Part shown: one piece after another, positions 1 through 64,000 of the stretch
Position numbering within the stretch: position 1 is the stretch's first letter
Layout of the letters: every line of letters starts with the position of its first letter
From: Eledone cirrhosa
Taxonomy: Eukaryota
DNA: 64,000 bases
Assembly: GCA_964016885.1 (NCBI GenBank)
Contig: OZ024742.1
Span: 36,084,001 to 36,148,000 of the forward strand
Direction of reading: 5' to 3'
Notes under the pieces: model-generated
What the model saw: the letters and a program-made list of their open reading frames with translations, nothing else
Told to the model about the DNA's origin: nothing
Database searches by the model: none
Position numbers and translations under genes: made by a program

Positions 1-104
1 AGATACAGAAGGGAAAACATACCAAACAATATGACTCTCCCCAAGTATAACAATATATATATATATGTGTGTGTGTGGGGGGGTGTGTCTGTGTCTGTGT
101 CTGT

Positions 105-186
<82 letters not shown>

Positions 187-258
187 GGTAAACAACGCAA
201 TCGGTACAGTATATGGAAGGTATATATTAGGTTAACGTTTGATATAGCAGGAAGAGAG

Positions 259-294
259 TCTTAACGTTTCGGACGCTAGTCCTTCATCAGAAGA
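259..294 (-). ncRNA. Minimal type-I hammerhead ribozyme in a Penelope-type terminal repeat fragment (family A, about 182-300)
   Basis: Minus strand reads TCTT-CTGATGA-A-GGAC-TAGC-GTCC-GAAAC-GTT-AAGA: stem I TCTT/AAGA, stem II GGAC/GTCC, palindromic stem III ACGT, GUU triplet. The same family occurs at 28035-28165, 56175-56258 and 61141-61370. Confidence 0.8.
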
Positions 295-633
295 AATAAT
301 GAGAAATAAGATAGATTGAGGGGACGGGCGGGTTGGAATTGGAAAAAAATGTCTTCAGATAAAAATAACAGGTCCATTGATGTTGACATCTCTTGCAAAA
401 CTGTTGGTGCTGGCGTTTTGTGTATATATATATACACAATACATATGTATATATAGAATATAGAAACGGCTTCTACAGGACTAGAACTGTTTCATTCGAG
501 GGAAGTCATCATATTTATATTCGGCTATGTATTGCGTACCTTACTTACTGTGGTTACCCCCGATTGAACCCGGGATACACACACAAACACTCAGGCACAC
601 ACATGTATGTGTGTGTATGTATGTATATGTATG

Positions 634-702
<69 letters not shown>

Positions 703-914
703 CTTATATACATAATGATTGCTTTATCCTGTCAGGTGACACCTGTCTTAGCATGATCTCAATCCCTCCAGCAAATTTACACCCTCCCATGAGAGCGGAT
801 GTGAATTTTCAATCTAATAAGTCATTTAGAAGGTCTTTAGTACAAGTAACAGATGTATGCCAATGTATATACTGGATGTGGAATTTCATGTTAAACTTTC
901 ATATGGCGTTTTAA

Positions 915-2430
915 TCCGGAGGTTGTCTTACATATCTTGCTATAAAGTTGACAAGTAGTCACATCTGGAGGTGCTGGGAGATTTGAAACATTATCTGCTT
1001 GTGTCGTTGTAGTTCATGCATTTTCATATATTTACAAAACCGGTTTTAGAGAGGACACGGTGACAGAAATAGCAATTTCCTATAATCTATATTTTCAAAC
1101 CCTGCCAACTCAACCTTTCTTAGTGCCCCTTTTAATTCTGCTTTTGCTTTTTTCGTTTCATCCAATAATTGACACCCTGATTTAATTGTCTTTCTTCGTG
1201 TATTACGATCAAAAGCTTGCTTTTCCCATTGATTTATATTTAAACCCAGATATTTTACATTTTCCTTAAAACAGTCTTTGTACCTTTTCTTAGGCTCATT
1301 CTGTTGTCTTTTTCCTTGCACAAGCTAACCTTAAAAGATTTCCTTTGGAACCCTTGCATCGTTCAAGCGAACAAGTTACCCTACTTAGCGCACCAGACTC
1401 TTAATAACAAGGGAACTGATTGTAGAACACCTAGGTCTTTGTAAAACTTCAGTGTCAAGTGTCATGTTACTCCATTAATACCTAGGATCTGCTGAAGGCA
1501 CTTTTGCTGGAATGTTTCAAGTATCTTGAAATGCCGCTTCACACCCATACAACATACTGTAAGCACACGTGCCTCATACACAGTTACTTTTTGTCCTCAA
1601 TGTTATGCCTCTGTCTGACCACACCCTTTTCACTAATTTTCCAAAATGGAACACTTGCCTTCTATAATTGAAGATGTATTTCTGCATCTAAACTTCCGTC
1701 CCTTGACAGAGTACTACCTAGATAAACAATAGCGTCCATCATCGGCAGCCTAGACCCATTCACATATATATTTAACACAATATAAGGTTTTCTGGTGCTG
1801 GAGTGTACATCACCATGTTCTTAGTTTATCTTACAGTGAGAGCCCAAAGAGGACATTCTTAAGAACATTTATCCATCGTGTACTACATGTCAGATTCCAA
1901 GTGTACAACAAAGTCTGCATCGTCTCGAATTAATACATTGAATGTCACAGATATATTATTGAATCTTCTTGAATTAAAGACTTGACCTTATGTTCGGAAA
2001 CGTAGGTTTATGCCTCGATTACAGTTGTGGAATGAATAAGCAAAGAGAACAGGAAATTATACTGCAAATAGTGTGGGAGCAGGAATATTCCCTTGCTTAA
2101 AACCGTTGTCTACAGAAATTTGTTCCGAAGGTTTTCCATTAAATACAACCCTGACCTTCATGTCTCGATGAAGTTATTTGAAGATCTGCAGAAACTTCTG
2201 TGGACAGCCTGAGTTACTAAGAATGATCCACGAGGATTCTCTTTTGACTGTATCAAAAGCATTAGTCAAGTCGATAAAAACTTGATACAAAGGCATATGC
2301 TGTTCTAAGCACTTTTTTTGCAGCTATCTCACCGAGATCATATCCACTGTTTCCTTTCCTGCTCTGAAACCAGATGAATTTCTAGAAGAATCAGAGGACA
2401 TATTTTCTGAAAGGTGATTCAGTAATAAGC
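915..2430 (-). pseudogene. Decayed RTE-clade LINE, RT and C-terminal region
   Basis: Minus-strand translation gives GFRAGKETVDMI, FIDLTNAFDTV and KRYKDCFKENVK...WEKQAFDRNTRRK, with many stops and frameshifts. Confidence 0.8.
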
Positions 2431-2486
2431 CTAGATATTGACAACATAAATCAATAACAAAATACACGCACATAAGCGCGCGCGTG

Positions 2487-2594
<108 letters not shown>

Positions 2595-3469
2595 GTATAT
2601 ATATATGTATGTATATATATATATATATATTGTAGTATAAGTTTAGAAGAAATATACAAGGGTAAGAGTTAAGTATAATTAATTACAACAGCGACACATA
2701 CATGTATTTAAGTTTCGTTGGGTTATATACATATTTAAATATATATATATGTGTGTGTGTGTGTCTGTATGAGTGTGTGTGTGAGTGTGTGTGAGAGAGA
2801 GAGTGTGTGTGTGTGTACCTAAAATACTCTAGCGTTTAATTACATAATATATTCGCTGGTAAAAATAGCCATGAATGACCCTGCCACCTCACACACGCAC
2901 ACATGGACACTTATATTTTGATACAGATATACACCCTCTTACACATACTAGCCTCATTCATTCTATTCTCGGTCGCCATTGTAAGTATTAAGATATATAC
3001 GGTATGAACTGAAAAGCCACCATACATCTCTTTTGAAGTGAGATACAATATTAATTAGTAAGTAATTAATTAGGAAAAAGTTTCATTCACTATTCAATGG
3101 TGATATTGGTAGGCATAGGCAATGAGAGCAGAGCATAATAGAAGAACACAGAACAGCCAAGAGTAGAGATGATCAGCCAAAAGAACTCAATACTTCAATA
3201 GAGATGGAAATCTGTTATGTATCATCCTAATAATAAATTCTATAGTACTATACTAACAGATAGTAATCATGTAAATAGAAATGTGAACTTCTGATTGATT
3301 GAAGAAATGTTGGAAAAATTGGATATTTAAAATGACTACAACAGTAATCGATCACAATCAATAATACTAGAGAAAATCGGATAACGTAGACTTAAAGATG
3401 GATTCCGCGTATATGGAAAACAGTTGGGCTTTCAAAGTTAGACTGTGTAGTTTACAATGATAATTGCTT

Positions 3470-3645
3470 CTTTTTTTGGCACAAGGCCAACAATTACCCC
3501 CAGTGCATTACTGGTGCTATATTTTATCGACCCCGTAAGGATGAAAGACAAAGTTAACCTCGGCGGGATTTGAACTCAGATCATAAATGGCCGTAACTCT
3601 ATGATGCAAAGCATGGCGTCCGACCCTCTACCGATATTGCCAAAA
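3470..3645 (-). mobile_element. tRNA-derived SINE (family S1)
   Basis: Reverse complement carries B-box GAGTTCAAATCC and body CATCCTTACGGGGTCGATAAAAT, shared with copies at 12900, 15371, 49588, 50620 and 60505. Confidence 0.85.
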
Positions 3646-3906
3646 TGATAATATCGTTAGAAAAGCATATGGAACATAGAACACTCTGAAAAGACGAAGA
3701 CGTGGACAGTTCCTATCGTTGTTTTCCACTCCAGCGTCTGTCGTGGTTTTATCCAGAATAGCTATCTTCTTTTAGATACTATTGGAGCAATGGGAAAATA
3801 GTCTTGTCGTTAAAGTGTCCTAAACTATGATGAATCCCAGAAATCAATCGATGAGCGAGAACTATCCATGTGTCCTTTTTTTCCCAAGTTTTCGATGTCT
3901 TTTTAA

Positions 3907-4256
<350 letters not shown>

Positions 4257-4638
4257 ATATATATATATACTAAATTATGTTTTAAAAACCAGCAATCAAA
4301 CATTAACTAATACACATGAGCTGAGTGCAAGATTTGTTGAAGAGAAAAGTAATAGTAACTTCGAAGTTTTAGCTATTGCTTCAGCTAATACACAGATGGA
4401 ATCTTCCCTGATACCAAAGATGATAACAGTAAAAGGTTTATTTATTTTCTGTTTATATCCATTGCAGCACCAAAATATTTTAGTTGCCAAAATCAAGATC
4501 ACCTAAACAAACATGATACATTCACTGTTTTCATCATTTTATCGCATAATCAGCTTCTCTCTATTGTCTGGCTTCAGGTATTGGATGATAGCCCAAGTTA
4601 TTGTGCAGTAGTAGACTTCTTAACTTGTCTTCCAATTC

Positions 4639-4935
4639 TGAGGCCATACATATATTTATGTATATATGTATGTATGAGGCTATACATATATTTATGTATA
4701 TATGTATGTATGAGGCTATACATATATTTATGTATATATGTATGTATGTATGAGGCCATACATATATTTATGTATATATGTATGTATGAGGCGATACATA
4801 TATTTATGTATATATGTATGTATGTATGAGGCCATACATATATTTACGTATATATGTATGTATGAGGCGATACATATATTTATGTATATATGTATGTATG
4901 TATGAGGCCATACATATATTTATGTATATATGTAT
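4639..4935. repeat. Minisatellite, 36-40 bp unit TGAGGCCATACATATATTTATGTATATATGTATGTA, about 8 copies
   Basis: Directly visible tandem units. Confidence 0.9.
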
Positions 4936-4944
4936 CTATGTATC

Positions 4945-5240
4945 TCTAGGAGAAGGTCACTCTGATATAAAACCTGCAACTTTGTTTGCATCCATTGGCG
5001 TAGACCAGTTCTTCTTTTGGAGCAAATACATTCGATGTTCAAAGGGTCCGATTGGTCCCGTGCAAAGCCTTTCCTCACTTAATAAGCTTCAAGTACAGGC
5101 ATCGCTTGATGTGACATTTTCTGCGATGCATGGCATTGCTGGCCACAGGCAAGTCCCTAGCAGGACTAACAAGCCACGTCCATGATGCTCATGCTTAAGT
5201 AGCAAGTGATGGTATTACTCGAAATCGAGTTGCAGCCATC
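4945..5240 (+). mobile_element. Diverged copy of non-coding retroposon family S3
   Basis: CTAGGAGAAGG...GATATAAAACCTGC...CTTTCCTCACTT...GCAGCCATCAT is shared with 28714-29195 and 62362-62697. Confidence 0.6.
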
Positions 5241-5284
5241 ATGTATGCATGTATACTTGTATGTATAATATGTATGTCTGTCTG

Positions 5285-5708
5285 TTATCTCTTTCTCTTA
5301 ATTTCGAGTATATTTTTTTGACCGGCCACCTTCCTGGTGGCAAGGTTGTAAAAGAAAAGAAATTGTGATCCCTTGAATTGCAAGAATGTTTTGCAAATTT
5401 TGAAGGTGCCAGCTGTCGTAGACATTTGTAGACTATGAATTAGGGAGCTGCGCTTTTTGTCCGCAAATCCAAGTTCAGTCATACTTTGGTCCAAGCGGTT
5501 TGGTATATAACCCGTAGCTCCAATAATGATGGGTATGAAGCTAAAGGTGTATCTTGGATACTGGATTTGTAAACTCCTCATCAATGGTCCGTAGATGTCC
5601 TCCTTCTCCTGTATTTTTCTGACAACGTTTACATCAAGTGGGCAGATGATCTCCACAACAGAACACGTTTTCAATGTGTGGTCCCAAACAATAATATCAG
5701 GCCGGTTG
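5285..5708 (-). pseudogene. 5'-truncated RLE-type non-LTR retrotransposon (PD-(D/E)xK endonuclease end) abutting (TACA)n
   Basis: NRPDIIVWD...VVEIICPLD...EKEDIY...IPIIIGATG motif in ORF 5285..6067(-). Confidence 0.85.
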
Positions 5709-5807
5709 TATGTATGCATGTATGTATGTATGTATGTATGTATGTATGTATGTATGTATGTATGTATGTATGTATGTATGTATGTATGTATGTATGTATG
5801 TATGTGT

Positions 5808-6340
5808 ATAAAGAGGTATAAGGATTCCTTGAAAGCCTCTTTGAAAGACGCTAACATCTCTGCTGATACATGGGAAAATGTTGCTGCTGATCGTAATAAA
5901 TGGAGAAAGACCGTATATGAGGGAAAAGTTGCCTTTGAGGCATCTCGAATCGCACACGAAAAAGTAAAGCGGGATGTGAAGAAGGGCATTGCTGTTGCAC
6001 TTCCAGACGGCGAGGGTCCTCCTATGGTGCTGACATGCAGCGTCTGTGCGAGACTCTGCCTAAGCAAAGCTGGACTCGAAAGTCATCTTCGCAGTCATAA
6101 AGTAAGACCAGTGGTTGACTACCAGGCTGCTGTTGGAGATGCTACTCATCATGCTTGCCAACATGTGGTAGAGAACGTAAATCAGCAGGAGGGCTCAAGC
6201 GACATGTAAAAAAAGTACATGAACTCCAACCAAGCCGGCTATTCCCAGTGAATGTTTTGGTTGCCGACTCTGTGCAAGACATTTTAGATCATTGGCTGGG
6301 CTAAAAAGCCACATTCGATCGCAGCACTGTTAGTTGCTAT
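5808..6340 (+). pseudogene. RTE-clade LINE 3' end with C-terminal C2H2 zinc fingers
   Basis: KRYKDSLKASLK...WENVAADRNKWRK, followed by CSVCARLCLSKAGLESHLRSH and two further frameshifted fingers. Confidence 0.8.
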
Positions 6341-6691
6341 CGTGTGTGTGTGTGTAGATATATGTTTATGTGTGCGCGTGTGTGTGTATATATATATGTA
6401 TATGTATATTATTATTGTTGTTGTTGTCGTTATTATTATTGTTGTTATTATTATTATTATTATTATGGCCGCACATGTGTGAAGACAGTACAAATCTGCG
6501 GGGGAAAAGGTTCTTAACTTTAAGCTGTTTTAAAGTGTCATTTTTTGTATTTTCTTGTCGTTAACGAAACTTAAGGTACACATCTTGATTTAAAGAGAGG
6601 GATACCTCTCAATATTCGGGCTTTAAGCCCGAATATTCACAATTATTTTTAAAAACTTCGAAAAAAATCACTTCCCCACCAAAAGAAAATT

Positions 6692-8697
6692 ATGGAAATT
6701 TTCGACCTTGAAACGGTAAACAACGTTCAGGTCAAAAGTTTAAAGGCAGCCACTGCAGATTTCACCACGACTACGACGGCTATAGTCATGCCTGTCATCC
6801 ACTCTACTTAATGTGAAGGCAAAACTCAAAAGCTACCGTCACAACCTTCTGTGATAGCAGCAGTATCATCTGAAAACGACAGCACCACCACCGCCACCAC
6901 CACCACCACAACAACAACTCAGAGCAATAACGACAATAACACCGACAGCTTCAATGTAAACAAGGATGGCGATGGCAACACCAATAACAACAGCAAGAAT
7001 GACAACAACAACAATAAGAGCATCAGAAACACCACATTTGCTGCAGCAGCAGCAAAAGCAAAGCGCTTATTGAATATTGATATTGATATTAGCGATAAAG
7101 ACGAACAGTTTGCCAAAGCGTGGAGGCTAATTAAACGGGAGAAGTCCTGGGCAAACCTGACCATCCCGGACGAGGCAATAGCGGCCATGCAAAGGAGGAC
7201 GGTGTTCTTTCGATGTATTTCGGTGCAGACACGAAAAGTGGAACTTGCGAGCCAAGCAGAGGTAGAGGCTGCTTTGGAGAACATCGGAAGTAACATAGAG
7301 TACAAAGCAAGAGGCAAACAGTTCGGTACCATCTCGGTACTGTTCAAAATCGAGGCCCTCGCTATTAAGCACTCGGTGACCCCTGCAGAACGGAACGCAT
7401 TATCATGCATCCGTCCTATATGGGTAAAAGGACAGTGAAGGTACGCATTCCCAGCATCCCACCAGGAATGAACATATGGTGGCTGCTGGGATGCGTAATC
7501 GAGGAGGGGACAGACACTACCCTCCTGGACATCAAAAGGACAGAGAGAGAGGACTGGTCCGGAATGGATTTGGAGATTCTTCTCCAAATGAAACCGGAGG
7601 ATATGAATAACATCCCGGATTTTGCCCGCCTGCAGGACGGGACAACAATCCAACTAATGATTGACGGAAGAAGGCCACGCTGCTTCGTCTGCGGGGAAGC
7701 AACGCATTTTCAAGCCTTCTGCCCTCAGCGCAAAAATGCAGGGGGTCGCAAACCTCCTTTGTTGCCAACACCAGTGTCAGCACGGAAAGCTGCACCACCA
7801 CCACCACCAAAAACAACATCAACAAAAACACGGACACCAACATCAAAAGCAGCCGGATCACCACCAACACCAAAACCAATCCAAGGAGAAAACGAGGAAA
7901 GCTCTCCCACTCCCCCTACCCCCCCCCCCCAATTATACACATAGACAAAACAATAAACGCACACACAGACACAGAGACACTCACAGACACAGACTCTTTG
8001 TCTTCCAGCAGCGAAGATGAAGGAAAACCCAAAAGTGCAAAAAAACAGAGAAATCTCACAAAAAAAAAAAGCCCCAACAAAACACAAAAACACACACAAC
8101 AAAAAATACAGACACCACTAACGCAAACACTTCCCCAATAACATCATCACCAACAACAACATCGACAATCCTCCACAATCCTCGAAACGCAAACAACCTA
8201 AACAAACACAAGTACAAATAAACACACAAATACATGAAATTGCAGACACCACACCTACAACAAACATAGACATACCCGAAACAACAGCACCAAAACCATC
8301 GCCACCACCTTCACCAAAACGAAAACAAATAAAACCACACCAACAAAATGTTAAAAACTTCGTGCTTGTCAGAAGGGCCAACGATAAACTGATGGCCCTC
8401 TTAGCGCGAAGCGAGGACATTCAAACAGAGGGGGAGATTTTTGAAATGAGCACATTTTGCGTGCCAGAAGATTTGCTTCTGGTCCGAATGTCACTCAATT
8501 CTTTCAAAGAAATTCGAGAGAGCTTTCCTCAAGACGTGGGAACCCCGTATCTGAAACCCACATCAAGACTTTTAAAGGGATTCCCAAAAGAAACCCCACC
8601 AACCATGGAGGTCGAACCACCCGACCTTCACAAGACCCGAGAGGTAAGTAAACCTTCCCCCTCTCTCTCTCTTAGCTTACCAATATGGTCATATTAA
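6692..8697 (+). pseudogene. Tx1-like ORF1 (gag-like, zinc knuckle), frameshifted
   Basis: RPRCFVCGEATHFQAFCP (CX2CX4HX4C) in ORF 7405..7944, with a low-complexity Pro/Thr/Lys tail. Boundaries are approximate. Confidence 0.75.
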
Positions 8698-11600
8698 GAG
8701 TAGGAAGTTTAAATGTTCGCGGCCTGGGGTCACCCTGGAAGCAGGGTCGCCTGCTCAACGACCTCCGGTCGCTGGAAATGGATGTGATTGCTGTAAGCGA
8801 GACCAGAATTTCCAACACGCGCGCACTAGCCCCCATTTTCGACGACTATCAGATCTTCGCATCTGTTAGCAGGCCGGGAATGGGGGGTGGGGTGGCAGTG
8901 CTGTTTAGGAAAGGACTGGATCTCAAGGTAAGGTCGATCTTCCGGGACCGGGACGGTAAGTTGGTGGTCTTGGATGTGAGCAGTAGCGAAGGTGGTGCCT
9001 TTAGACTGCTGGCCGTCTACGCCCCTACAGGGGCCGGACGACCTTACTTCTTTAGGCGCCTGGAGACCTTTCTGGGTACGTCTCGCCCTTTACTGTTAAC
9101 GGGGGACTGGAATGGCATCTTAGACGCACGCTGGGATTGTGTGGGAGTAGCCGATAGGAGCGGGGGGTGCAAAAGCCTCAAGCACCTACTCAGCCAGTTC
9201 CAACTGTCTGACAGGTATCGACTAGATTTCCCCAATGTGCCAGTATGGATATGGACCAACCGAATGGGGTCATCTAGATCGTATATAGACAGGATCTTCA
9301 TTAGGAAAATAGATAGAAATAGTGTGGGCTGTCCACTTTTTAAAACGGTCGCCTATTCAGATCACAAATTTGTGATCTGTACGGTCGACCTAAATAAAAC
9401 GCGTAGGTTAGGACCGGGTTACTGGAAGCTGAACATGTCATTTCCGGCACGTAAGGCTTACAGGGACCGAGTCAACAATTTAGTTAAGCAAAAGTTGACA
9501 GGGGGGATCATCAACAACAGATGATGAGTGGCTCTCAAAAGAGAGATTAGAGTAACTTCGATAGAGTTCAGCAAAGAACTAGCGCTAGAGAAAAATAGAA
9601 AGGAGGGGGAGCTGGTAGATAAGTTAGACGAGGCTATTTGTAGTGGCATCGCAACTGACGTGCTAGCGGCGAGAATGGCATTAGACCATTTCTTCAATGC
9701 CAAACACGAAGGTTGCATTGTCAGAGCTAAGGCGCGTGCGCTGAGAAACGAGGGAAGTAAAGCTGTTCGATGGGCCCGCGTGGCGGAGGCGCAGCGTGGT
9801 AATAAAACCACAATTCGGTCTTTGGCGGACCGAGACGGACACGAGATAAGCGATTCCAAGCGGATCTGTGAGGCCTTTCGCCAGCACTTTGCTCGGTTGT
9901 TCAGAGAGAGTGGCGAGTCAGAGAGAGTAGCGGATTTCAGTCCCTACCTTGACGGCCTGCCGCGCATCTCGACGGTCGACGCTGAGCGCTGCGAAAGGCC
10001 AATTACTTCAGCCGAAATTCAGGACGCCCTTGTCGGCTGCACGAGGCGCAAGTCACTCGGTTTGGATGGCCTGCCCTACGAGCTTTACGTAAATATGCCA
10101 GACTTGTTCTCCGAACTCCTCGAAGCACTCTACTGCAACTGGCAGCAGAATGGGAGTATCCCCAGTTCTGTGAGCATGGGAGTGGTGACGCTGATAGGAA
10201 AGACGAGAACAAGAGGGATACATTAGACAACTTCAGGCCCATAACTTTGCTCAACACAGAGTTTAAGATTTTAGCCAAGGTATTAGCAAAGAGATTGGCG
10301 CTTGTCGTCGAGGATTTGGTTGGGGAGGCGCAAACTTGCGCAATACCAGCCAGGTTCAGACACGACAATCTCCACCTCATGCGATACATCATAGAGAGGG
10401 TAGGGTGTAAACCTGGCTTAGGTGAGGCACTGATCAATTTAGATCAATCGAAAGCATTCGATAGGGTCGACCATCGGTATCTGGAGTTTGTCCTCAAAGC
10501 AGCTGGCTTCGGCCCTGTCTTTAGAAGCTGGATCGTTGCAATGCACAGCGACACATGCTCGGTGATCAAGGTTAATGGCCACCTCTCGGAACCATTTCGG
10601 CTCTCCCGATCGGTCCGTCAAGAGTGCCCTCTCTCTTCCCTTCTGTACGTATTGACTCTCGAGCCTTTCCTGCGGAAGCTGGAGCTGTTGCAGGGCATCC
10701 CGCTGAACCGGGACGTGGAAAGGCGGTGTCGGCTTATGCGGACGACATCACCGTGATGGTGTCGAACACCTCAGAAATCGAGGTGGTCGGCACCTTATTG
10801 AAGGAATATGAAAGGTTGACAGGAGCCAAACTTAACCCGGAAAAGTCGGTGGGCTTGCAGCTCGGAACCTGGAGAGGCAAGCCCATGCCGTCCAACAGCG
10901 TCGTGGGGTGCTGGACGGAAGGACCGGTAAAGTTGCTCGGGGTTTGGTTCGGACCAGACCTCCAGGTGGAAAAGAATTGGGACGAGGTAACGAGCAGAGT
11001 AGCCAGTCTCACCCAAAAATGGGCTGGGAGGAAGCTATCACTGAAAGGTCGCGCGGAGGTGGCGAATGCGTACATCGCGTCCGTCATCTACTACTGCCTG
11101 ACCGTCGTGCCTTGCCCCCGTCCGCGCCTCGTCAAGCTGGAACGGCTCCTCTTCAAATTCTTGTGGAGGGGACAAGTTCCGTTGGTGAGGCAGTCCATCT
11201 GCTGCCAGCACCCTCTACGTGGAGGGCTGGGCATTCCGTGGCTAATGATGCGCAGACATGCGTTGAGGCTGCGACATCTCCAGATATTCTGCCTCAACGG
11301 TGAACAGGTGTGGTCGCCGTTTATCAGACGGGCCTTTCCGCAGCTCATTTCTTTGACTGAGCTGCAGTCCTGGGTCAAGAAGAGACCGAGACTGGGTGAC
11401 TGGCACCTGGAATGTTGCCAGGCACTCACTGCCCTCTACCAAGCGGGCAATGCGATCAGTGGAACTTCCACTCTCGAGTTCTATAGAGGATTAGTGGTGG
11501 GAAAGTGCGATGACGCACTCGGAGAAGCTTTGGGCCTCGACGAAGTCGAACTGACCAGTCTGTACCGGAGGACTTTTGAGCCGATGGACAATTTCCAGAA

Positions 11601-12116
11601 ATCCCTCGCTTGGCAGTGCTACCGGGGGGGGGGGGGGCACTGCCGGTTCGGGATAAACTCTACAGGCACGGAAGTGCTGTCAGACGGACCTGCCCAAGAT
11701 GCGCACAGAACGACGAAACCGTTCTGCGCGCACTTGTCCAATGTCCGTGCACTACTGACTTGTGGAATTATGTCGAACAGCTACTGTCGCGTGTGGAACG
11801 AATCCGGCTATCGGCCGAGTCCATAGTGAAGATCGATCCACCGCCTTCCTAAGGTCAGGAAGAGCAGGAAATTTTCCTCTGTCTGGTGGCAGTTGCGAAA
11901 GAGATTATATGGTGGACCAGGTTGAAAGGACTAAAGACAGACACTTTTCTCTTCGGCCAATCCCTCATCAACTTCTTCAAGTTTCACCTGAAAAGGAAGG
12001 TGAGGGTGGAGAGAGAAGTGCTGCCCCCCCCCCCCCCCAGTACATTTGCTAAAAGGTGGGTGAATGTGGCGAGAATGGCTCGTGTGAATGGGCCTACTCT
12101 GACCATGCGCCTATAG
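8685..12116 (+). pseudogene. Tx1-like ORF2 (APE endonuclease + reverse transcriptase + C-terminal Cys motif), broken by stops and frameshifts
   Basis: SLNVRGL, SET, GDWN, YIDRIF, SDHK (APE); GPGYWKLN; GLDGLPYE, NLDQSKAFDRVDH, VRQECPLS, AYADDIT (RT); GGLG; CPRC. Confidence 0.92.
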
Positions 12117-12899
12117 GCTGGCTAACTTGAGGAGAGGGGTGCTCTCCCTGGGTGCCCTAGAAGCGCAGGGTGGTTCAGGATTGGTGGGGTACCTGAAGCA
12201 CCCCAGGGTCGTACACCCCCTATCGGGGAATTTATTTTGCATAATTTATTTTATATTTTTATATTTTCATTGTTAAATTAGTCTTGCCATTGTGCACTTT
12301 TACTCGACCTTATTGTAAACCCCCACTGTCCCTGTCTTTGTATTGTCCCCTACATGTCGGCCCTGGTGGCTAATAAATGAAATCATTATTATTATTATTG
12401 TTATTAATGTATATGTGTGTATGTATATATGTGTGTATATATGTATATGTATGTGTATATAATATATATATATATTTCTTTTTTTTAATTTTATTTTATT
12501 TTTTATTTATTTATTAATATTTTTTTTCTCCTCGTGCAATGGCCATATTCGATAACGAGGGGGCAGCCATCATCATGTGTGTATGTATGTACGTAGGTAT
12601 ATATATATATATATATATATATGCATGTACGTATGTATGTAGTTTAATGGATTGTAACTTTACGTTCCAGAGTCGGGCCCGATCGATACGGATCGCCCCT
12701 TGAGCTGATGAATCGCGAAACGCACGTCACACCTGCATAAACTTAATGAGGATACTCTGACACCTCGTTTCTACCTATTACACACACACACACACACACA
12801 TTAATATATATATATATACATACATACATACATATTTATATATTTGTTGCTATTTTTTTTAAATAATTGTTTCTACTTTAGGCACAAGGCCAGCATGAT

Positions 12900-13110
12900 T
12901 TCTAGTATAGGCACAAGGCCAGTAATTTGGGGGGAGGGGAAAGTCGATTAAACGACCCCAGTACGTTACTGGTGCTTTATTTTATCGACCCCGTAAGGAT
13001 GAAAGGCAAAGTTAACCTCGGTGGGATTTGAACTCAGAACGTAAAGGGACATAACTCTATGCTGCAAAACATGGTGTCCGACGCTCTACTGATACTGCCA
13101 ATCCACCGCA
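12900..13110 (-). mobile_element. tRNA-derived SINE (family S1)
   Basis: Reverse complement of GCGGTGGATTGGCAGTATC...GAGTTCAAATCCC...GGGGTCGATAAAAT...GGCCTTGTGCCTA. Confidence 0.9.
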
Positions 13111-13903
13111 AATAGTAATAATATCTATATATACATACTGACACATTAAACGACGTACATATTACGTATTTTTTAAAGTCACTTTCAAATGACAAATCTA
13201 ATTTTATTGAGGTTTATTCACGTACAATCGACAGAACAAATGAACAATAACAATAAAAATGAACAAAATCTTTTATTGATTTCAATCATTTGCCTAGTTT
13301 GCTGTCATACTGACACAACACATTCCAATATATTGCTATTGAGAAAGAGAGGAAAAAGAATGAGAAAGGGCTGAGAGTAAGGGAGAGAATAAAAGAGATA
13401 GAATGAATACAGATTGAAGATTAATAGTAGAATACGTGTGAGAAAAACTGAGAGAAAGGAGAATTGTATATGAGAGAGAGGGGGAGAAATTAGGAAAGCG
13501 AGAGGCAAGGAAAGAGTGGTAGAACTTATACAAAGTGAAGAAAGTAGTTTCTTTAAAATTTGAACTAGATCTGTTATTCGTTGGGCCGATTATTTATTGT
13601 TCAATATAAACCAACAGTTCGCTGGAAATGCTTATTCAGTAATATATTACTGTAACTCTGAATGCATCCAATTTCAGAAGAAATTGTTCAAGGAATCTAT
13701 ATTATTCATAAAATATTTTGTAGTGTGTGCAACAATGTACTGCTACTTTCATGAAATGCCCGGATATCTGTGCTATTTTATATATAAAATGAACTATTGT
13801 TTTTACAATCGAAATACAGAATAGATTTGAAGTTATAACTCCCCAGTGTTTTTCTTGGAATCATTCCACTTTATCAAGTAAAAGTTTAGAAGAATCACAA
13901 ATG

Positions 13904-13987
<84 letters not shown>

Positions 13988-14198
13988 TGTGTGTGTGGGG
14001 GGGGGGGTGTATGACGAGAGGGAGGGAGATGGGTAAATAGGTAATAAATAGATATTCCCAGAAATATCTTCGGTTTAATAAAATATAAACCATTATTGAT
14101 TCTTTTCGATATAAGTTTTGTCTTGTTTTGTTTTCTAAATTTTTCGACGATGTTCTTAGTATTTAAACTGTTCAAATAATGATATATATATAATTATG

Positions 14199-14420
14199 TG
14201 AAGGCGTGTGGCTGAGTGGTTAGAGAATTGGATTCACAATCTTGAGGTTGTGAGTTTGATTCCTAGACCGGGCGATGCGTTATGTCCTTGAGCAAGACAC
14301 TTTATTTCACATTGCTCTTTCTACCTGGAGTTGCGACCGATAGATAGTACTGGTAACTGGAAAGACCAACGGAAACATTGTTTCCTCGGTCCGATTTCAC
14401 GAAAGTCGATGGATTCGTTT
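14199..14420 (+). mobile_element. tRNA-derived SINE (family S2)
   Basis: A-box TGGCTGAGTGG, B-box-like GAGTTTGATTCC, body TGTCCTTGAGCAAGACACTTTA. Another copy at 55543-55715 and a likely fragment at 24765-24840(-). Confidence 0.8.
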
Positions 14421-14454
14421 TATATAATTATTCTAATTATTTTTAATATTCAGC

Positions 14455-14770
14455 AAGGCTAGCCGTAACACGCTCGGTATGCAAATGAGGCTACTTAGCC
14501 GATGTATACTTAAGAAAATACTATATATTTTCCACCGGCAGAGATATACAGTCAGAGATATACAGAGATATACCGGCAGAGATATACAGTCCTGATAAAG
14601 AGTAATTACCCAGACACACGTTGATTGTTCCTCAAAGCCAGTGTTGAATAAACAGGTGACGATCGGTCACCGGCATGGCACAGCTTCAAATCGGGTCGTT
14701 TGTTTACAAACGAATCGAGCATTATTTTTAATATTCGATATAACCCATACGTATACGTATATAACCCATA
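14455..14770 (+). mobile_element. Old diverged relative of the 494-bp retrozyme, with a decayed HHR at 14586-14628
   Basis: Shares ATGCAAAT-AGGCT, CAGTGTTGAA, GGTGACG and TTTGTTTACAAAC blocks. The HHR position reads ACAGTC-CTGATAA...GACAC-AC-GTT-GATTGT. Confidence 0.65.
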
Positions 14771-14784
14771 TGTATATGTATATA

Positions 14785-14839
<55 letters not shown>

Positions 14840-15370
14840 TATGTGTATATATGTGTGCGTGTACATGTGCACACTTACATATACACACATATATATATAT
14901 ATGAAATACAGCTCCTTTTACAGTCGAGCGCTTTGTGATGTAAGGAAGAATATAGGCCAAGACCAAACTATAAGAGGATCTACTACCGAGGAACTGCCAA
15001 AGCTGAGTCTTCCTCATACTATGGACCCAATCATACACGGTTACCTATTCCCACACAGATCAGAGTGTGATCCGATTGACTCTCTAGATTGCTGGTTATT
15101 TGATTCTATTTCATCTTTCCACTTTAAAGTATTGAACTTTTAGTTATCACAAGCAAGCTTTTCCAATCTCAATTACTGTATAGTCCCAATCTAGTGTCTT
15201 ACCTACACCAAAACCTTATTTTTATCTTTATTTTATATTTATATCGTATTTTTTATATCTATATTCATATTTTATTTATCATCTCTATATATTTTTGGTA
15301 TTATATACTTTATGTTATACTTCTTTGTGAAGGTGCCTGCCTTGTGCCAAAAGTAGAACCAATTATTTAA

Positions 15371-15540
15371 TGGCGGTGAATTGGCAGTATCGGTAGATGT
15401 AGAAGTCGGATGCAATGCTTTGCAGTAGAGAGTTACGCCCCTTTACAGTCTGAGTTCAAATCCTTACGGGGTTGATAAAATAAAGCACCCGTTATGCACT
15501 GGGGTAATTGCAGGCCTTGTGCCAAAAGTAGAAACAATTA
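15371..15540 (+). mobile_element. tRNA-derived SINE (family S1), internally deleted
   Basis: GGCGGTGAATTGGCAGTATCGG head, GAGTTCAAATCC, and GGCCTTGTGCCAAAAGTAGAAACAATT tail. Confidence 0.85.
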
Positions 15541-15551
15541 TATCATTTCCG

Positions 15552-15845
15552 TGATCACCAGCCGCAACCTGGTGCAGTCTGTGACTAACCCAGGTACTGT
15601 TGCACGTCGGGCTGAGGAGGCCAAACTCTACAAGCACGAGTCGCTCTCCGACTGGTTCGTGGTCGTGCCCTTGGCAGTGGAGACTTCTGGTGTCCTTGGC
15701 TCTAGGGCTACCTGCCTACTCACCACCCTAGGCGCTGAGCTGTCCAGCCGCAGGTGTGAGCCTCGCGAGTTGGAATGTCTCTTCCAGCGCATCTCCCTTA
15801 CCATCCTGCGGGGAAACACCTTCTCCATCCTGTCCGCCAGGGCTG
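15552..15845 (+). pseudogene. CRE-clade non-LTR retrotransposon, RLE C-terminus
   Basis: AEEAKLYKH...VPLAVETSGVLG...LFQRISLTILRGN is a typical CRE-type terminal motif. Confidence 0.8.
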
Positions 15846-16267
15846 TGGGGAGGCCAGCACGTGGGACGTTATTTGCTCACCATACGGATTAATAGACAAA
15901 GTTATAAACTATTGTAAATAAACCTATAGTCACTAACTTAAATTCATAGCGAAAGGCCTTCAAAATGTTTTTCAATAAACTTAAACACTAAAGCTGCCGT
16001 TTAAAGAACAAAAAGAAAATTACAGCAACAACAAAAAATTAAAAAGCAAAAAGCAAAAAAAAATCAATAATGGTTTATTTTGTGAAATTGAAAAGTGTTT
16101 GTTTTCTGGTGTGAGTCTCCATAGCTTAAAATATTGGCTTAAATATATGCAAAATGAAGCATTAAATAATTTAATGAATTAACAAAAAAATAATCTAATA
16201 AAGTAAAATTAGAAGATGAAATAAAATAGAAAATAAAATACAGGAAAGTTTTAGTAAAATTTTAATC

Positions 16268-16420
16268 AAAATAAACTCAAAATACAATACAAAATAGGTC
16301 AAATAAAAAATAATAAAAATAAACTCAAAATACAATACAAAATAGGTCAAATAAAAATTAATAAAAATAAATTCAAAATATAAAATAGGTCAAATAAAAA
16401 ATAATAAAAATAAACAAAAA
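16268..16420. repeat. AT-rich ~50 bp tandem repeat (3 copies)
   Basis: AAAATAGGTCAAATAAAAA-TAATAAAAATAAA recurs three times. Confidence 0.8.
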
Positions 16421-16934
16421 TAAAATAAGGTATACAAAAAATATTAAATTAAATTAAATTAAACAAAAATAAGTGTTAGATCTTAAATCCCGAAGAAGGA
16501 TTTTTTTATAGTTCTTTATACCTTCATAACATGGCTTCAAAAGGAGTGAGAAGTATGTTCACAGATTTAAGATTGTACCTCGCTTTGTCCTTATATCTAA
16601 ACTTTAATAAAGTAAGGAGTGCGGGACTGCGCACGGTTTATTTCTTTTAATCCAGTTAGTAAAATAAGTTGGATTACTTTGAATAAATAATGAATGAATA
16701 TTACATAATTTATCTACTAAATTTCGTAATTGTTGATTAAATATATTTTATTACTTATTTAAAGATTCACTTCTTTAAAATGTTCAAATGTCAACACTTC
16801 CGGTTAGCAATCGCTTAAATAAACATTCATATATTTCCGTCACTAATTTTCTCCTAATGCAGTTTATATATAATATCGTCTTTTTTAATGTATCATGGAT
16901 TACGTTACTGATTACATAAGACAGTGTAACAGAG

Positions 16935-17077
16935 TCTTCGTTCAATTTCTGTGTATATTGTCAATTACAATTTTATTTGATGTATCATATCTACATGTAT
17001 ATATACCTGCGTATAATATCAATATGCACACTACACATGCTAGCAGAAAACCACTCGAAGGGTGGTTTTTCTCCTAG
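16935..17077 (+). mobile_element. Possible non-autonomous Helitron-like 3' terminus
   Basis: Hairpin AGAAAACCAC-TCGAAGG-GTGGTTTTTCT followed by CTAG|T. A homologous copy at 52761-52905(-) ends at the same CTAGT. Confidence 0.55.
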
Positions 17078-17089
17078 TATGGATAATGA

Positions 17090-17605
17090 TCTGCTTAGAT
17101 TACGTGCACCATTATGAAATTGACTGTATAACAGTACTTGGTGTGTGATCCGCAGTCCATCTGAGTTGGATTACATCAGAAATGGCTCAATGTTGCACCT
17201 GGTGAAGAGATCAGCCTTGGGAATTCTGTCAGAAAGTGCATAACCACAGGTAGAGCGAAGACAATGTTTGTGGAAGACTTCAAGCTTAAAAATATGGGTG
17301 TGATAAAGAATCCATGATTCTGAACCGTATACGACTGTTGTCAGTATTACTGCATGATAAACTGCAACTTTAGTTTTCAGAGATATACCACTGACACACC
17401 ATAGAAAATGTAGTTTGCCAAAGGCATCAATTGCTTTAAATGCGATTAACGATCTCATCATCCAGGGATGCAGAGCTACTTACTCACCTTACTGCCAAGT
17501 AAAAGAGTTCACGTACTTCATATCCTTGTTAAACAAAATGCTTTACAGGCGAGCGAGAAGCGGTACACCAGTTCTTGTGTCTCTTCAAGGAATGTTGCAG
17601 CAAGT
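17090..17605 (-). pseudogene. RTE-clade LINE RT fragment
   Basis: SLKTKVAVYHAVILTTVVYGSESWILY...KLEVFHKHCLRS. Confidence 0.8.
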
Positions 17606-17624
17606 GCTATAGTATCAGCAAACA

Positions 17625-17697
<73 letters not shown>

Positions 17698-17715
17698 GTG
17701 TGTATATATATATAA

Positions 17716-17747
<32 letters not shown>

Positions 17748-17836
17748 GTGTGTGTATATATGTATGTGTGTGTATATATATATAAATATATATAAATATG
17801 TATATGTATATATATATATGTATATGTATGTGTGTG

Positions 17837-17891
<55 letters not shown>

Positions 17892-18068
17892 GTATGTATA
17901 TGTATATACATATGTATATATGTATATATCACAACACATATATATATATACAAATATATACTATATAAATATACACACACACACCTCATCTAATACTCCC
18001 TACTAAGTGTGATACTAATAAGACTGTGTTTTTGCATCCGTGTTTGTGTTTCATTTCTTTAACTATAA

Positions 18069-18183
<115 letters not shown>

Positions 18184-18890
18184 GGGATGGGAGTGTGTTA
18201 GTATTTACAGGTCCCAATACTACCTCTCACCAAGCATGGACAGTACAACTGACCATCAACCCCTAAGAGAAAATATACTTAATTCTAGGTATCATGGTTT
18301 CACATTGGAAGTTATGAGTAAGAGTTGGAAATAAAAATTAAAATTTAAAATCGAAAATCCTAAATCAAATATCAGAAATTATAAATTGAAAAATAAAAAA
18401 ATAAAAAAATTAACAATTAGAAATTAAAAAAATTTTCATATGAGAATCCGGATTGAGGTAAGTAAAAAAATATATAGATTGAAATGAGTAAATAATATGC
18501 AGAGAGATGTTTAAGTAAGAAGTTCTGAAAGGGGCACTAATGTCACAGTTACACTATCCACATACTGAACGATAGTACTGTACAGTAGAACGGAGGGTAA
18601 ACTATAGTATGAAAGGCAATAGTCAATTGGGTACATAGTCATAATTTCCATCACATGGAACAAACCCCCCAAAAATGATATAAAGTACACAAAATAAAAG
18701 AACCAATAATGAATAAATGCAAAAACACATAGAGTACATATATGCAAAATGTCGCGACACTGGCACACAGAACAATGTGGACACTGTCGCCATTGCAGTA
18801 ATGCACTGGGTAATTGCTGGCCTCGTGCCAAAAGTAGAAACAATTATTATTAAAAGACTTGAACATCTGAAACTACTTCGCTTTTCCTTA

Positions 18891-18924
<34 letters not shown>

Positions 18925-18927
<3 letters not shown>

Positions 18928-19119
18928 GGAAAATGTATGACCCCGACGGCAGAGCTCAAGCCGTTTCGACGGCTATTTCTGGACTGAGAAATAGCCGTCG
19001 AAACGGCTTGAGCTCTGCCGTCGGGGTCATACTTTTTCCTATTTCCTACTCTACTACCCTAAGTATTGAGTACTCTGGTGCGTTATGGTCCATCTGGTTC
19101 CTTACCACAATTCCTTTGT

Positions 19120-19120
<1 letters not shown>
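18925..19120. repeat. Fold-back element, family C, containing the 3' half of a hammerhead
   Basis: 18925-19042 is an inverted repeat around loop GGACTG (18981-18986). The arm reads GAAACGGC-TTGAGCTCT-GCCGTC (stem III + GUC). A second fold-back is at 26135-26323 and a diverged copy at about 54975-55080. Confidence 0.85.
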
Positions 19121-19153
<33 letters not shown>

Positions 19154-19485
19154 CATAAGTTGAAAAAAATGAAAACGAAATTTCATTTCTCACTCTTAGT
19201 ATGGCACTTACTTAAATGTAAGTATGTATGTATACGTACATACATATATGTATACAGACGTACAGTAGCATGCATACATATACATATATATATATATATA
19301 CATACATATACATATATATACATATATGCATACAGGTACACATACATATATGCACGCATCAGTTTAGCGGACGTTTATTACAACGCCGCTTTGTTCGTTT
19401 GTTTGTCAACAAACCGAACAGCCTGAATTTATGCCATACGGTGTTAAGGCAACCACGTCACCTTTTTGTTCAACACTGACACAGG

Positions 19486-19530
19486 AACGATGTACTAGTT
19501 TCAAGCTTGTTAGCTATCATCAGCACCGTT
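19486..19530 (-). ncRNA. Minimal type-I hammerhead ribozyme (retrozyme unit, inverted arm)
   Basis: Reverse complement of 20365-20409. Confidence 0.85.
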
Positions 19531-20364
19531 TACCCATCTGCCAGATAGTTGAACGTTCGAAAGTATATACTTTCCTTATGAAAATTAACGGCTGAGCAGC
19601 CTAATTTGCATATTGAGTGAGTTAAATCGGTCAGGCATACCGAAAACGATAAGTTGAAAAAAATGAAAACGAAATTTCATTTCTCACTCTTAGTATGGCA
19701 CTTACTTAAATGTAAGTATGTATGTATACGTACATACATATATGTATACAGACGTACAGTAGCATGCATACATATACATATATATATATATATACATACA
19801 TATACATATATATACATATATGCATACAGGTACACATACATATATGCACGCATCAGTTTAGCGGACGTTTATTACAACGCCGCTTTGTTCGTTTGTTTGT
19901 CAACAAACCGAACAGCCTGAATTTATGCCATAAATTTATGCCATAAATTTATGCCATAAATTTATGCCATAAATTCAGGCTGTTCGGTTTGTTGACAAAC
20001 AAACGAACAAAGCGGCGTTGTAATAAACGTCCGCTAAACTGATGCGTGCATATATGTATGTGTACCTGTATGCATATATGTATATATATGTATATGTATG
20101 TATATATATATATATATGTATATGTATGCATGCTACTGTACGTCTGTATACATATATGTATGTACGTATACATACATACTTACATTTAAGTAAGTGCCAT
20201 ACTAAGAGTGAGAAATGAAATTTCGTTTTCATTTTTTTCAACTTATCGTTTTCGGTATGCCTGACCGATTTAACTCACTCAATATGCAAATTAGGCTGCT
20301 CAGCCGTTAATTTTCATAAGGAAAGTATATACTTTCGAACGTTCAACTATCTGGCAGATGGGTA

Positions 20365-20409
20365 AACGGTGCTGATGATAGCTAACAAGCTTGAAACTAG
20401 TACATCGTT
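20365..20409 (+). ncRNA. Minimal type-I hammerhead ribozyme (retrozyme unit)
   Basis: AACGGTG-CTGATGA-T-AGCT-AACA-AGCT-T-GAAAC-TA-GTA-CATCGTT: 7-bp stem I, palindromic stem III ACTAGT, GUA triplet, predicted cut after 20402. Confidence 0.88.
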
Positions 20410-20858
20410 CCTGTGTCAGTGTTGAACAAAAAGGTGACGTGGTTGCCTTAACACCGTATGGCATAAATTCAGGCTGTTCGGTTTGTTGACAAACAAACGA
20501 ACAAAGCGGCGTTGTAATAAACGTCCGCTAAACTGATGCGTGCATATATGTATGTGTACCTGTATGCATATATGTATATATATGTATATGTATGTATATA
20601 TATATATATATGTATATGTATGCATGCTACTGTACGTCTGTATACATATATGTATGTACGTATACATACATACTTACATTTAAGTAAGTGCCATACTAAG
20701 AGTGAGAAATGAAATTTCGTTTTCATTTTTTTCAACTTATCGTTTTCGGTATGCCTGACCGATTTAACTCACTCAATATGCAAATTAGGCTGCTCAGCCG
20801 TTAATTTTCATAAGGAAAGTATATACTTTCGAACGTTCAACTATCTGGCAGATGGGTA

Positions 20859-20903
20859 AACGGTGCTGATGATAGCTAACAAGCTTGAAACTAGTACATC
20901 GTT
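20859..20903 (+). ncRNA. Minimal type-I hammerhead ribozyme (retrozyme unit)
   Basis: Identical to 20365-20409 and 494 nt downstream; predicted cut after 20896. Confidence 0.88.
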
Positions 20904-21233
20904 CCTGTGTCAGTGTTGAACAAAAAGGTGACGTGGTTGCCTTAACACCGTATGGCATAAATTCAGGCTGTTCGGTTTGTTGACAAACAAACGAACAAAG
21001 CGGCGTTGTAATAAACGTCCGCTAAACTGATGCGTGCATATATGTATGTGTACCTGTATGCATATATGTATATATATGTATATGTATGTATATATATATA
21101 TATATGTATATGTATGCATGCTACTGTACGTCTGTATACATATATGTATGTACGTATACATACATACTTATATTTATACATACATATATATATATATGCA
21201 TGTATACATTTTTTTAATATATGCATTGTATAC

Positions 21234-21300
<67 letters not shown>

Positions 21301-21771
21301 ATATACACACGTGTGTGTGTGTGTATGTGTGTGAAAGCATGTTGGGGAACGTGTCTGCCAAAACACTCCTCCGTTATGAATGTACCACATTGTCTAGTAT
21401 AAACACAAAACTTGTACCATAAAAACCTGCCTGATCTCTCACCTCTCCCCCTCTCACGTACACACCTTTGTCTTTCTCTCTTCACCTCTGTCTCTCACCT
21501 GATATTTCAATTAATTTATTGCACTCCCCTGACTGGTAAAAGACAAATAGTGAAACTATATAAATGTAAACAACACATCTATCTATATATTCACACACAC
21601 ACACATACATATATATTGGGTTGTAACAAATTTCCGCCGTTGTTATAATTTGTTTAATAAAAAAACGGCGGGAACTTATGTTACATCCTAATACGTATAA
21701 ATAAATATATATATATATATACATATATGTACGTCTGTATACATATATGCATGAACGTATACATACATACT

Positions 21772-21809
<38 letters not shown>

Positions 21810-21812
<3 letters not shown>

Positions 21813-22330
21813 ATAATAATAAAATTGAAGACTAAAATCCAAAGAGGGCTCGATAAGGAAAATATATATCAAATATATAAGAACCGTAGAGCCAATATTT
21901 ATTAAAATAACAGATTAAAATTTAAGCAAAGAATCGCTGCTTTCACCCTTAACGGGATCTTCTGAAACTAACAAAGTCAATCTGTAAACGCAGAACTGGA
22001 TATTTCAAAAAACATTGCAACCGGAGGAAGACAGGAAGACGATACTTTGGTTCGTGGAAACGTTCGCTGGCAAAGAACGGGAAAAAACAAATAATACGTC
22101 ATTAATAGGAGCGGTGAAAAACAATTACGCGCAAAGACAGAACCACGTTTATGGTATAAAAGAGGTCGTAGACTAATGTTATCTTAGGTGGTGCATAGAG
22201 ACGTTCTCTGGCAATGAACGAAAAAACGAAGATAATAAGTCATATGTGGACCGTGGAGAACAATAGCGCGCAAAGACAAAACCACGTAAATGGTATAGCA
22301 GAAGTTGTAGACTAAAATTCTAACTAGGAG
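21810..22330 (-). mobile_element. Longer copy of family B terminal repeat with an internal ~140-bp diverged duplication
   Basis: 21810-21965 matches 4043-4193. CGTTC-CTGGCAA...GCGCAAAGACA-AACCACGT...GTAGACTAA occurs twice (about 22061 and 22202). Confidence 0.65.
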
Positions 22331-23281
22331 ACCAAATGAATCTCCGCTACAGAGTTAAGAACAAAGTAAATAAATACAATACAGAAGTAATAGAAACAAA
22401 TAAATACATACACGCAAACAATTACGTACATACACATACATACGCAAAACCTTACCATAGGTATACAAAACCACGCACATATAAATATGTGTGTGTGTGT
22501 ATGCTTGTGTACAAATAAATAAATAATTATATAAACGTATATAAGTAAATAAATAAGTATATAACAAGCGCACACACATACCTACAAATAAATACACGAA
22601 TGTTCGGAGACGTAAGTCAACTAAAACAGGAAGTACACATATACACACACCCACCATACGTACGAACCTGCACACTCACGCAGAGGCAAAACCCCCGTAT
22701 ACAATCGGAATGTGCAGCTAAGCACTCAATAAGGTATTTTACCTTAGTGTAATAACATTACGTTTAGATAGCTTGGCAAATTGAAGCGTGCGACCGGTAA
22801 GCCAGTCGCAAGGACCAAAGCAATGAGAAAACCAACTCAGGATAATTTGACAAACCTGGACCATGGCGTCGATATTATGCAATATCTCCGCTAGCTTTCT
22901 GTGAATGCGAAATCAACAAAATCCACTTGCGGAGTATGCAAGTTATTGGTTTTGGACGATCGAACAGAGGTTTCACTTACTCAGCAGGTATCCGTTCTCT
23001 GCCGCTGCCGGGTGTGAGTTTTAGCAGTAACACTGCTGACGGTCACATGGTTTTCCCAAAGGGAGGTAACCCCTAGTTTTTGGCGGTCAAAATTCAAATT
23101 TTGAACAAAGGAATAAATTCCTTTCCACAAACCGAATAAAGCTCTCGACCAGACGTTATTAAACAAACATAAATAATTAAGCAACCAATAGAAATGTCTA
23201 ATTAAATTAATCAATTAATCATTAAGTGTAGGAGATAATAATACAAATAGAAATATATATATGTATATATATATATGTATG

Positions 23282-23364
<83 letters not shown>

Positions 23365-23547
23365 TGATTTTGTATATCGTTAATTATGCTAATTAGAAGA
23401 AGCAATAGTATATATTTTAATATCTGATGATTCTAAAGACATGATTTATGATATATATATATATATATATATATAAATTAAGAAAAGCAGAACAAACAAA
23501 CTTTTAAAAAATTAAAAAAATTATTTAAATATTTAGCCGTCCATAAT

Positions 23548-23627
23548 GCTATTAACGGCGGTTTCGCTTTACAAAAGGTTAGAGATTCAAAGAATTTCTA
23601 ACGGAAAAGTAAAGTTCATCAGATAGC
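23548..23627 (-). ncRNA. Hammerhead ribozyme with long stem II (family D, partly decayed) within a terminal-repeat fragment at about 23478-23900
   Basis: GCTAT-CTGATGA-ACTTTAC...GTAAAGC-GAAAC-CGCC-GTTA-ATAGC. Flanks are homologous to 44790-45235. Confidence 0.7.
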
Positions 23628-23972
23628 TATTTCCATACAGTAGGAACTAGTCCCGCCATCAATAAATAATTTGCCAACTACCAGCTACTGTGAGTAGTCC
23701 GTTAAAATGACCCACACATGAACTGGCCACTAGAAAAAGCGGGAAATATTACAGACTCGTTAATGGCTAGTCTACTAAAAAAAATAGCAGTAAGCAGCAA
23801 CGAATTATTTTTCTCTACATAGATAGGAGAATTCATAAAATGAGGTAAATATCACTCTGAGTACTAAGTACCCATAGAGATATATAGTGTGTCTATAATA
23901 TAAATGGTACTAAATTATATATATATGTATATGTATATATATATGTATATATATATATATATATATGTGTGT

Positions 23973-24075
<103 letters not shown>

Positions 24076-24366
24076 ATGTGTGTGTATATATATATATGTG
24101 TGTGTGTGTGCGTGTGCGTGCGTGTGTGTGTGTTTGTATATATATATATACGGGGTAACAGATTATTGTTAGAGGTAGTCGACTTAGGTGTAGTCCAGTT
24201 AGGATATTCCGAGAGTGGATGATATCAACGCTTGGCTAAGTTTGACTCAACATGTCGTTTCCATATCGAATGACGTGAAAACAAGCGGGTACCAGTTCTA
24301 AGAAACAATTGTCAGCAATGAGATTAAACACCTTTTTTGTATAGCAAACCGTGTCACTCTTCTTTC

Positions 24367-24557
<191 letters not shown>

Positions 24558-24842
24558 CCTGAGAGTTGACAATCAGAAATTCAGAGTAGCGACCCACGAA
24601 GACCAAGATTTGAATACATATTATTCTACTAAATAATCCCATTGAATATCCTTTTCACTACTTTGTATTTCAGCCGAAGATGATCTCTTAGGTACCTATT
24701 AAAAGAGACTTAGTCATGACTAACGATTTGTTTCCACCTGCGGAGAAAAGCATGTAATAAAGTGTGTTCAAGAACAAGATGCCCCACCACGGGGTTGGGG
24801 AATCGAACTCACGTTCTCACGATTGTGATCACTAAGTCACGC

Positions 24843-24903
<61 letters not shown>

Positions 24904-24942
24904 TAATATATAAGATCAAAAGATGGTTAAATGAGTTCCATG

Positions 24943-25013
24943 TATTTTATTATGCGCATTTCAAAAACAAATATCATCATGCAATAACATTTGTGTTTTC
25001 ATCAGATAAAATA
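24943..25013 (-). ncRNA. Type-I hammerhead ribozyme (family E) in a ~220-bp element between (TA)n tracts (24905-25127)
   Basis: TATTTTAT-CTGATGA-[stem II]-GAAAT-GCGC-ATA-ATAAAATA: 8-bp stem I, palindromic stem III ATGCGCAT, AUA triplet. Confidence 0.85.
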
Positions 25014-25234
25014 GGAGGACATGATATGAAGGTTAAAAAACACTTGTGGATAGTGCAGTTTTAAATCAACATATCTTATCCGATATCTGCATTGCTTTAT
25101 TGTACTACAATAAAACTCACCTCCTACATATACACACATATATATATAGTAATAATAATAAATTTGAAGACTAAAATCCAAAGAGGGCTCGATAAGGATA
25201 AATATATATCAAATATATAAGAACCATAGAGCAA

Positions 25235-25344
<110 letters not shown>

Positions 25345-25383
25345 ATATACATACATATGTACACATACACACACACACATATA

Positions 25384-25425
<42 letters not shown>

Positions 25426-25429
<4 letters not shown>

Positions 25430-25860
25430 TAAACGGAATAGAAAATGCTGACAAATTGTTCACAGTTGAAAAATAGTTTAATTAGGAATAATAGAGTATT
25501 AGTAATTGTATGGGTTAGTATTCAGTTGTGGTTTTAAGTTTTTAAGTTTTTACCGGTTGCGCATTTCTAAATGCTTTTCAAAAATAATTTTGAGATAGAG
25601 TGTCCGTGTTGTTTGCTCTGATCTTGAGCAAACAACACGGACACTCTATCTCAAAATTATTTTTGAAAAGCATTTAGAAATGCGCAACCGGTAAAAACTT
25701 AAAAACTTAAAACCACAACTGAATACTAACCTATACAATTACTAATACTCTATTATTCCTAATTAAACTATTTTTCAACTGTGAACAATTTGTCAGCATT
25801 TTCTATTCCGTTTACCAATATATAATAACTTGTGTGTTACACCTCTATTCTTTTAACTAT
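25426..25860. repeat. ~393-bp fold-back of the Neptune-like element's 3' terminal repeat (family F)
   Basis: 25426-25818 is inverted about 25622. The arm matches 49471-49860. (TA)n flanks. Confidence 0.9.
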
Positions 25861-25903
25861 ATATATATATATATAAGAAGAAATTATATATATATATATA
25901 TTA

Positions 25904-26110
25904 TTTATTAAAATAACAGATTAAAGTTTAAGCAAAGAATCGCTGCTTTCACCCTTCAGAAGATTCCTTTAAGGGTGAAAGCACCGATTCCTTACTTAAA
26001 CTTTAATCTGTTATTTTAATAAATATTTGCTCTAGGGTTGTTATACATTTGATATATATTTATCCTTATCGATCTCTCTTTGGATTTTAGTCTTCGCATT
26101 TATTATTATT
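25904..26110. repeat. Fold-back element, family B
   Basis: TTATTAAAATAACAGATTAAAGTTTAAG...CTTAAACTTTAATCTGTTATTTTAATAA inverted arms. Confidence 0.8.
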
Positions 26111-26134
26111 ACTATATATATATATATATATATT

Positions 26135-26320
26135 ACAAAAGAAATGTGGTAAGGAACCAGATGGACCATAACACACCAGAGTACTCAATACTTAGGGTAG
26201 TAGAGTGGAAAATAGGAAAAAGTATGACCCCGACGACAGAGCTCAAGCCGTTTCGACGTTTCTAGTCCAGAAATAGCCGTCGAAACGGCTTGATCTCTGC
26301 CGTCGGGGTCATACTTTTTC

Positions 26321-26323
<3 letters not shown>
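26135..26323. repeat. Fold-back element, family C
   Basis: ATAGGAAAAAGTATGACCCCGACG...CGTCGGGGTCATACTTTTTCCTAT inverted arms, with a different turn point from the copy at 18925. Confidence 0.85.
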
Positions 26324-26394
<71 letters not shown>

Positions 26395-26406
26395 TCACAC
26401 ACACGC

Positions 26407-26535
<129 letters not shown>

Positions 26536-27318
26536 CCATTTTCCATCTGCGTTAATATGGCTGCCGTCTCTGTCTAAAACAAAAGCGGAGGCTCCACATA
26601 AAATATGAAAGAAAATATTTTATTTTCTCTGACGGTTTTCTGTGTCGTCTTTCCTATGACAAAGACAAATAAAGGCTTTGTCCTCCAAACTTCACCCTCA
26701 CTGATTACAATGCTGCAGAAACCAGTCATACGAGAAGTCTTTTCGATAGGACAGACAACTGAGTTGGGGAATTTACCTCGGGTAGAGTTCAGCATACTAA
26801 ATACACAGTTGTGTCAAGGACGCTTTGTACCACTCGGCATTCAGAAAATAGTAGAGCCATGTGAAAAATAAATATAAGCAGGTTTCTATTTTTAGGTTAC
26901 ACCACCTACGTCGAGTATATCAGAAATGGTGTGGCATGAATACAGACAATAGGTGTGTGAAAATATACATAAGTAATTAGAACATTAATTGTTCAAATAT
27001 TTTTAATGAGTTATTGTTAATTAAGGTAACGAATTTACTGGAGTCATTAAAGCGTCGGGTTAAATGCCTCAGTTTTTGGTCTGGAATACCGCCCGAGGCT
27101 GAATTTGTCTGTCATCCGTTCGGAGTCAATAAGTTAGCCTGTCCCTGGTAGAAATGGATTGTTGTAGAGTCGTACAGGTATGTTTTAGGATATCTACACC
27201 GGCTCTGTGAGGTCTAAGTTCAAAACCTTCCTCTTTTTGCCAAACTTTGCAACCAGTTGACAATACCAGCAATGGAAAGACCAATCGACATATCGGTCAC
27301 AGGCGCCATCTGGGTATC

Positions 27319-27520
27319 CTTCTTCTTCTTCTTCTTCTTCTTCTTCTTCTTCTTCTTCTTCTTCTTCTTCTTCTTCTTCTTCTTCTTCTTCTTCTTCTTC
27401 TTCTTCTTCTTCTTCTTCTTCTTCGCCCATTATTCCTGAGATGATCGTGGGGGGGGGGGTCCTCAAACACTCCTGCCAGCGGGTCTTGTCAGAAGCAACT
27501 GGTCCGGCTGGATCCCCAAG
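27319..27520 (-). mobile_element. Extreme 3' end of a LINE (RTE-like) with (GAA)n tail
   Basis: ASDKTRWQECLR followed by TTGAGGAC..CCCCCACGA..AGGAATA..(GAA)n. A homologous end is at 53857-54328(+). Confidence 0.55.
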
Positions 27521-28040
27521 ACGAAGAATAACACTGAGGCGTACAAAAGATAAGAAGGTAGAACAGGGGAAGGCAGACTGGGGAGTGTGATGTCTATATG
27601 ATAATTTCAAAAAAAAGCCCGCATGGCTGTCTTTAGAATATGAATTCAAACCAGAGGGTGGGTTAATAGGACAAAGACAATGGAGAAATCAACGGAAAGA
27701 CAGACATTGCCATCTCCTCAGTCAACAGCTGGAAATCATTACAATTTCGGTGTTTTTAAGGTTTGTAGTATTCATTTCAGTGTACATTGGGACGTAACAA
27801 AACAGGTAGAGGCAAGTTATGCCTTTAGGCGAATTACACAAATATAGAAGAAAAAGCATCCCAAGTGTGTCAACTGGCAAAGAGGGGAGAGAATGGTGCG
27901 CAAGGGCTTAGCCAAAGGAGGAACAATATAGAAAGAGAGAAATAGTAAAACAGAAGAGAATAATAAGGACTGTAGTCCAACGTGCAGACAAACAAGACTG
28001 GCACTGAGGCGTAGAAAAGGTAAGAAGGGAAGAGATTCTT

Positions 28041-28076
28041 TCTTCTGATGAATGACTAGCGTCCGAAACGTTAAGA
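28041..28076 (+). ncRNA. Minimal hammerhead ribozyme (family A), one stem II mismatch
   Basis: TCTT-CTGATGA-A-TGAC-TAGC-GTCC-GAAAC-GTT-AAGA. Confidence 0.75.
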
Positions 28077-28269
28077 CGCTCTTCCTGCTATATCAAGCGT
28101 TAACCTAATATATCCCTTCCATATACTGTACCAATTGTGTTATTATTTCTGTTTACCTTTTACATACATATATAAATATATATATGTGTGTGTGTGTTTG
28201 TGTGATGGACTCTCTCGTTGATTTCGATGTATGTGGGTCTAAACAACCTATTCGAATCATTCAGTTTAG

Positions 28270-28600
28270 ATGTTTATATCGGGCATGATATTTTAGGCCT
28301 GCCAAGGATTTGCAAGAAAATCCACTGATCGAAAAGGGTGAGGTTTGCTGGATAATGTTGCTGGTATAGTTGATAATGCTTTTCTCCCCACCCTCTGGCT
28401 ACTTGTAGCCTATGGATACAATCAGACTCGAAGTTCCTGATCTCATTATGACTCACAGATCTTCAGTTCTTCAGTTCCAAGGTCACGTGCTCAAATGTCT
28501 CATAAGGTATATTGGTTGCTGAAAGATTACCCTTCAGCTTGTCTTTGCCCCTGAACCGTGGCCATCCAACATTTCTATAAACTAGCTGTATATGAGGACT
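28270..28600 (-). pseudogene. RTE-clade LINE 3' fragment
   Basis: PRFRGKDKLKGNL...IPYETFE...RSVSHNEIRNFE resembles the RTE C-terminus seen at 5808. Confidence 0.55.
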
Positions 28601-28713
28601 TTTGGTATGTCTGTATGTCTGTATGTATGTATGTATGTATGTATGTATGTATGTATGTATGTATGTATGTACATGTGTATATATGTATGTATATCTGTGT
28701 ATGAATATAGAAA

Positions 28714-29195
28714 TAATCGGGCTGGATACCCAATCGCACGGTTTAACCACTGGGAGTGAAGGGCTCCTAGCTCTTGTCAGGGCATTCATCTAGGAGAAGG
28801 CAACTCTTGAAACTGCAACTCAGTAGTTACCGCTGATGTTGATCTTTTTTTCTTTTCGGGTTATAGCTACTATCGCCCAGAGAGTGGGATTGGCTCAGTG
28901 GGAGTGAAGGACCCCTAGCCTTTGTCAGGGCATTCTCCTAGGAGAAGGCAACTCAGGAAACTGGGATAACTCCGATATAAAACCTGCGGCTCAGTAGTTA
29001 TCGATGATGTTGATCTTTTCTTCTTTTCGGGGTATAGCTACTGTCGCTCAGTGAGTGGCTCAGTGCACAGTCTTTCCTCACTTGAAAAAAAAATCTTCAC
29101 GCACAGGCATTGCACGATAGAATTAATTAATAATTATTAATAATGTTATATCGTGCAATGGCCATACTCCATAACGAGGGGGGCAGCCATCATTT
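28714..29195 (+). mobile_element. Non-coding retroposon family S3 with an internal ~160-bp duplication
   Basis: TGGGAGTGAAGG...CTAGGAGAAGGCAACTC...TATAGCTACT occurs twice. It ends ATAACGAGGGGGCAGCCATCAT before a microsatellite; the same end occurs at 12530-12575 and 62697. Confidence 0.8.
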
Positions 29196-30559
29196 ATGTA
29201 TGTATGTATGTATGTAGGTAGGTAGGTAGGTAGGTAGGTAGGTAGGTATAAATGTATGCATATATGTAGGTATGCATGCGTGTATGTGTATATGCGTATG
29301 TATGTATGTATGTATGTTCTGGTTTTATAATTTTATAAATTTTTACCAATAGAGAGAGAGTGTCGGTTTCTGACAGAGATACACGACTCTCTCATTGGAA
29401 TTTACACAACATAAACTAAGTAGATATGTATGCATTTGAAAGCAGGTATGGATGTTATTGTATGTGTGGATGTGGATGTTATGAGTTATATGTATGCATG
29501 TGCATATGCTTTGTATCTGTACATGTGTACATGCAATTATTAGATGCAGAATTTTTGGAATGTATGTATATAAGTCTGTATGAATGTATGCATGCGTGTA
29601 TGTGTCTATGTATGTATATGTATGTATATCTGTCTGTATATATGTATGTATGGATCTATGTATGTATATATGTATGTCTGTATGTATGTATGCATGTGTG
29701 TATCTATGTATGTACCAGTGTTCAGCAGTCGTGTGTACATCAACAGATGGTAGAATTACGCAATAGCGTAGCAAAACAACAGCTCACCAAACAAGAGAAA
29801 GCAGGCAAGAAATCCTAATTCGTTCCTAGAAAAAATGGCGGCATATTACCGTTGGCGTCTGTCATCGTTTCAATGACGTCATGTATGTACGAGTGAACGT
29901 TTCTATGCACCTGAAGTAAACCTCATAGTTGTTGTCTACTGTATACGTGGAGATGATGGCGGTTATGGTGGCGGTGTAAGGTAGAAGTGAATAAGAATGT
30001 TCGCGATATTTGCGATAAAGGTAGACATTTTAACTCTTTTTTTACTATATTTCTCATGATTTTCAATTCATTTTGAAAGTAATTAAAAATTTGGATGATC
30101 TCTCTAGCAGTTTACCACTGTGGAGCCGGAGTTACTTATTCGTCCGTTTCGAGTCTGCTTATATTGCAACTAACCAGCATATATGGTGGCCGTGTCAGTA
30201 TCCACCACTTGCGATCCGTTCTCTAGAAAAACAGCTCTGTCGAGAATGGGGTCTTGGGATACATAACCTGTGTGTGGTGCGAAAAAGACCAGCAAAACAC
30301 TGCAATATGTCTGGAATTTGCGAACGACCTGTTAATATTTAACTCATCCGAGGGTGATCTCTGACATACACTTCATATGCTTGCTGCCGAGTGCTGTATG
30401 ACAGGACTGAAAATCAATGCTGCGAAGACTCGGACATACTTTTCTTAAGGAAGCCTGCACAGTGCACTCTATATATGAATGGAGTTCCACTGAAACAGAC
30501 GGAGAAGCTCGATATCCCTGGGCCGTGTTCACGTGTGATGGAACTCAAGAAGCTGAATA

Positions 30560-30955
30560 AAGTGCAAGAATTGTAGAAGCTGGTGCAGTAATGGGCCAGC
30601 TTCAGCATTTGGTCATCAGAAAAAGGGAGGGGTTGTAAAAGCCAGACTCGCTATCTTCAATTCGGTATTCCTGCCAACTCTTGTCTATGGTCAACTATAT
30701 TGTGTAATGAACTATTGCGAATACAAGCGGCTAAAATGGGATTCCTTCGAAGAGTCTTTGGAGTAATGTTACTTGTTAGTGTGCGTAGCTCGGAGATCAG
30801 AGAGTCACTTCAGGTAGAGCCGCTACTTCACCGAATTGAGATATCACAGCTCAGATATTACGGACACGTAGTTATAATGTCTCGGGAAAGAATAACTGCA
30901 CAGAATTTACGGGAAAAACCATCCGACAGGAGACCCAGGGATAGACCCCGAGCAA
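30560..30955 (+). pseudogene. RTE-clade LINE RT/thumb 3' fragment
   Basis: RIQAAKMGFLRRVFG...EIRESLQVEPLL...QLRYYGHV...RRPRDRPR. Confidence 0.85.
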
Positions 30956-31038
30956 GAAGAAGAAGAAGAAGAAGAAGAAGAAGAAGAAGAAGAAGAAGAA
31001 GAAGAAGAAGAAGAAGAAGAAGAAGAAGGGGAGTGGTA

Positions 31039-31133
<95 letters not shown>
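30955..31133. repeat. (AAG)n followed by (TAA)n microsatellites
   Basis: Directly visible. Confidence 0.95.
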
Positions 31134-31467
31134 GCAGCAATAACAGCCAACTACAACAAAAAGTATATTATATTATTGTAATGCACTGGGTGATTGCTGG
31201 CCTGGAGTGGAGACAATTATTAATAATTTCATTCTTAAGCCACGCAATGCTCACATTAAGGAACCACTCATGATAATAACAATTTAAAAAAAACAACAAA
31301 AAGAAAACCCCGTGACCAAGAAATACCGGGATGGCGGCCGGCGGGGAATAGCCATGTCTCTAGGGGAGAACGACCCCTCTAGTCTTGGTTGACACTCGTT
31401 CTAGAAGTGGTAACACGAAAAGATTACCCCTTGGCGGATAAGGATAAAACGCGACAAAATAAAGTAG

Positions 31468-34400
31468 ATGTCTAATGATGAAATCTCATACCGGATCGGC
31501 CGTCACCCGGGTAAAAAAGGGCCGCGTCCCTCAGAGAGGAACCAGACTGGGGTCGAAAAATCAGCTAATGGTTCAAACCTTCCCATCACTTCGGAGCTGG
31601 AGACCTCCCATAACCGGAATACTCCTACTGTTGGCCCTCCATGCTCACCACCAAGAAATCCAAAGAAAAAGAGAGAAAAATGGTCAAGGGAAGATAATAA
31701 AGAAGTCCTTGAGGCTTTCTACACTGCCATGTACTACCCATCAAATACATCGAATACAGAGCAAACATATATCAACTGGAAAAAGAAACATCCCGAAAAC
31801 AGAGGCTATATTGACAGTAACAAACTAGCCAATATACGAAGAAATATTGTAAGAAAAAAGTTACTAACTGATATAGAAATTGATCAGATCAAGCTAGTAG
31901 CACAAAGTCAGCGAAGGGAAAATGAAGCATGTGTCAGTGAAAACGAGGTAAACTGTAACACTTCGAATCCCAGAGTTGGGGCGGAATCACTGGCAACAGA
32001 ACAAATTAAAGAAAGGAGCGAAAAAGTGGAGGGAGTGCATGCTCAGGATGAAACTCCAAATGAAAATAATGAGATCGTAAATGATAAAGAAATGAATGAG
32101 AATGAACTTGCCAACTTGAAGGATGAAATTATGATCGAATGGATGAAAATGAAAGAATCTGACATGGGGGAACGAGACACCCTCCCTAAGATCCAGAACT
32201 CCAAACAGAACCAAAAGATAATACACAAGACAAACATAATTCTCAAAAACATTATCATCACAAACAAACTAAGCATTACTGACTTAAATCATCTCTATTA
32301 TGCATCGGCTAAAGTCACCACTCACTTATGTGGAGTGAAGATGAAAAAACAAAGGAATTCCCACAAGAAATCTACTTGGCAAGATAACATCAATCGCCAA
32401 ATAAACCTTCTCCGATCTGACATAGAAATTTTAACAAACTATAAAGTAGGTGAACATGTTAAACAAACTAAACTTAGAAAATTGAAAAAAAAGTACAGTA
32501 TAAGATCAACATGTGACATAGACATGCTGATAGAAACAATCAAGCAAAAAGTGTCGGCCAAAGCTGCTCGTATAAGGCGCTTTGAAAAACGATCTAGATT
32601 CTATAAGGACAATAATATGTTCAAAAACAACCAAAGAAACTTCTACAGAAAAATTGGTAAGTCAACAATAACTGCTAAATCAATACCACCCAAGGAGGAA
32701 GTGCAAGAATTCTGGGAAAAGATCTGGGCCGAAGAAAAAGTTCATAACATACATGCCCCATGGATAGACAGACAAATGAAAGAAACAGCTCACCTTGAAG
32801 AACAAACATGGGAAAATATAACAGTTGAACAGCTGCGCTTGGCTCTAAGAAAAACCAGCAAATGGAAATCCCCAGGAAAAGACAAAATACAAAACTTTTG
32901 GATAAATGCCTTCACAGAGTCTCATGAGCTGTTAGCCCAACTTTACAATGAAATAGTTAAGGAGCCAGAAAAGATACCATCATGGCTAGTTAACGGCATT
33001 ACATTCCTGCTACCGAAGAATGATGAGACAAACAATCCCAAAAATTACAGACCGATAACCTGCTTGACCACAATGTATAAAATTTTAACATCAGTCCTAA
33101 CTGAATACACATATGACCACCTGATAACAAATGACCTATTTCCCATTGAGCAGAAAGGGTGTAAACGAGGCTCATATGGCTGTAAGGATCAGCTTCTGGT
33201 TAACAAAATGATACTGGAAGATTGTCATAATAGACACAAAAATCTATCGATTGCTTGGATAGATTATAAAAAAGCATTTGATAGTTTGCCACACAGTTGG
33301 ATTGAAAAATGTTTAGAGATTTTCAAAATATCCCCCGTTATCAGGAGGTTTTTGTCATTCAGTATGAGGACATGGAGAACGACACTCCTTTTGAATAGTG
33401 AAACAAAATCACTGGAAGCTGGAGAAGTTAACATTAATTGTGGAATTTTTCAGGGTGACGCTTTATCACCGCTTTTATTCTGCATCGCACTTATACCATT
33501 AAGTAAAATGCTCAATGAAACAAAACATGGATATAGAGTCTATGACAAAACCATTAATCACCTGTTCTACATGGATGACCTGAAACTATTTGCAAAAAAT
33601 GATGAACAATTGCAAGGGCTATTATCCACTGTGAAGCAGTTCAGTGATGACATTAAAATGGAGTTTGGACTGGATAAATGCGCCAAAGCAACGTTCACCA
33701 GAGGAAAGCTGCTGAAGAGTTCAGACATTAATCTTGATCGGGGGAACGTGATAAGAGAGCTTGATCAAGAACAAACTTACAAATATCTAGGTGTTTGTGA
33801 AGGAGACGGAATCAAGCACTCGACAATGAGGGAAAGGATAAGGAAGGAATGTTACCGCAGAGTCAGAGCAATCTTAAGAACGGAATTGAATGCAAGGAAT
33901 AGGATCGATGCCATAAACACGCTTGCCATACCAGTAGTAACCTACAGTTACAATGTCATCAACTGGTCAAGCACAGAGATCCGTAGGCTCGATACAAAAA
34001 TCCGAAAATTCTTAACCATGCACAGAATGCATCACCCTAAGGCAGACATAGATAGAATATATCTCCATAGGAAAGAAGGAGGACGTGGGTTAATCCAGTT
34101 AGACATTGCGTTGAAAACTGCAACAATTGGATTATCCACATATCTAAGGGAATCACATGATTGGATGATCAAACTCGTTTTGAAACACGAAAGCACCAAA
34201 AGATCATATTCCATTACAAAAGATGCACAAAGATACAGTAATGGACTACAAATTTCAGAAGTCCCATTTACTGCTGAAATGGAAAACACAGAAAAAGCAA
34301 AGCAGGTAAAAGTAACTGTAAAGAAAGAACTGCTACAGAAACTGGCTAAGAAATGGCAAGAAAAGCCTCTGTATGGAAAATACCCAGAGCGAGCTAACAA

Positions 34401-35118
34401 TCCTGATGTTGACAAAACTTTAACCCATCAGTGGTTGGCATCCTCTGGACTGAAATCGGAGACTGAAGGACTGATTATATCCGCACAAGATCAGTGTCTG
34501 CCAACAAAAAATTACCAAGCCAACATAATAAAAAATGGGTGCAGCCCATTATGCCGTGTATGCAAAAAACAACCAGAGACCATTGACCATATAATTTCAA
34601 TGTGCAGTCCTATAGCTCCAACCGAATACCTAAACAGGCATGACAGAGCTGCACAATACATACATTGGATAATGTGCAAGCATTTTGACCTGCCCCATCA
34701 AAAGAATTGGTGGGAGCATCAACCACCTCCCATACTTGAAAAAGATCACATCTCAATCTTGTGGAACTTTAGCATCCAAACAGACCGAAAAATAGATGCA
34801 AATAGACCTGATATAATATTGAAGGACTTTCAAAGGAGGGTATGCCTGCTAATTGATATGTCTGTTCCAATAGACAAGAATGTATCTATAAAAACATTTG
34901 AAAAATTGAGCAAGTATAAGGACCTGGAGATAGAAATTGGAAAAATGTGGAAATTGAGAACTAAAACAATACCAGTGGTTGTAGGCGCTCTGGGAATGAT
35001 ACCTAAGGGGTCTAACGACTACTTATCGCAAATCCCAGGAAACCCGCGTATAGGAGAAATACAAAAGATAGTACTAATGGGAACTGCCCATATACTAAGG
35101 AAGATCCTGTCAATATAA
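31468..35118 (+). CDS. Intact R4/Dong-type non-LTR retrotransposon ORF (RT + CCHC + restriction-like endonuclease), element 1
   Basis: 1216 aa open. WKSPGKD, YRPITCL, WIDYKKAFDS, GIFQGDALSPLLF, YMDDLKL, GGRGL, CRVC..ETIDHIISMC, RHD, NRPDII, KLSKY. Ends in (TAA)n at 35259-35305. Confidence 0.95.
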   Translation: MSNDEISYRIGRHPGKKGPRPSERNQTGVEKSANGSNLPITSELETSHNRNTPTVGPPCSPPRNPKKKREKWSREDNKEVLEAFYTAMYYPSNTSNTEQTYINWKKKHPENRGYIDSNKLANIRRNIVRKKLLTDIEIDQIKLVAQSQRRENEACVSENEVNCNTSNPRVGAESLATEQIKERSEKVEGVHAQDETPNENNEIVNDKEMNENELANLKDEIMIEWMKMKESDMGERDTLPKIQNSKQNQKIIHKTNIILKNIIITNKLSITDLNHLYYASAKVTTHLCGVKMKKQRNSHKKSTWQDNINRQINLLRSDIEILTNYKVGEHVKQTKLRKLKKKYSIRSTCDIDMLIETIKQKVSAKAARIRRFEKRSRFYKDNNMFKNNQRNFYRKIGKSTITAKSIPPKEEVQEFWEKIWAEEKVHNIHAPWIDRQMKETAHLEEQTWENITVEQLRLALRKTSKWKSPGKDKIQNFWINAFTESHELLAQLYNEIVKEPEKIPSWLVNGITFLLPKNDETNNPKNYRPITCLTTMYKILTSVLTEYTYDHLITNDLFPIEQKGCKRGSYGCKDQLLVNKMILEDCHNRHKNLSIAWIDYKKAFDSLPHSWIEKCLEIFKISPVIRRFLSFSMRTWRTTLLLNSETKSLEAGEVNINCGIFQGDALSPLLFCIALIPLSKMLNETKHGYRVYDKTINHLFYMDDLKLFAKNDEQLQGLLSTVKQFSDDIKMEFGLDKCAKATFTRGKLLKSSDINLDRGNVIRELDQEQTYKYLGVCEGDGIKHSTMRERIRKECYRRVRAILRTELNARNRIDAINTLAIPVVTYSYNVINWSSTEIRRLDTKIRKFLTMHRMHHPKADIDRIYLHRKEGGRGLIQLDIALKTATIGLSTYLRESHDWMIKLVLKHESTKRSYSITKDAQRYSNGLQISEVPFTAEMENTEKAKQVKVTVKKELLQKLAKKWQEKPLYGKYPERANNPDVDKTLTHQWLASSGLKSETEGLIISAQDQCLPTKNYQANIIKNGCSPLCRVCKKQPETIDHIISMCSPIAPTEYLNRHDRAAQYIHWIMCKHFDLPHQKNWWEHQPPPILEKDHISILWNFSIQTDRKIDANRPDIILKDFQRRVCLLIDMSVPIDKNVSIKTFEKLSKYKDLEIEIGKMWKLRTKTIPVVVGALGMIPKGSNDYLSQIPGNPRIGEIQKIVLMGTAHILRKILSI

Positions 35119-35258
35119 GTACATCACAAGTCTAAACACTAAGGATGCATGTGTGAATATGTGTGTTCTTTCTTGAACATGGCGGACCTTGTTGTCTCTT
35201 GAGGTCACTGGTTGTGACTTGGTGATAACTCGTATAAACATAAAGCAAGATAAATGCA

Positions 35259-35306
<48 letters not shown>

Positions 35307-35583
35307 TTTTCCCGTAAATTCTGTGCAGTTATTCTTTCCCGAGACAAAAACTAAGTCAGACATTCGAATACTACATTACAATGAAACTTATGCTTATTCA
35401 TTTTTGGGGCCCTTTATGCCCGTGTGTTTGTTTGTTTATGTGTGTTCGTATACAGCGTGGTGATAATGCCACACAAGGGCCAAGTGGGATGGCGGATCCA
35501 CAGATGGCTATGTAAACATACATTCGCCAATCCTCGATAAGAGTGTTTAAATATCGAACATAAACAGTTCGAATAACGGTGAA

Positions 35584-38500
35584 ATGGAGACTAGAACGTC
35601 ATGTGACAGACTCTCACCCAACAGGTGCCCCCTGGCTCAGCAGCAGGAACCTGACTGTCAACCAAATACTGCTGATGTTGGAGGAAGAAGAAGAAGGAAA
35701 GGGGCCAGAACCAACTGGACGAAAGAATTGAATAGAACTGTTATGCAATGCTACCTGAAAAGTAACCCCAAGGAGAGGGGCTACAGGAGACGGATGCATA
35801 ACATCTGGAACGAGATTGGTTTATTTAAATTAGATGAACAAAAATTGGCCGAGCAGGCTCGGGTAATAAGAGCTAATGGGTGGATAAGCGAGCTGGAACT
35901 GGAGGAACTGAGCAGAGAGAATGGCTTGGAGATGGCGGGTGTAGTATGCCAGACAAGCGAGCCGGTGGGAAATGAAGGTGAGGAGGTCCTGAGAACGGAG
36001 GAACCACCCGAAGCAGACAATGATCTGAATACTGAGATAAATAATACCTGGAACAGAGATACGGCCACTGAGGAGATGAATGCTGACGGGCTAGGACAAG
36101 ATTCGGTTGACATCCTAAATCTAGTGGTAGATGAATTGAACAATGATAGTGGGAGACCTATGAACCTTAGATTTGTAGACAGGAAAAAGTTAAAAGAAAC
36201 AACAGCTAAGGTAAACAAAGTCATCCCATACCTTGAGGCGAGGAGTCTTCACCAGTGCAACAATATCCTCAAAGCAACAGCAAATACGGTGAGGAAACTA
36301 CTTGGTATAAAAGCGAGAGGAAACAACAGACAAGAAAGAGCAGAGCCGTGGTGGAAGAAGCGACTGAGTGGGCAAATCGGGGAAATGAGAAATGACATAG
36401 GAAAGCTTGAGTCACTACTGAATGGGACACTAAAAAACATAGGCACTAAAAATAGACTGGAAATAAAATACAAAACTAGGAGTAAAAAGCTAAATATTAT
36501 CATAGAGGAATTGAAGCAACGCATTGTAGCAAAGAGTGCCAAAATCAGGCGATACGAGAACAGAGTCAGTCAGTATAAACAGAACCGCATGTTCGACAAC
36601 AACCAGAAGATGCTGTTTGGACAGCTTGAGGGGAAAGAAAGAGGCAACGACTTGATCCCTGGGGCGGAACAAGCTAAAACATTCTGGAGAGGAATATGGG
36701 AGCAGGATGTTAGACACAATGCCCAGGCAGGGTGGATTGAGACAGTACAGAGGGAGATCGGTGAGAAGGCACAACAACAGACTGATTTGAGTATCACAGT
36801 TGAAACTCTTAAGGGGCAAGCCAAAAAACTAACCAACTGGAAATCACCAGGCCCAGATGGTGTGCAGGGGTATTGGATTAAACATTTAACATCCCTCCAC
36901 CCGAAGCTGACGGCCATGTTCAATGACTGCTTGGTGTCGGGTGAGGTGCCAGAGTGGTTGACAAAAGGTACCACAGTTCTGATAATGAAAGACCGAATCA
37001 AGGGTAATGATGTTACCAACTATAGACCTATCACATGTCTGCCCGTAATGTGGAAACTGTTGACGAGCATTGTGTCTGAGGAAATCTGCCATCACCTCCA
37101 CACAAACAACTTGTTACCGGACGAACAGAAAGGATGCCGAAAGAAGTCACGTGGTACAAAGGACCAGTTGCTTATTGATAAGATGGTAATGGGGAATTGC
37201 AGGAGGAGACACACTGATCTTGCCATGGGATGGATAGACTACAGAAAGGCATTTGACATGGTGCCTCATTCCTGGATCACCAAAAGCCTGGAGGTCTTCA
37301 GGGTGGCGGATAACATCAGACAGTTGCTGGGCAGGAGTATGGGGTCCTGGGAGACAGAGTTGACATCAACTGGAGTATCCTTGGGAAGCGTGAAGATCAA
37401 GAGAGGTATCTTCCAGGGAGATAGCCTGTCCCCTCTGTTGTTTGTCCTTGCCCTGATGCCCTTGACCATTATGCTGCGAAAAGTGAGAGCAGGATACAAG
37501 TTGGGAAGGGGAGAGCTTACCATCAATCACCTCCTCTTCATGGACGATCTTAAGCTCTTCGGGAAAAGTGAGAAGGAGTTGGATGTGCTTGTTGACACTG
37601 TCCGTATTTTCAGCAGTGATATATGTATGCAGTTTGGTATTGGTAAATGTGGAGTCATTGTGATGAAGAGGGGTAGGTTGAGCAGAAGTAACGGGATCCA
37701 TATACCAACAGGTGAGATGATAAAGGAAATTGACTCTGAGGAAGGATACAAGTATTTGGGCGTTCTGGAGGCTGATGGCATAAAGAACAAAAAAATGAAG
37801 GAATTGTTAAGAACTGAATACATTCGGAGAGTAAGGAGCGTATTGAAGTCACATCTGAACAGCAGAAATGCCATAAGCGCAGTAAATTCCCGAGCTGTGT
37901 CTATTATTAGGTACAGTGCTGGAATTCTGAGATGGAATGTTGCTGAACAAAAAGAAATGGATAGGAAGACTAGGAAGCTATTGACTATCTACAACATGTT
38001 CCACAAGAGGAGTGATGTCGATAGACTCTACCTAAGGAGATCTGAGGGTGGAAGAGGTCTTATCAGCATAGAGGACTGTGTTCAGATGGAGAAAAACAAC
38101 CTATACAAATACGTGACCTATAGTAAGGAGCCAATGCTCAGAACTGTACTGAAGGAGGGGACAGTAGGCCAGGGGATGTCCAAGGAGGAAATAACATCAA
38201 GGAGGAAGAGCAGCCTTAAGGGAAAATCCCTTCATAGTACCTTCTTTGAGAAAACTGAATTTAGAGATCCACAGACATGGAACTGGTTGAGAAGAGGAGA
38301 CCTCAAAAAGGCTACAGAAGGAATGCTAATGGCTGCGCAGGAGCAGGCCCTCAAAACGAAGTGGTTGAAGCACCATATCTACAAGGAGGAGGCTAGCCCA
38401 CTGTGCAGGATCTGTGGAGAGAGAGAGGAGACTGTGGCTCACATTGTGTCCGAGTGTAAACACCTAGCCCAGACCCACTATAAGGGCTGGAGACACGATG

Positions 38501-38976
38501 TGATGGGCAGGGTGATCCACTGGCACCTGTGCAAAGTAAACAATCTACCACATTCTGAGAAATGGTATGAGCATAGGCCAGAGGCGGTGATGGAGAACAG
38601 TCAGGTGAAGGTGCTGTGGGATTTTAGGATACAGACGGACAAAAAACTGGAACACAATAGACCTGACCTGGTGGTTATGGACAAAGAAAAAAGATCGTGC
38701 CTGATTGTGGATGTGGCCTGCCCGTTCGACACGAGAGTGCAAGAGAAGGAGAGGGAGAAAATTAACCGATACCAGGACCTAAAGTGGGAGGTGAAAAGGA
38801 TTTGGAACTGCCATGAAGTCAAAGTGATCCCGATTGTCATAGGCGCACTGGGGACTATCTCCAAAGGTTTCCAGGGATGGTTAAAGAAAATCGGCCCCTT
38901 CACGCTTTTTGGAACGCTTCAAAAGGCATGCTTGCTTGGAACAGCAAGAACCCTCCGATACGTCCTGAATATCTGA
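35584..38976 (+). CDS. Intact R4/Dong-type non-LTR retrotransposon ORF, element 2 (distinct family)
   Basis: 1130 aa open. WKSPGPDG, YRPITCL, GIFQGDSLSPLLF, FMDDLKL, CRIC..ETVAHIVSEC, RHD, NRPDLVV, KINRY. (TAA)n tail to 39092. Confidence 0.95.
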   Translation: METRTSCDRLSPNRCPLAQQQEPDCQPNTADVGGRRRRKGARTNWTKELNRTVMQCYLKSNPKERGYRRRMHNIWNEIGLFKLDEQKLAEQARVIRANGWISELELEELSRENGLEMAGVVCQTSEPVGNEGEEVLRTEEPPEADNDLNTEINNTWNRDTATEEMNADGLGQDSVDILNLVVDELNNDSGRPMNLRFVDRKKLKETTAKVNKVIPYLEARSLHQCNNILKATANTVRKLLGIKARGNNRQERAEPWWKKRLSGQIGEMRNDIGKLESLLNGTLKNIGTKNRLEIKYKTRSKKLNIIIEELKQRIVAKSAKIRRYENRVSQYKQNRMFDNNQKMLFGQLEGKERGNDLIPGAEQAKTFWRGIWEQDVRHNAQAGWIETVQREIGEKAQQQTDLSITVETLKGQAKKLTNWKSPGPDGVQGYWIKHLTSLHPKLTAMFNDCLVSGEVPEWLTKGTTVLIMKDRIKGNDVTNYRPITCLPVMWKLLTSIVSEEICHHLHTNNLLPDEQKGCRKKSRGTKDQLLIDKMVMGNCRRRHTDLAMGWIDYRKAFDMVPHSWITKSLEVFRVADNIRQLLGRSMGSWETELTSTGVSLGSVKIKRGIFQGDSLSPLLFVLALMPLTIMLRKVRAGYKLGRGELTINHLLFMDDLKLFGKSEKELDVLVDTVRIFSSDICMQFGIGKCGVIVMKRGRLSRSNGIHIPTGEMIKEIDSEEGYKYLGVLEADGIKNKKMKELLRTEYIRRVRSVLKSHLNSRNAISAVNSRAVSIIRYSAGILRWNVAEQKEMDRKTRKLLTIYNMFHKRSDVDRLYLRRSEGGRGLISIEDCVQMEKNNLYKYVTYSKEPMLRTVLKEGTVGQGMSKEEITSRRKSSLKGKSLHSTFFEKTEFRDPQTWNWLRRGDLKKATEGMLMAAQEQALKTKWLKHHIYKEEASPLCRICGEREETVAHIVSECKHLAQTHYKGWRHDVMGRVIHWHLCKVNNLPHSEKWYEHRPEAVMENSQVKVLWDFRIQTDKKLEHNRPDLVVMDKEKRSCLIVDVACPFDTRVQEKEREKINRYQDLKWEVKRIWNCHEVKVIPIVIGALGTISKGFQGWLKKIGPFTLFGTLQKACLLGTARTLRYVLNI

Positions 38977-39062
38977 GGCTGCAGGTAGTGGCTTGATATT
39001 CAATCCAACGGACTTTCCAGTTAACCAACATCAATGACTGAGATTCAAGGAATAACAATAAC

Positions 39063-44183
<5,121 letters not shown>

Positions 44184-44449
44184 AAGAAAACGCGCTTTTT
44201 TTTAAATATAAACTCTTTAAAACAAACCGTTTTGTATCGAAGGATCAGGCGTTGTCTCAAGTGGTATCAAAAGGGTTAATACAATTCAATTCTTGTATTA
44301 CTATCTGGTATATAGAATTAAAAAATGAGACGAAAGAGGAGTTGAAAATAAACGACAAAAATAGGTGAGTAGGAATAATCAGACAAATGTCAGCATTATC
44401 ATTACATGTTCTTGGCAAAGTATCAGCTAGGTGTGGATGGTACGTCACT

Positions 44450-44520
44450 GTCTCAGTGGAGAGAATTGCAAGTGCGTTACCCCTGAGAATAGCGAGTGAG
44501 ATGTGCTGAAAGAGTCACTC
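44450..44520 (-). pseudogene. CRE-clade RLE extreme C-terminal fragment
   Basis: Minus strand LFQHISLAILRGNALAILS. Confidence 0.65.
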
Positions 44521-44874
44521 TAACATTACTGTGACATATCCTTTGTAAACATCAGATAGATATTACATCGTAGTCTCAGCGGACGAAAATACGAATACGT
44601 TATTCCAGAGGATAATGAGGTAGAAATTTGTAGTTTATAGCTTATAGTTCATAGGAAGCATTGTGATATATATGGATGTTATTGTTTTGAGAAAGCCGGT
44701 ACAATGGAAATTTGAAATATAAGAGTGAAAACTAGAGTGTATGTATATATATTACATATATAAATACATACATATATCTATATATATATATTAAGATAAG
44801 CAGAACAAGTAAAATTCAACCAATTTTTCAAAATAAATTAAAAAATATAATATAAATATTTACCTCTTCTAATG

Positions 44875-44955
44875 GCCCTTACTGATCAGTTTCGCTTTGT
44901 AAAACCCCAGAATCCAATGGATATCTGATGGAAAACCAAAGCTCATCAGAGAAGC
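44875..44955 (-). ncRNA. Hammerhead ribozyme (family D) in an inverted terminal repeat (44790-45235) upstream of the Penelope ORF
   Basis: TTCT-CTGATGA-GCTTTG...CAAAGC-GAAAC-TGATCA-GTA-AGGG, with palindromic stem III ACTGATCAGT and GUA triplet. Confidence 0.85.
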
Positions 44956-46278
44956 ATTTTCCTTTCCTAGGGCTAAACGACCCAGGAACGATAAAATATA
45001 TGATCTTCTGCCAGCTAATACAGGTCTGAAAGGTCGTAAAAGTGACCCGTATGTAAACCGGACCGAAGTAAAAGCGGGAAACCATAGACTTACTGTCTAT
45101 AATTACTACCAAAAAAAAACGATCATCACATCGATCGTGCCTCAAGCTGGTCGCCAGAGAAACGATTGTAATATGTCTAATAAATTCCATTCGTCGCAGC
45201 ACTGATTCTCTTTTTTCCAGTGATATCATACTCTGGTCTATGAGAGCATCGAGTGCTCATACAGCCTACCTCAAAGACACCTTAGGGAAAGAATGGCATT
45301 GGAAAAAATGAAGACAGAAATTGAACTTCTTAAATTGAGGGCTCAGACAAATGAGGAAAAAATCAAAACCATCGATGAAGAGATCCTCCTGGAAATCAAC
45401 AATAAAACTGAAGGCCCCAAGGTAGAGAAGATCTCCAAATTATGGAAAGGGGACTGCAACAGAGAAGAACTGAAATCCCTTCAACGCTGGGAAAAAAGTG
45501 CCGCTTGGTTCCTACACTATGAATCGACTTTTCAAACGGATTACACCTCCAATAACCCGTTCATAAAAATAGGAAAACCCATAACTGAACCGCACAACAA
45601 CTTCGCAAACCCCCAAGCCACTAACAAACGAAGAAGGAAGCACCACACCGAAGATGAACTTCCCAACCTCGCTACCATAAGAAGGAACAAAAACCCTAGA
45701 AATCATCTCCTCCAGAATGACATTTACAACTTTCCCTTCAAGGAGACACCATACCAAATCACTCAACTACTACGCGGATGCCTCATCGTCAAACATAGGG
45801 AAAAGATACCACCACCATGATAGATGTAACAACTTCCCCGCTTCAAGGGGACAGCAAGGTAATTTCCATTTTCTCAACTCTCGCTTCCACAATACACAAC
45901 AAACCCACACCACACGATACAACCAACAACGTAGGCCACCTATAACACCACAACCCAACATGGCACATAGAAACACACACCCATACTCGCAGTACAGGAA
46001 CACCCCATTCAATCTACAACCACCAACCCGAACCACATTTTACAACAACAAGGAATATAACAAACACAGGAGACCACTTAACATCAGCAGACAACCCCTC
46101 TACCCCAACCATTTTTTAGACACAGCACACAGATACAGGCAAACAAAATAACACAAGACAGGGAGGAGAAACCGATAGTAATAAAAATTATCAATCTAAC
46201 TAGTGCAGAACCAACACCCAACCTTATCAACTTACTCTCCAAAGGTTTTAAATTCACACCGACCCCTACTACTATGAA

Positions 46279-48426
46279 ATGAAGGAAGACATCACAGACT
46301 TCTGTAGAAAGTTACGACTCAGTGAAAAACTATTCGACCAGTACAATGAGGATGAATCATTAGCCAGAAATAGAAGCAATTACACCCCATCAAAAGGTAG
46401 AAATAAAATCCTGGCCGAATTCTGTGAACACATCACAGACTTCCCTTACCAACACTTGCACAGACAAAAACACAAGCCAAACCTCAACAAGAAAGAATGG
46501 GAAGAATTAAATAGATTAAAAACCGACAGAACCATTACAATTAAAGAGGCTGATAAAGAGAGTACAGTAGTCCTAATGGAGACAGAATTCTATATCAACT
46601 TAGCGCTCTCCACTTTGGAAAACGAAACATACTACGAAAAGGCTGAACACTACAATCAACAGAAAATTATGAGAAACCTAAAAACTCTGATCAACCAATA
46701 CAAAGAAGGACTCACTAACAAGGAATTCAGCTTCATCACAGACTTCACAAGTAAATCCAGCTTTTTCTACGGTATCCCTAAAGTACATAAAAGCGAATTA
46801 ATAAGTAAGGCATGCAAGGAAGCCACAGATATAGTCATCAATGTCCCCTCACGCAATGATCTCAAATTAAGACCTATAATAGCAGGCCCCGCTTGCGAAA
46901 CCCACCGCCTTAGCAACTTCATTGATACCCTTCTCAAGCCTTTTCTCAAACACATCAAAAGCTATATAAGGGACGACCTAGATATGCTCAATCACCTCCC
47001 TAATATGCCCCTTTCTGAACAAACCCTACTAGTGACGTTCGATGTAGTCAACCTATACTCCAACATCCCCCACAACCTAGGAATAGAAGCTATCCAATTC
47101 TGGCTGGATAATTACCACAATGAACTCCCACAACGCATCAAAAAAGAATTCGTGATAGAGGGACTCAAAATTACCTTGGAGAACAATTACTTCGTTTTCA
47201 ATAACAAACCCTACAGGCAGAAATCTGGGACCGCTATGGGAACAAAAACAGCCCCCACTTATGCCAATCTAGTCATGGGATACCTGGAAATCACCCTCTA
47301 CACTAAAGTCCTAAACAAATTTGGAAACACTCTCCACTTACACATAGAAAGGAACTGGAAGCGATATCTAGATGACTGCTTCATCCTTTGGCACGAAAAC
47401 ATCGAAAAACTTAAAGAATTTCACACCCTTATAAATGGGCTCAACAAGAATATTAACTTCACGATGGAATACAGCAATAAACAACTCCCCTTCCTCGACA
47501 TCCTCATTAAGATCCATAACAAAAAAATAGAAACAGACATATACTACAAGCCCACAGACTCCAAGCAATATCTTCCTTTCAACTCTTGCCACCCTAGACA
47601 CGTTAAAATTAATATTCCCTACAACTTAGCCAAGAGAATCTGTACTATAGTCTCCAATAAAAACACCTGCTGCTTACGGCTACAAGAAATAAAGGACACA
47701 CTCATAGGCAGGGACTACCCTGCATCACTAATTGACAATGGAATCCAACGTGCCCTAAAACTCAGTACCCAGGACCTTAGACACCCTAAAGTAAATCAAC
47801 CGAAACTAAAAGCTCTTCCATACATCTCCACACACAACACCCTCAACAATGAGGCCTTTGACACCATCCTCCAGAACATCCCTGTGTTGAAAAAGGACCA
47901 TAGAATGAACCAAATCCTACGAACACACGATATCATAAAGAGCAAAAGACAATCTAAGTCAATGAAAAACATCATAACACACGCCAAAGTACTGCCAACC
48001 ACAACAACGAAACCCACAGTAAAAAAATTCGATAGACCCAACTGTGGCATATGCATCAACCTAATAGAGGGTTCGGAATTCTATTTCAAAGAAGGACAAC
48101 GTTTTATAGTACAAGACAATTTCACATGCGCATCAGAAAATCTAATATATGTATTAACTTGCTCAGGTTGTCGAGAACAATACATAGGCCAGACCCAAAA
48201 CAGCCTCCACCAACGCATGACTGTCCATAGATCCCAAATTAAAATACGGGAATACAGGAAAATACCACTGAGTGAACACATTGATACCTGTGCCGCTCAA
48301 AATCATCCCAACTTCAGAATCTTTCCCCTCTACAAATGTAAAGATAATGCCACCCACACCCAGCGCATCAGCAAGGAATCTTACTTTATTAACAAATACG
48401 GACCCCGTCTAAACACTTCTCCCTAA
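46279..48426 (+). CDS. Penelope-like reverse transcriptase + GIY-YIG endonuclease
   Basis: IKEADK, FYGIPKVHK, LRPII, FDVVNLYSNI, YRQKSGTAMG, RYLDDCF, LPFLD, YYKPTD, SCHP; RPNCGIC linker; NLIYVLTCSGCREQYIGQT...RMTVH...E.YFI...LN. Confidence 0.93.
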   Translation: MKEDITDFCRKLRLSEKLFDQYNEDESLARNRSNYTPSKGRNKILAEFCEHITDFPYQHLHRQKHKPNLNKKEWEELNRLKTDRTITIKEADKESTVVLMETEFYINLALSTLENETYYEKAEHYNQQKIMRNLKTLINQYKEGLTNKEFSFITDFTSKSSFFYGIPKVHKSELISKACKEATDIVINVPSRNDLKLRPIIAGPACETHRLSNFIDTLLKPFLKHIKSYIRDDLDMLNHLPNMPLSEQTLLVTFDVVNLYSNIPHNLGIEAIQFWLDNYHNELPQRIKKEFVIEGLKITLENNYFVFNNKPYRQKSGTAMGTKTAPTYANLVMGYLEITLYTKVLNKFGNTLHLHIERNWKRYLDDCFILWHENIEKLKEFHTLINGLNKNINFTMEYSNKQLPFLDILIKIHNKKIETDIYYKPTDSKQYLPFNSCHPRHVKINIPYNLAKRICTIVSNKNTCCLRLQEIKDTLIGRDYPASLIDNGIQRALKLSTQDLRHPKVNQPKLKALPYISTHNTLNNEAFDTILQNIPVLKKDHRMNQILRTHDIIKSKRQSKSMKNIITHAKVLPTTTTKPTVKKFDRPNCGICINLIEGSEFYFKEGQRFIVQDNFTCASENLIYVLTCSGCREQYIGQTQNSLHQRMTVHRSQIKIREYRKIPLSEHIDTCAAQNHPNFRIFPLYKCKDNATHTQRISKESYFINKYGPRLNTSP

Positions 48427-49111
48427 GACGAACCCACAACATACACACGTCAACATACATACCTACATCAGCACCTACATACATCTCTATCCACATATAA
48501 ACACAATGACATACGTAAACACACATGTTCTATGGTGCAACACAAATATACACAAATTTGCATACCTTTTGATATCTATAGATATAAACGTGCCGACACA
48601 CACATACATGAACGCACACATGCATTGCACACTGATGGGCACATACATATTTGTACACAAGTATTCCAATACGGCAAGGCCTAATGGATTCCCCTTGCAG
48701 TACGTACAATCTGGACACACTCACACACACCTTGGTATTATGCCAATACTATATATCATTTCACACCTTTTATTATTAAGGTTTTTGATGTTCTATTGAG
48801 AGAATCGATTTTACTGAAAATATCGAATAATGTACACCATTTCACCAGTATCACAAAAATAATTACTGGTCCACCCACACACACACATACACATTCTCAC
48901 ACACACACACGTGTATGCGCACACACGCACATATATACACGCACACATACACACGCGTACATTAACATACAAAGAGACATATATGCACACATACACACAC
49001 ACTTCTCCGTATAAGACAAGAGCTGAAAAATATCTTTTAACATGTTAAAATATCCCCCACACACTTACAGACACATTCCTACTGACCATCCCTCTACCAC
49101 GAATTACTCTG

Positions 49112-49146
<35 letters not shown>

Positions 49147-49511
49147 TCTTAATAGGCATTTGAACTGTCAACAGGCTGCGGTTCGCACACACATCCCTGC
49201 TGGCCATTATCACAACTACGAACCTCTTTACTACTACTACACACACACATATTTGTTTTGAAAGACTTATTTTTCAGTGACTTCTCAATCAGCCGACACA
49301 AACCTACATTTGGCGCAAAATCAATTTTTAACATTCACATGACCTCTACCGACCAATCAAAATTGTTTTGACCACAAGAAATTTTGCAACACGAATTGGC
49401 GCAAAACTTATTTTAATACCGCTGGAGCCACTTTTTTAACATAAAAACAGGTAGAATTTCCAAAACTAATCAGATCAGAGCAAACAGCACGGACACTCTA
49501 TCTCAAAATTA

Positions 49512-49547
49512 TTTTTGAAAAGCATTAGAAATGCGCAACCGGTAAAA
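49512..49547 (+). ncRNA. Variant hammerhead motif (U3-A8 core, GCAA) in the Penelope 3' repeat
   Basis: TTT-TTGAAAA-GCATT-AGA-AATGC-GCAAC-CG-GTA-AAA, with palindromic ACCGGT. The same core occurs at 25660-25697, 58295-58332 and their mirror arms. Confidence 0.6.
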
Positions 49548-49587
49548 CTTAAAACCAAAACTGAATACTAACCAATACTATTACTAA

Positions 49588-49774
49588 GGGCGGTGGATTG
49601 GCAGTATTGGTAGAGGGTCGGACGCCATGCTTTGACGTATAGAGTTACGGCCCTTGCCTTTCTGAGTTCAAATCCCGCCAAGGTTAACTTTGCCTTTCAT
49701 CCTTACGGGGTCGATAAAATAAAGTACCAGTAATGCACTGGATAATTGCTGGCCTTGTGCCTAACGTAGAAACA
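49588..49774 (+). mobile_element. Full-length S1 SINE with 11-bp target-site duplication
   Basis: ACTATTACTAA at 49577-49587 and 49775-49785. It interrupts the family F repeat, which is uninterrupted at about 25740. Confidence 0.92.
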
Positions 49775-49853
49775 ACTATTACTAATTCTCACTTATTCCT
49801 AATTAAACTATTTTTCACTGTGAACAATTTGTCAGCATTTTCTTTTCCGTTTA

Positions 49854-49908
<55 letters not shown>

Positions 49909-49986
49909 TTAACGTTGAAAGAGATGAAAGGCCAAACAATGCAAAATGGACTGTAAGATATTTCAAGGAAACTATAACATTTTATT

Positions 49987-50078
<92 letters not shown>

Positions 50079-50113
50079 CTCCTTTGTGATCCTATCTCTA
50101 TCTCTATTTTGTA

Positions 50114-50146
50114 CTCCTGAAGAAGGGCTTAAGCCCGTCACGTCGA
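50114..50146 (+). ncRNA. Decayed minimal hammerhead motif
   Basis: TC-CTGAAGA-A-GGGC-TTAA-GCCC-GTCAC-GTC-GA; GAAAC has become GTCAC. Confidence 0.55.
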
Positions 50147-50219
50147 AATCTATTTCTCCTTTACCGTATAAAGCGTGAAACTAATAAGACATTTTATACC
50201 TCTGTTTGTTGTCTTCCTG

Positions 50220-50335
<116 letters not shown>

Positions 50336-50443
50336 AGTGTAACGTCCAGTTACTGATGGTTCAACAGAGTGATAGAGGTGTAGAAGAAAGAGGAGTGTAA
50401 TAATAATAAAAAGGACGATAGGCTTTCATTACGTTTATTGAAT

Positions 50444-50528
50444 AGTGACGCGCGTTTCGCTACTGATCAGCTCAATGTTCGATCTGTATCGATCTAGCCC
50501 GACTCTGGAATCAAAAGCTCGTCGGACC
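50444..50528 (-). ncRNA. Hammerhead ribozyme with CCGACGA core and extended stem II (family G)
   Basis: GGT-CCGACGA-GCT-TT-TGATT...GATCA-GT-AGC-GAAAC-GCGC-GTC-ACT. A relative lies at 12665-12730(+). Enclosed by inverted repeat 50411-50445/50571-50608. Confidence 0.7.
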
Positions 50529-50619
50529 TCTGTTGTGGTAATGACAGAATGAACCTCTTAAGGCGTTTTTCTACTCAATAAACGTAATGAAGACATAACA
50601 TCGTCCTTGTTATCCTTAT

Positions 50620-50800
50620 TGGATTGGCAATATCGATAGAGGGTCGGACGCCATGCTTTGCACCATAGAGTTACGGCCCTTTATGATCTGAGCTTAAATC
50701 CCGCCGAAGTAAACTTTGCCTTTCATCCTTATGGGTCGATAAAATAAAGTACCAGTAATACACTGCGTAATTGCTGGCCTTGTGTCAAAAGTAGAAACAA
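50620..50800 (+). mobile_element. S1 SINE, followed by a second S1 head (50821-50900)
   Basis: Same head and body as 49588 and 60505. Confidence 0.88.
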
Positions 50801-50899
50801 TTATTATTATTATTATTATTATTGGCAGTATCGGTAGAGCGTCGGGCACCATGCTTCGTGACATAGAGTTGCGTCCCTTTGCGTTCTTAGTTCAAATCC

Positions 50900-52612
50900 C
50901 TGAAAACGGGCCCGAAACCGGCTGCCTCGAGGACCGCCGCCAGGTACCGATAGTCGACCCTATCGAATGCTTTGGATTAATCCAAGTTGATCAGAGCCCC
51001 ACCCGTGCCAGGTCCCTTAACCACCCTCTCTATGATGTATCGCATGAGGTGGAGATTGTCGTGTATGGATCTGTCCGGAATGGCCCATGTCTGCGCCTCT
51101 CCCACCAGACCCTTGACGACAAGCGCCAACCTCGTTGCTAACACCTTGGCCAAAATCTTGAACTCTGCGTTTAGCAGGGTTATGGGCCTGAAATTATCGA
51201 TAACATCCTCCTTGTTCGGGTCTTTTCTCAGCAGCGCCACTGCTCCCCGGCTCACAAAACTGGGAATGCTCCCGTTCTGCTGCCAGTTGCAGTAGACGTC
51301 TGCCAAGAGGTTACCGAACAAGTCTGGCATAAATGCATAAAGCTCGTAGGGCAGACCATCCAAACCTGGCGATTTACCCCTTGTGCAGTTAGCCATCGCT
51401 TCCCGTATTTCACCGACTGTTATTGGCTTTTCGCAACACTGTGCTGCGGTCATCGAGAGCCGAGGCAGTCCGTCGAGGTATGCACTGAAGTCCATGCCCC
51501 GATCCGGCCCGCCGCTTCTCCCGAACAGTTCAGCAAAGTGCTGCTGAAAAGCTTCACACATCCGCTCGGCTTCGAGCATCACGCACCCGTTTTGGTCAGA
51601 CAAAGACCGAATTGTGGCTTTGTTGCCACGTCGCACCTCTGCCACCCGGGCCAATTGGACGGCTTTTGTCCCCTCGTGTTTCAGAGCACGCGCTCTAGCT
51701 CTGACAACGCAGCCTTCGTGTTTTGCGCTGAAGAATTGGTCGAGTGCCAATCTCGCCGCAAGAACGTCGGTTGCGATGCCTGTCCTAAACGCCTCTTCTA
51801 GCTTTCTGACTAGCTCTCCCTCTACTCTATTTTCCTCTATCACTACTCCTTTGCTAAACCTAATCGACTCTACTTTAATTGCCCTTTTCAGTGCGAACCA
51901 CCACCTGCTGTTGACGACCGCTCCCGTCAACGCCCACTTAACTAATACGCTAATCCAGTCTCTGTAGGCTTTGCGCGCCGGGAAAGACGCGTTCAGCTTC
52001 CAGTAACCAGGCCCTTCTCTATGAAGTCTGTCTATGTCGATCTCACAGATCACAAATTTGTGGTCTGTGTAGTCGACTATTTTAAATTGTGGACAACTTA
52101 TACTAGCCTTATCTAGTTCTCTGCAGAATACCCTATCGAGATACGATCTGGATGACCCGATGCGGTTTGCCCATGTCCACATTGGCACATTCGGATAATC
52201 CAGTCTATACCTGTCAGACAGTTCAAAACGTCTGAGCAGGTTATTGAGACTTTTACACCCTCCTGCCCTGTCTACTAGCCCCACATGATCCCAGCGTGCA
52301 TCTAAGATACCGTTCTAGTCGCCCACTAACACTAAAGAGCGGGACGTTCCAAGAAAGGTCTCTAGACGTCTGAAGAAATCTGGCCGTCCTACCCCAGTTG
52401 GGGCGTAGACGGCTACTAACCTGAAAGCATTGCCTTCGCTGCCGGTCACGTCCAGCACCACCGACTTACCTTCTGGGTCCAGGAAGATGGCCCGTATGGC
52501 GAGATCCAAACCTCTCCGAAAAAGCACTGCCACTCCTCCCCCCGAGCCTGGGGGGCTGGGAGATGCGTATACATCGTAGCCACCGAAGGTCGGCGCGAAG
52601 GCTCGTGCTTCG
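50900..52612 (-). pseudogene. Second Tx1-clade ORF2 fragment (APE to RT N-half), sister subfamily of 8685-12116
   Basis: AFRLVAVYAPTG, YLDRVF, TDHKFV, GPGYWKLN, KSPGLDGLPYE, NFRPITLLN. Confidence 0.92.
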
Positions 52613-52760
52613 AATAATAAATCCGAAGATCAAAATCCAAAGAATTTCCGGTGATCCCACTTAGGGGGAAATCAGAAATTGTTTGGTAAAACTTTTAATC
52701 TGTACTAATAATATATATATATACACCCACACATATATATATATAAGTTCTATTATATAA

Positions 52761-52905
52761 ACTAGCAGAAAAAGCACCCTAAGAGTGGTTTTCTGCTAGC
52801 ATGTGTAGTGTGTATATTGATATTATACGCAAGTATATATGTATGTAGATATGATACTTCAAATAAAATCGTAATTGACAATATAAACAGAAATTGAACG
52901 AAGAC
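52761..52905 (-). mobile_element. Helitron-like 3' terminus, second copy
   Basis: Reverse complement matches 16935-17077 including hairpin and CTAGT. Confidence 0.55.
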
Positions 52906-53728
<823 letters not shown>

Positions 53729-53856
53729 ATGTGTCAACATACATTCAAGTATACATATATAAAGACAAACATACAACTATCTATAAGTATTTATATATAT
53801 AACTTTGGCGTGGGATGCCACGATTTCTCCACACCTATTTCTTCTATTGTTATACT

Positions 53857-54328
53857 TCCAGCTGGATCAACTGAAGACATTTGCTTCCGACAACACTCGC
53901 TAGGGGGCGTACTTGAGGACTATGACCCCCACGACCTTTCGAGGAATATGTAGAAGAAGAAGAAGAAGAAGAAGAAGAAGAAGAAGAAGAAGAAGAAGAA
54001 GAAGAAGAAGAAGAAGAAGAAGGGGAGTAGAAGAAGAAGAAGAAGAAGAAGAAGAAGAAGAAGAAGAAGAAGAAGAAGAAGAAGAAGAAGAAGAAGAAGA
54101 AGAAGAAGAAGAAGAAGAAGGGGAGTAGAAGAAAAGAAGAAGAAGAAGAAGAAGAAGAAGAAGAAGAAGAAGGGGAGTAGAAGAAAAGAAGAAGAAGAAG
54201 AAGAAGAAGAAGAAGAAGAAGAAGAAGAAGAAGAAGAAGAAGAAAAAGAAGAAGAAGAAGAAGAAGAAAAGAAGAAGAAGAAGAAGAAGAAGAAGAAGAA
54301 GAAGAAGAAGAAGAAGAAGAAGAAGAAG
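53857..54328 (+). repeat. LINE 3' end with expanded compound (GAA)n tail interrupted by GGGGAGTA
   Basis: Homologous to 27319-27520(-); about 375 bp of GAA repeat. Confidence 0.75.
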
Positions 54329-54359
54329 ATTTTTATACTCCTGACTAGTAATTAATTAT

Positions 54360-54452
54360 TGTATGGTGTATATATTGGATTCTGTGTATATTGGATGGTG
54401 TATATATTGGATGGTGTATATATTGGATGCTGTGTATATTGGATGGTGTATA
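54360..54452. repeat. 18-bp minisatellite GGTGTATATATTGGAT-like, about 5 copies
   Basis: Directly visible. Confidence 0.8.
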
Positions 54453-54749
54453 TAAGGTGTATATGTTTTGTTTGCTTTTATCATTTAATATTACATATTT
54501 TAACTTTCTCTTTTGTTTTCTATTTTATCTTCTATTCCTCTCCCACAGAAACAGAGAATTATCAAGAATTATCAAGATTTGAAGAGATTTCTATGTCAGC
54601 CACGGATAGGGAGGAACACAACGGAACGGGAGCTCCAACATCATTAATGAACGATATAGTAACATTTCATAGAATGTATAATATATAGGCTACATGCTAC
54701 GAAATAAATATATATACACACACAGAGAGATACACATACACACGCCCCT

Positions 54750-54817
<68 letters not shown>

Positions 54818-54826
54818 CAAGAAGGA

Positions 54827-54866
<40 letters not shown>

Positions 54867-54873
54867 CACACTC

Positions 54874-54904
<31 letters not shown>

Positions 54905-55184
54905 ATATGTACATACACACACACACACACATATATATCTATATATATATATCTATATATAAATCAAGATGGATGCAGTAAGAAACTGGTTAGACCATTA
55001 CTCATCAGAGTAATAGAATATGGTTATATGAATGAGTCATGACCCGGACGGCTGAGCTATTGCCGTTTCAACCGCTGGTTATATAATATATATATATATA
55101 TATGGGATAACAAATTATCGTTATAGGTAATCCAGTTAGAGGTTGTGAGTACTCTGTACTGTGGATAGTTTTAACATACGGCGT

Positions 55185-55290
55185 TATTCCGATGATTTGA
55201 TTAATCATACACTGTATTTAAGATTGAGTGACACAACTTCAAGTGATTAGCAATCTTTAGACATCCTAATCAATGAAACAATTGTTAATA
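55185..55290 (+). ncRNA. Hammerhead ribozyme with CCGATGA core and long stem II (family H)
   Basis: TATT-CCGATGA-T-TTGATTA...TAATCAA-T-GAAAC-AATT-GTT-AATA, with palindromic ACAATTGT. A diverged relative at 24150-24370 retains GAAACAATTGTC. Confidence 0.72.
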
Positions 55291-55340
55291 CAGTAAATAA
55301 AACCCTTTTTGTACTGTTGACCATGTTATTCTTCACTCTT

Positions 55341-55416
<76 letters not shown>

Positions 55417-55417
55417 C

Positions 55418-55463
<46 letters not shown>

Positions 55464-55542
55464 ATATGTATATATATACACACATATATATACACACATA
55501 TATATATATATATATATGTGTCTATATATATATACATATATA

Positions 55543-55715
55543 CGTGAGGTTGTGAGTTCGATTCCAAGAACAAGCGATGCGTTATGTCCTTGGGCAAGAC
55601 ACTTTATTTTACATTGCTCCTTCTACCTGGAGTTGCGACCGATAGAGAGTATTAGCAATTAGAAAGATTAATGGAAACATCGTTTCCCCGGTCCGATTTA
55701 ACAAAAGTCGATCGA
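55543..55715 (+). mobile_element. S2 SINE, 5'-truncated
   Basis: GAGTTCGATTCC B-box and the same body as 14199-14420. Confidence 0.85.
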
Positions 55716-55724
55716 CTGTCTATG

Positions 55725-55760
<36 letters not shown>

Positions 55761-55973
55761 TATATATTTATATATATAATGTAGGAGGTGAGTTTTATTG
55801 TAGTACAATAAAGCAATGCAGATATCGGATAAGTAGCACTCTACAGTTTATAGGACTGGAGTATGAATAATATATAACATCAAAAAAAAGTTAAAAGAGT
55901 TCCATGTATTTTATATGTTGATTTAAAACTGCACTATTCACAAGTGTGTTTTAACCTTCATATCATGTCTCCC

Positions 55974-56044
55974 TATTTTATCTGACGAAAACGCAAATGT
56001 TATTGCATGATGATATTTGTTTTTGAAATGCGCATAATAAAATA
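55974..56044 (+). ncRNA. Type-I hammerhead ribozyme (family E) in element 55780-56078
   Basis: TATTTTAT-CTGACGA-...-GAAAT-GCGC-ATA-ATAAAATA. Confidence 0.85.
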
Positions 56045-56072
56045 CATGGAACTCTTTTAACCATCTTTTGAT

Positions 56073-56134
<62 letters not shown>

Positions 56135-56150
56135 AAGAGTGAAGAATAAC

Positions 56151-56181
<31 letters not shown>

Positions 56182-56332
56182 GAAACAACACAATCAGTAC
56201 ACTATATGGAAGGGATATATTAGGTTAACGCTTGATATAGCAGGAAGAGGGGCTTAATGATATATATATATATATATATATATCAATGTCAATGATATTA
56301 ATAAATGAAAACTATCTTTATAAAACCATATT

Positions 56333-56393
56333 TATTTTATTATATATATTTCAAGGGTACCAAAATTTGAATACGCACTCATCAGATAAAATA
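56333..56393 (-). ncRNA. Hammerhead ribozyme, left inverted repeat
   Basis: Mirror of 56879-56939 with some stem II decay. Confidence 0.72.
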
Positions 56394-56878
56394 CAAAAGT
56401 TGTTTTATAAATAGTGACATATACAAAAAACAAGAACTTATCGTTTTAAGTTCTGTTTGAATAGTGAAAGAAATTTCAAATCTTAGGATGAATATGTTAA
56501 TGAGGCTGACGTGAAGTTGAAAAAGATCGTTATATTTAGAAGCTAGGTAAATTTAAATAATTATTAGGATAATTTTTAAGGGAAGAAGAGAGAGAGGTTA
56601 ATATTAATATTAGGGTGTAAGAAAATTTAAGGAATGAATATAAGAAAAAAATATATTATAGTTAGAAATAGACTACTATTATTAACATATAATTGTATGG
56701 ATCATATCAATGATGGTGTAAAGAGAGTGAAATAATTATATTTTGTTTATTTAATTATATAATTATATATTTTGGTAGTATCTATAAAATAATATGAGAA
56801 TTATAAATGTGTTGAAGTGGTGGAATACCAATTTTAAAAATTGAGAGTTACTACTAACTATTTATAAAACAACTTTTG

Positions 56879-56939
56879 TATTTTATCTGATGAGAGCGTA
56901 CCAAAATGTTGGTACCCTTGAAATATATATAATAAAATA
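56879..56939 (+). ncRNA. Hammerhead ribozyme, right inverted repeat
   Basis: TATTTTAT-CTGATGA-GAGC-GTACCAA-AATG-TTGGTAC-CCTT-GAAAT-ATAT-ATA-ATAAAATA. Confidence 0.82.
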
Positions 56940-56963
56940 AATATGGTTTTATAAAGATAGTTT

Positions 56964-57016
<53 letters not shown>

Positions 57017-58001
57017 TGTATGTATGTAAAAGGGAAACAGAAATAACAAGAGAATCGGTACAGTATGTATGAATAGTGTGTGTAACCGAGACTGCACCAC
57101 CGTGTATATCTAATATACATATCTAATATGTATGTAAACATAGCAGAAAATACGAATTTCCCTATAAATTGAAAAATATGATAGACATCTTTTATAAATT
57201 TTCGAAACTGATTTTTTTATGGGTGTGTATACCCAGGTGGTGCTATTAAGTTAGACATGGCCTGGGCCAATACTGGGCGAAACCTATCAAAGTTATACCC
57301 ATTCGTTTTTAGTAATATTCCAAAATGCACATACTGCTTTGCATATAGTTAGAACTCGTTTTGGTAATTAATTTAGATATATGTGTTCATTATCTATAGA
57401 GTTCATTCTATTAATCTATATATCTGTCTGTCCGTCTATCTCTCAGAGAGAACCATATCACTTTGCTATATATGGTAAACCAATCTCTCAAAAGCAGAGA
57501 TGGAATTTACATACATATATTGAGAAGTGCGTTAGTAGCCTAAGTGTATGATAAAGTTATATCTGTATAAATACAAAGTGTATAACCGAGACTGCCCCAA
57601 CGTGTATAAGTATATACACATATCTAATATGTAGGCATATTCCATTAAAGATGTTTATCCATTTTTCAATTTACAAGGAAATCCATATTTTCTGGTATTT
57701 TACACTCTTACATATTAGATATGTGTATATGATTATATGCATTGGTGCAGTCTCGGTTGTCAATTCTGTATTTATACAGATATAACAATCTCAGACACTT
57801 AGTCTGAAAGCGCACTTCTCAATGTGTGTGTCTCTGTGTGTGTCTGTGTCTGTGTCTGCGTATGTATATATGTGGATGTATGTGTGTATGTGTGTGTGTC
57901 TATATGGGTGTATATATGTGGTTGATGCGCTTATATATCCAAGTAAGAGTTTATATGGATATACGTATAGATGCGTGCATCTGGTTTTATGTGTGTATGT
58001 A

Positions 58002-58061
<60 letters not shown>

Positions 58062-58065
<4 letters not shown>

Positions 58066-58495
58066 TAAACGGAATAGAAAATGCTGAGAAATTGTTCACA
58101 GTTGAAAAATGGTTTAATTAGGAATAAAAGAGTATTAGTGATTGTATGGGTTAGTATTCAGTTGTGGTTTTAAGTTTTTAAGTTTTTACCGGTTGCGCAT
58201 TTCTAAATGCTTTTCAAAAATAATTTTGAGATAGAGTGTCCGTGCTGTTTGCTCTGATCAGAGCAAACAGCACGGATACTCTATTTCAAAATTATTTTTG
58301 AAAAGCATTTAGAAATGCGCAACCGGTAAAAACTTAAAAACTTAAAACCACAACTGAATACTAACCCATACAATCACTAATACTCTTTTATTCCTAATTA
58401 AACCATTTTTCAACTGTGAACAATTTCTCAGCATTTTCTATTCCGTTTCCCAATATATAATAACTTGTGTGTTACACCTCTATTCTTTTAACTAT
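58062..58495. repeat. ~392-bp zero-spacer palindrome (family F fold-back)
   Basis: 58062-58453 is inverted about GCTCTGA|TCAGAGC (58257/58258). Confidence 0.92.
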
Positions 58496-58959
58496 ATATA
58501 TATATATATATTTCGTTTCTGAATTTGTTTAGCAAGATTCTTTATCTGAAAACGTGCGTTGAAACCGATATTGTTATACTTTGGAGGGTCATGTTGCCAA
58601 TAAGAAACACACGCACCAGTTGCTTTCACTTCAATTTATTATAAATTAAATTTATAAATTTAACAATTTATAAATTTCCGGTTGGTTGGTTGGTTCCACA
58701 ACCAGACGATTGTTCATATATTGTCAAAGTTCTTTCGTCACACATTCTGTGACCTCTTCAGTGACTGGGGGTTCTTTTCTTTGTTTTTGTGCCTCTCCTT
58801 TGTTCTGTCCTACGCCATCTTGTTTTTGTGTGTGTTGTGTGCTTAGTTTGCGCATGTGTTACATCCGGGTGTCTGTGTGTGTTTATATTTGTTTATTTAT
58901 TTGTTTATTTACATGTTACTGGTTGGTTGGTTGTTCTATGTGCGTGTGTGTTTTCATTT

Positions 58960-59520
58960 TGTCCTTAATTGTAAGTTGAGATGTTGCTATTCCATTCATG
59001 CTTTCTATTTAATTTTGGTTGGAGTTCATTTATGTTGATTGCGTCTGTGATTTGTCTAAACATTGCGCCTTTTCTGTGTGTAGATTCTATTTTTATTTCT
59101 ATGTTCTTTAATTTACCCTTATGTTCTATTTTAGCATGTTGGTAGAGTACAGATGATTCTTTACTATCTTGAAGGTCTCGCCAGTGTTCATTTATCCGTT
59201 CCCCTACACTACGAGCTGTCTCACCTATGTACACTATATTCTTAGCTCTACATTGTCCTTAAGTACATCTTATGCTATATACTACATTTCTAGTTTTACA
59301 GTTAATATTGGGGCTTAATTTACAGGTTATACATTTCTTATCGATACAGGGGGGTCTTTGAAAAGGGTATGTATTGCTAATAAGTGTTTTTATGGAGGTA
59401 CCTGGTCTTTCTACTATCTTAATATTGAGTTTATGTTTATCTAGGGCCCTTCTGAATTCAATACCTTCTGTACAATACATAGAGCACTCTTCTTTCCTTT
59501 ACCTTTTCTACGGAAATATT
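58960..59520 (-). pseudogene. GIY-YIG endonuclease end of a second Penelope-like element (Naiad-like), 5'-truncated in (TG)n
   Basis: IVERPGTSIK...YPF..PPC..KKCITC...CKTRNVVYSIRCT*GQC...YIGETARSVGERINEH...SVLYQH...FRQITDAI...LNRKHEW, with one in-frame TAA. Confidence 0.85.
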
Positions 59521-59636
<116 letters not shown>

Positions 59637-59682
59637 GTATATATATATGTATATATACACAAACACACACACACACACACGC

Positions 59683-59713
<31 letters not shown>

Positions 59714-59733
59714 CATATATATATATATCTATA

Positions 59734-59767
<34 letters not shown>

Positions 59768-59820
59768 CATACATACATACATATATATATATATATACAT
59801 ATATATATATTTATATGTAC

Positions 59821-59921
<101 letters not shown>

Positions 59922-60504
59922 CATATATATATTTACATATATATATATACATATATATATATAGCCACTCTTTTACTGCGCAAAAGACATTGAATATCTA
60001 GTCAGTTGATTGGTCTGGTAGATTGCTTCAGGCGTTGCGTTACTTTTTCCACCATCACCGAAAATAACAATACTGTAATAGTAATAAGAAAAAACATTAT
60101 ATATATATATATATATATATAAATATATATGTGTGTGTGTGTACTTTTTTCATTGTCTGAAATATATGTATGTGTGTATGTCTTCTGTATTTAACACCAT
60201 TGTTGTCAGTTATATTAGATGTACTAAGAGGTAATGTGTATTATAAGATGGCATAAACTGTTGTGTCTTGAAATAGAATCAGGTATATATGTTTCGGGTT
60301 CAAATCCGATATATGGATTTAGGTTACTTAGCAACTAAAACACAATTTGGTTTTTACAGACCACGAAGGGCGGGTTCTGCACATTTTCATGTAGACCTGT
60401 GTGGTTTTACAGTCATTTTCTCTCGTAGAGCTCTTTTACAGGCGTTTTTCCTCATATTTTGTGAGGAAACGCTGGACTGAAAATTGGTATTATTGTCTAG
60501 TTCA

Positions 60505-60694
60505 ATAGGGCGGTGGATTGGCAGTATCGGTTGAGGGTCGGACGCCATGCTTTGACGGATGGAGTTACGGCCCTTGCCATTCTGAGTTCAAATCCCGCCG
60601 AGGTTAACTTTGCCTTTCATCCTTACGGGGTCGATAAAATAAAGTACCAGTAATGCACTGGGAATTTGCTGGCCTTGTGCCAAAAGTAGAAACA
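60505..60694 (+). mobile_element. Full-length S1 SINE with 16-bp target-site duplication
   Basis: ATTATTGTCTAGTTCA at 60489-60504 and 60695-60710. Confidence 0.93.
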
Positions 60695-61140
60695 ATTATT
60701 GTCTAGTTCAGTTGTTTGCCTTAAATTTCTCCAGGGAAATTAAGATGCTTCTAGAAACTAAGATATGAGTGGTAATGAGTAAAGTTGCTAGTGGAAATTC
60801 AACGAGATTGGACGGTCAACGCTAGGATTTATACGGGATCTCTACTGTAAGGGGTGCTGTCGACTACAATTAGCAGTAGATTATAAGCATTCTAAGGTAT
60901 GTGAAACAGGAATGCTGGAACAATTGAGGAATGTGTCTAGTGCGGGACATTAATATTTTCAGGTGTCTAATTCTGTTAAATGCAGAGTAAATAGTTTAGG
61001 TTACGATAGCATCTTGGTTAGTAATAGTAATTACTACACCTACTGATAATGCTAGCTCCTATGTGAAGTAGAGCGGTGTTAACTAAGTACCTTGAACCAT
61101 GGAGAGGCTTCAAATTACATTAAAGGATATACTAATCCAA

Positions 61141-61260
61141 AGGACTAGCGTCCGAAACGTTAAGACCCTCTTCCTGCTATATCAAGCGTTAACTTAATAT
61201 ATCCCTTCCATATACTGTACCGATTGTGTTGTTATTTCTGTTTACCTTTTACATACATAC

Positions 61261-61292
<32 letters not shown>

Positions 61293-61370
61293 AGGTAAAC
61301 AGAAATAACAACACAATCGGTACAGTATATGGAAGGGATATATTAGGTTAACGCTTGATATAGCAGGAAG
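61141..61370. repeat. Two tail-to-tail family A terminal fragments around a TA/TG microsatellite
   Basis: 61141-61255(+) starts inside the HHR (GGACTAGCGTCCGAAACGTTAAGA). 61294-61370 is its reverse complement. Confidence 0.8.
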
Positions 61371-61639
61371 ATAATCGAAACATTGTTTCATTAATCAGTA
61401 AACTTGTGCAATATTTCAACTCTATACGTCGGCATTAATTTTGCATATCCAACGGAAATACTTACCAATCAACCTTTACAAATGTATTCTTCTCTTATAT
61501 TGATATCATCGTTATCGTTTATATGAAATCAAAAATCAACTTTTGCTTTCGATTATTCTGATAATGTTCAGTAATATATGTCTTGCAAAATATTTCTAGG
61601 CAGCAGAAGAGAAATATGAGGTAGAAACTATCTTACCCT

Positions 61640-62056
61640 GCACCTCTTCGTCCCGACAGGATGAAGAATATATTTACCCGGTGGACGGTGACGGAGACGC
61701 GCTGGTAGAGCCACTCCACCAGGGCGAAGGCTTGCAGCTTCACGCACCCAACTCAGCTCCGATGGCCATGAGCGGGGGCTGGGGTCCAGGGGCCAAGAAT
61801 AATGGTAGTCTTCACTGCTACTCGCTCTACCACAAACATATCAGAAAGCGGTCGATACTCGGACAGTTTGCCATCTTCGGCGTGGCAAACTGCGGATCCT
61901 AAGCTGGCAGCCGACGCACCATGTTGCCGCTAGAGAAGGTGCCACATCGGGTAGCATGACAGACGTGTGGCCTACCGCCACGGTACGGGAAGATTGTGAT
62001 GCCGTCTGGCCGTTTGCCGCCCCCTCCGTCCAGTCGCACTGGCACGAGCTCAGGCT
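61640..62056 (-). pseudogene. CRE-clade RLE domain remnant
   Basis: Minus strand DGGGGKRPDGITIFPYRGGR...AEDGKLSEY...VAVKTT...WLYQRVSVTVHR. Confidence 0.75.
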
Positions 62057-62361
62057 ATGAGTTTAGTGCAAACATATATATATATGTCGAGTCACTCTTG
62101 AGTGCTACTGGTAACATGTACAACCTGTCGAATGATCGGGTCGTCGGAGACTAAATCGGCAACACCATCAAGTTTACTTGGTGAGGAGGATAATTTTGGA
62201 CACCCTGCAGGACAAAAAACAAAACCTGACAAAGGGCGGAAGAACAAATAGAAGTCAACGGCCATCCAAAAATGTGTAAATATGTATATACACATATACA
62301 TATGTATATATGTGTATGCATATGTGCATGTGTATGTATATACGCCAAGACATAGAAATAG

Positions 62362-62826
<465 letters not shown>

Positions 62827-63128
62827 CAACCAGGTTTGTTGGTCTTTATTCTCTCGTTCACGATTTCACCGAATTTAAATTCATAGAAATCTGGGACTTG
62901 TCTCTTTCTTCATCACTTTCTGTTGCTTAAACCATTTTGTTTGTTTACCCTCGCGTCCCCTTTATTTACGTGTCCCAACGACTTCTTTTAGCCGTTGCTC
63001 GCACCAACCGGAGGTATATGGTCTTTAAAGCGATGTAATGCCTATGATGGTTGGAAGATCACTGATGAAGGACAAACTTTTTCATATGTAACCCATTTGC
63101 AACGCCGCAGCTCCATTATTATCATATT

Positions 63129-63195
<67 letters not shown>

Positions 63196-63220
63196 GTGTG
63201 TATGTATGTATCTATCTATC

Positions 63221-63297
<77 letters not shown>

Positions 63298-64000
63298 GTA
63301 TATATAAACGTACATATAAACGCACACACAGACAATGTGAGAGAATGAGGGAGAAAAATATATCAGCGAGAGGGGGTGGAGGGTGGAGCTAAAAAAACTG
63401 TTGGAAAATAGATATAAATGAAATTAAAAGAAGACAAAAAGAAAGAAAATATAGAGTGAAAGAATGAAGGAAACGAAGGAAGGATCGATCTAACGAACAA
63501 AGGAGAGGACATAGTAAGGAATATGTGGGGGCAAAAAAGGAAAAAACAAACAGATATAAGATGGAAGACGCTGAAAGCCGTCTGAAGGCGTTATAGACAG
63601 AAGACACGTAATATTGGTGGGAACAACCAATGAAAATGTAAAGAGAAATACGCCATCAAAGACAGTGAATGAAAGAAAGGAAGAAAACGAATGAAGGCAA
63701 ATAAGTAGAGGATTTCAATGAGATTAATGTAAATACATGAGGATTGTATGTAAATAGAATATCTAATAAACATCTATATAGACACAAAGAATGTATGTAT
63801 ATATATATATATATATATATGCGCACGCACAGCCACATATGTACACACACTCATATATATATATGCGTGTGTGTGCGTGTACATATATATATACATATAT
63901 GTATGTATGCATATATATATATGAAGGTATTATGTTTGTATATATATATATATATATATATATACAGGGTGTCCCAGAAATGTATACACACTTCAACAGC

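Follow-up and report, generated by a model that had tools for sequence, protein, structure and literature searches.

This locus raises the question of what a 494-bp non-coding repeat that carries a hammerhead ribozyme (HHR) is, and by which machinery it is copied into the genome. The repeat occupies 19155-21176 of the window (the whole 64,000-nucleotide stretch of DNA that was analysed), and sequence self-comparison verified its period of 494 bp, the sole period-494 mismatch in 19963-20676 being at 19967. The unit has a GC content of ~33% and contains no credible open reading frame (ORF; among ATG frames the longest, which is antisense, has 85 aa), and an LTR layout was not found in it. The preliminary description of this DNA had placed cuts after 20402 and 20896 that would release an exact monomer (20403-20896), and the motif positions confirm these predicted cuts. 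It had also presented 19155-21170 as one tandem with a complete HHR in each unit. The period and the HHR motif stand, but the stretch consists of two head-to-head arms, a plus arm (19963-21176) in which the 494-bp periodic match stops near 21170 and an inverted minus arm (19155-19932) that is the reverse complement of the plus-arm start, and it holds three HHRs across ~four unit lengths, one of them on the minus strand (19523-19493). Neither the head-to-head inversion nor the very high copy number of the repeat had been part of that description. The features are as follows (PLE, Penelope-like element; RT, reverse transcriptase):

19144-19157, no strand: probable target-site duplication, left copy, 14 bp, in an interrupted (TA)n; the same 14-mer is at 21169-21182
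19155-19932, minus: minus arm, 778 bp, 1.6 units, with outer end B (with tail) at 19155; 100% identity to the unit, end B found family-wide
19155-19212, minus: PLE-type tail, unit 281-338, ~58-64 nt between the putative RT start sites; at exactly one outer end in 30/30 classifiable pairs
19486-19530, minus: type I hammerhead of the minus arm, predicted cut between 19493/19492 (motif scans)
19920-19975, no strand: junction of the head-to-head arms, made of a 13-bp near-palindrome repeated four times (TRF period 13, 4.3 copies; inverted axis)
19963-21176, plus: plus arm, 2.4 units, with outer end A (no tail) at ~21170-21176 (self-comparison; family end census)
20341-20427, plus: HHR 1 with extended stem I, core 20372-20402, predicted cut after 20402 (fold z -2.8; covarying stem I pairs)
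20403-20896, plus: sole complete cut-to-cut monomer, a predicted linear or circular RNA of 494 nt (motif positions; circular MFE -173.7 kcal/mol)
20456-20696, plus: predicted domain in which a long-range helix (20456-20463/20689-20696) encloses two hairpins, a TA-rich rod and the end-A hairpin (two compensatory helix pairs, 26 units)
20672-20689, plus: small hairpin with end A (unit ~274-280) in its loop region, putative start site 1 (end census; predicted fold)
20700-20774, plus: predicted tail domain, helix 20700-20706/20768-20774, with end B (20740) as putative start site 2 (A-U/G-C covariation)
20835-20921, plus: HHR 2 with extended stem I, core 20866-20896, predicted cut after 20896 (motif scans)
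21169-21182, no strand: probable target-site duplication, right copy, matching 19144-19157
52910-53603, plus: older copy of a ~430-nt subfamily, 75-87% identical to the unit, HHR core 53297-53327; it stops at B and has a short inverted arm (52910-52970)

The 14-mer of the probable target duplication occurs 11 times in ~1.0 Mb of other loci. The junction between the arms (19920-19975) was probably the annealing site of two cDNAs, followed by slippage. A transcript entering from outside the locus would fold into a hairpin of 778 bp in which HHR 1 is masked; the exact monomer would therefore need a transcript starting inside the plus arm. A TATA-like palindromic 14-mer lies ~40 nt upstream of each plus-strand HHR (20322-20335 and 20816-20829); it is shorter in the 420-nt subfamily, is the junction point at one other locus (L044), and is a possible internal promoter element. 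Immediately left of the insert (18940-19040) there is a near-perfect inverted repeat with ~45-bp arms that derives from another repeat.

Each HHR is of type I: stem I is 7 bp long, stem III is palindromic, CUGAUGA, GAAA and a GUA triplet are present, and the 4-bp stem II begins with a U-U mismatch at 10.1-11.1 and not with G10.1-C11.1. The 31-nt core pattern has 24,001 exact matches in the 3.0-Gb assembly containing the window, versus 0 for the reversed control, so the match is not due to chance. The proposed search with hammerhead models did not recover it: Rfam gave 0 matches at gathering score in the 64-kb window and no hammerhead family among the 150 of 229 weak matches listed, and the miRNA matches in that scan were traced to the microsatellite and the junction palindrome. 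The assignment as a putative ribozyme is grounded in motif and covariation. By itself, the 66-nt HHR folds no better than shuffled sequences (z -0.35), in the MFE structure the HHR core is paired as an inactive prolongation of stem I, and fold prediction gives a cost of 5.4 kcal/mol for a monomeric stem III; from the palindromic stem III, self-cleavage is predicted to occur as a dimer. Extended stem I has ~24 predicted pairs, and among 190 HHR copies chosen by their core it alternates between G-U, U-G and A-U pairs, while systematic core variation in these same core-chosen copies is confined to position 7 and loop II. An unbiased case is provided by the copy at 53 kb, in which 29/31 core bases are kept versus 75-87% identity elsewhere. 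For comparison, 8/9 predicted Xenopus retrozymes are reported to have failed to cleave in vitro (bioRxiv 10.64898/2026.07.22.740005). The window also contains other type I HHR families at 55982 (+), 25005 (-), 56887 (+) and 56385 (-), with an 8-bp stem I, a long stem II and a palindromic stem III, those at 56385 and 56887 being head-to-head; further HHR-like motifs of different families were seen at 28045 (+), 290 (-), 50117 (+) and, by eye, ~44855-44957 (-).

Folding of the predicted circular monomer gave an MFE of -173.7 kcal/mol, with z -11.8 versus 40 shuffles and z -4.6 for the antisense strand. Two 420-430-nt units folded as circles with z -8 and the same layout; overall, the predicted circle is 67-71% paired with z -8 to -12, values that are inflated by the TA-rich rod. 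An alignment was made of 26 of 35 complete units, the nine omitted being mostly near-identical young copies and two with large indels, and RNAalifold called 117 pairs on it, 9 of them compensatory. When three core pairs were left out, 98.3% of cells were paired and 9/114 pairs were compensatory, versus 0-2 in slid controls. Changes on both sides were found in 63 cells, a number reached by 0/500 shuffles; 9 compensatory pairs were reached by 59/500 shuffles, and the further pair types (43) were below the shuffle mean. These changes represent few subfamily events, and the structure was derived from the same alignment. Three elements carry the compensation: stem I, a helix whose span is 230 nt, and a tail helix formed with sequence past end B, whose A-U/G-C pair is kept in 25/26 units (35/36 in alignment A2). 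Because the tail helix pairs with sequence beyond end B, the RNA would extend past the start site, indicating internal initiation; end A lies in a predicted hairpin loop. Wobble pairs hold on the HHR strand only, and several unit-length subfamilies carry compensatory changes of their own. These patterns point to RNA-level selection on the unit.

One copy (L213; 1 of 278 segments from 91 loci) carries 17 A-to-G versus 3 T-to-C sense-strand changes, which are clustered, and so looks like an edited RNA that was copied into DNA. This copy (3512-4586 of its locus) is head-to-head, with A-to-G changes common to both arms near the centre, outer parts that differ, which suggests two RNAs, and a second short copy at the junction. 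A family-wide excess of A-to-G changes (274 vs 175) was rejected as a sign of editing, since G-to-A changes are equally high and references are shared.

The locus is a young copy of a very large retrozyme, or non-autonomous PLE, family. A search with the 341-bp non-microsatellite part of the unit returned 675 candidates, and the 40 that were scored, on five contigs, were 100% identical. Genomic counts of 17-mers were 36,863 in the tail, 32,427 just past the cut, 28,847 just before the cut and 23,737 at 110 nt further upstream. Subfamilies have units of ~420, 430, 466-482 and 494 nt, and arrays reach 15 HHRs. A further 20 loci, most of them chosen because they had a tail but no HHR close by, proved to be short copies of the same element, and the family is also present in contigs of sequencing runs X1, X4 and X6 (organisms A and B), as a matter of presence only. 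At one locus (L133) the entire head-to-head insert, flanks included, is duplicated 2.6 kb away.

The ends of the copies indicate how they were made. A census covered the two copies in the window, 12 loci (14 stretches) chosen for their identity, and the 58 loci that were the first pattern matches on contig C1. The 103 arms of the C1 loci stopped at end A (40), at end B (41), doubtfully (3) or elsewhere (19), so that 81/103 stop at two sites, A (unit ~274-280) and B (unit 338), which are ~58-64 nt apart. The preliminary description had read the mid-unit ends of the array as the permuted ends left by rolling reverse transcription, a reading that these fixed sites overturn; fixed ends, which that description had itself listed among its grounds for refutation, point to internal initiation by a PLE at two sites and are not an argument against a retrozyme. 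At the 5' side, truncation was variable, with starts spread across all 17 landmarks and no pile-up at the HHR cut landmark (2/103 arms; the three nearest cases retain 3, 9 and 13 upstream bases).

Head-to-head pairs numbered 43 over all sets, 12 with an unclassed arm and 1 with a doubtful arm, and the 30 classifiable pairs were all A+B (30/30; binomial P ~1e-9, with two pairs belonging to the one duplicated locus). Tail-to-tail pairs were not seen among the loci of the census. By rough arm length, A exceeded B in 17 pairs and B exceeded A in 10, with 3 similar; neither arm is therefore merely a fold-back copy of the other. These lengths rule out a single folded-back cDNA as the usual source of such inversions, though one may account for the inner portion of L213. 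Both ends abut (TA)n. Informative target duplications of at least 9 nt were found in 7/30 pairs, versus 8.4% of mismatched pairs (permutation P 0.006), most pair flanks being pure TA and uninformative for this test.

This end structure matches that of PLEs. In PLE inserts it is common to find a 5'-truncated copy in inverted orientation, a tail of 30-40 bp on one side and a preference for (TA)n (PMC8557442), and those of rotifers show a head-to-head arrangement, palindromic junctions and 8-10 bp duplications (PMC3846280). The anole PLE protein, which is predicted to be a dimer, cut and extended both strands in vitro from two internal RNA starts whose interval equals the tail (PMC11167929). Since the fixed ends, the one-tail pairs and the (TA)n targets match this published pattern, PLE machinery likely copies the repeat. 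The earlier proposal of a young non-LTR retrozyme with a predicted dimer-type HHR, moved by PLEs, is supported, now on much stronger evidence than was first available.

Candidate sources of such machinery are present, as the genome holds young RT + GIY-YIG families with long stop-free ORFs, labelled Neptune-like on the strength of a cysteine motif before the nuclease. The first has a copy in the window at 46252-48426 (+), with a 3' end near 49860-49905, ~96% identity and many 784-aa open frames. Its copies (the window copy and L075-L104) have two (TA)n ends ~42 nt apart, one of each in 7/8 pairs, and the eighth pair is a tandem whose true outer end fits the rule; a descriptor scan of one copy gave no convincing type I HHR. 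For the PLE protein in the window, the named relatives belong to bivalve-symbiont assemblies. The second (L225-L254) has many identical copies, 775-aa open frames and ends ~65 nt apart, with one end of each kind in 4/5 pairs; its tail length is the best match to the tail of the unit, and its inner end has a weak, non-significant likeness to unit end B. At 78 PLE loci from a few families, no significant end sequence or structure common to the unit and the sampled PLEs was found (best P ~0.04, uncorrected and of low complexity). Comparison of the unit with the two Neptune-like families and 30 GIY-YIG loci by BLAST, covariance model and shuffled alignments returned only inserted unit copies or near-chance scores. 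One array that adjoins a PLE ORF (L038) was rejected as evidence of a partner, as (TA)n and another repeat intervene. Other elements in the window include two non-LTR RT ORFs (1216 and 1141 aa) at 31468-44188 (+), where three more 1670-bp tandem copies of the 3' part of the second ORF each have a terminal (AAT)n, a broken APE-RT LINE at 8676-11826 (+), an RT fragment at 50977-52314 (-), and short SINE-like repeat copies at 49588-49775 and 50620-50900, one of them within the PLE 3' region.

The reading that best accommodates these results, given a probability of about 0.65, is that a retrozyme-type repeat is copied into (TA)n by a Neptune-type PLE RT and GIY-YIG nuclease from two fixed internal start sites, probably on a circular RNA. 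The tandem would be transcribed, two HHRs would pair through their palindromic stem III and release the monomer, and a host ligase would close the circle. The PLE protein would then cleave both strands of (TA)n, leaving a short duplication. Taking the ends observed in the DNA as RT starts, one DNA end would be primed at site A, in the hairpin loop at unit 274-280, and the other at site B, at unit 338. In the DNA, copying is observed to continue past the HHR junction, in many cases beyond a full unit. Two antisense cDNAs would be joined head-to-head by short complementary stretches, and some arrays are later enlarged by local duplication.

The nature of the template was approached through the copies that cross the cut site. 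A cut linear monomer cannot supply copying through the HHR junction; as a template, it would lose unit 339-494, whereas the 17-mer counts drop by just ~11% across the cut (~10%, from 40.0k to 35.9k, when roughly corrected), and it is excluded. With ~90% of copies reading through the cut site, the template is either an uncut multimer or a circle closed by ligation. The units of the two arms usually have their locus-specific variants in common, and most differences within an array are singletons, as expected from one repeated template. At one locus (L142, contig C1 near 5.54 Mb), units 1 and 3 of a six-unit arm share a private change and microsatellite length, which is a local two-unit duplication, and at another (L041) microsatellite lengths are very unequal among units; array length is thus no proof of rolling.

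An unlikely though still serious rival is that the same PLE twin-primes on an uncut linear multimer, with a HHR that is weak or otherwise used and with long arrays arising from long transcripts and unequal exchange. HHR cleavage is reported to be dispensable for PLE insertion in vitro, with HHR mutants having no effect and no reads ending at the cut site (PMC11167929), and read-through of the cut is compatible with either template; the duplication in L142 and the single detected HHR in 66/103 arms are likewise in keeping with a linear multimer. Against this, the HHR core differs between subfamilies at two tolerated positions only while the remainder drifts 20-25%, a contrast that implies selection for catalysis; arrays holding as many as 15 near-identical units that differ mostly by singletons are in keeping with a single template copied repeatedly; and circles have been demonstrated for coral, mussel and axolotl retrozymes (PMC7229834). 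The circle is favoured over the linear multimer by about two to one.

An improbable alternative is that the unit is the pseudo-LTR (pLTR) of an unsampled autonomous PLE and that the loci are its 5'-truncated copies. Xenopus retrozymes are reported as sister to PLE pLTRs (bioRxiv 10.64898/2026.07.22.740005), the end structure is the same as in PLEs, and the PLEs sampled here are a few families out of 47,762 candidates at first look. In the loci tested, however, the sequence upstream of the HHR is again the tail of the previous unit and never an ORF, no PLE ORF is joined to the unit, and the compensatory changes proper to several unit-length subfamilies suggest that the unit evolves as its own replicon. 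Nor does the unit appear to be an autonomous PLE, as no RT + GIY-YIG ORF was found inside it or joined to it in these loci. Tandem arrays, internal microsatellites and inverted arms occur in DNA elements too, and the repeat has no Rfam match, but a DNA-level repeat (a satellite, or Helitron- or MITE-like) with an incidental hammerhead match and hairpins is hardly credible given the wobble pairs confined to the HHR strand, the sense-antisense difference in fold, the fixed 3' and variably truncated 5' ends, the copy that looks A-to-G edited, and the conserved core with covarying stems.

Within the preferred reading, copying of a retrozyme by a Neptune-type PLE, a more specific model is offered tentatively, with somewhat less than an even chance. 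A dimeric Neptune-type PLE protein would sit on a structured, two-site pad of the HHR-made circle and prime both (TA)n ends at once, both cDNAs would roll through the ligated ribozyme, and the one-tail rule would be the footprint of such twin-primed, rolling-circle reverse transcription; the 494-nt RNA would then be a minimal PLE substrate, recognised by its shape and not by shared sequence.

Non-LTR retrozymes with circles, dimer-type HHRs, a palindromic stem III and a U-U in stem II have been described (PMC7229834; PMC4209133), and retrozymes of 51-972 bp have been termed non-autonomous PLEs (Li et al. 2026, bioRxiv 10.64898/2026.07.22.740005); the unit, which had been called large for its class, falls within this range. 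A 2020 review reported no conserved motif in these repeats that reveals the mobilising retrotransposon (PMC7761336). The 494-bp family resembles the metazoan non-LTR retrozymes (Cervera and de la Pena 2020, PMC7229834; Li et al. 2026) in that its units are non-coding, tandemly repeated and each provided with one type I HHR, in its low GC and its predicted circle, which is self-paired, in occurring dispersed as anything from monomers to multimers alongside PLEs, and in size. It differs in its two fixed 3' ends, one-tail head-to-head arms and preference for (TA)n; neither main text mentions tails or inverted arms, and no paper on retrozyme end structure was found among those that a search of the open literature listed. 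Cleavage and circles have been demonstrated in metazoan non-LTR retrozymes, whereas for the 494-bp family both are predicted.

In the axolotl and newt satellite-2 family, HHR_Amex1 is alike in its one-pair stem III with a palindromic tetraloop, and is active as a dimer, and HHR_Amex2 is alike in the U-U at the base of stem II (PMC7229834); the 494-bp unit combines these features with a stem I of ~24 predicted pairs, in what appears to be an invertebrate host. MRC1 and further non-autonomous Chlamys PLEs of Chlamydomonas are likewise PLE derivatives with multicopy head-to-tail inserts, but their 3' end resembles that of their autonomous partner and the clade is described as lacking canonical HHRs (PMC8557442). 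The EN+ PLEs, Neptune and Poseidon (PMC8557442, PMC3846280, PMC11167929), share with the unit partial tandems, an inverted 5'-truncated arm, a single tail, AT-rich or (TA)n targets, ~10 bp duplications, and a HHR upstream of two internal RT starts. The unit differs from them in having no ORF, a tail of ~58-64 nt compared with 30-40, starts that lie 280 and 338 nt past the cut and not in an ORF, and no sequence in common with the autonomous families sampled.

The class, its size and its link to PLEs were thus already known, and what is added is genomic evidence of the mobilising machinery and of where copying starts. The PLE link has so far been argued from co-occurrence and pLTR phylogeny; the one-tail signature has now been counted (30/30), and the two putative RT start sites map to base resolution on a conserved RNA structure. 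Both the mobilising enzyme of animal retrozymes and the circular template can now be tested with an existing in vitro assay, and the unit offers a compact cis-element for PLE-based insertion. If the more specific model, a circle primed at two sites at once, is true, this family documents in DNA how animal retrozymes move.

Follow-up and report, generated by a model that had tools for sequence, protein, structure and literature searches.

The four-fold 13-mer at the turn of a 1.6-kb palindrome in the Eledone cirrhosa genome most likely belongs to one recent, genuine head-to-head insertion, 2.0 kb long, of a 494-bp repeat that carries a type I hammerhead ribozyme. The four-fold repeat (the stutter) is most likely a scar from the joining of two DNA copies rather than a product of telomerase-like copying. 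The window, the whole stretch of DNA that was analysed, comprises 64,000 nucleotides of contig OZ024742.1 (36,084,001 to 36,148,000), and all positions are counted from its first letter. Head-to-head architecture with a target-site duplication (TSD) and a junction palindrome is already known for Penelope-like elements; the scar at this junction is unusual and informative. The insertion works like a Penelope insertion, yet it is no autonomous element, and the locus shows a putative retrozyme integrating with the Penelope head-to-head signature.

Structure and boundaries of the insertion

The left, inverted arm (19155-19932, minus strand) is 778 bp or 1.6 units long and has its RNA sense on the minus strand, while the right arm (19968-21170, plus strand) runs in sense orientation for 1203 bp or 2.4 units. 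The register of the right arm is unbroken up to 21170, which puts its end 430 bp past the point where the mirror of the left arm stops. At either outer boundary a sense 3′ end runs into a TA tract, and each end is bordered by one copy of a 14-bp TSD. The left copy (19144-19157, plus strand) forms the end of a (TA)n tract and shares its last 3 nt with the beginning of the left arm; the right copy (21169-21182, plus strand) begins with 8 nt that match the continuation of the RNA at 7 positions. The exact 14-mer occurs twice on the plus strand of the window, abutting the insertion ends in both cases, and 0 times on the minus strand. Though the context is of low complexity, with 50 matches within one mismatch against 4274 TA-rich 14-mer positions outside the insertion, the exact 14-mer is unlikely to stand at both boundaries by chance. 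Pairing with the target spans 3 nt at the left end and 7 of 8 nt at the right end (unit position 220); the identity at the right end fits priming and could also reflect a microhomology join.

Over 284 + 494 nt the left arm matches the reference unit at every position, and the five unit copies of the insertion, microsatellite tracts included, are identical except for the junction base. This identity points to one RNA species as the source of both arms and to a young insertion, and for the same reasons the stutter probably dates from integration. The outer end of the left arm lies at unit position 284, a recurring 3′ end of the family: a loose end in one run of public contigs (X3; 12 contigs, agreement 0.77) follows the unit to position 283 and then enters a TA run, and a second copy of the family in the window (52897-53603) ends at the homologous place. 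The three aligned runs (X1-X3) are short contigs of one sample and may be the source of the assembly.

As in endonuclease-containing (EN+) Penelope-like elements, an inverted, 5′-truncated copy lies head to head with a partial tandem, a TSD is present, and the target is AT-rich microsatellite DNA. An earlier sequence-only reading of the stretch had proposed a Penelope-type inverted insertion, and the hammerhead repeat, the TSD and the (TA)n target bear it out. No stop-to-stop frame of at least 150 aa overlaps 19155-21170, and the insert has no RT and GIY-YIG ORF of its own. A separate 190-bp element lies in TA tracts at 18928-19119 and 26135-26321 and ends in a hairpin of 50-56 bp whose spacer is short; the copy at 18928-19119 directly adjoins the target tract of the insertion.

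Identity of the repeat and size of the family

A motif scan detected one type I hammerhead per unit, at 20372 and 20866 on the plus strand and at 19523 on the minus strand. Stem I has 7 bp and helix III is short and palindromic, which is the usual form in metazoans according to the available text of PMC4209133. The left-arm hammerhead spans 19486-19530 (minus strand), with a predicted cut at 19493. Those of the right arm span 20365-20409 and 20859-20903 (plus strand), with predicted cuts after 20402 and 20896. Rfam gave a weak HH9 match to 20365-20409 (18.5 bits, E = 0.017; gathering score 52). Over 18500-21500 there were 179 sub-threshold Rfam matches, and no hammerhead was among the 150 matches listed; these were rejected as mostly microsatellite or miRNA look-alikes. 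The monomer from cut to cut is predicted to fold far below its shuffles (z = −10.4), an effect driven in part by the microsatellite. At 53297, in the diverged copy, a G-T to T-G change keeps the pairing of stem I.

The 494-bp unit has a GC content of 35% (0.354) and an internal TA/TG-rich tract. Hammerheads lie in at least two consecutive units of a non-coding, low-GC, dispersed repeat whose monomer is a few hundred nucleotides long and whose TSD is longer than 4 bp, features that fit a non-autonomous, non-LTR retrozyme. The metazoan non-LTR retrozymes described in the available text of PMC7229834 and bioRxiv 10.64898/2026.07.22.740005 likewise consist of tandem, low-GC, non-coding repeats with one type I hammerhead per unit, have a TSD of more than 4 bp and share their genome with a Penelope-like element. 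Their quoted unit length is about 300 bp, as compared to 494 bp with an internal microsatellite here. The latter source derives non-LTR retrozymes from Penelope pLTRs. The available text of the two sources, where the word "inverted" occurs only in a reference title, yielded no retrozymes arranged head to head.

The arms cross one and two predicted ribozyme cuts, which suggests that the template RNA was circular or an uncleaved multimer. Mobilisation would have been in trans by a Penelope-like RT/GIY-YIG protein; the window's own element of this kind (44700-49900) shows no significant match to the retrozyme unit (best E = 1.1).

In the three runs of the one sample, between 4092 and 4827 contigs per run aligned to a stretch of the unit that is free of microsatellite (20180-20543; 364 of its 494 nt), and only about a quarter of them had at least 99% identity. 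Half or more of the sampled words from 20180-20543 were present in 14 of 24 listed runs, which carry ten organism codes, and a 26-nt pattern of the family had 0 matches in metagenome contigs. The comparison copy at 52897-53603 (plus strand) belongs to the same family with ∼83% identity. It is head-to-head and has no stutter, and no TSD was found at it.

Anatomy of the stutter

In the assembly sequence, positions 19920-19975 (plus strand) hold a perfect array of period 13 with 4.3 copies (four 13-mers plus AATT, 56 nt), so that the four-fold 13-mer previously noted at the turn is real at this level. No other non-microsatellite perfect array with a period of 8-30 reaches four copies in the 64-kb window. 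The array is composed of two neighbouring dyads, AATT and TATG-C-CATA, spaced 6.5 nt apart, and its period equals twice this spacing. The left-arm form TATG-C-CATA is found in 4/4 of the 13-mers and the right-arm form TATG-G-CATA in 0/4. An unperturbed unit at 19424-19441 agrees with the normal unit as read before, and the unit at the junction differs from the next one by a single base, C versus G at 19967/20461.

The inversion had been placed at 19947/19948, which is the geometric axis only; as a real switch point it was rejected, all four 13-mers having left-arm polarity. The switch from antisense to sense lies inside the last copy of the 13-mer, at the last TATG-C-CATA (19963-19971), and the right-arm sense starts past the central C at 19967. 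Mirror arms of 793 bp each (19155-19947 and 19948-20740) agree with the 1.6-kb palindrome of the sequence-only reading, except that the right arm runs on to 21170 and the centre is imperfect: a base-by-base check revealed two C:C mismatches, at 19941/19954 and 19928/19967, because all four 13-mers bear the central C of the left arm. The loop base at the turn thus derives from the strand of the left arm, the shorter one. The odd central base of a near-perfect palindromic junction records in this way which strand gave the loop.

The turn is located on a quasi-palindrome that pre-exists in the normal unit, as had been supposed; dyads this strong occur at 7 of 364 non-microsatellite unit positions. 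TATG-C-CATA is self-complementary around its central base but makes an unstable mini-hairpin: the minimum free energy of the 9-mer is 0, and a forced 3-bp stem costs +1.6 to +1.9 kcal/mol. For two cDNA ends carrying the 9-mer, a trans dimer of −3.4 to −4.0 kcal/mol is predicted. A special stability of this 9-mer was rejected, since 101 of 364 non-microsatellite 9-mers self-dimerise at least as stably. In the predicted fold of the monomer RNA, the turn motif (20456-20464) pairs with 20687-20695 in a 9-bp long-range helix, a stronger fold-back option that is unused at the junction. The stutter was absent among the 18 loose-end rows listed, out of 254, from contigs aligned to the unit part 20180-20543, and such contigs could not have given its copy number.

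The stutter or its copy number might have arisen in the library, the reads or the assembly, at the tip of a long palindrome where polymerases and base callers both have difficulty. The absence of differences between units could reflect homogenisation of the consensus. A terminal fold-back read chimera, which had been raised as a possible artefact, would mirror the flank, and was rejected: the mirror ends exactly where the element does, and the two flanks are unlike each other yet share the 14-bp TSD. The stutter, moreover, copies the element's own sequence perfectly and in register, and head-to-head forms recur in the window and in public contigs. We regard an artefact as improbable; the inversion itself is very probably real, and an artefact would touch the copy number only.

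Ordinary replication slippage offers another route to the same final string. A single clean turn at integration would have been followed by expansion of the 13-mer, aided by its hairpin-forming repeats. The finished array has a strong predicted fold (z = −11.8), and instability is expected at the centre of a palindrome of 1.6 kb. On this account the 13-mer would have slipped three times without any divergence among the (TA)-rich tracts of the five units, unless the assembly homogenised them, and we consider later slippage unlikely.

Origin of the stutter

The sequence-only reading had explained the stutter by a cDNA 3′ end that repeatedly folded back and re-primed on its own strand before copying about 780 bp of itself. 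Neither step is supported by the junction. Although a quasi-palindrome is present at the turn, simulated self-copying predicts central bases in the order C,G,C,G as compared to the observed C,C,C,C. The arm lengths constrain self-copying as well: copying along the shorter, left strand would run into the flank after no more than 778 bp, still 430 bp away from the right end, and a right arm of 1203 bp would take one more template switch. The locus therefore excludes pure self-copying, which was rejected by central-base polarity and arm lengths alike. Only if mismatch repair had reset two bases in the same direction would literal self-copying escape the polarity result, and we consider it extremely improbable.

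One turn followed by slips of 13 nt on a G-containing template gave exactly the observed string in the simulation, which pure self-copying did not. The polarity thus indicates that each added copy was templated by the sense strand, as complementary DNA or as RNA; the two templates gave identical strings.

We favour, at about even odds (roughly 0.5), an origin in which both target strands were primed, the cDNA ends were joined at TATG-C-CATA, and slipping and extension via AATT made the stutter. Nicks staggered by 14 nt within the (TA)n tract would provide two 3′ ends, both of which would prime reverse transcription on one circular or uncleaved multimeric RNA species and yield two cDNA flaps in antisense, one of 778 nt and the other of about 1200 nt. 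Identical flaps could pair end to end at self-complementary sites only, and would meet at TATG-C-CATA, either annealed in trans or once a few bases had snapped back. Extension over the join would yield AATT-(9 nt)-AATT. The nascent top strand would then slip back by 13 nt on the new complementary strand three times, with an anchor of 4 nt for the first slip and of at least 17 nt for the later ones, before processive fill-in. The period of 13 would be set by twice the 6.5-nt spacing between the dyads, and the polymerase could be the element's RT acting on DNA or a host end-joining enzyme such as Pol theta.

Several observations, beside the exact TSD and the outer ends in TA tracts, favour priming at both ends. 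The right arm is longer than self-copying gives, and the predicted energies of the trans dimer and the hairpin favour a join of two ends. Turn spacers of 0-1 nt are also easier to reconcile with two annealing ends than with a hairpin. Against this reading, two cDNAs that stop independently would finish no more than ∼9 nt apart in only ∼4% of cases (19/494, by hand arithmetic), and this coincidence, together with the commonness of near-symmetric turns, favours a snap-back start or coordinated stops. The stutter is also a single case (n = 1).

A Penelope-like RT could instead have made the stutter on RNA. Reverse transcription would have stalled at a fixed stop after ...CATA, a snap-back would have added 1-4 nt of AATT, and the end would have re-annealed at AAUU and re-copied the 9-nt stretch of RNA three times. 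A final turn would have followed, the sense arm being completed on its own strand with a skip of one unit or on a second cDNA. Such reiteration, its template being the G-containing sense strand, arrives at C,C,C,C just as slippage does. The loop base comes from the strand of the left arm, whose outer end is the recurring start of the family, and symmetric turns lie on mini-palindromes in two other families of the window. Self-priming, moreover, has already been proposed for Penelope junction palindromes (PMC3846280, in its available text).

Against reiteration on RNA, it needs four stops at one nucleotide, ∼55 nt short of the ribozyme cut and at no known RNA end. The unfavourable 3-bp hairpin would have to be used four times, and an extra switch is required for the 430 bp beyond the mirror. 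Telomerase copies the same short stretch of its template several times, and the sequence-only reading had likened the stutter to its realignment. In the normal unit, the sequence preceding AATT has 0 nt in common with the end of the 13-mer, so that the RNA offers no alignment bases of the telomerase type; realignment becomes possible once a turn has added AATT. The junction differs from telomerase products also in having no defined template boundary, only three extra copies and a single occurrence. We consider it doubtful that an RT re-copied RNA in this way. If it did, the genome would preserve in this array a trace of telomerase-like repeat addition by the RT of an endonuclease-containing Penelope element, with a period set by two adjacent dyads, and stutters of period 2d would be expected where turns hit dyads d apart.

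Taken alone, the stutter is one scar that cannot name the polymerase, and it matters only if it recurs or is reconstituted.

Other junctions and turns in the window

A stutter formed at this motif had been expected to have counterparts at other junctions, and 1/3 of the retrozyme-family junctions seen lies at TATG-C-CATA. The junction of the second copy (52970/52971) is asymmetric, joining unit positions ∼335 and 44 with a 2-nt overlap and without the motif, and the one opposite-strand joint among the two joints listed from public contigs connects 20322 to 20446 with 4 shared letters (depth 34). These two junctions lie away from the motif. Two other families of the window turn on mini-palindromes of their own.

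A scan for inverted repeats with a spacer of at most 20 nt gave 15 rows, 8 of which were microsatellite and were dropped, leaving 7 non-microsatellite axes including the junction described here; the scan is blind to asymmetric junctions and the proportion of symmetric turns is biased accordingly. For two other families of the window an unturned copy is available for comparison. One turns at a pre-existing TTC-T-GAA, at 4192 and, with a loss of 12 nt, at 25958; its copies at 4055-4256 and 25909-26099 are turned at the same dyad and the copy at 21826-21990 runs through unturned. The other is the 3′ end of the RT and GIY-YIG element, which turns at a pre-existing GATC at 58257 and 25618. The arms of the two GATC palindromes differ at 1 and 3 of 190 positions within a palindrome and at 5-9 from one palindrome to the other, a pattern that points to independent events or to conversion between arms. 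Each of these palindromes (25427-25857 and 58063-58492) has a one-sided extension of ∼35 bp like a Penelope tail. No TSDs beyond TA runs were found at three other palindromes of the window.

Dyads of the strength seen at the turns occur at 7/364, 12/195 and 35/268 positions in the three families. The location of turns on dyads in all three suggests that mini-palindromes are favoured, as the sequence-only reading had supposed. The junctions of this very high-copy retrozyme family offer a test of single-strand self-priming versus priming at both ends that needs sequence only.

Relation to known insertion and end-joining systems

Palindromes at inverted Penelope junctions and their explanation by self-priming are not new, both having been published in 2013 (PMC3846280, in its available text). 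As described there and in PMC8557442, endonuclease-containing Penelope-like elements share with the insertion a head-to-head, inverted, 5′-truncated copy beside a partial tandem, a TSD around the whole unit, a junction palindrome and a microsatellite target; unlike them, the retrozyme insert has no ORF. The junction palindromes given in the available text of these sources are single (18 bp, 38 bp and a 15-bp overlap), whereas the one here is tandemly iterated. In the literature searched, which was incomplete, we came across no Penelope or retrozyme insertion with an iterated junction and no retrozyme inserted head to head.

The origin of tandem and inverted Penelope insertions is called unresolved in the consulted part of PMC8557442, which also places Penelope RTs as sister to telomerase RT. 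In work on a purified Penelope-like protein, both target strands were nicked and extended, synthesis began internally on the RNA, AT-rich DNA was preferred, and the protein is predicted to form a dimer (PMC11167929, available text). LINE-1 twin priming resembles the proposed priming at both ends in that both target ends are extended by RT, a discrete TSD is formed (12-18 bp at twin-primed L1 inversions) and microhomology is seen at the internal junction (PMC11702581, available text). The arms of L1 inversions described in that text come from neighbouring and for the most part separate stretches of a single linear RNA, whereas the arms here overlap completely and form a true palindrome because the template would have been repetitive or circular.

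Synthesis-dependent microhomology-mediated end joining (MMEJ) and the templated insertions of Pol theta are also alike, with short inverted or direct primer repeats, limited synthesis, melting and re-annealing, and new repeats at the junction (PMC5728401, PMC5068794). New junction repeats arise in trans and by snap-back (PMC5728401), and iterative rounds are suggested for some species. Those joins are described at nuclease or damage breaks, while the candidate join here is between two cDNA ends. Short fold-back inversions are reported in yeast (PMC11724301, available text).

Other elements of the window

An ORF with RT and GIY-YIG domains lies at 46252-48426, within a Penelope-like element at 46252-49856 that has a 724-aa stop-to-stop frame with an RT, a C-terminal GIY-YIG and a CxxC motif upstream of the endonuclease, the last of which may be Neptune-like. 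The 3′ end of this element runs into (TA)n and is interrupted by a 190-bp repeat at 49587-49780. Further type I hammerhead-like motifs, representing at least three other families, are located at 290 (−), 25005 (−), 28045 (+), 55982 (+), 56385 (−), 56887 (+) and 58761 (−, weak). Two long RT frames of 1216 and 1141 aa lie in tandem at 31468-44060, and the second is followed by three extra 5′-truncated copies of 1670 bp, at least 99.6% identical and joined in frame via (AAT)n. Broken copies of an endonuclease-RT retrotransposon are present in opposite orientation at 8676-11826 and 50900-52543 and are ∼75% alike.
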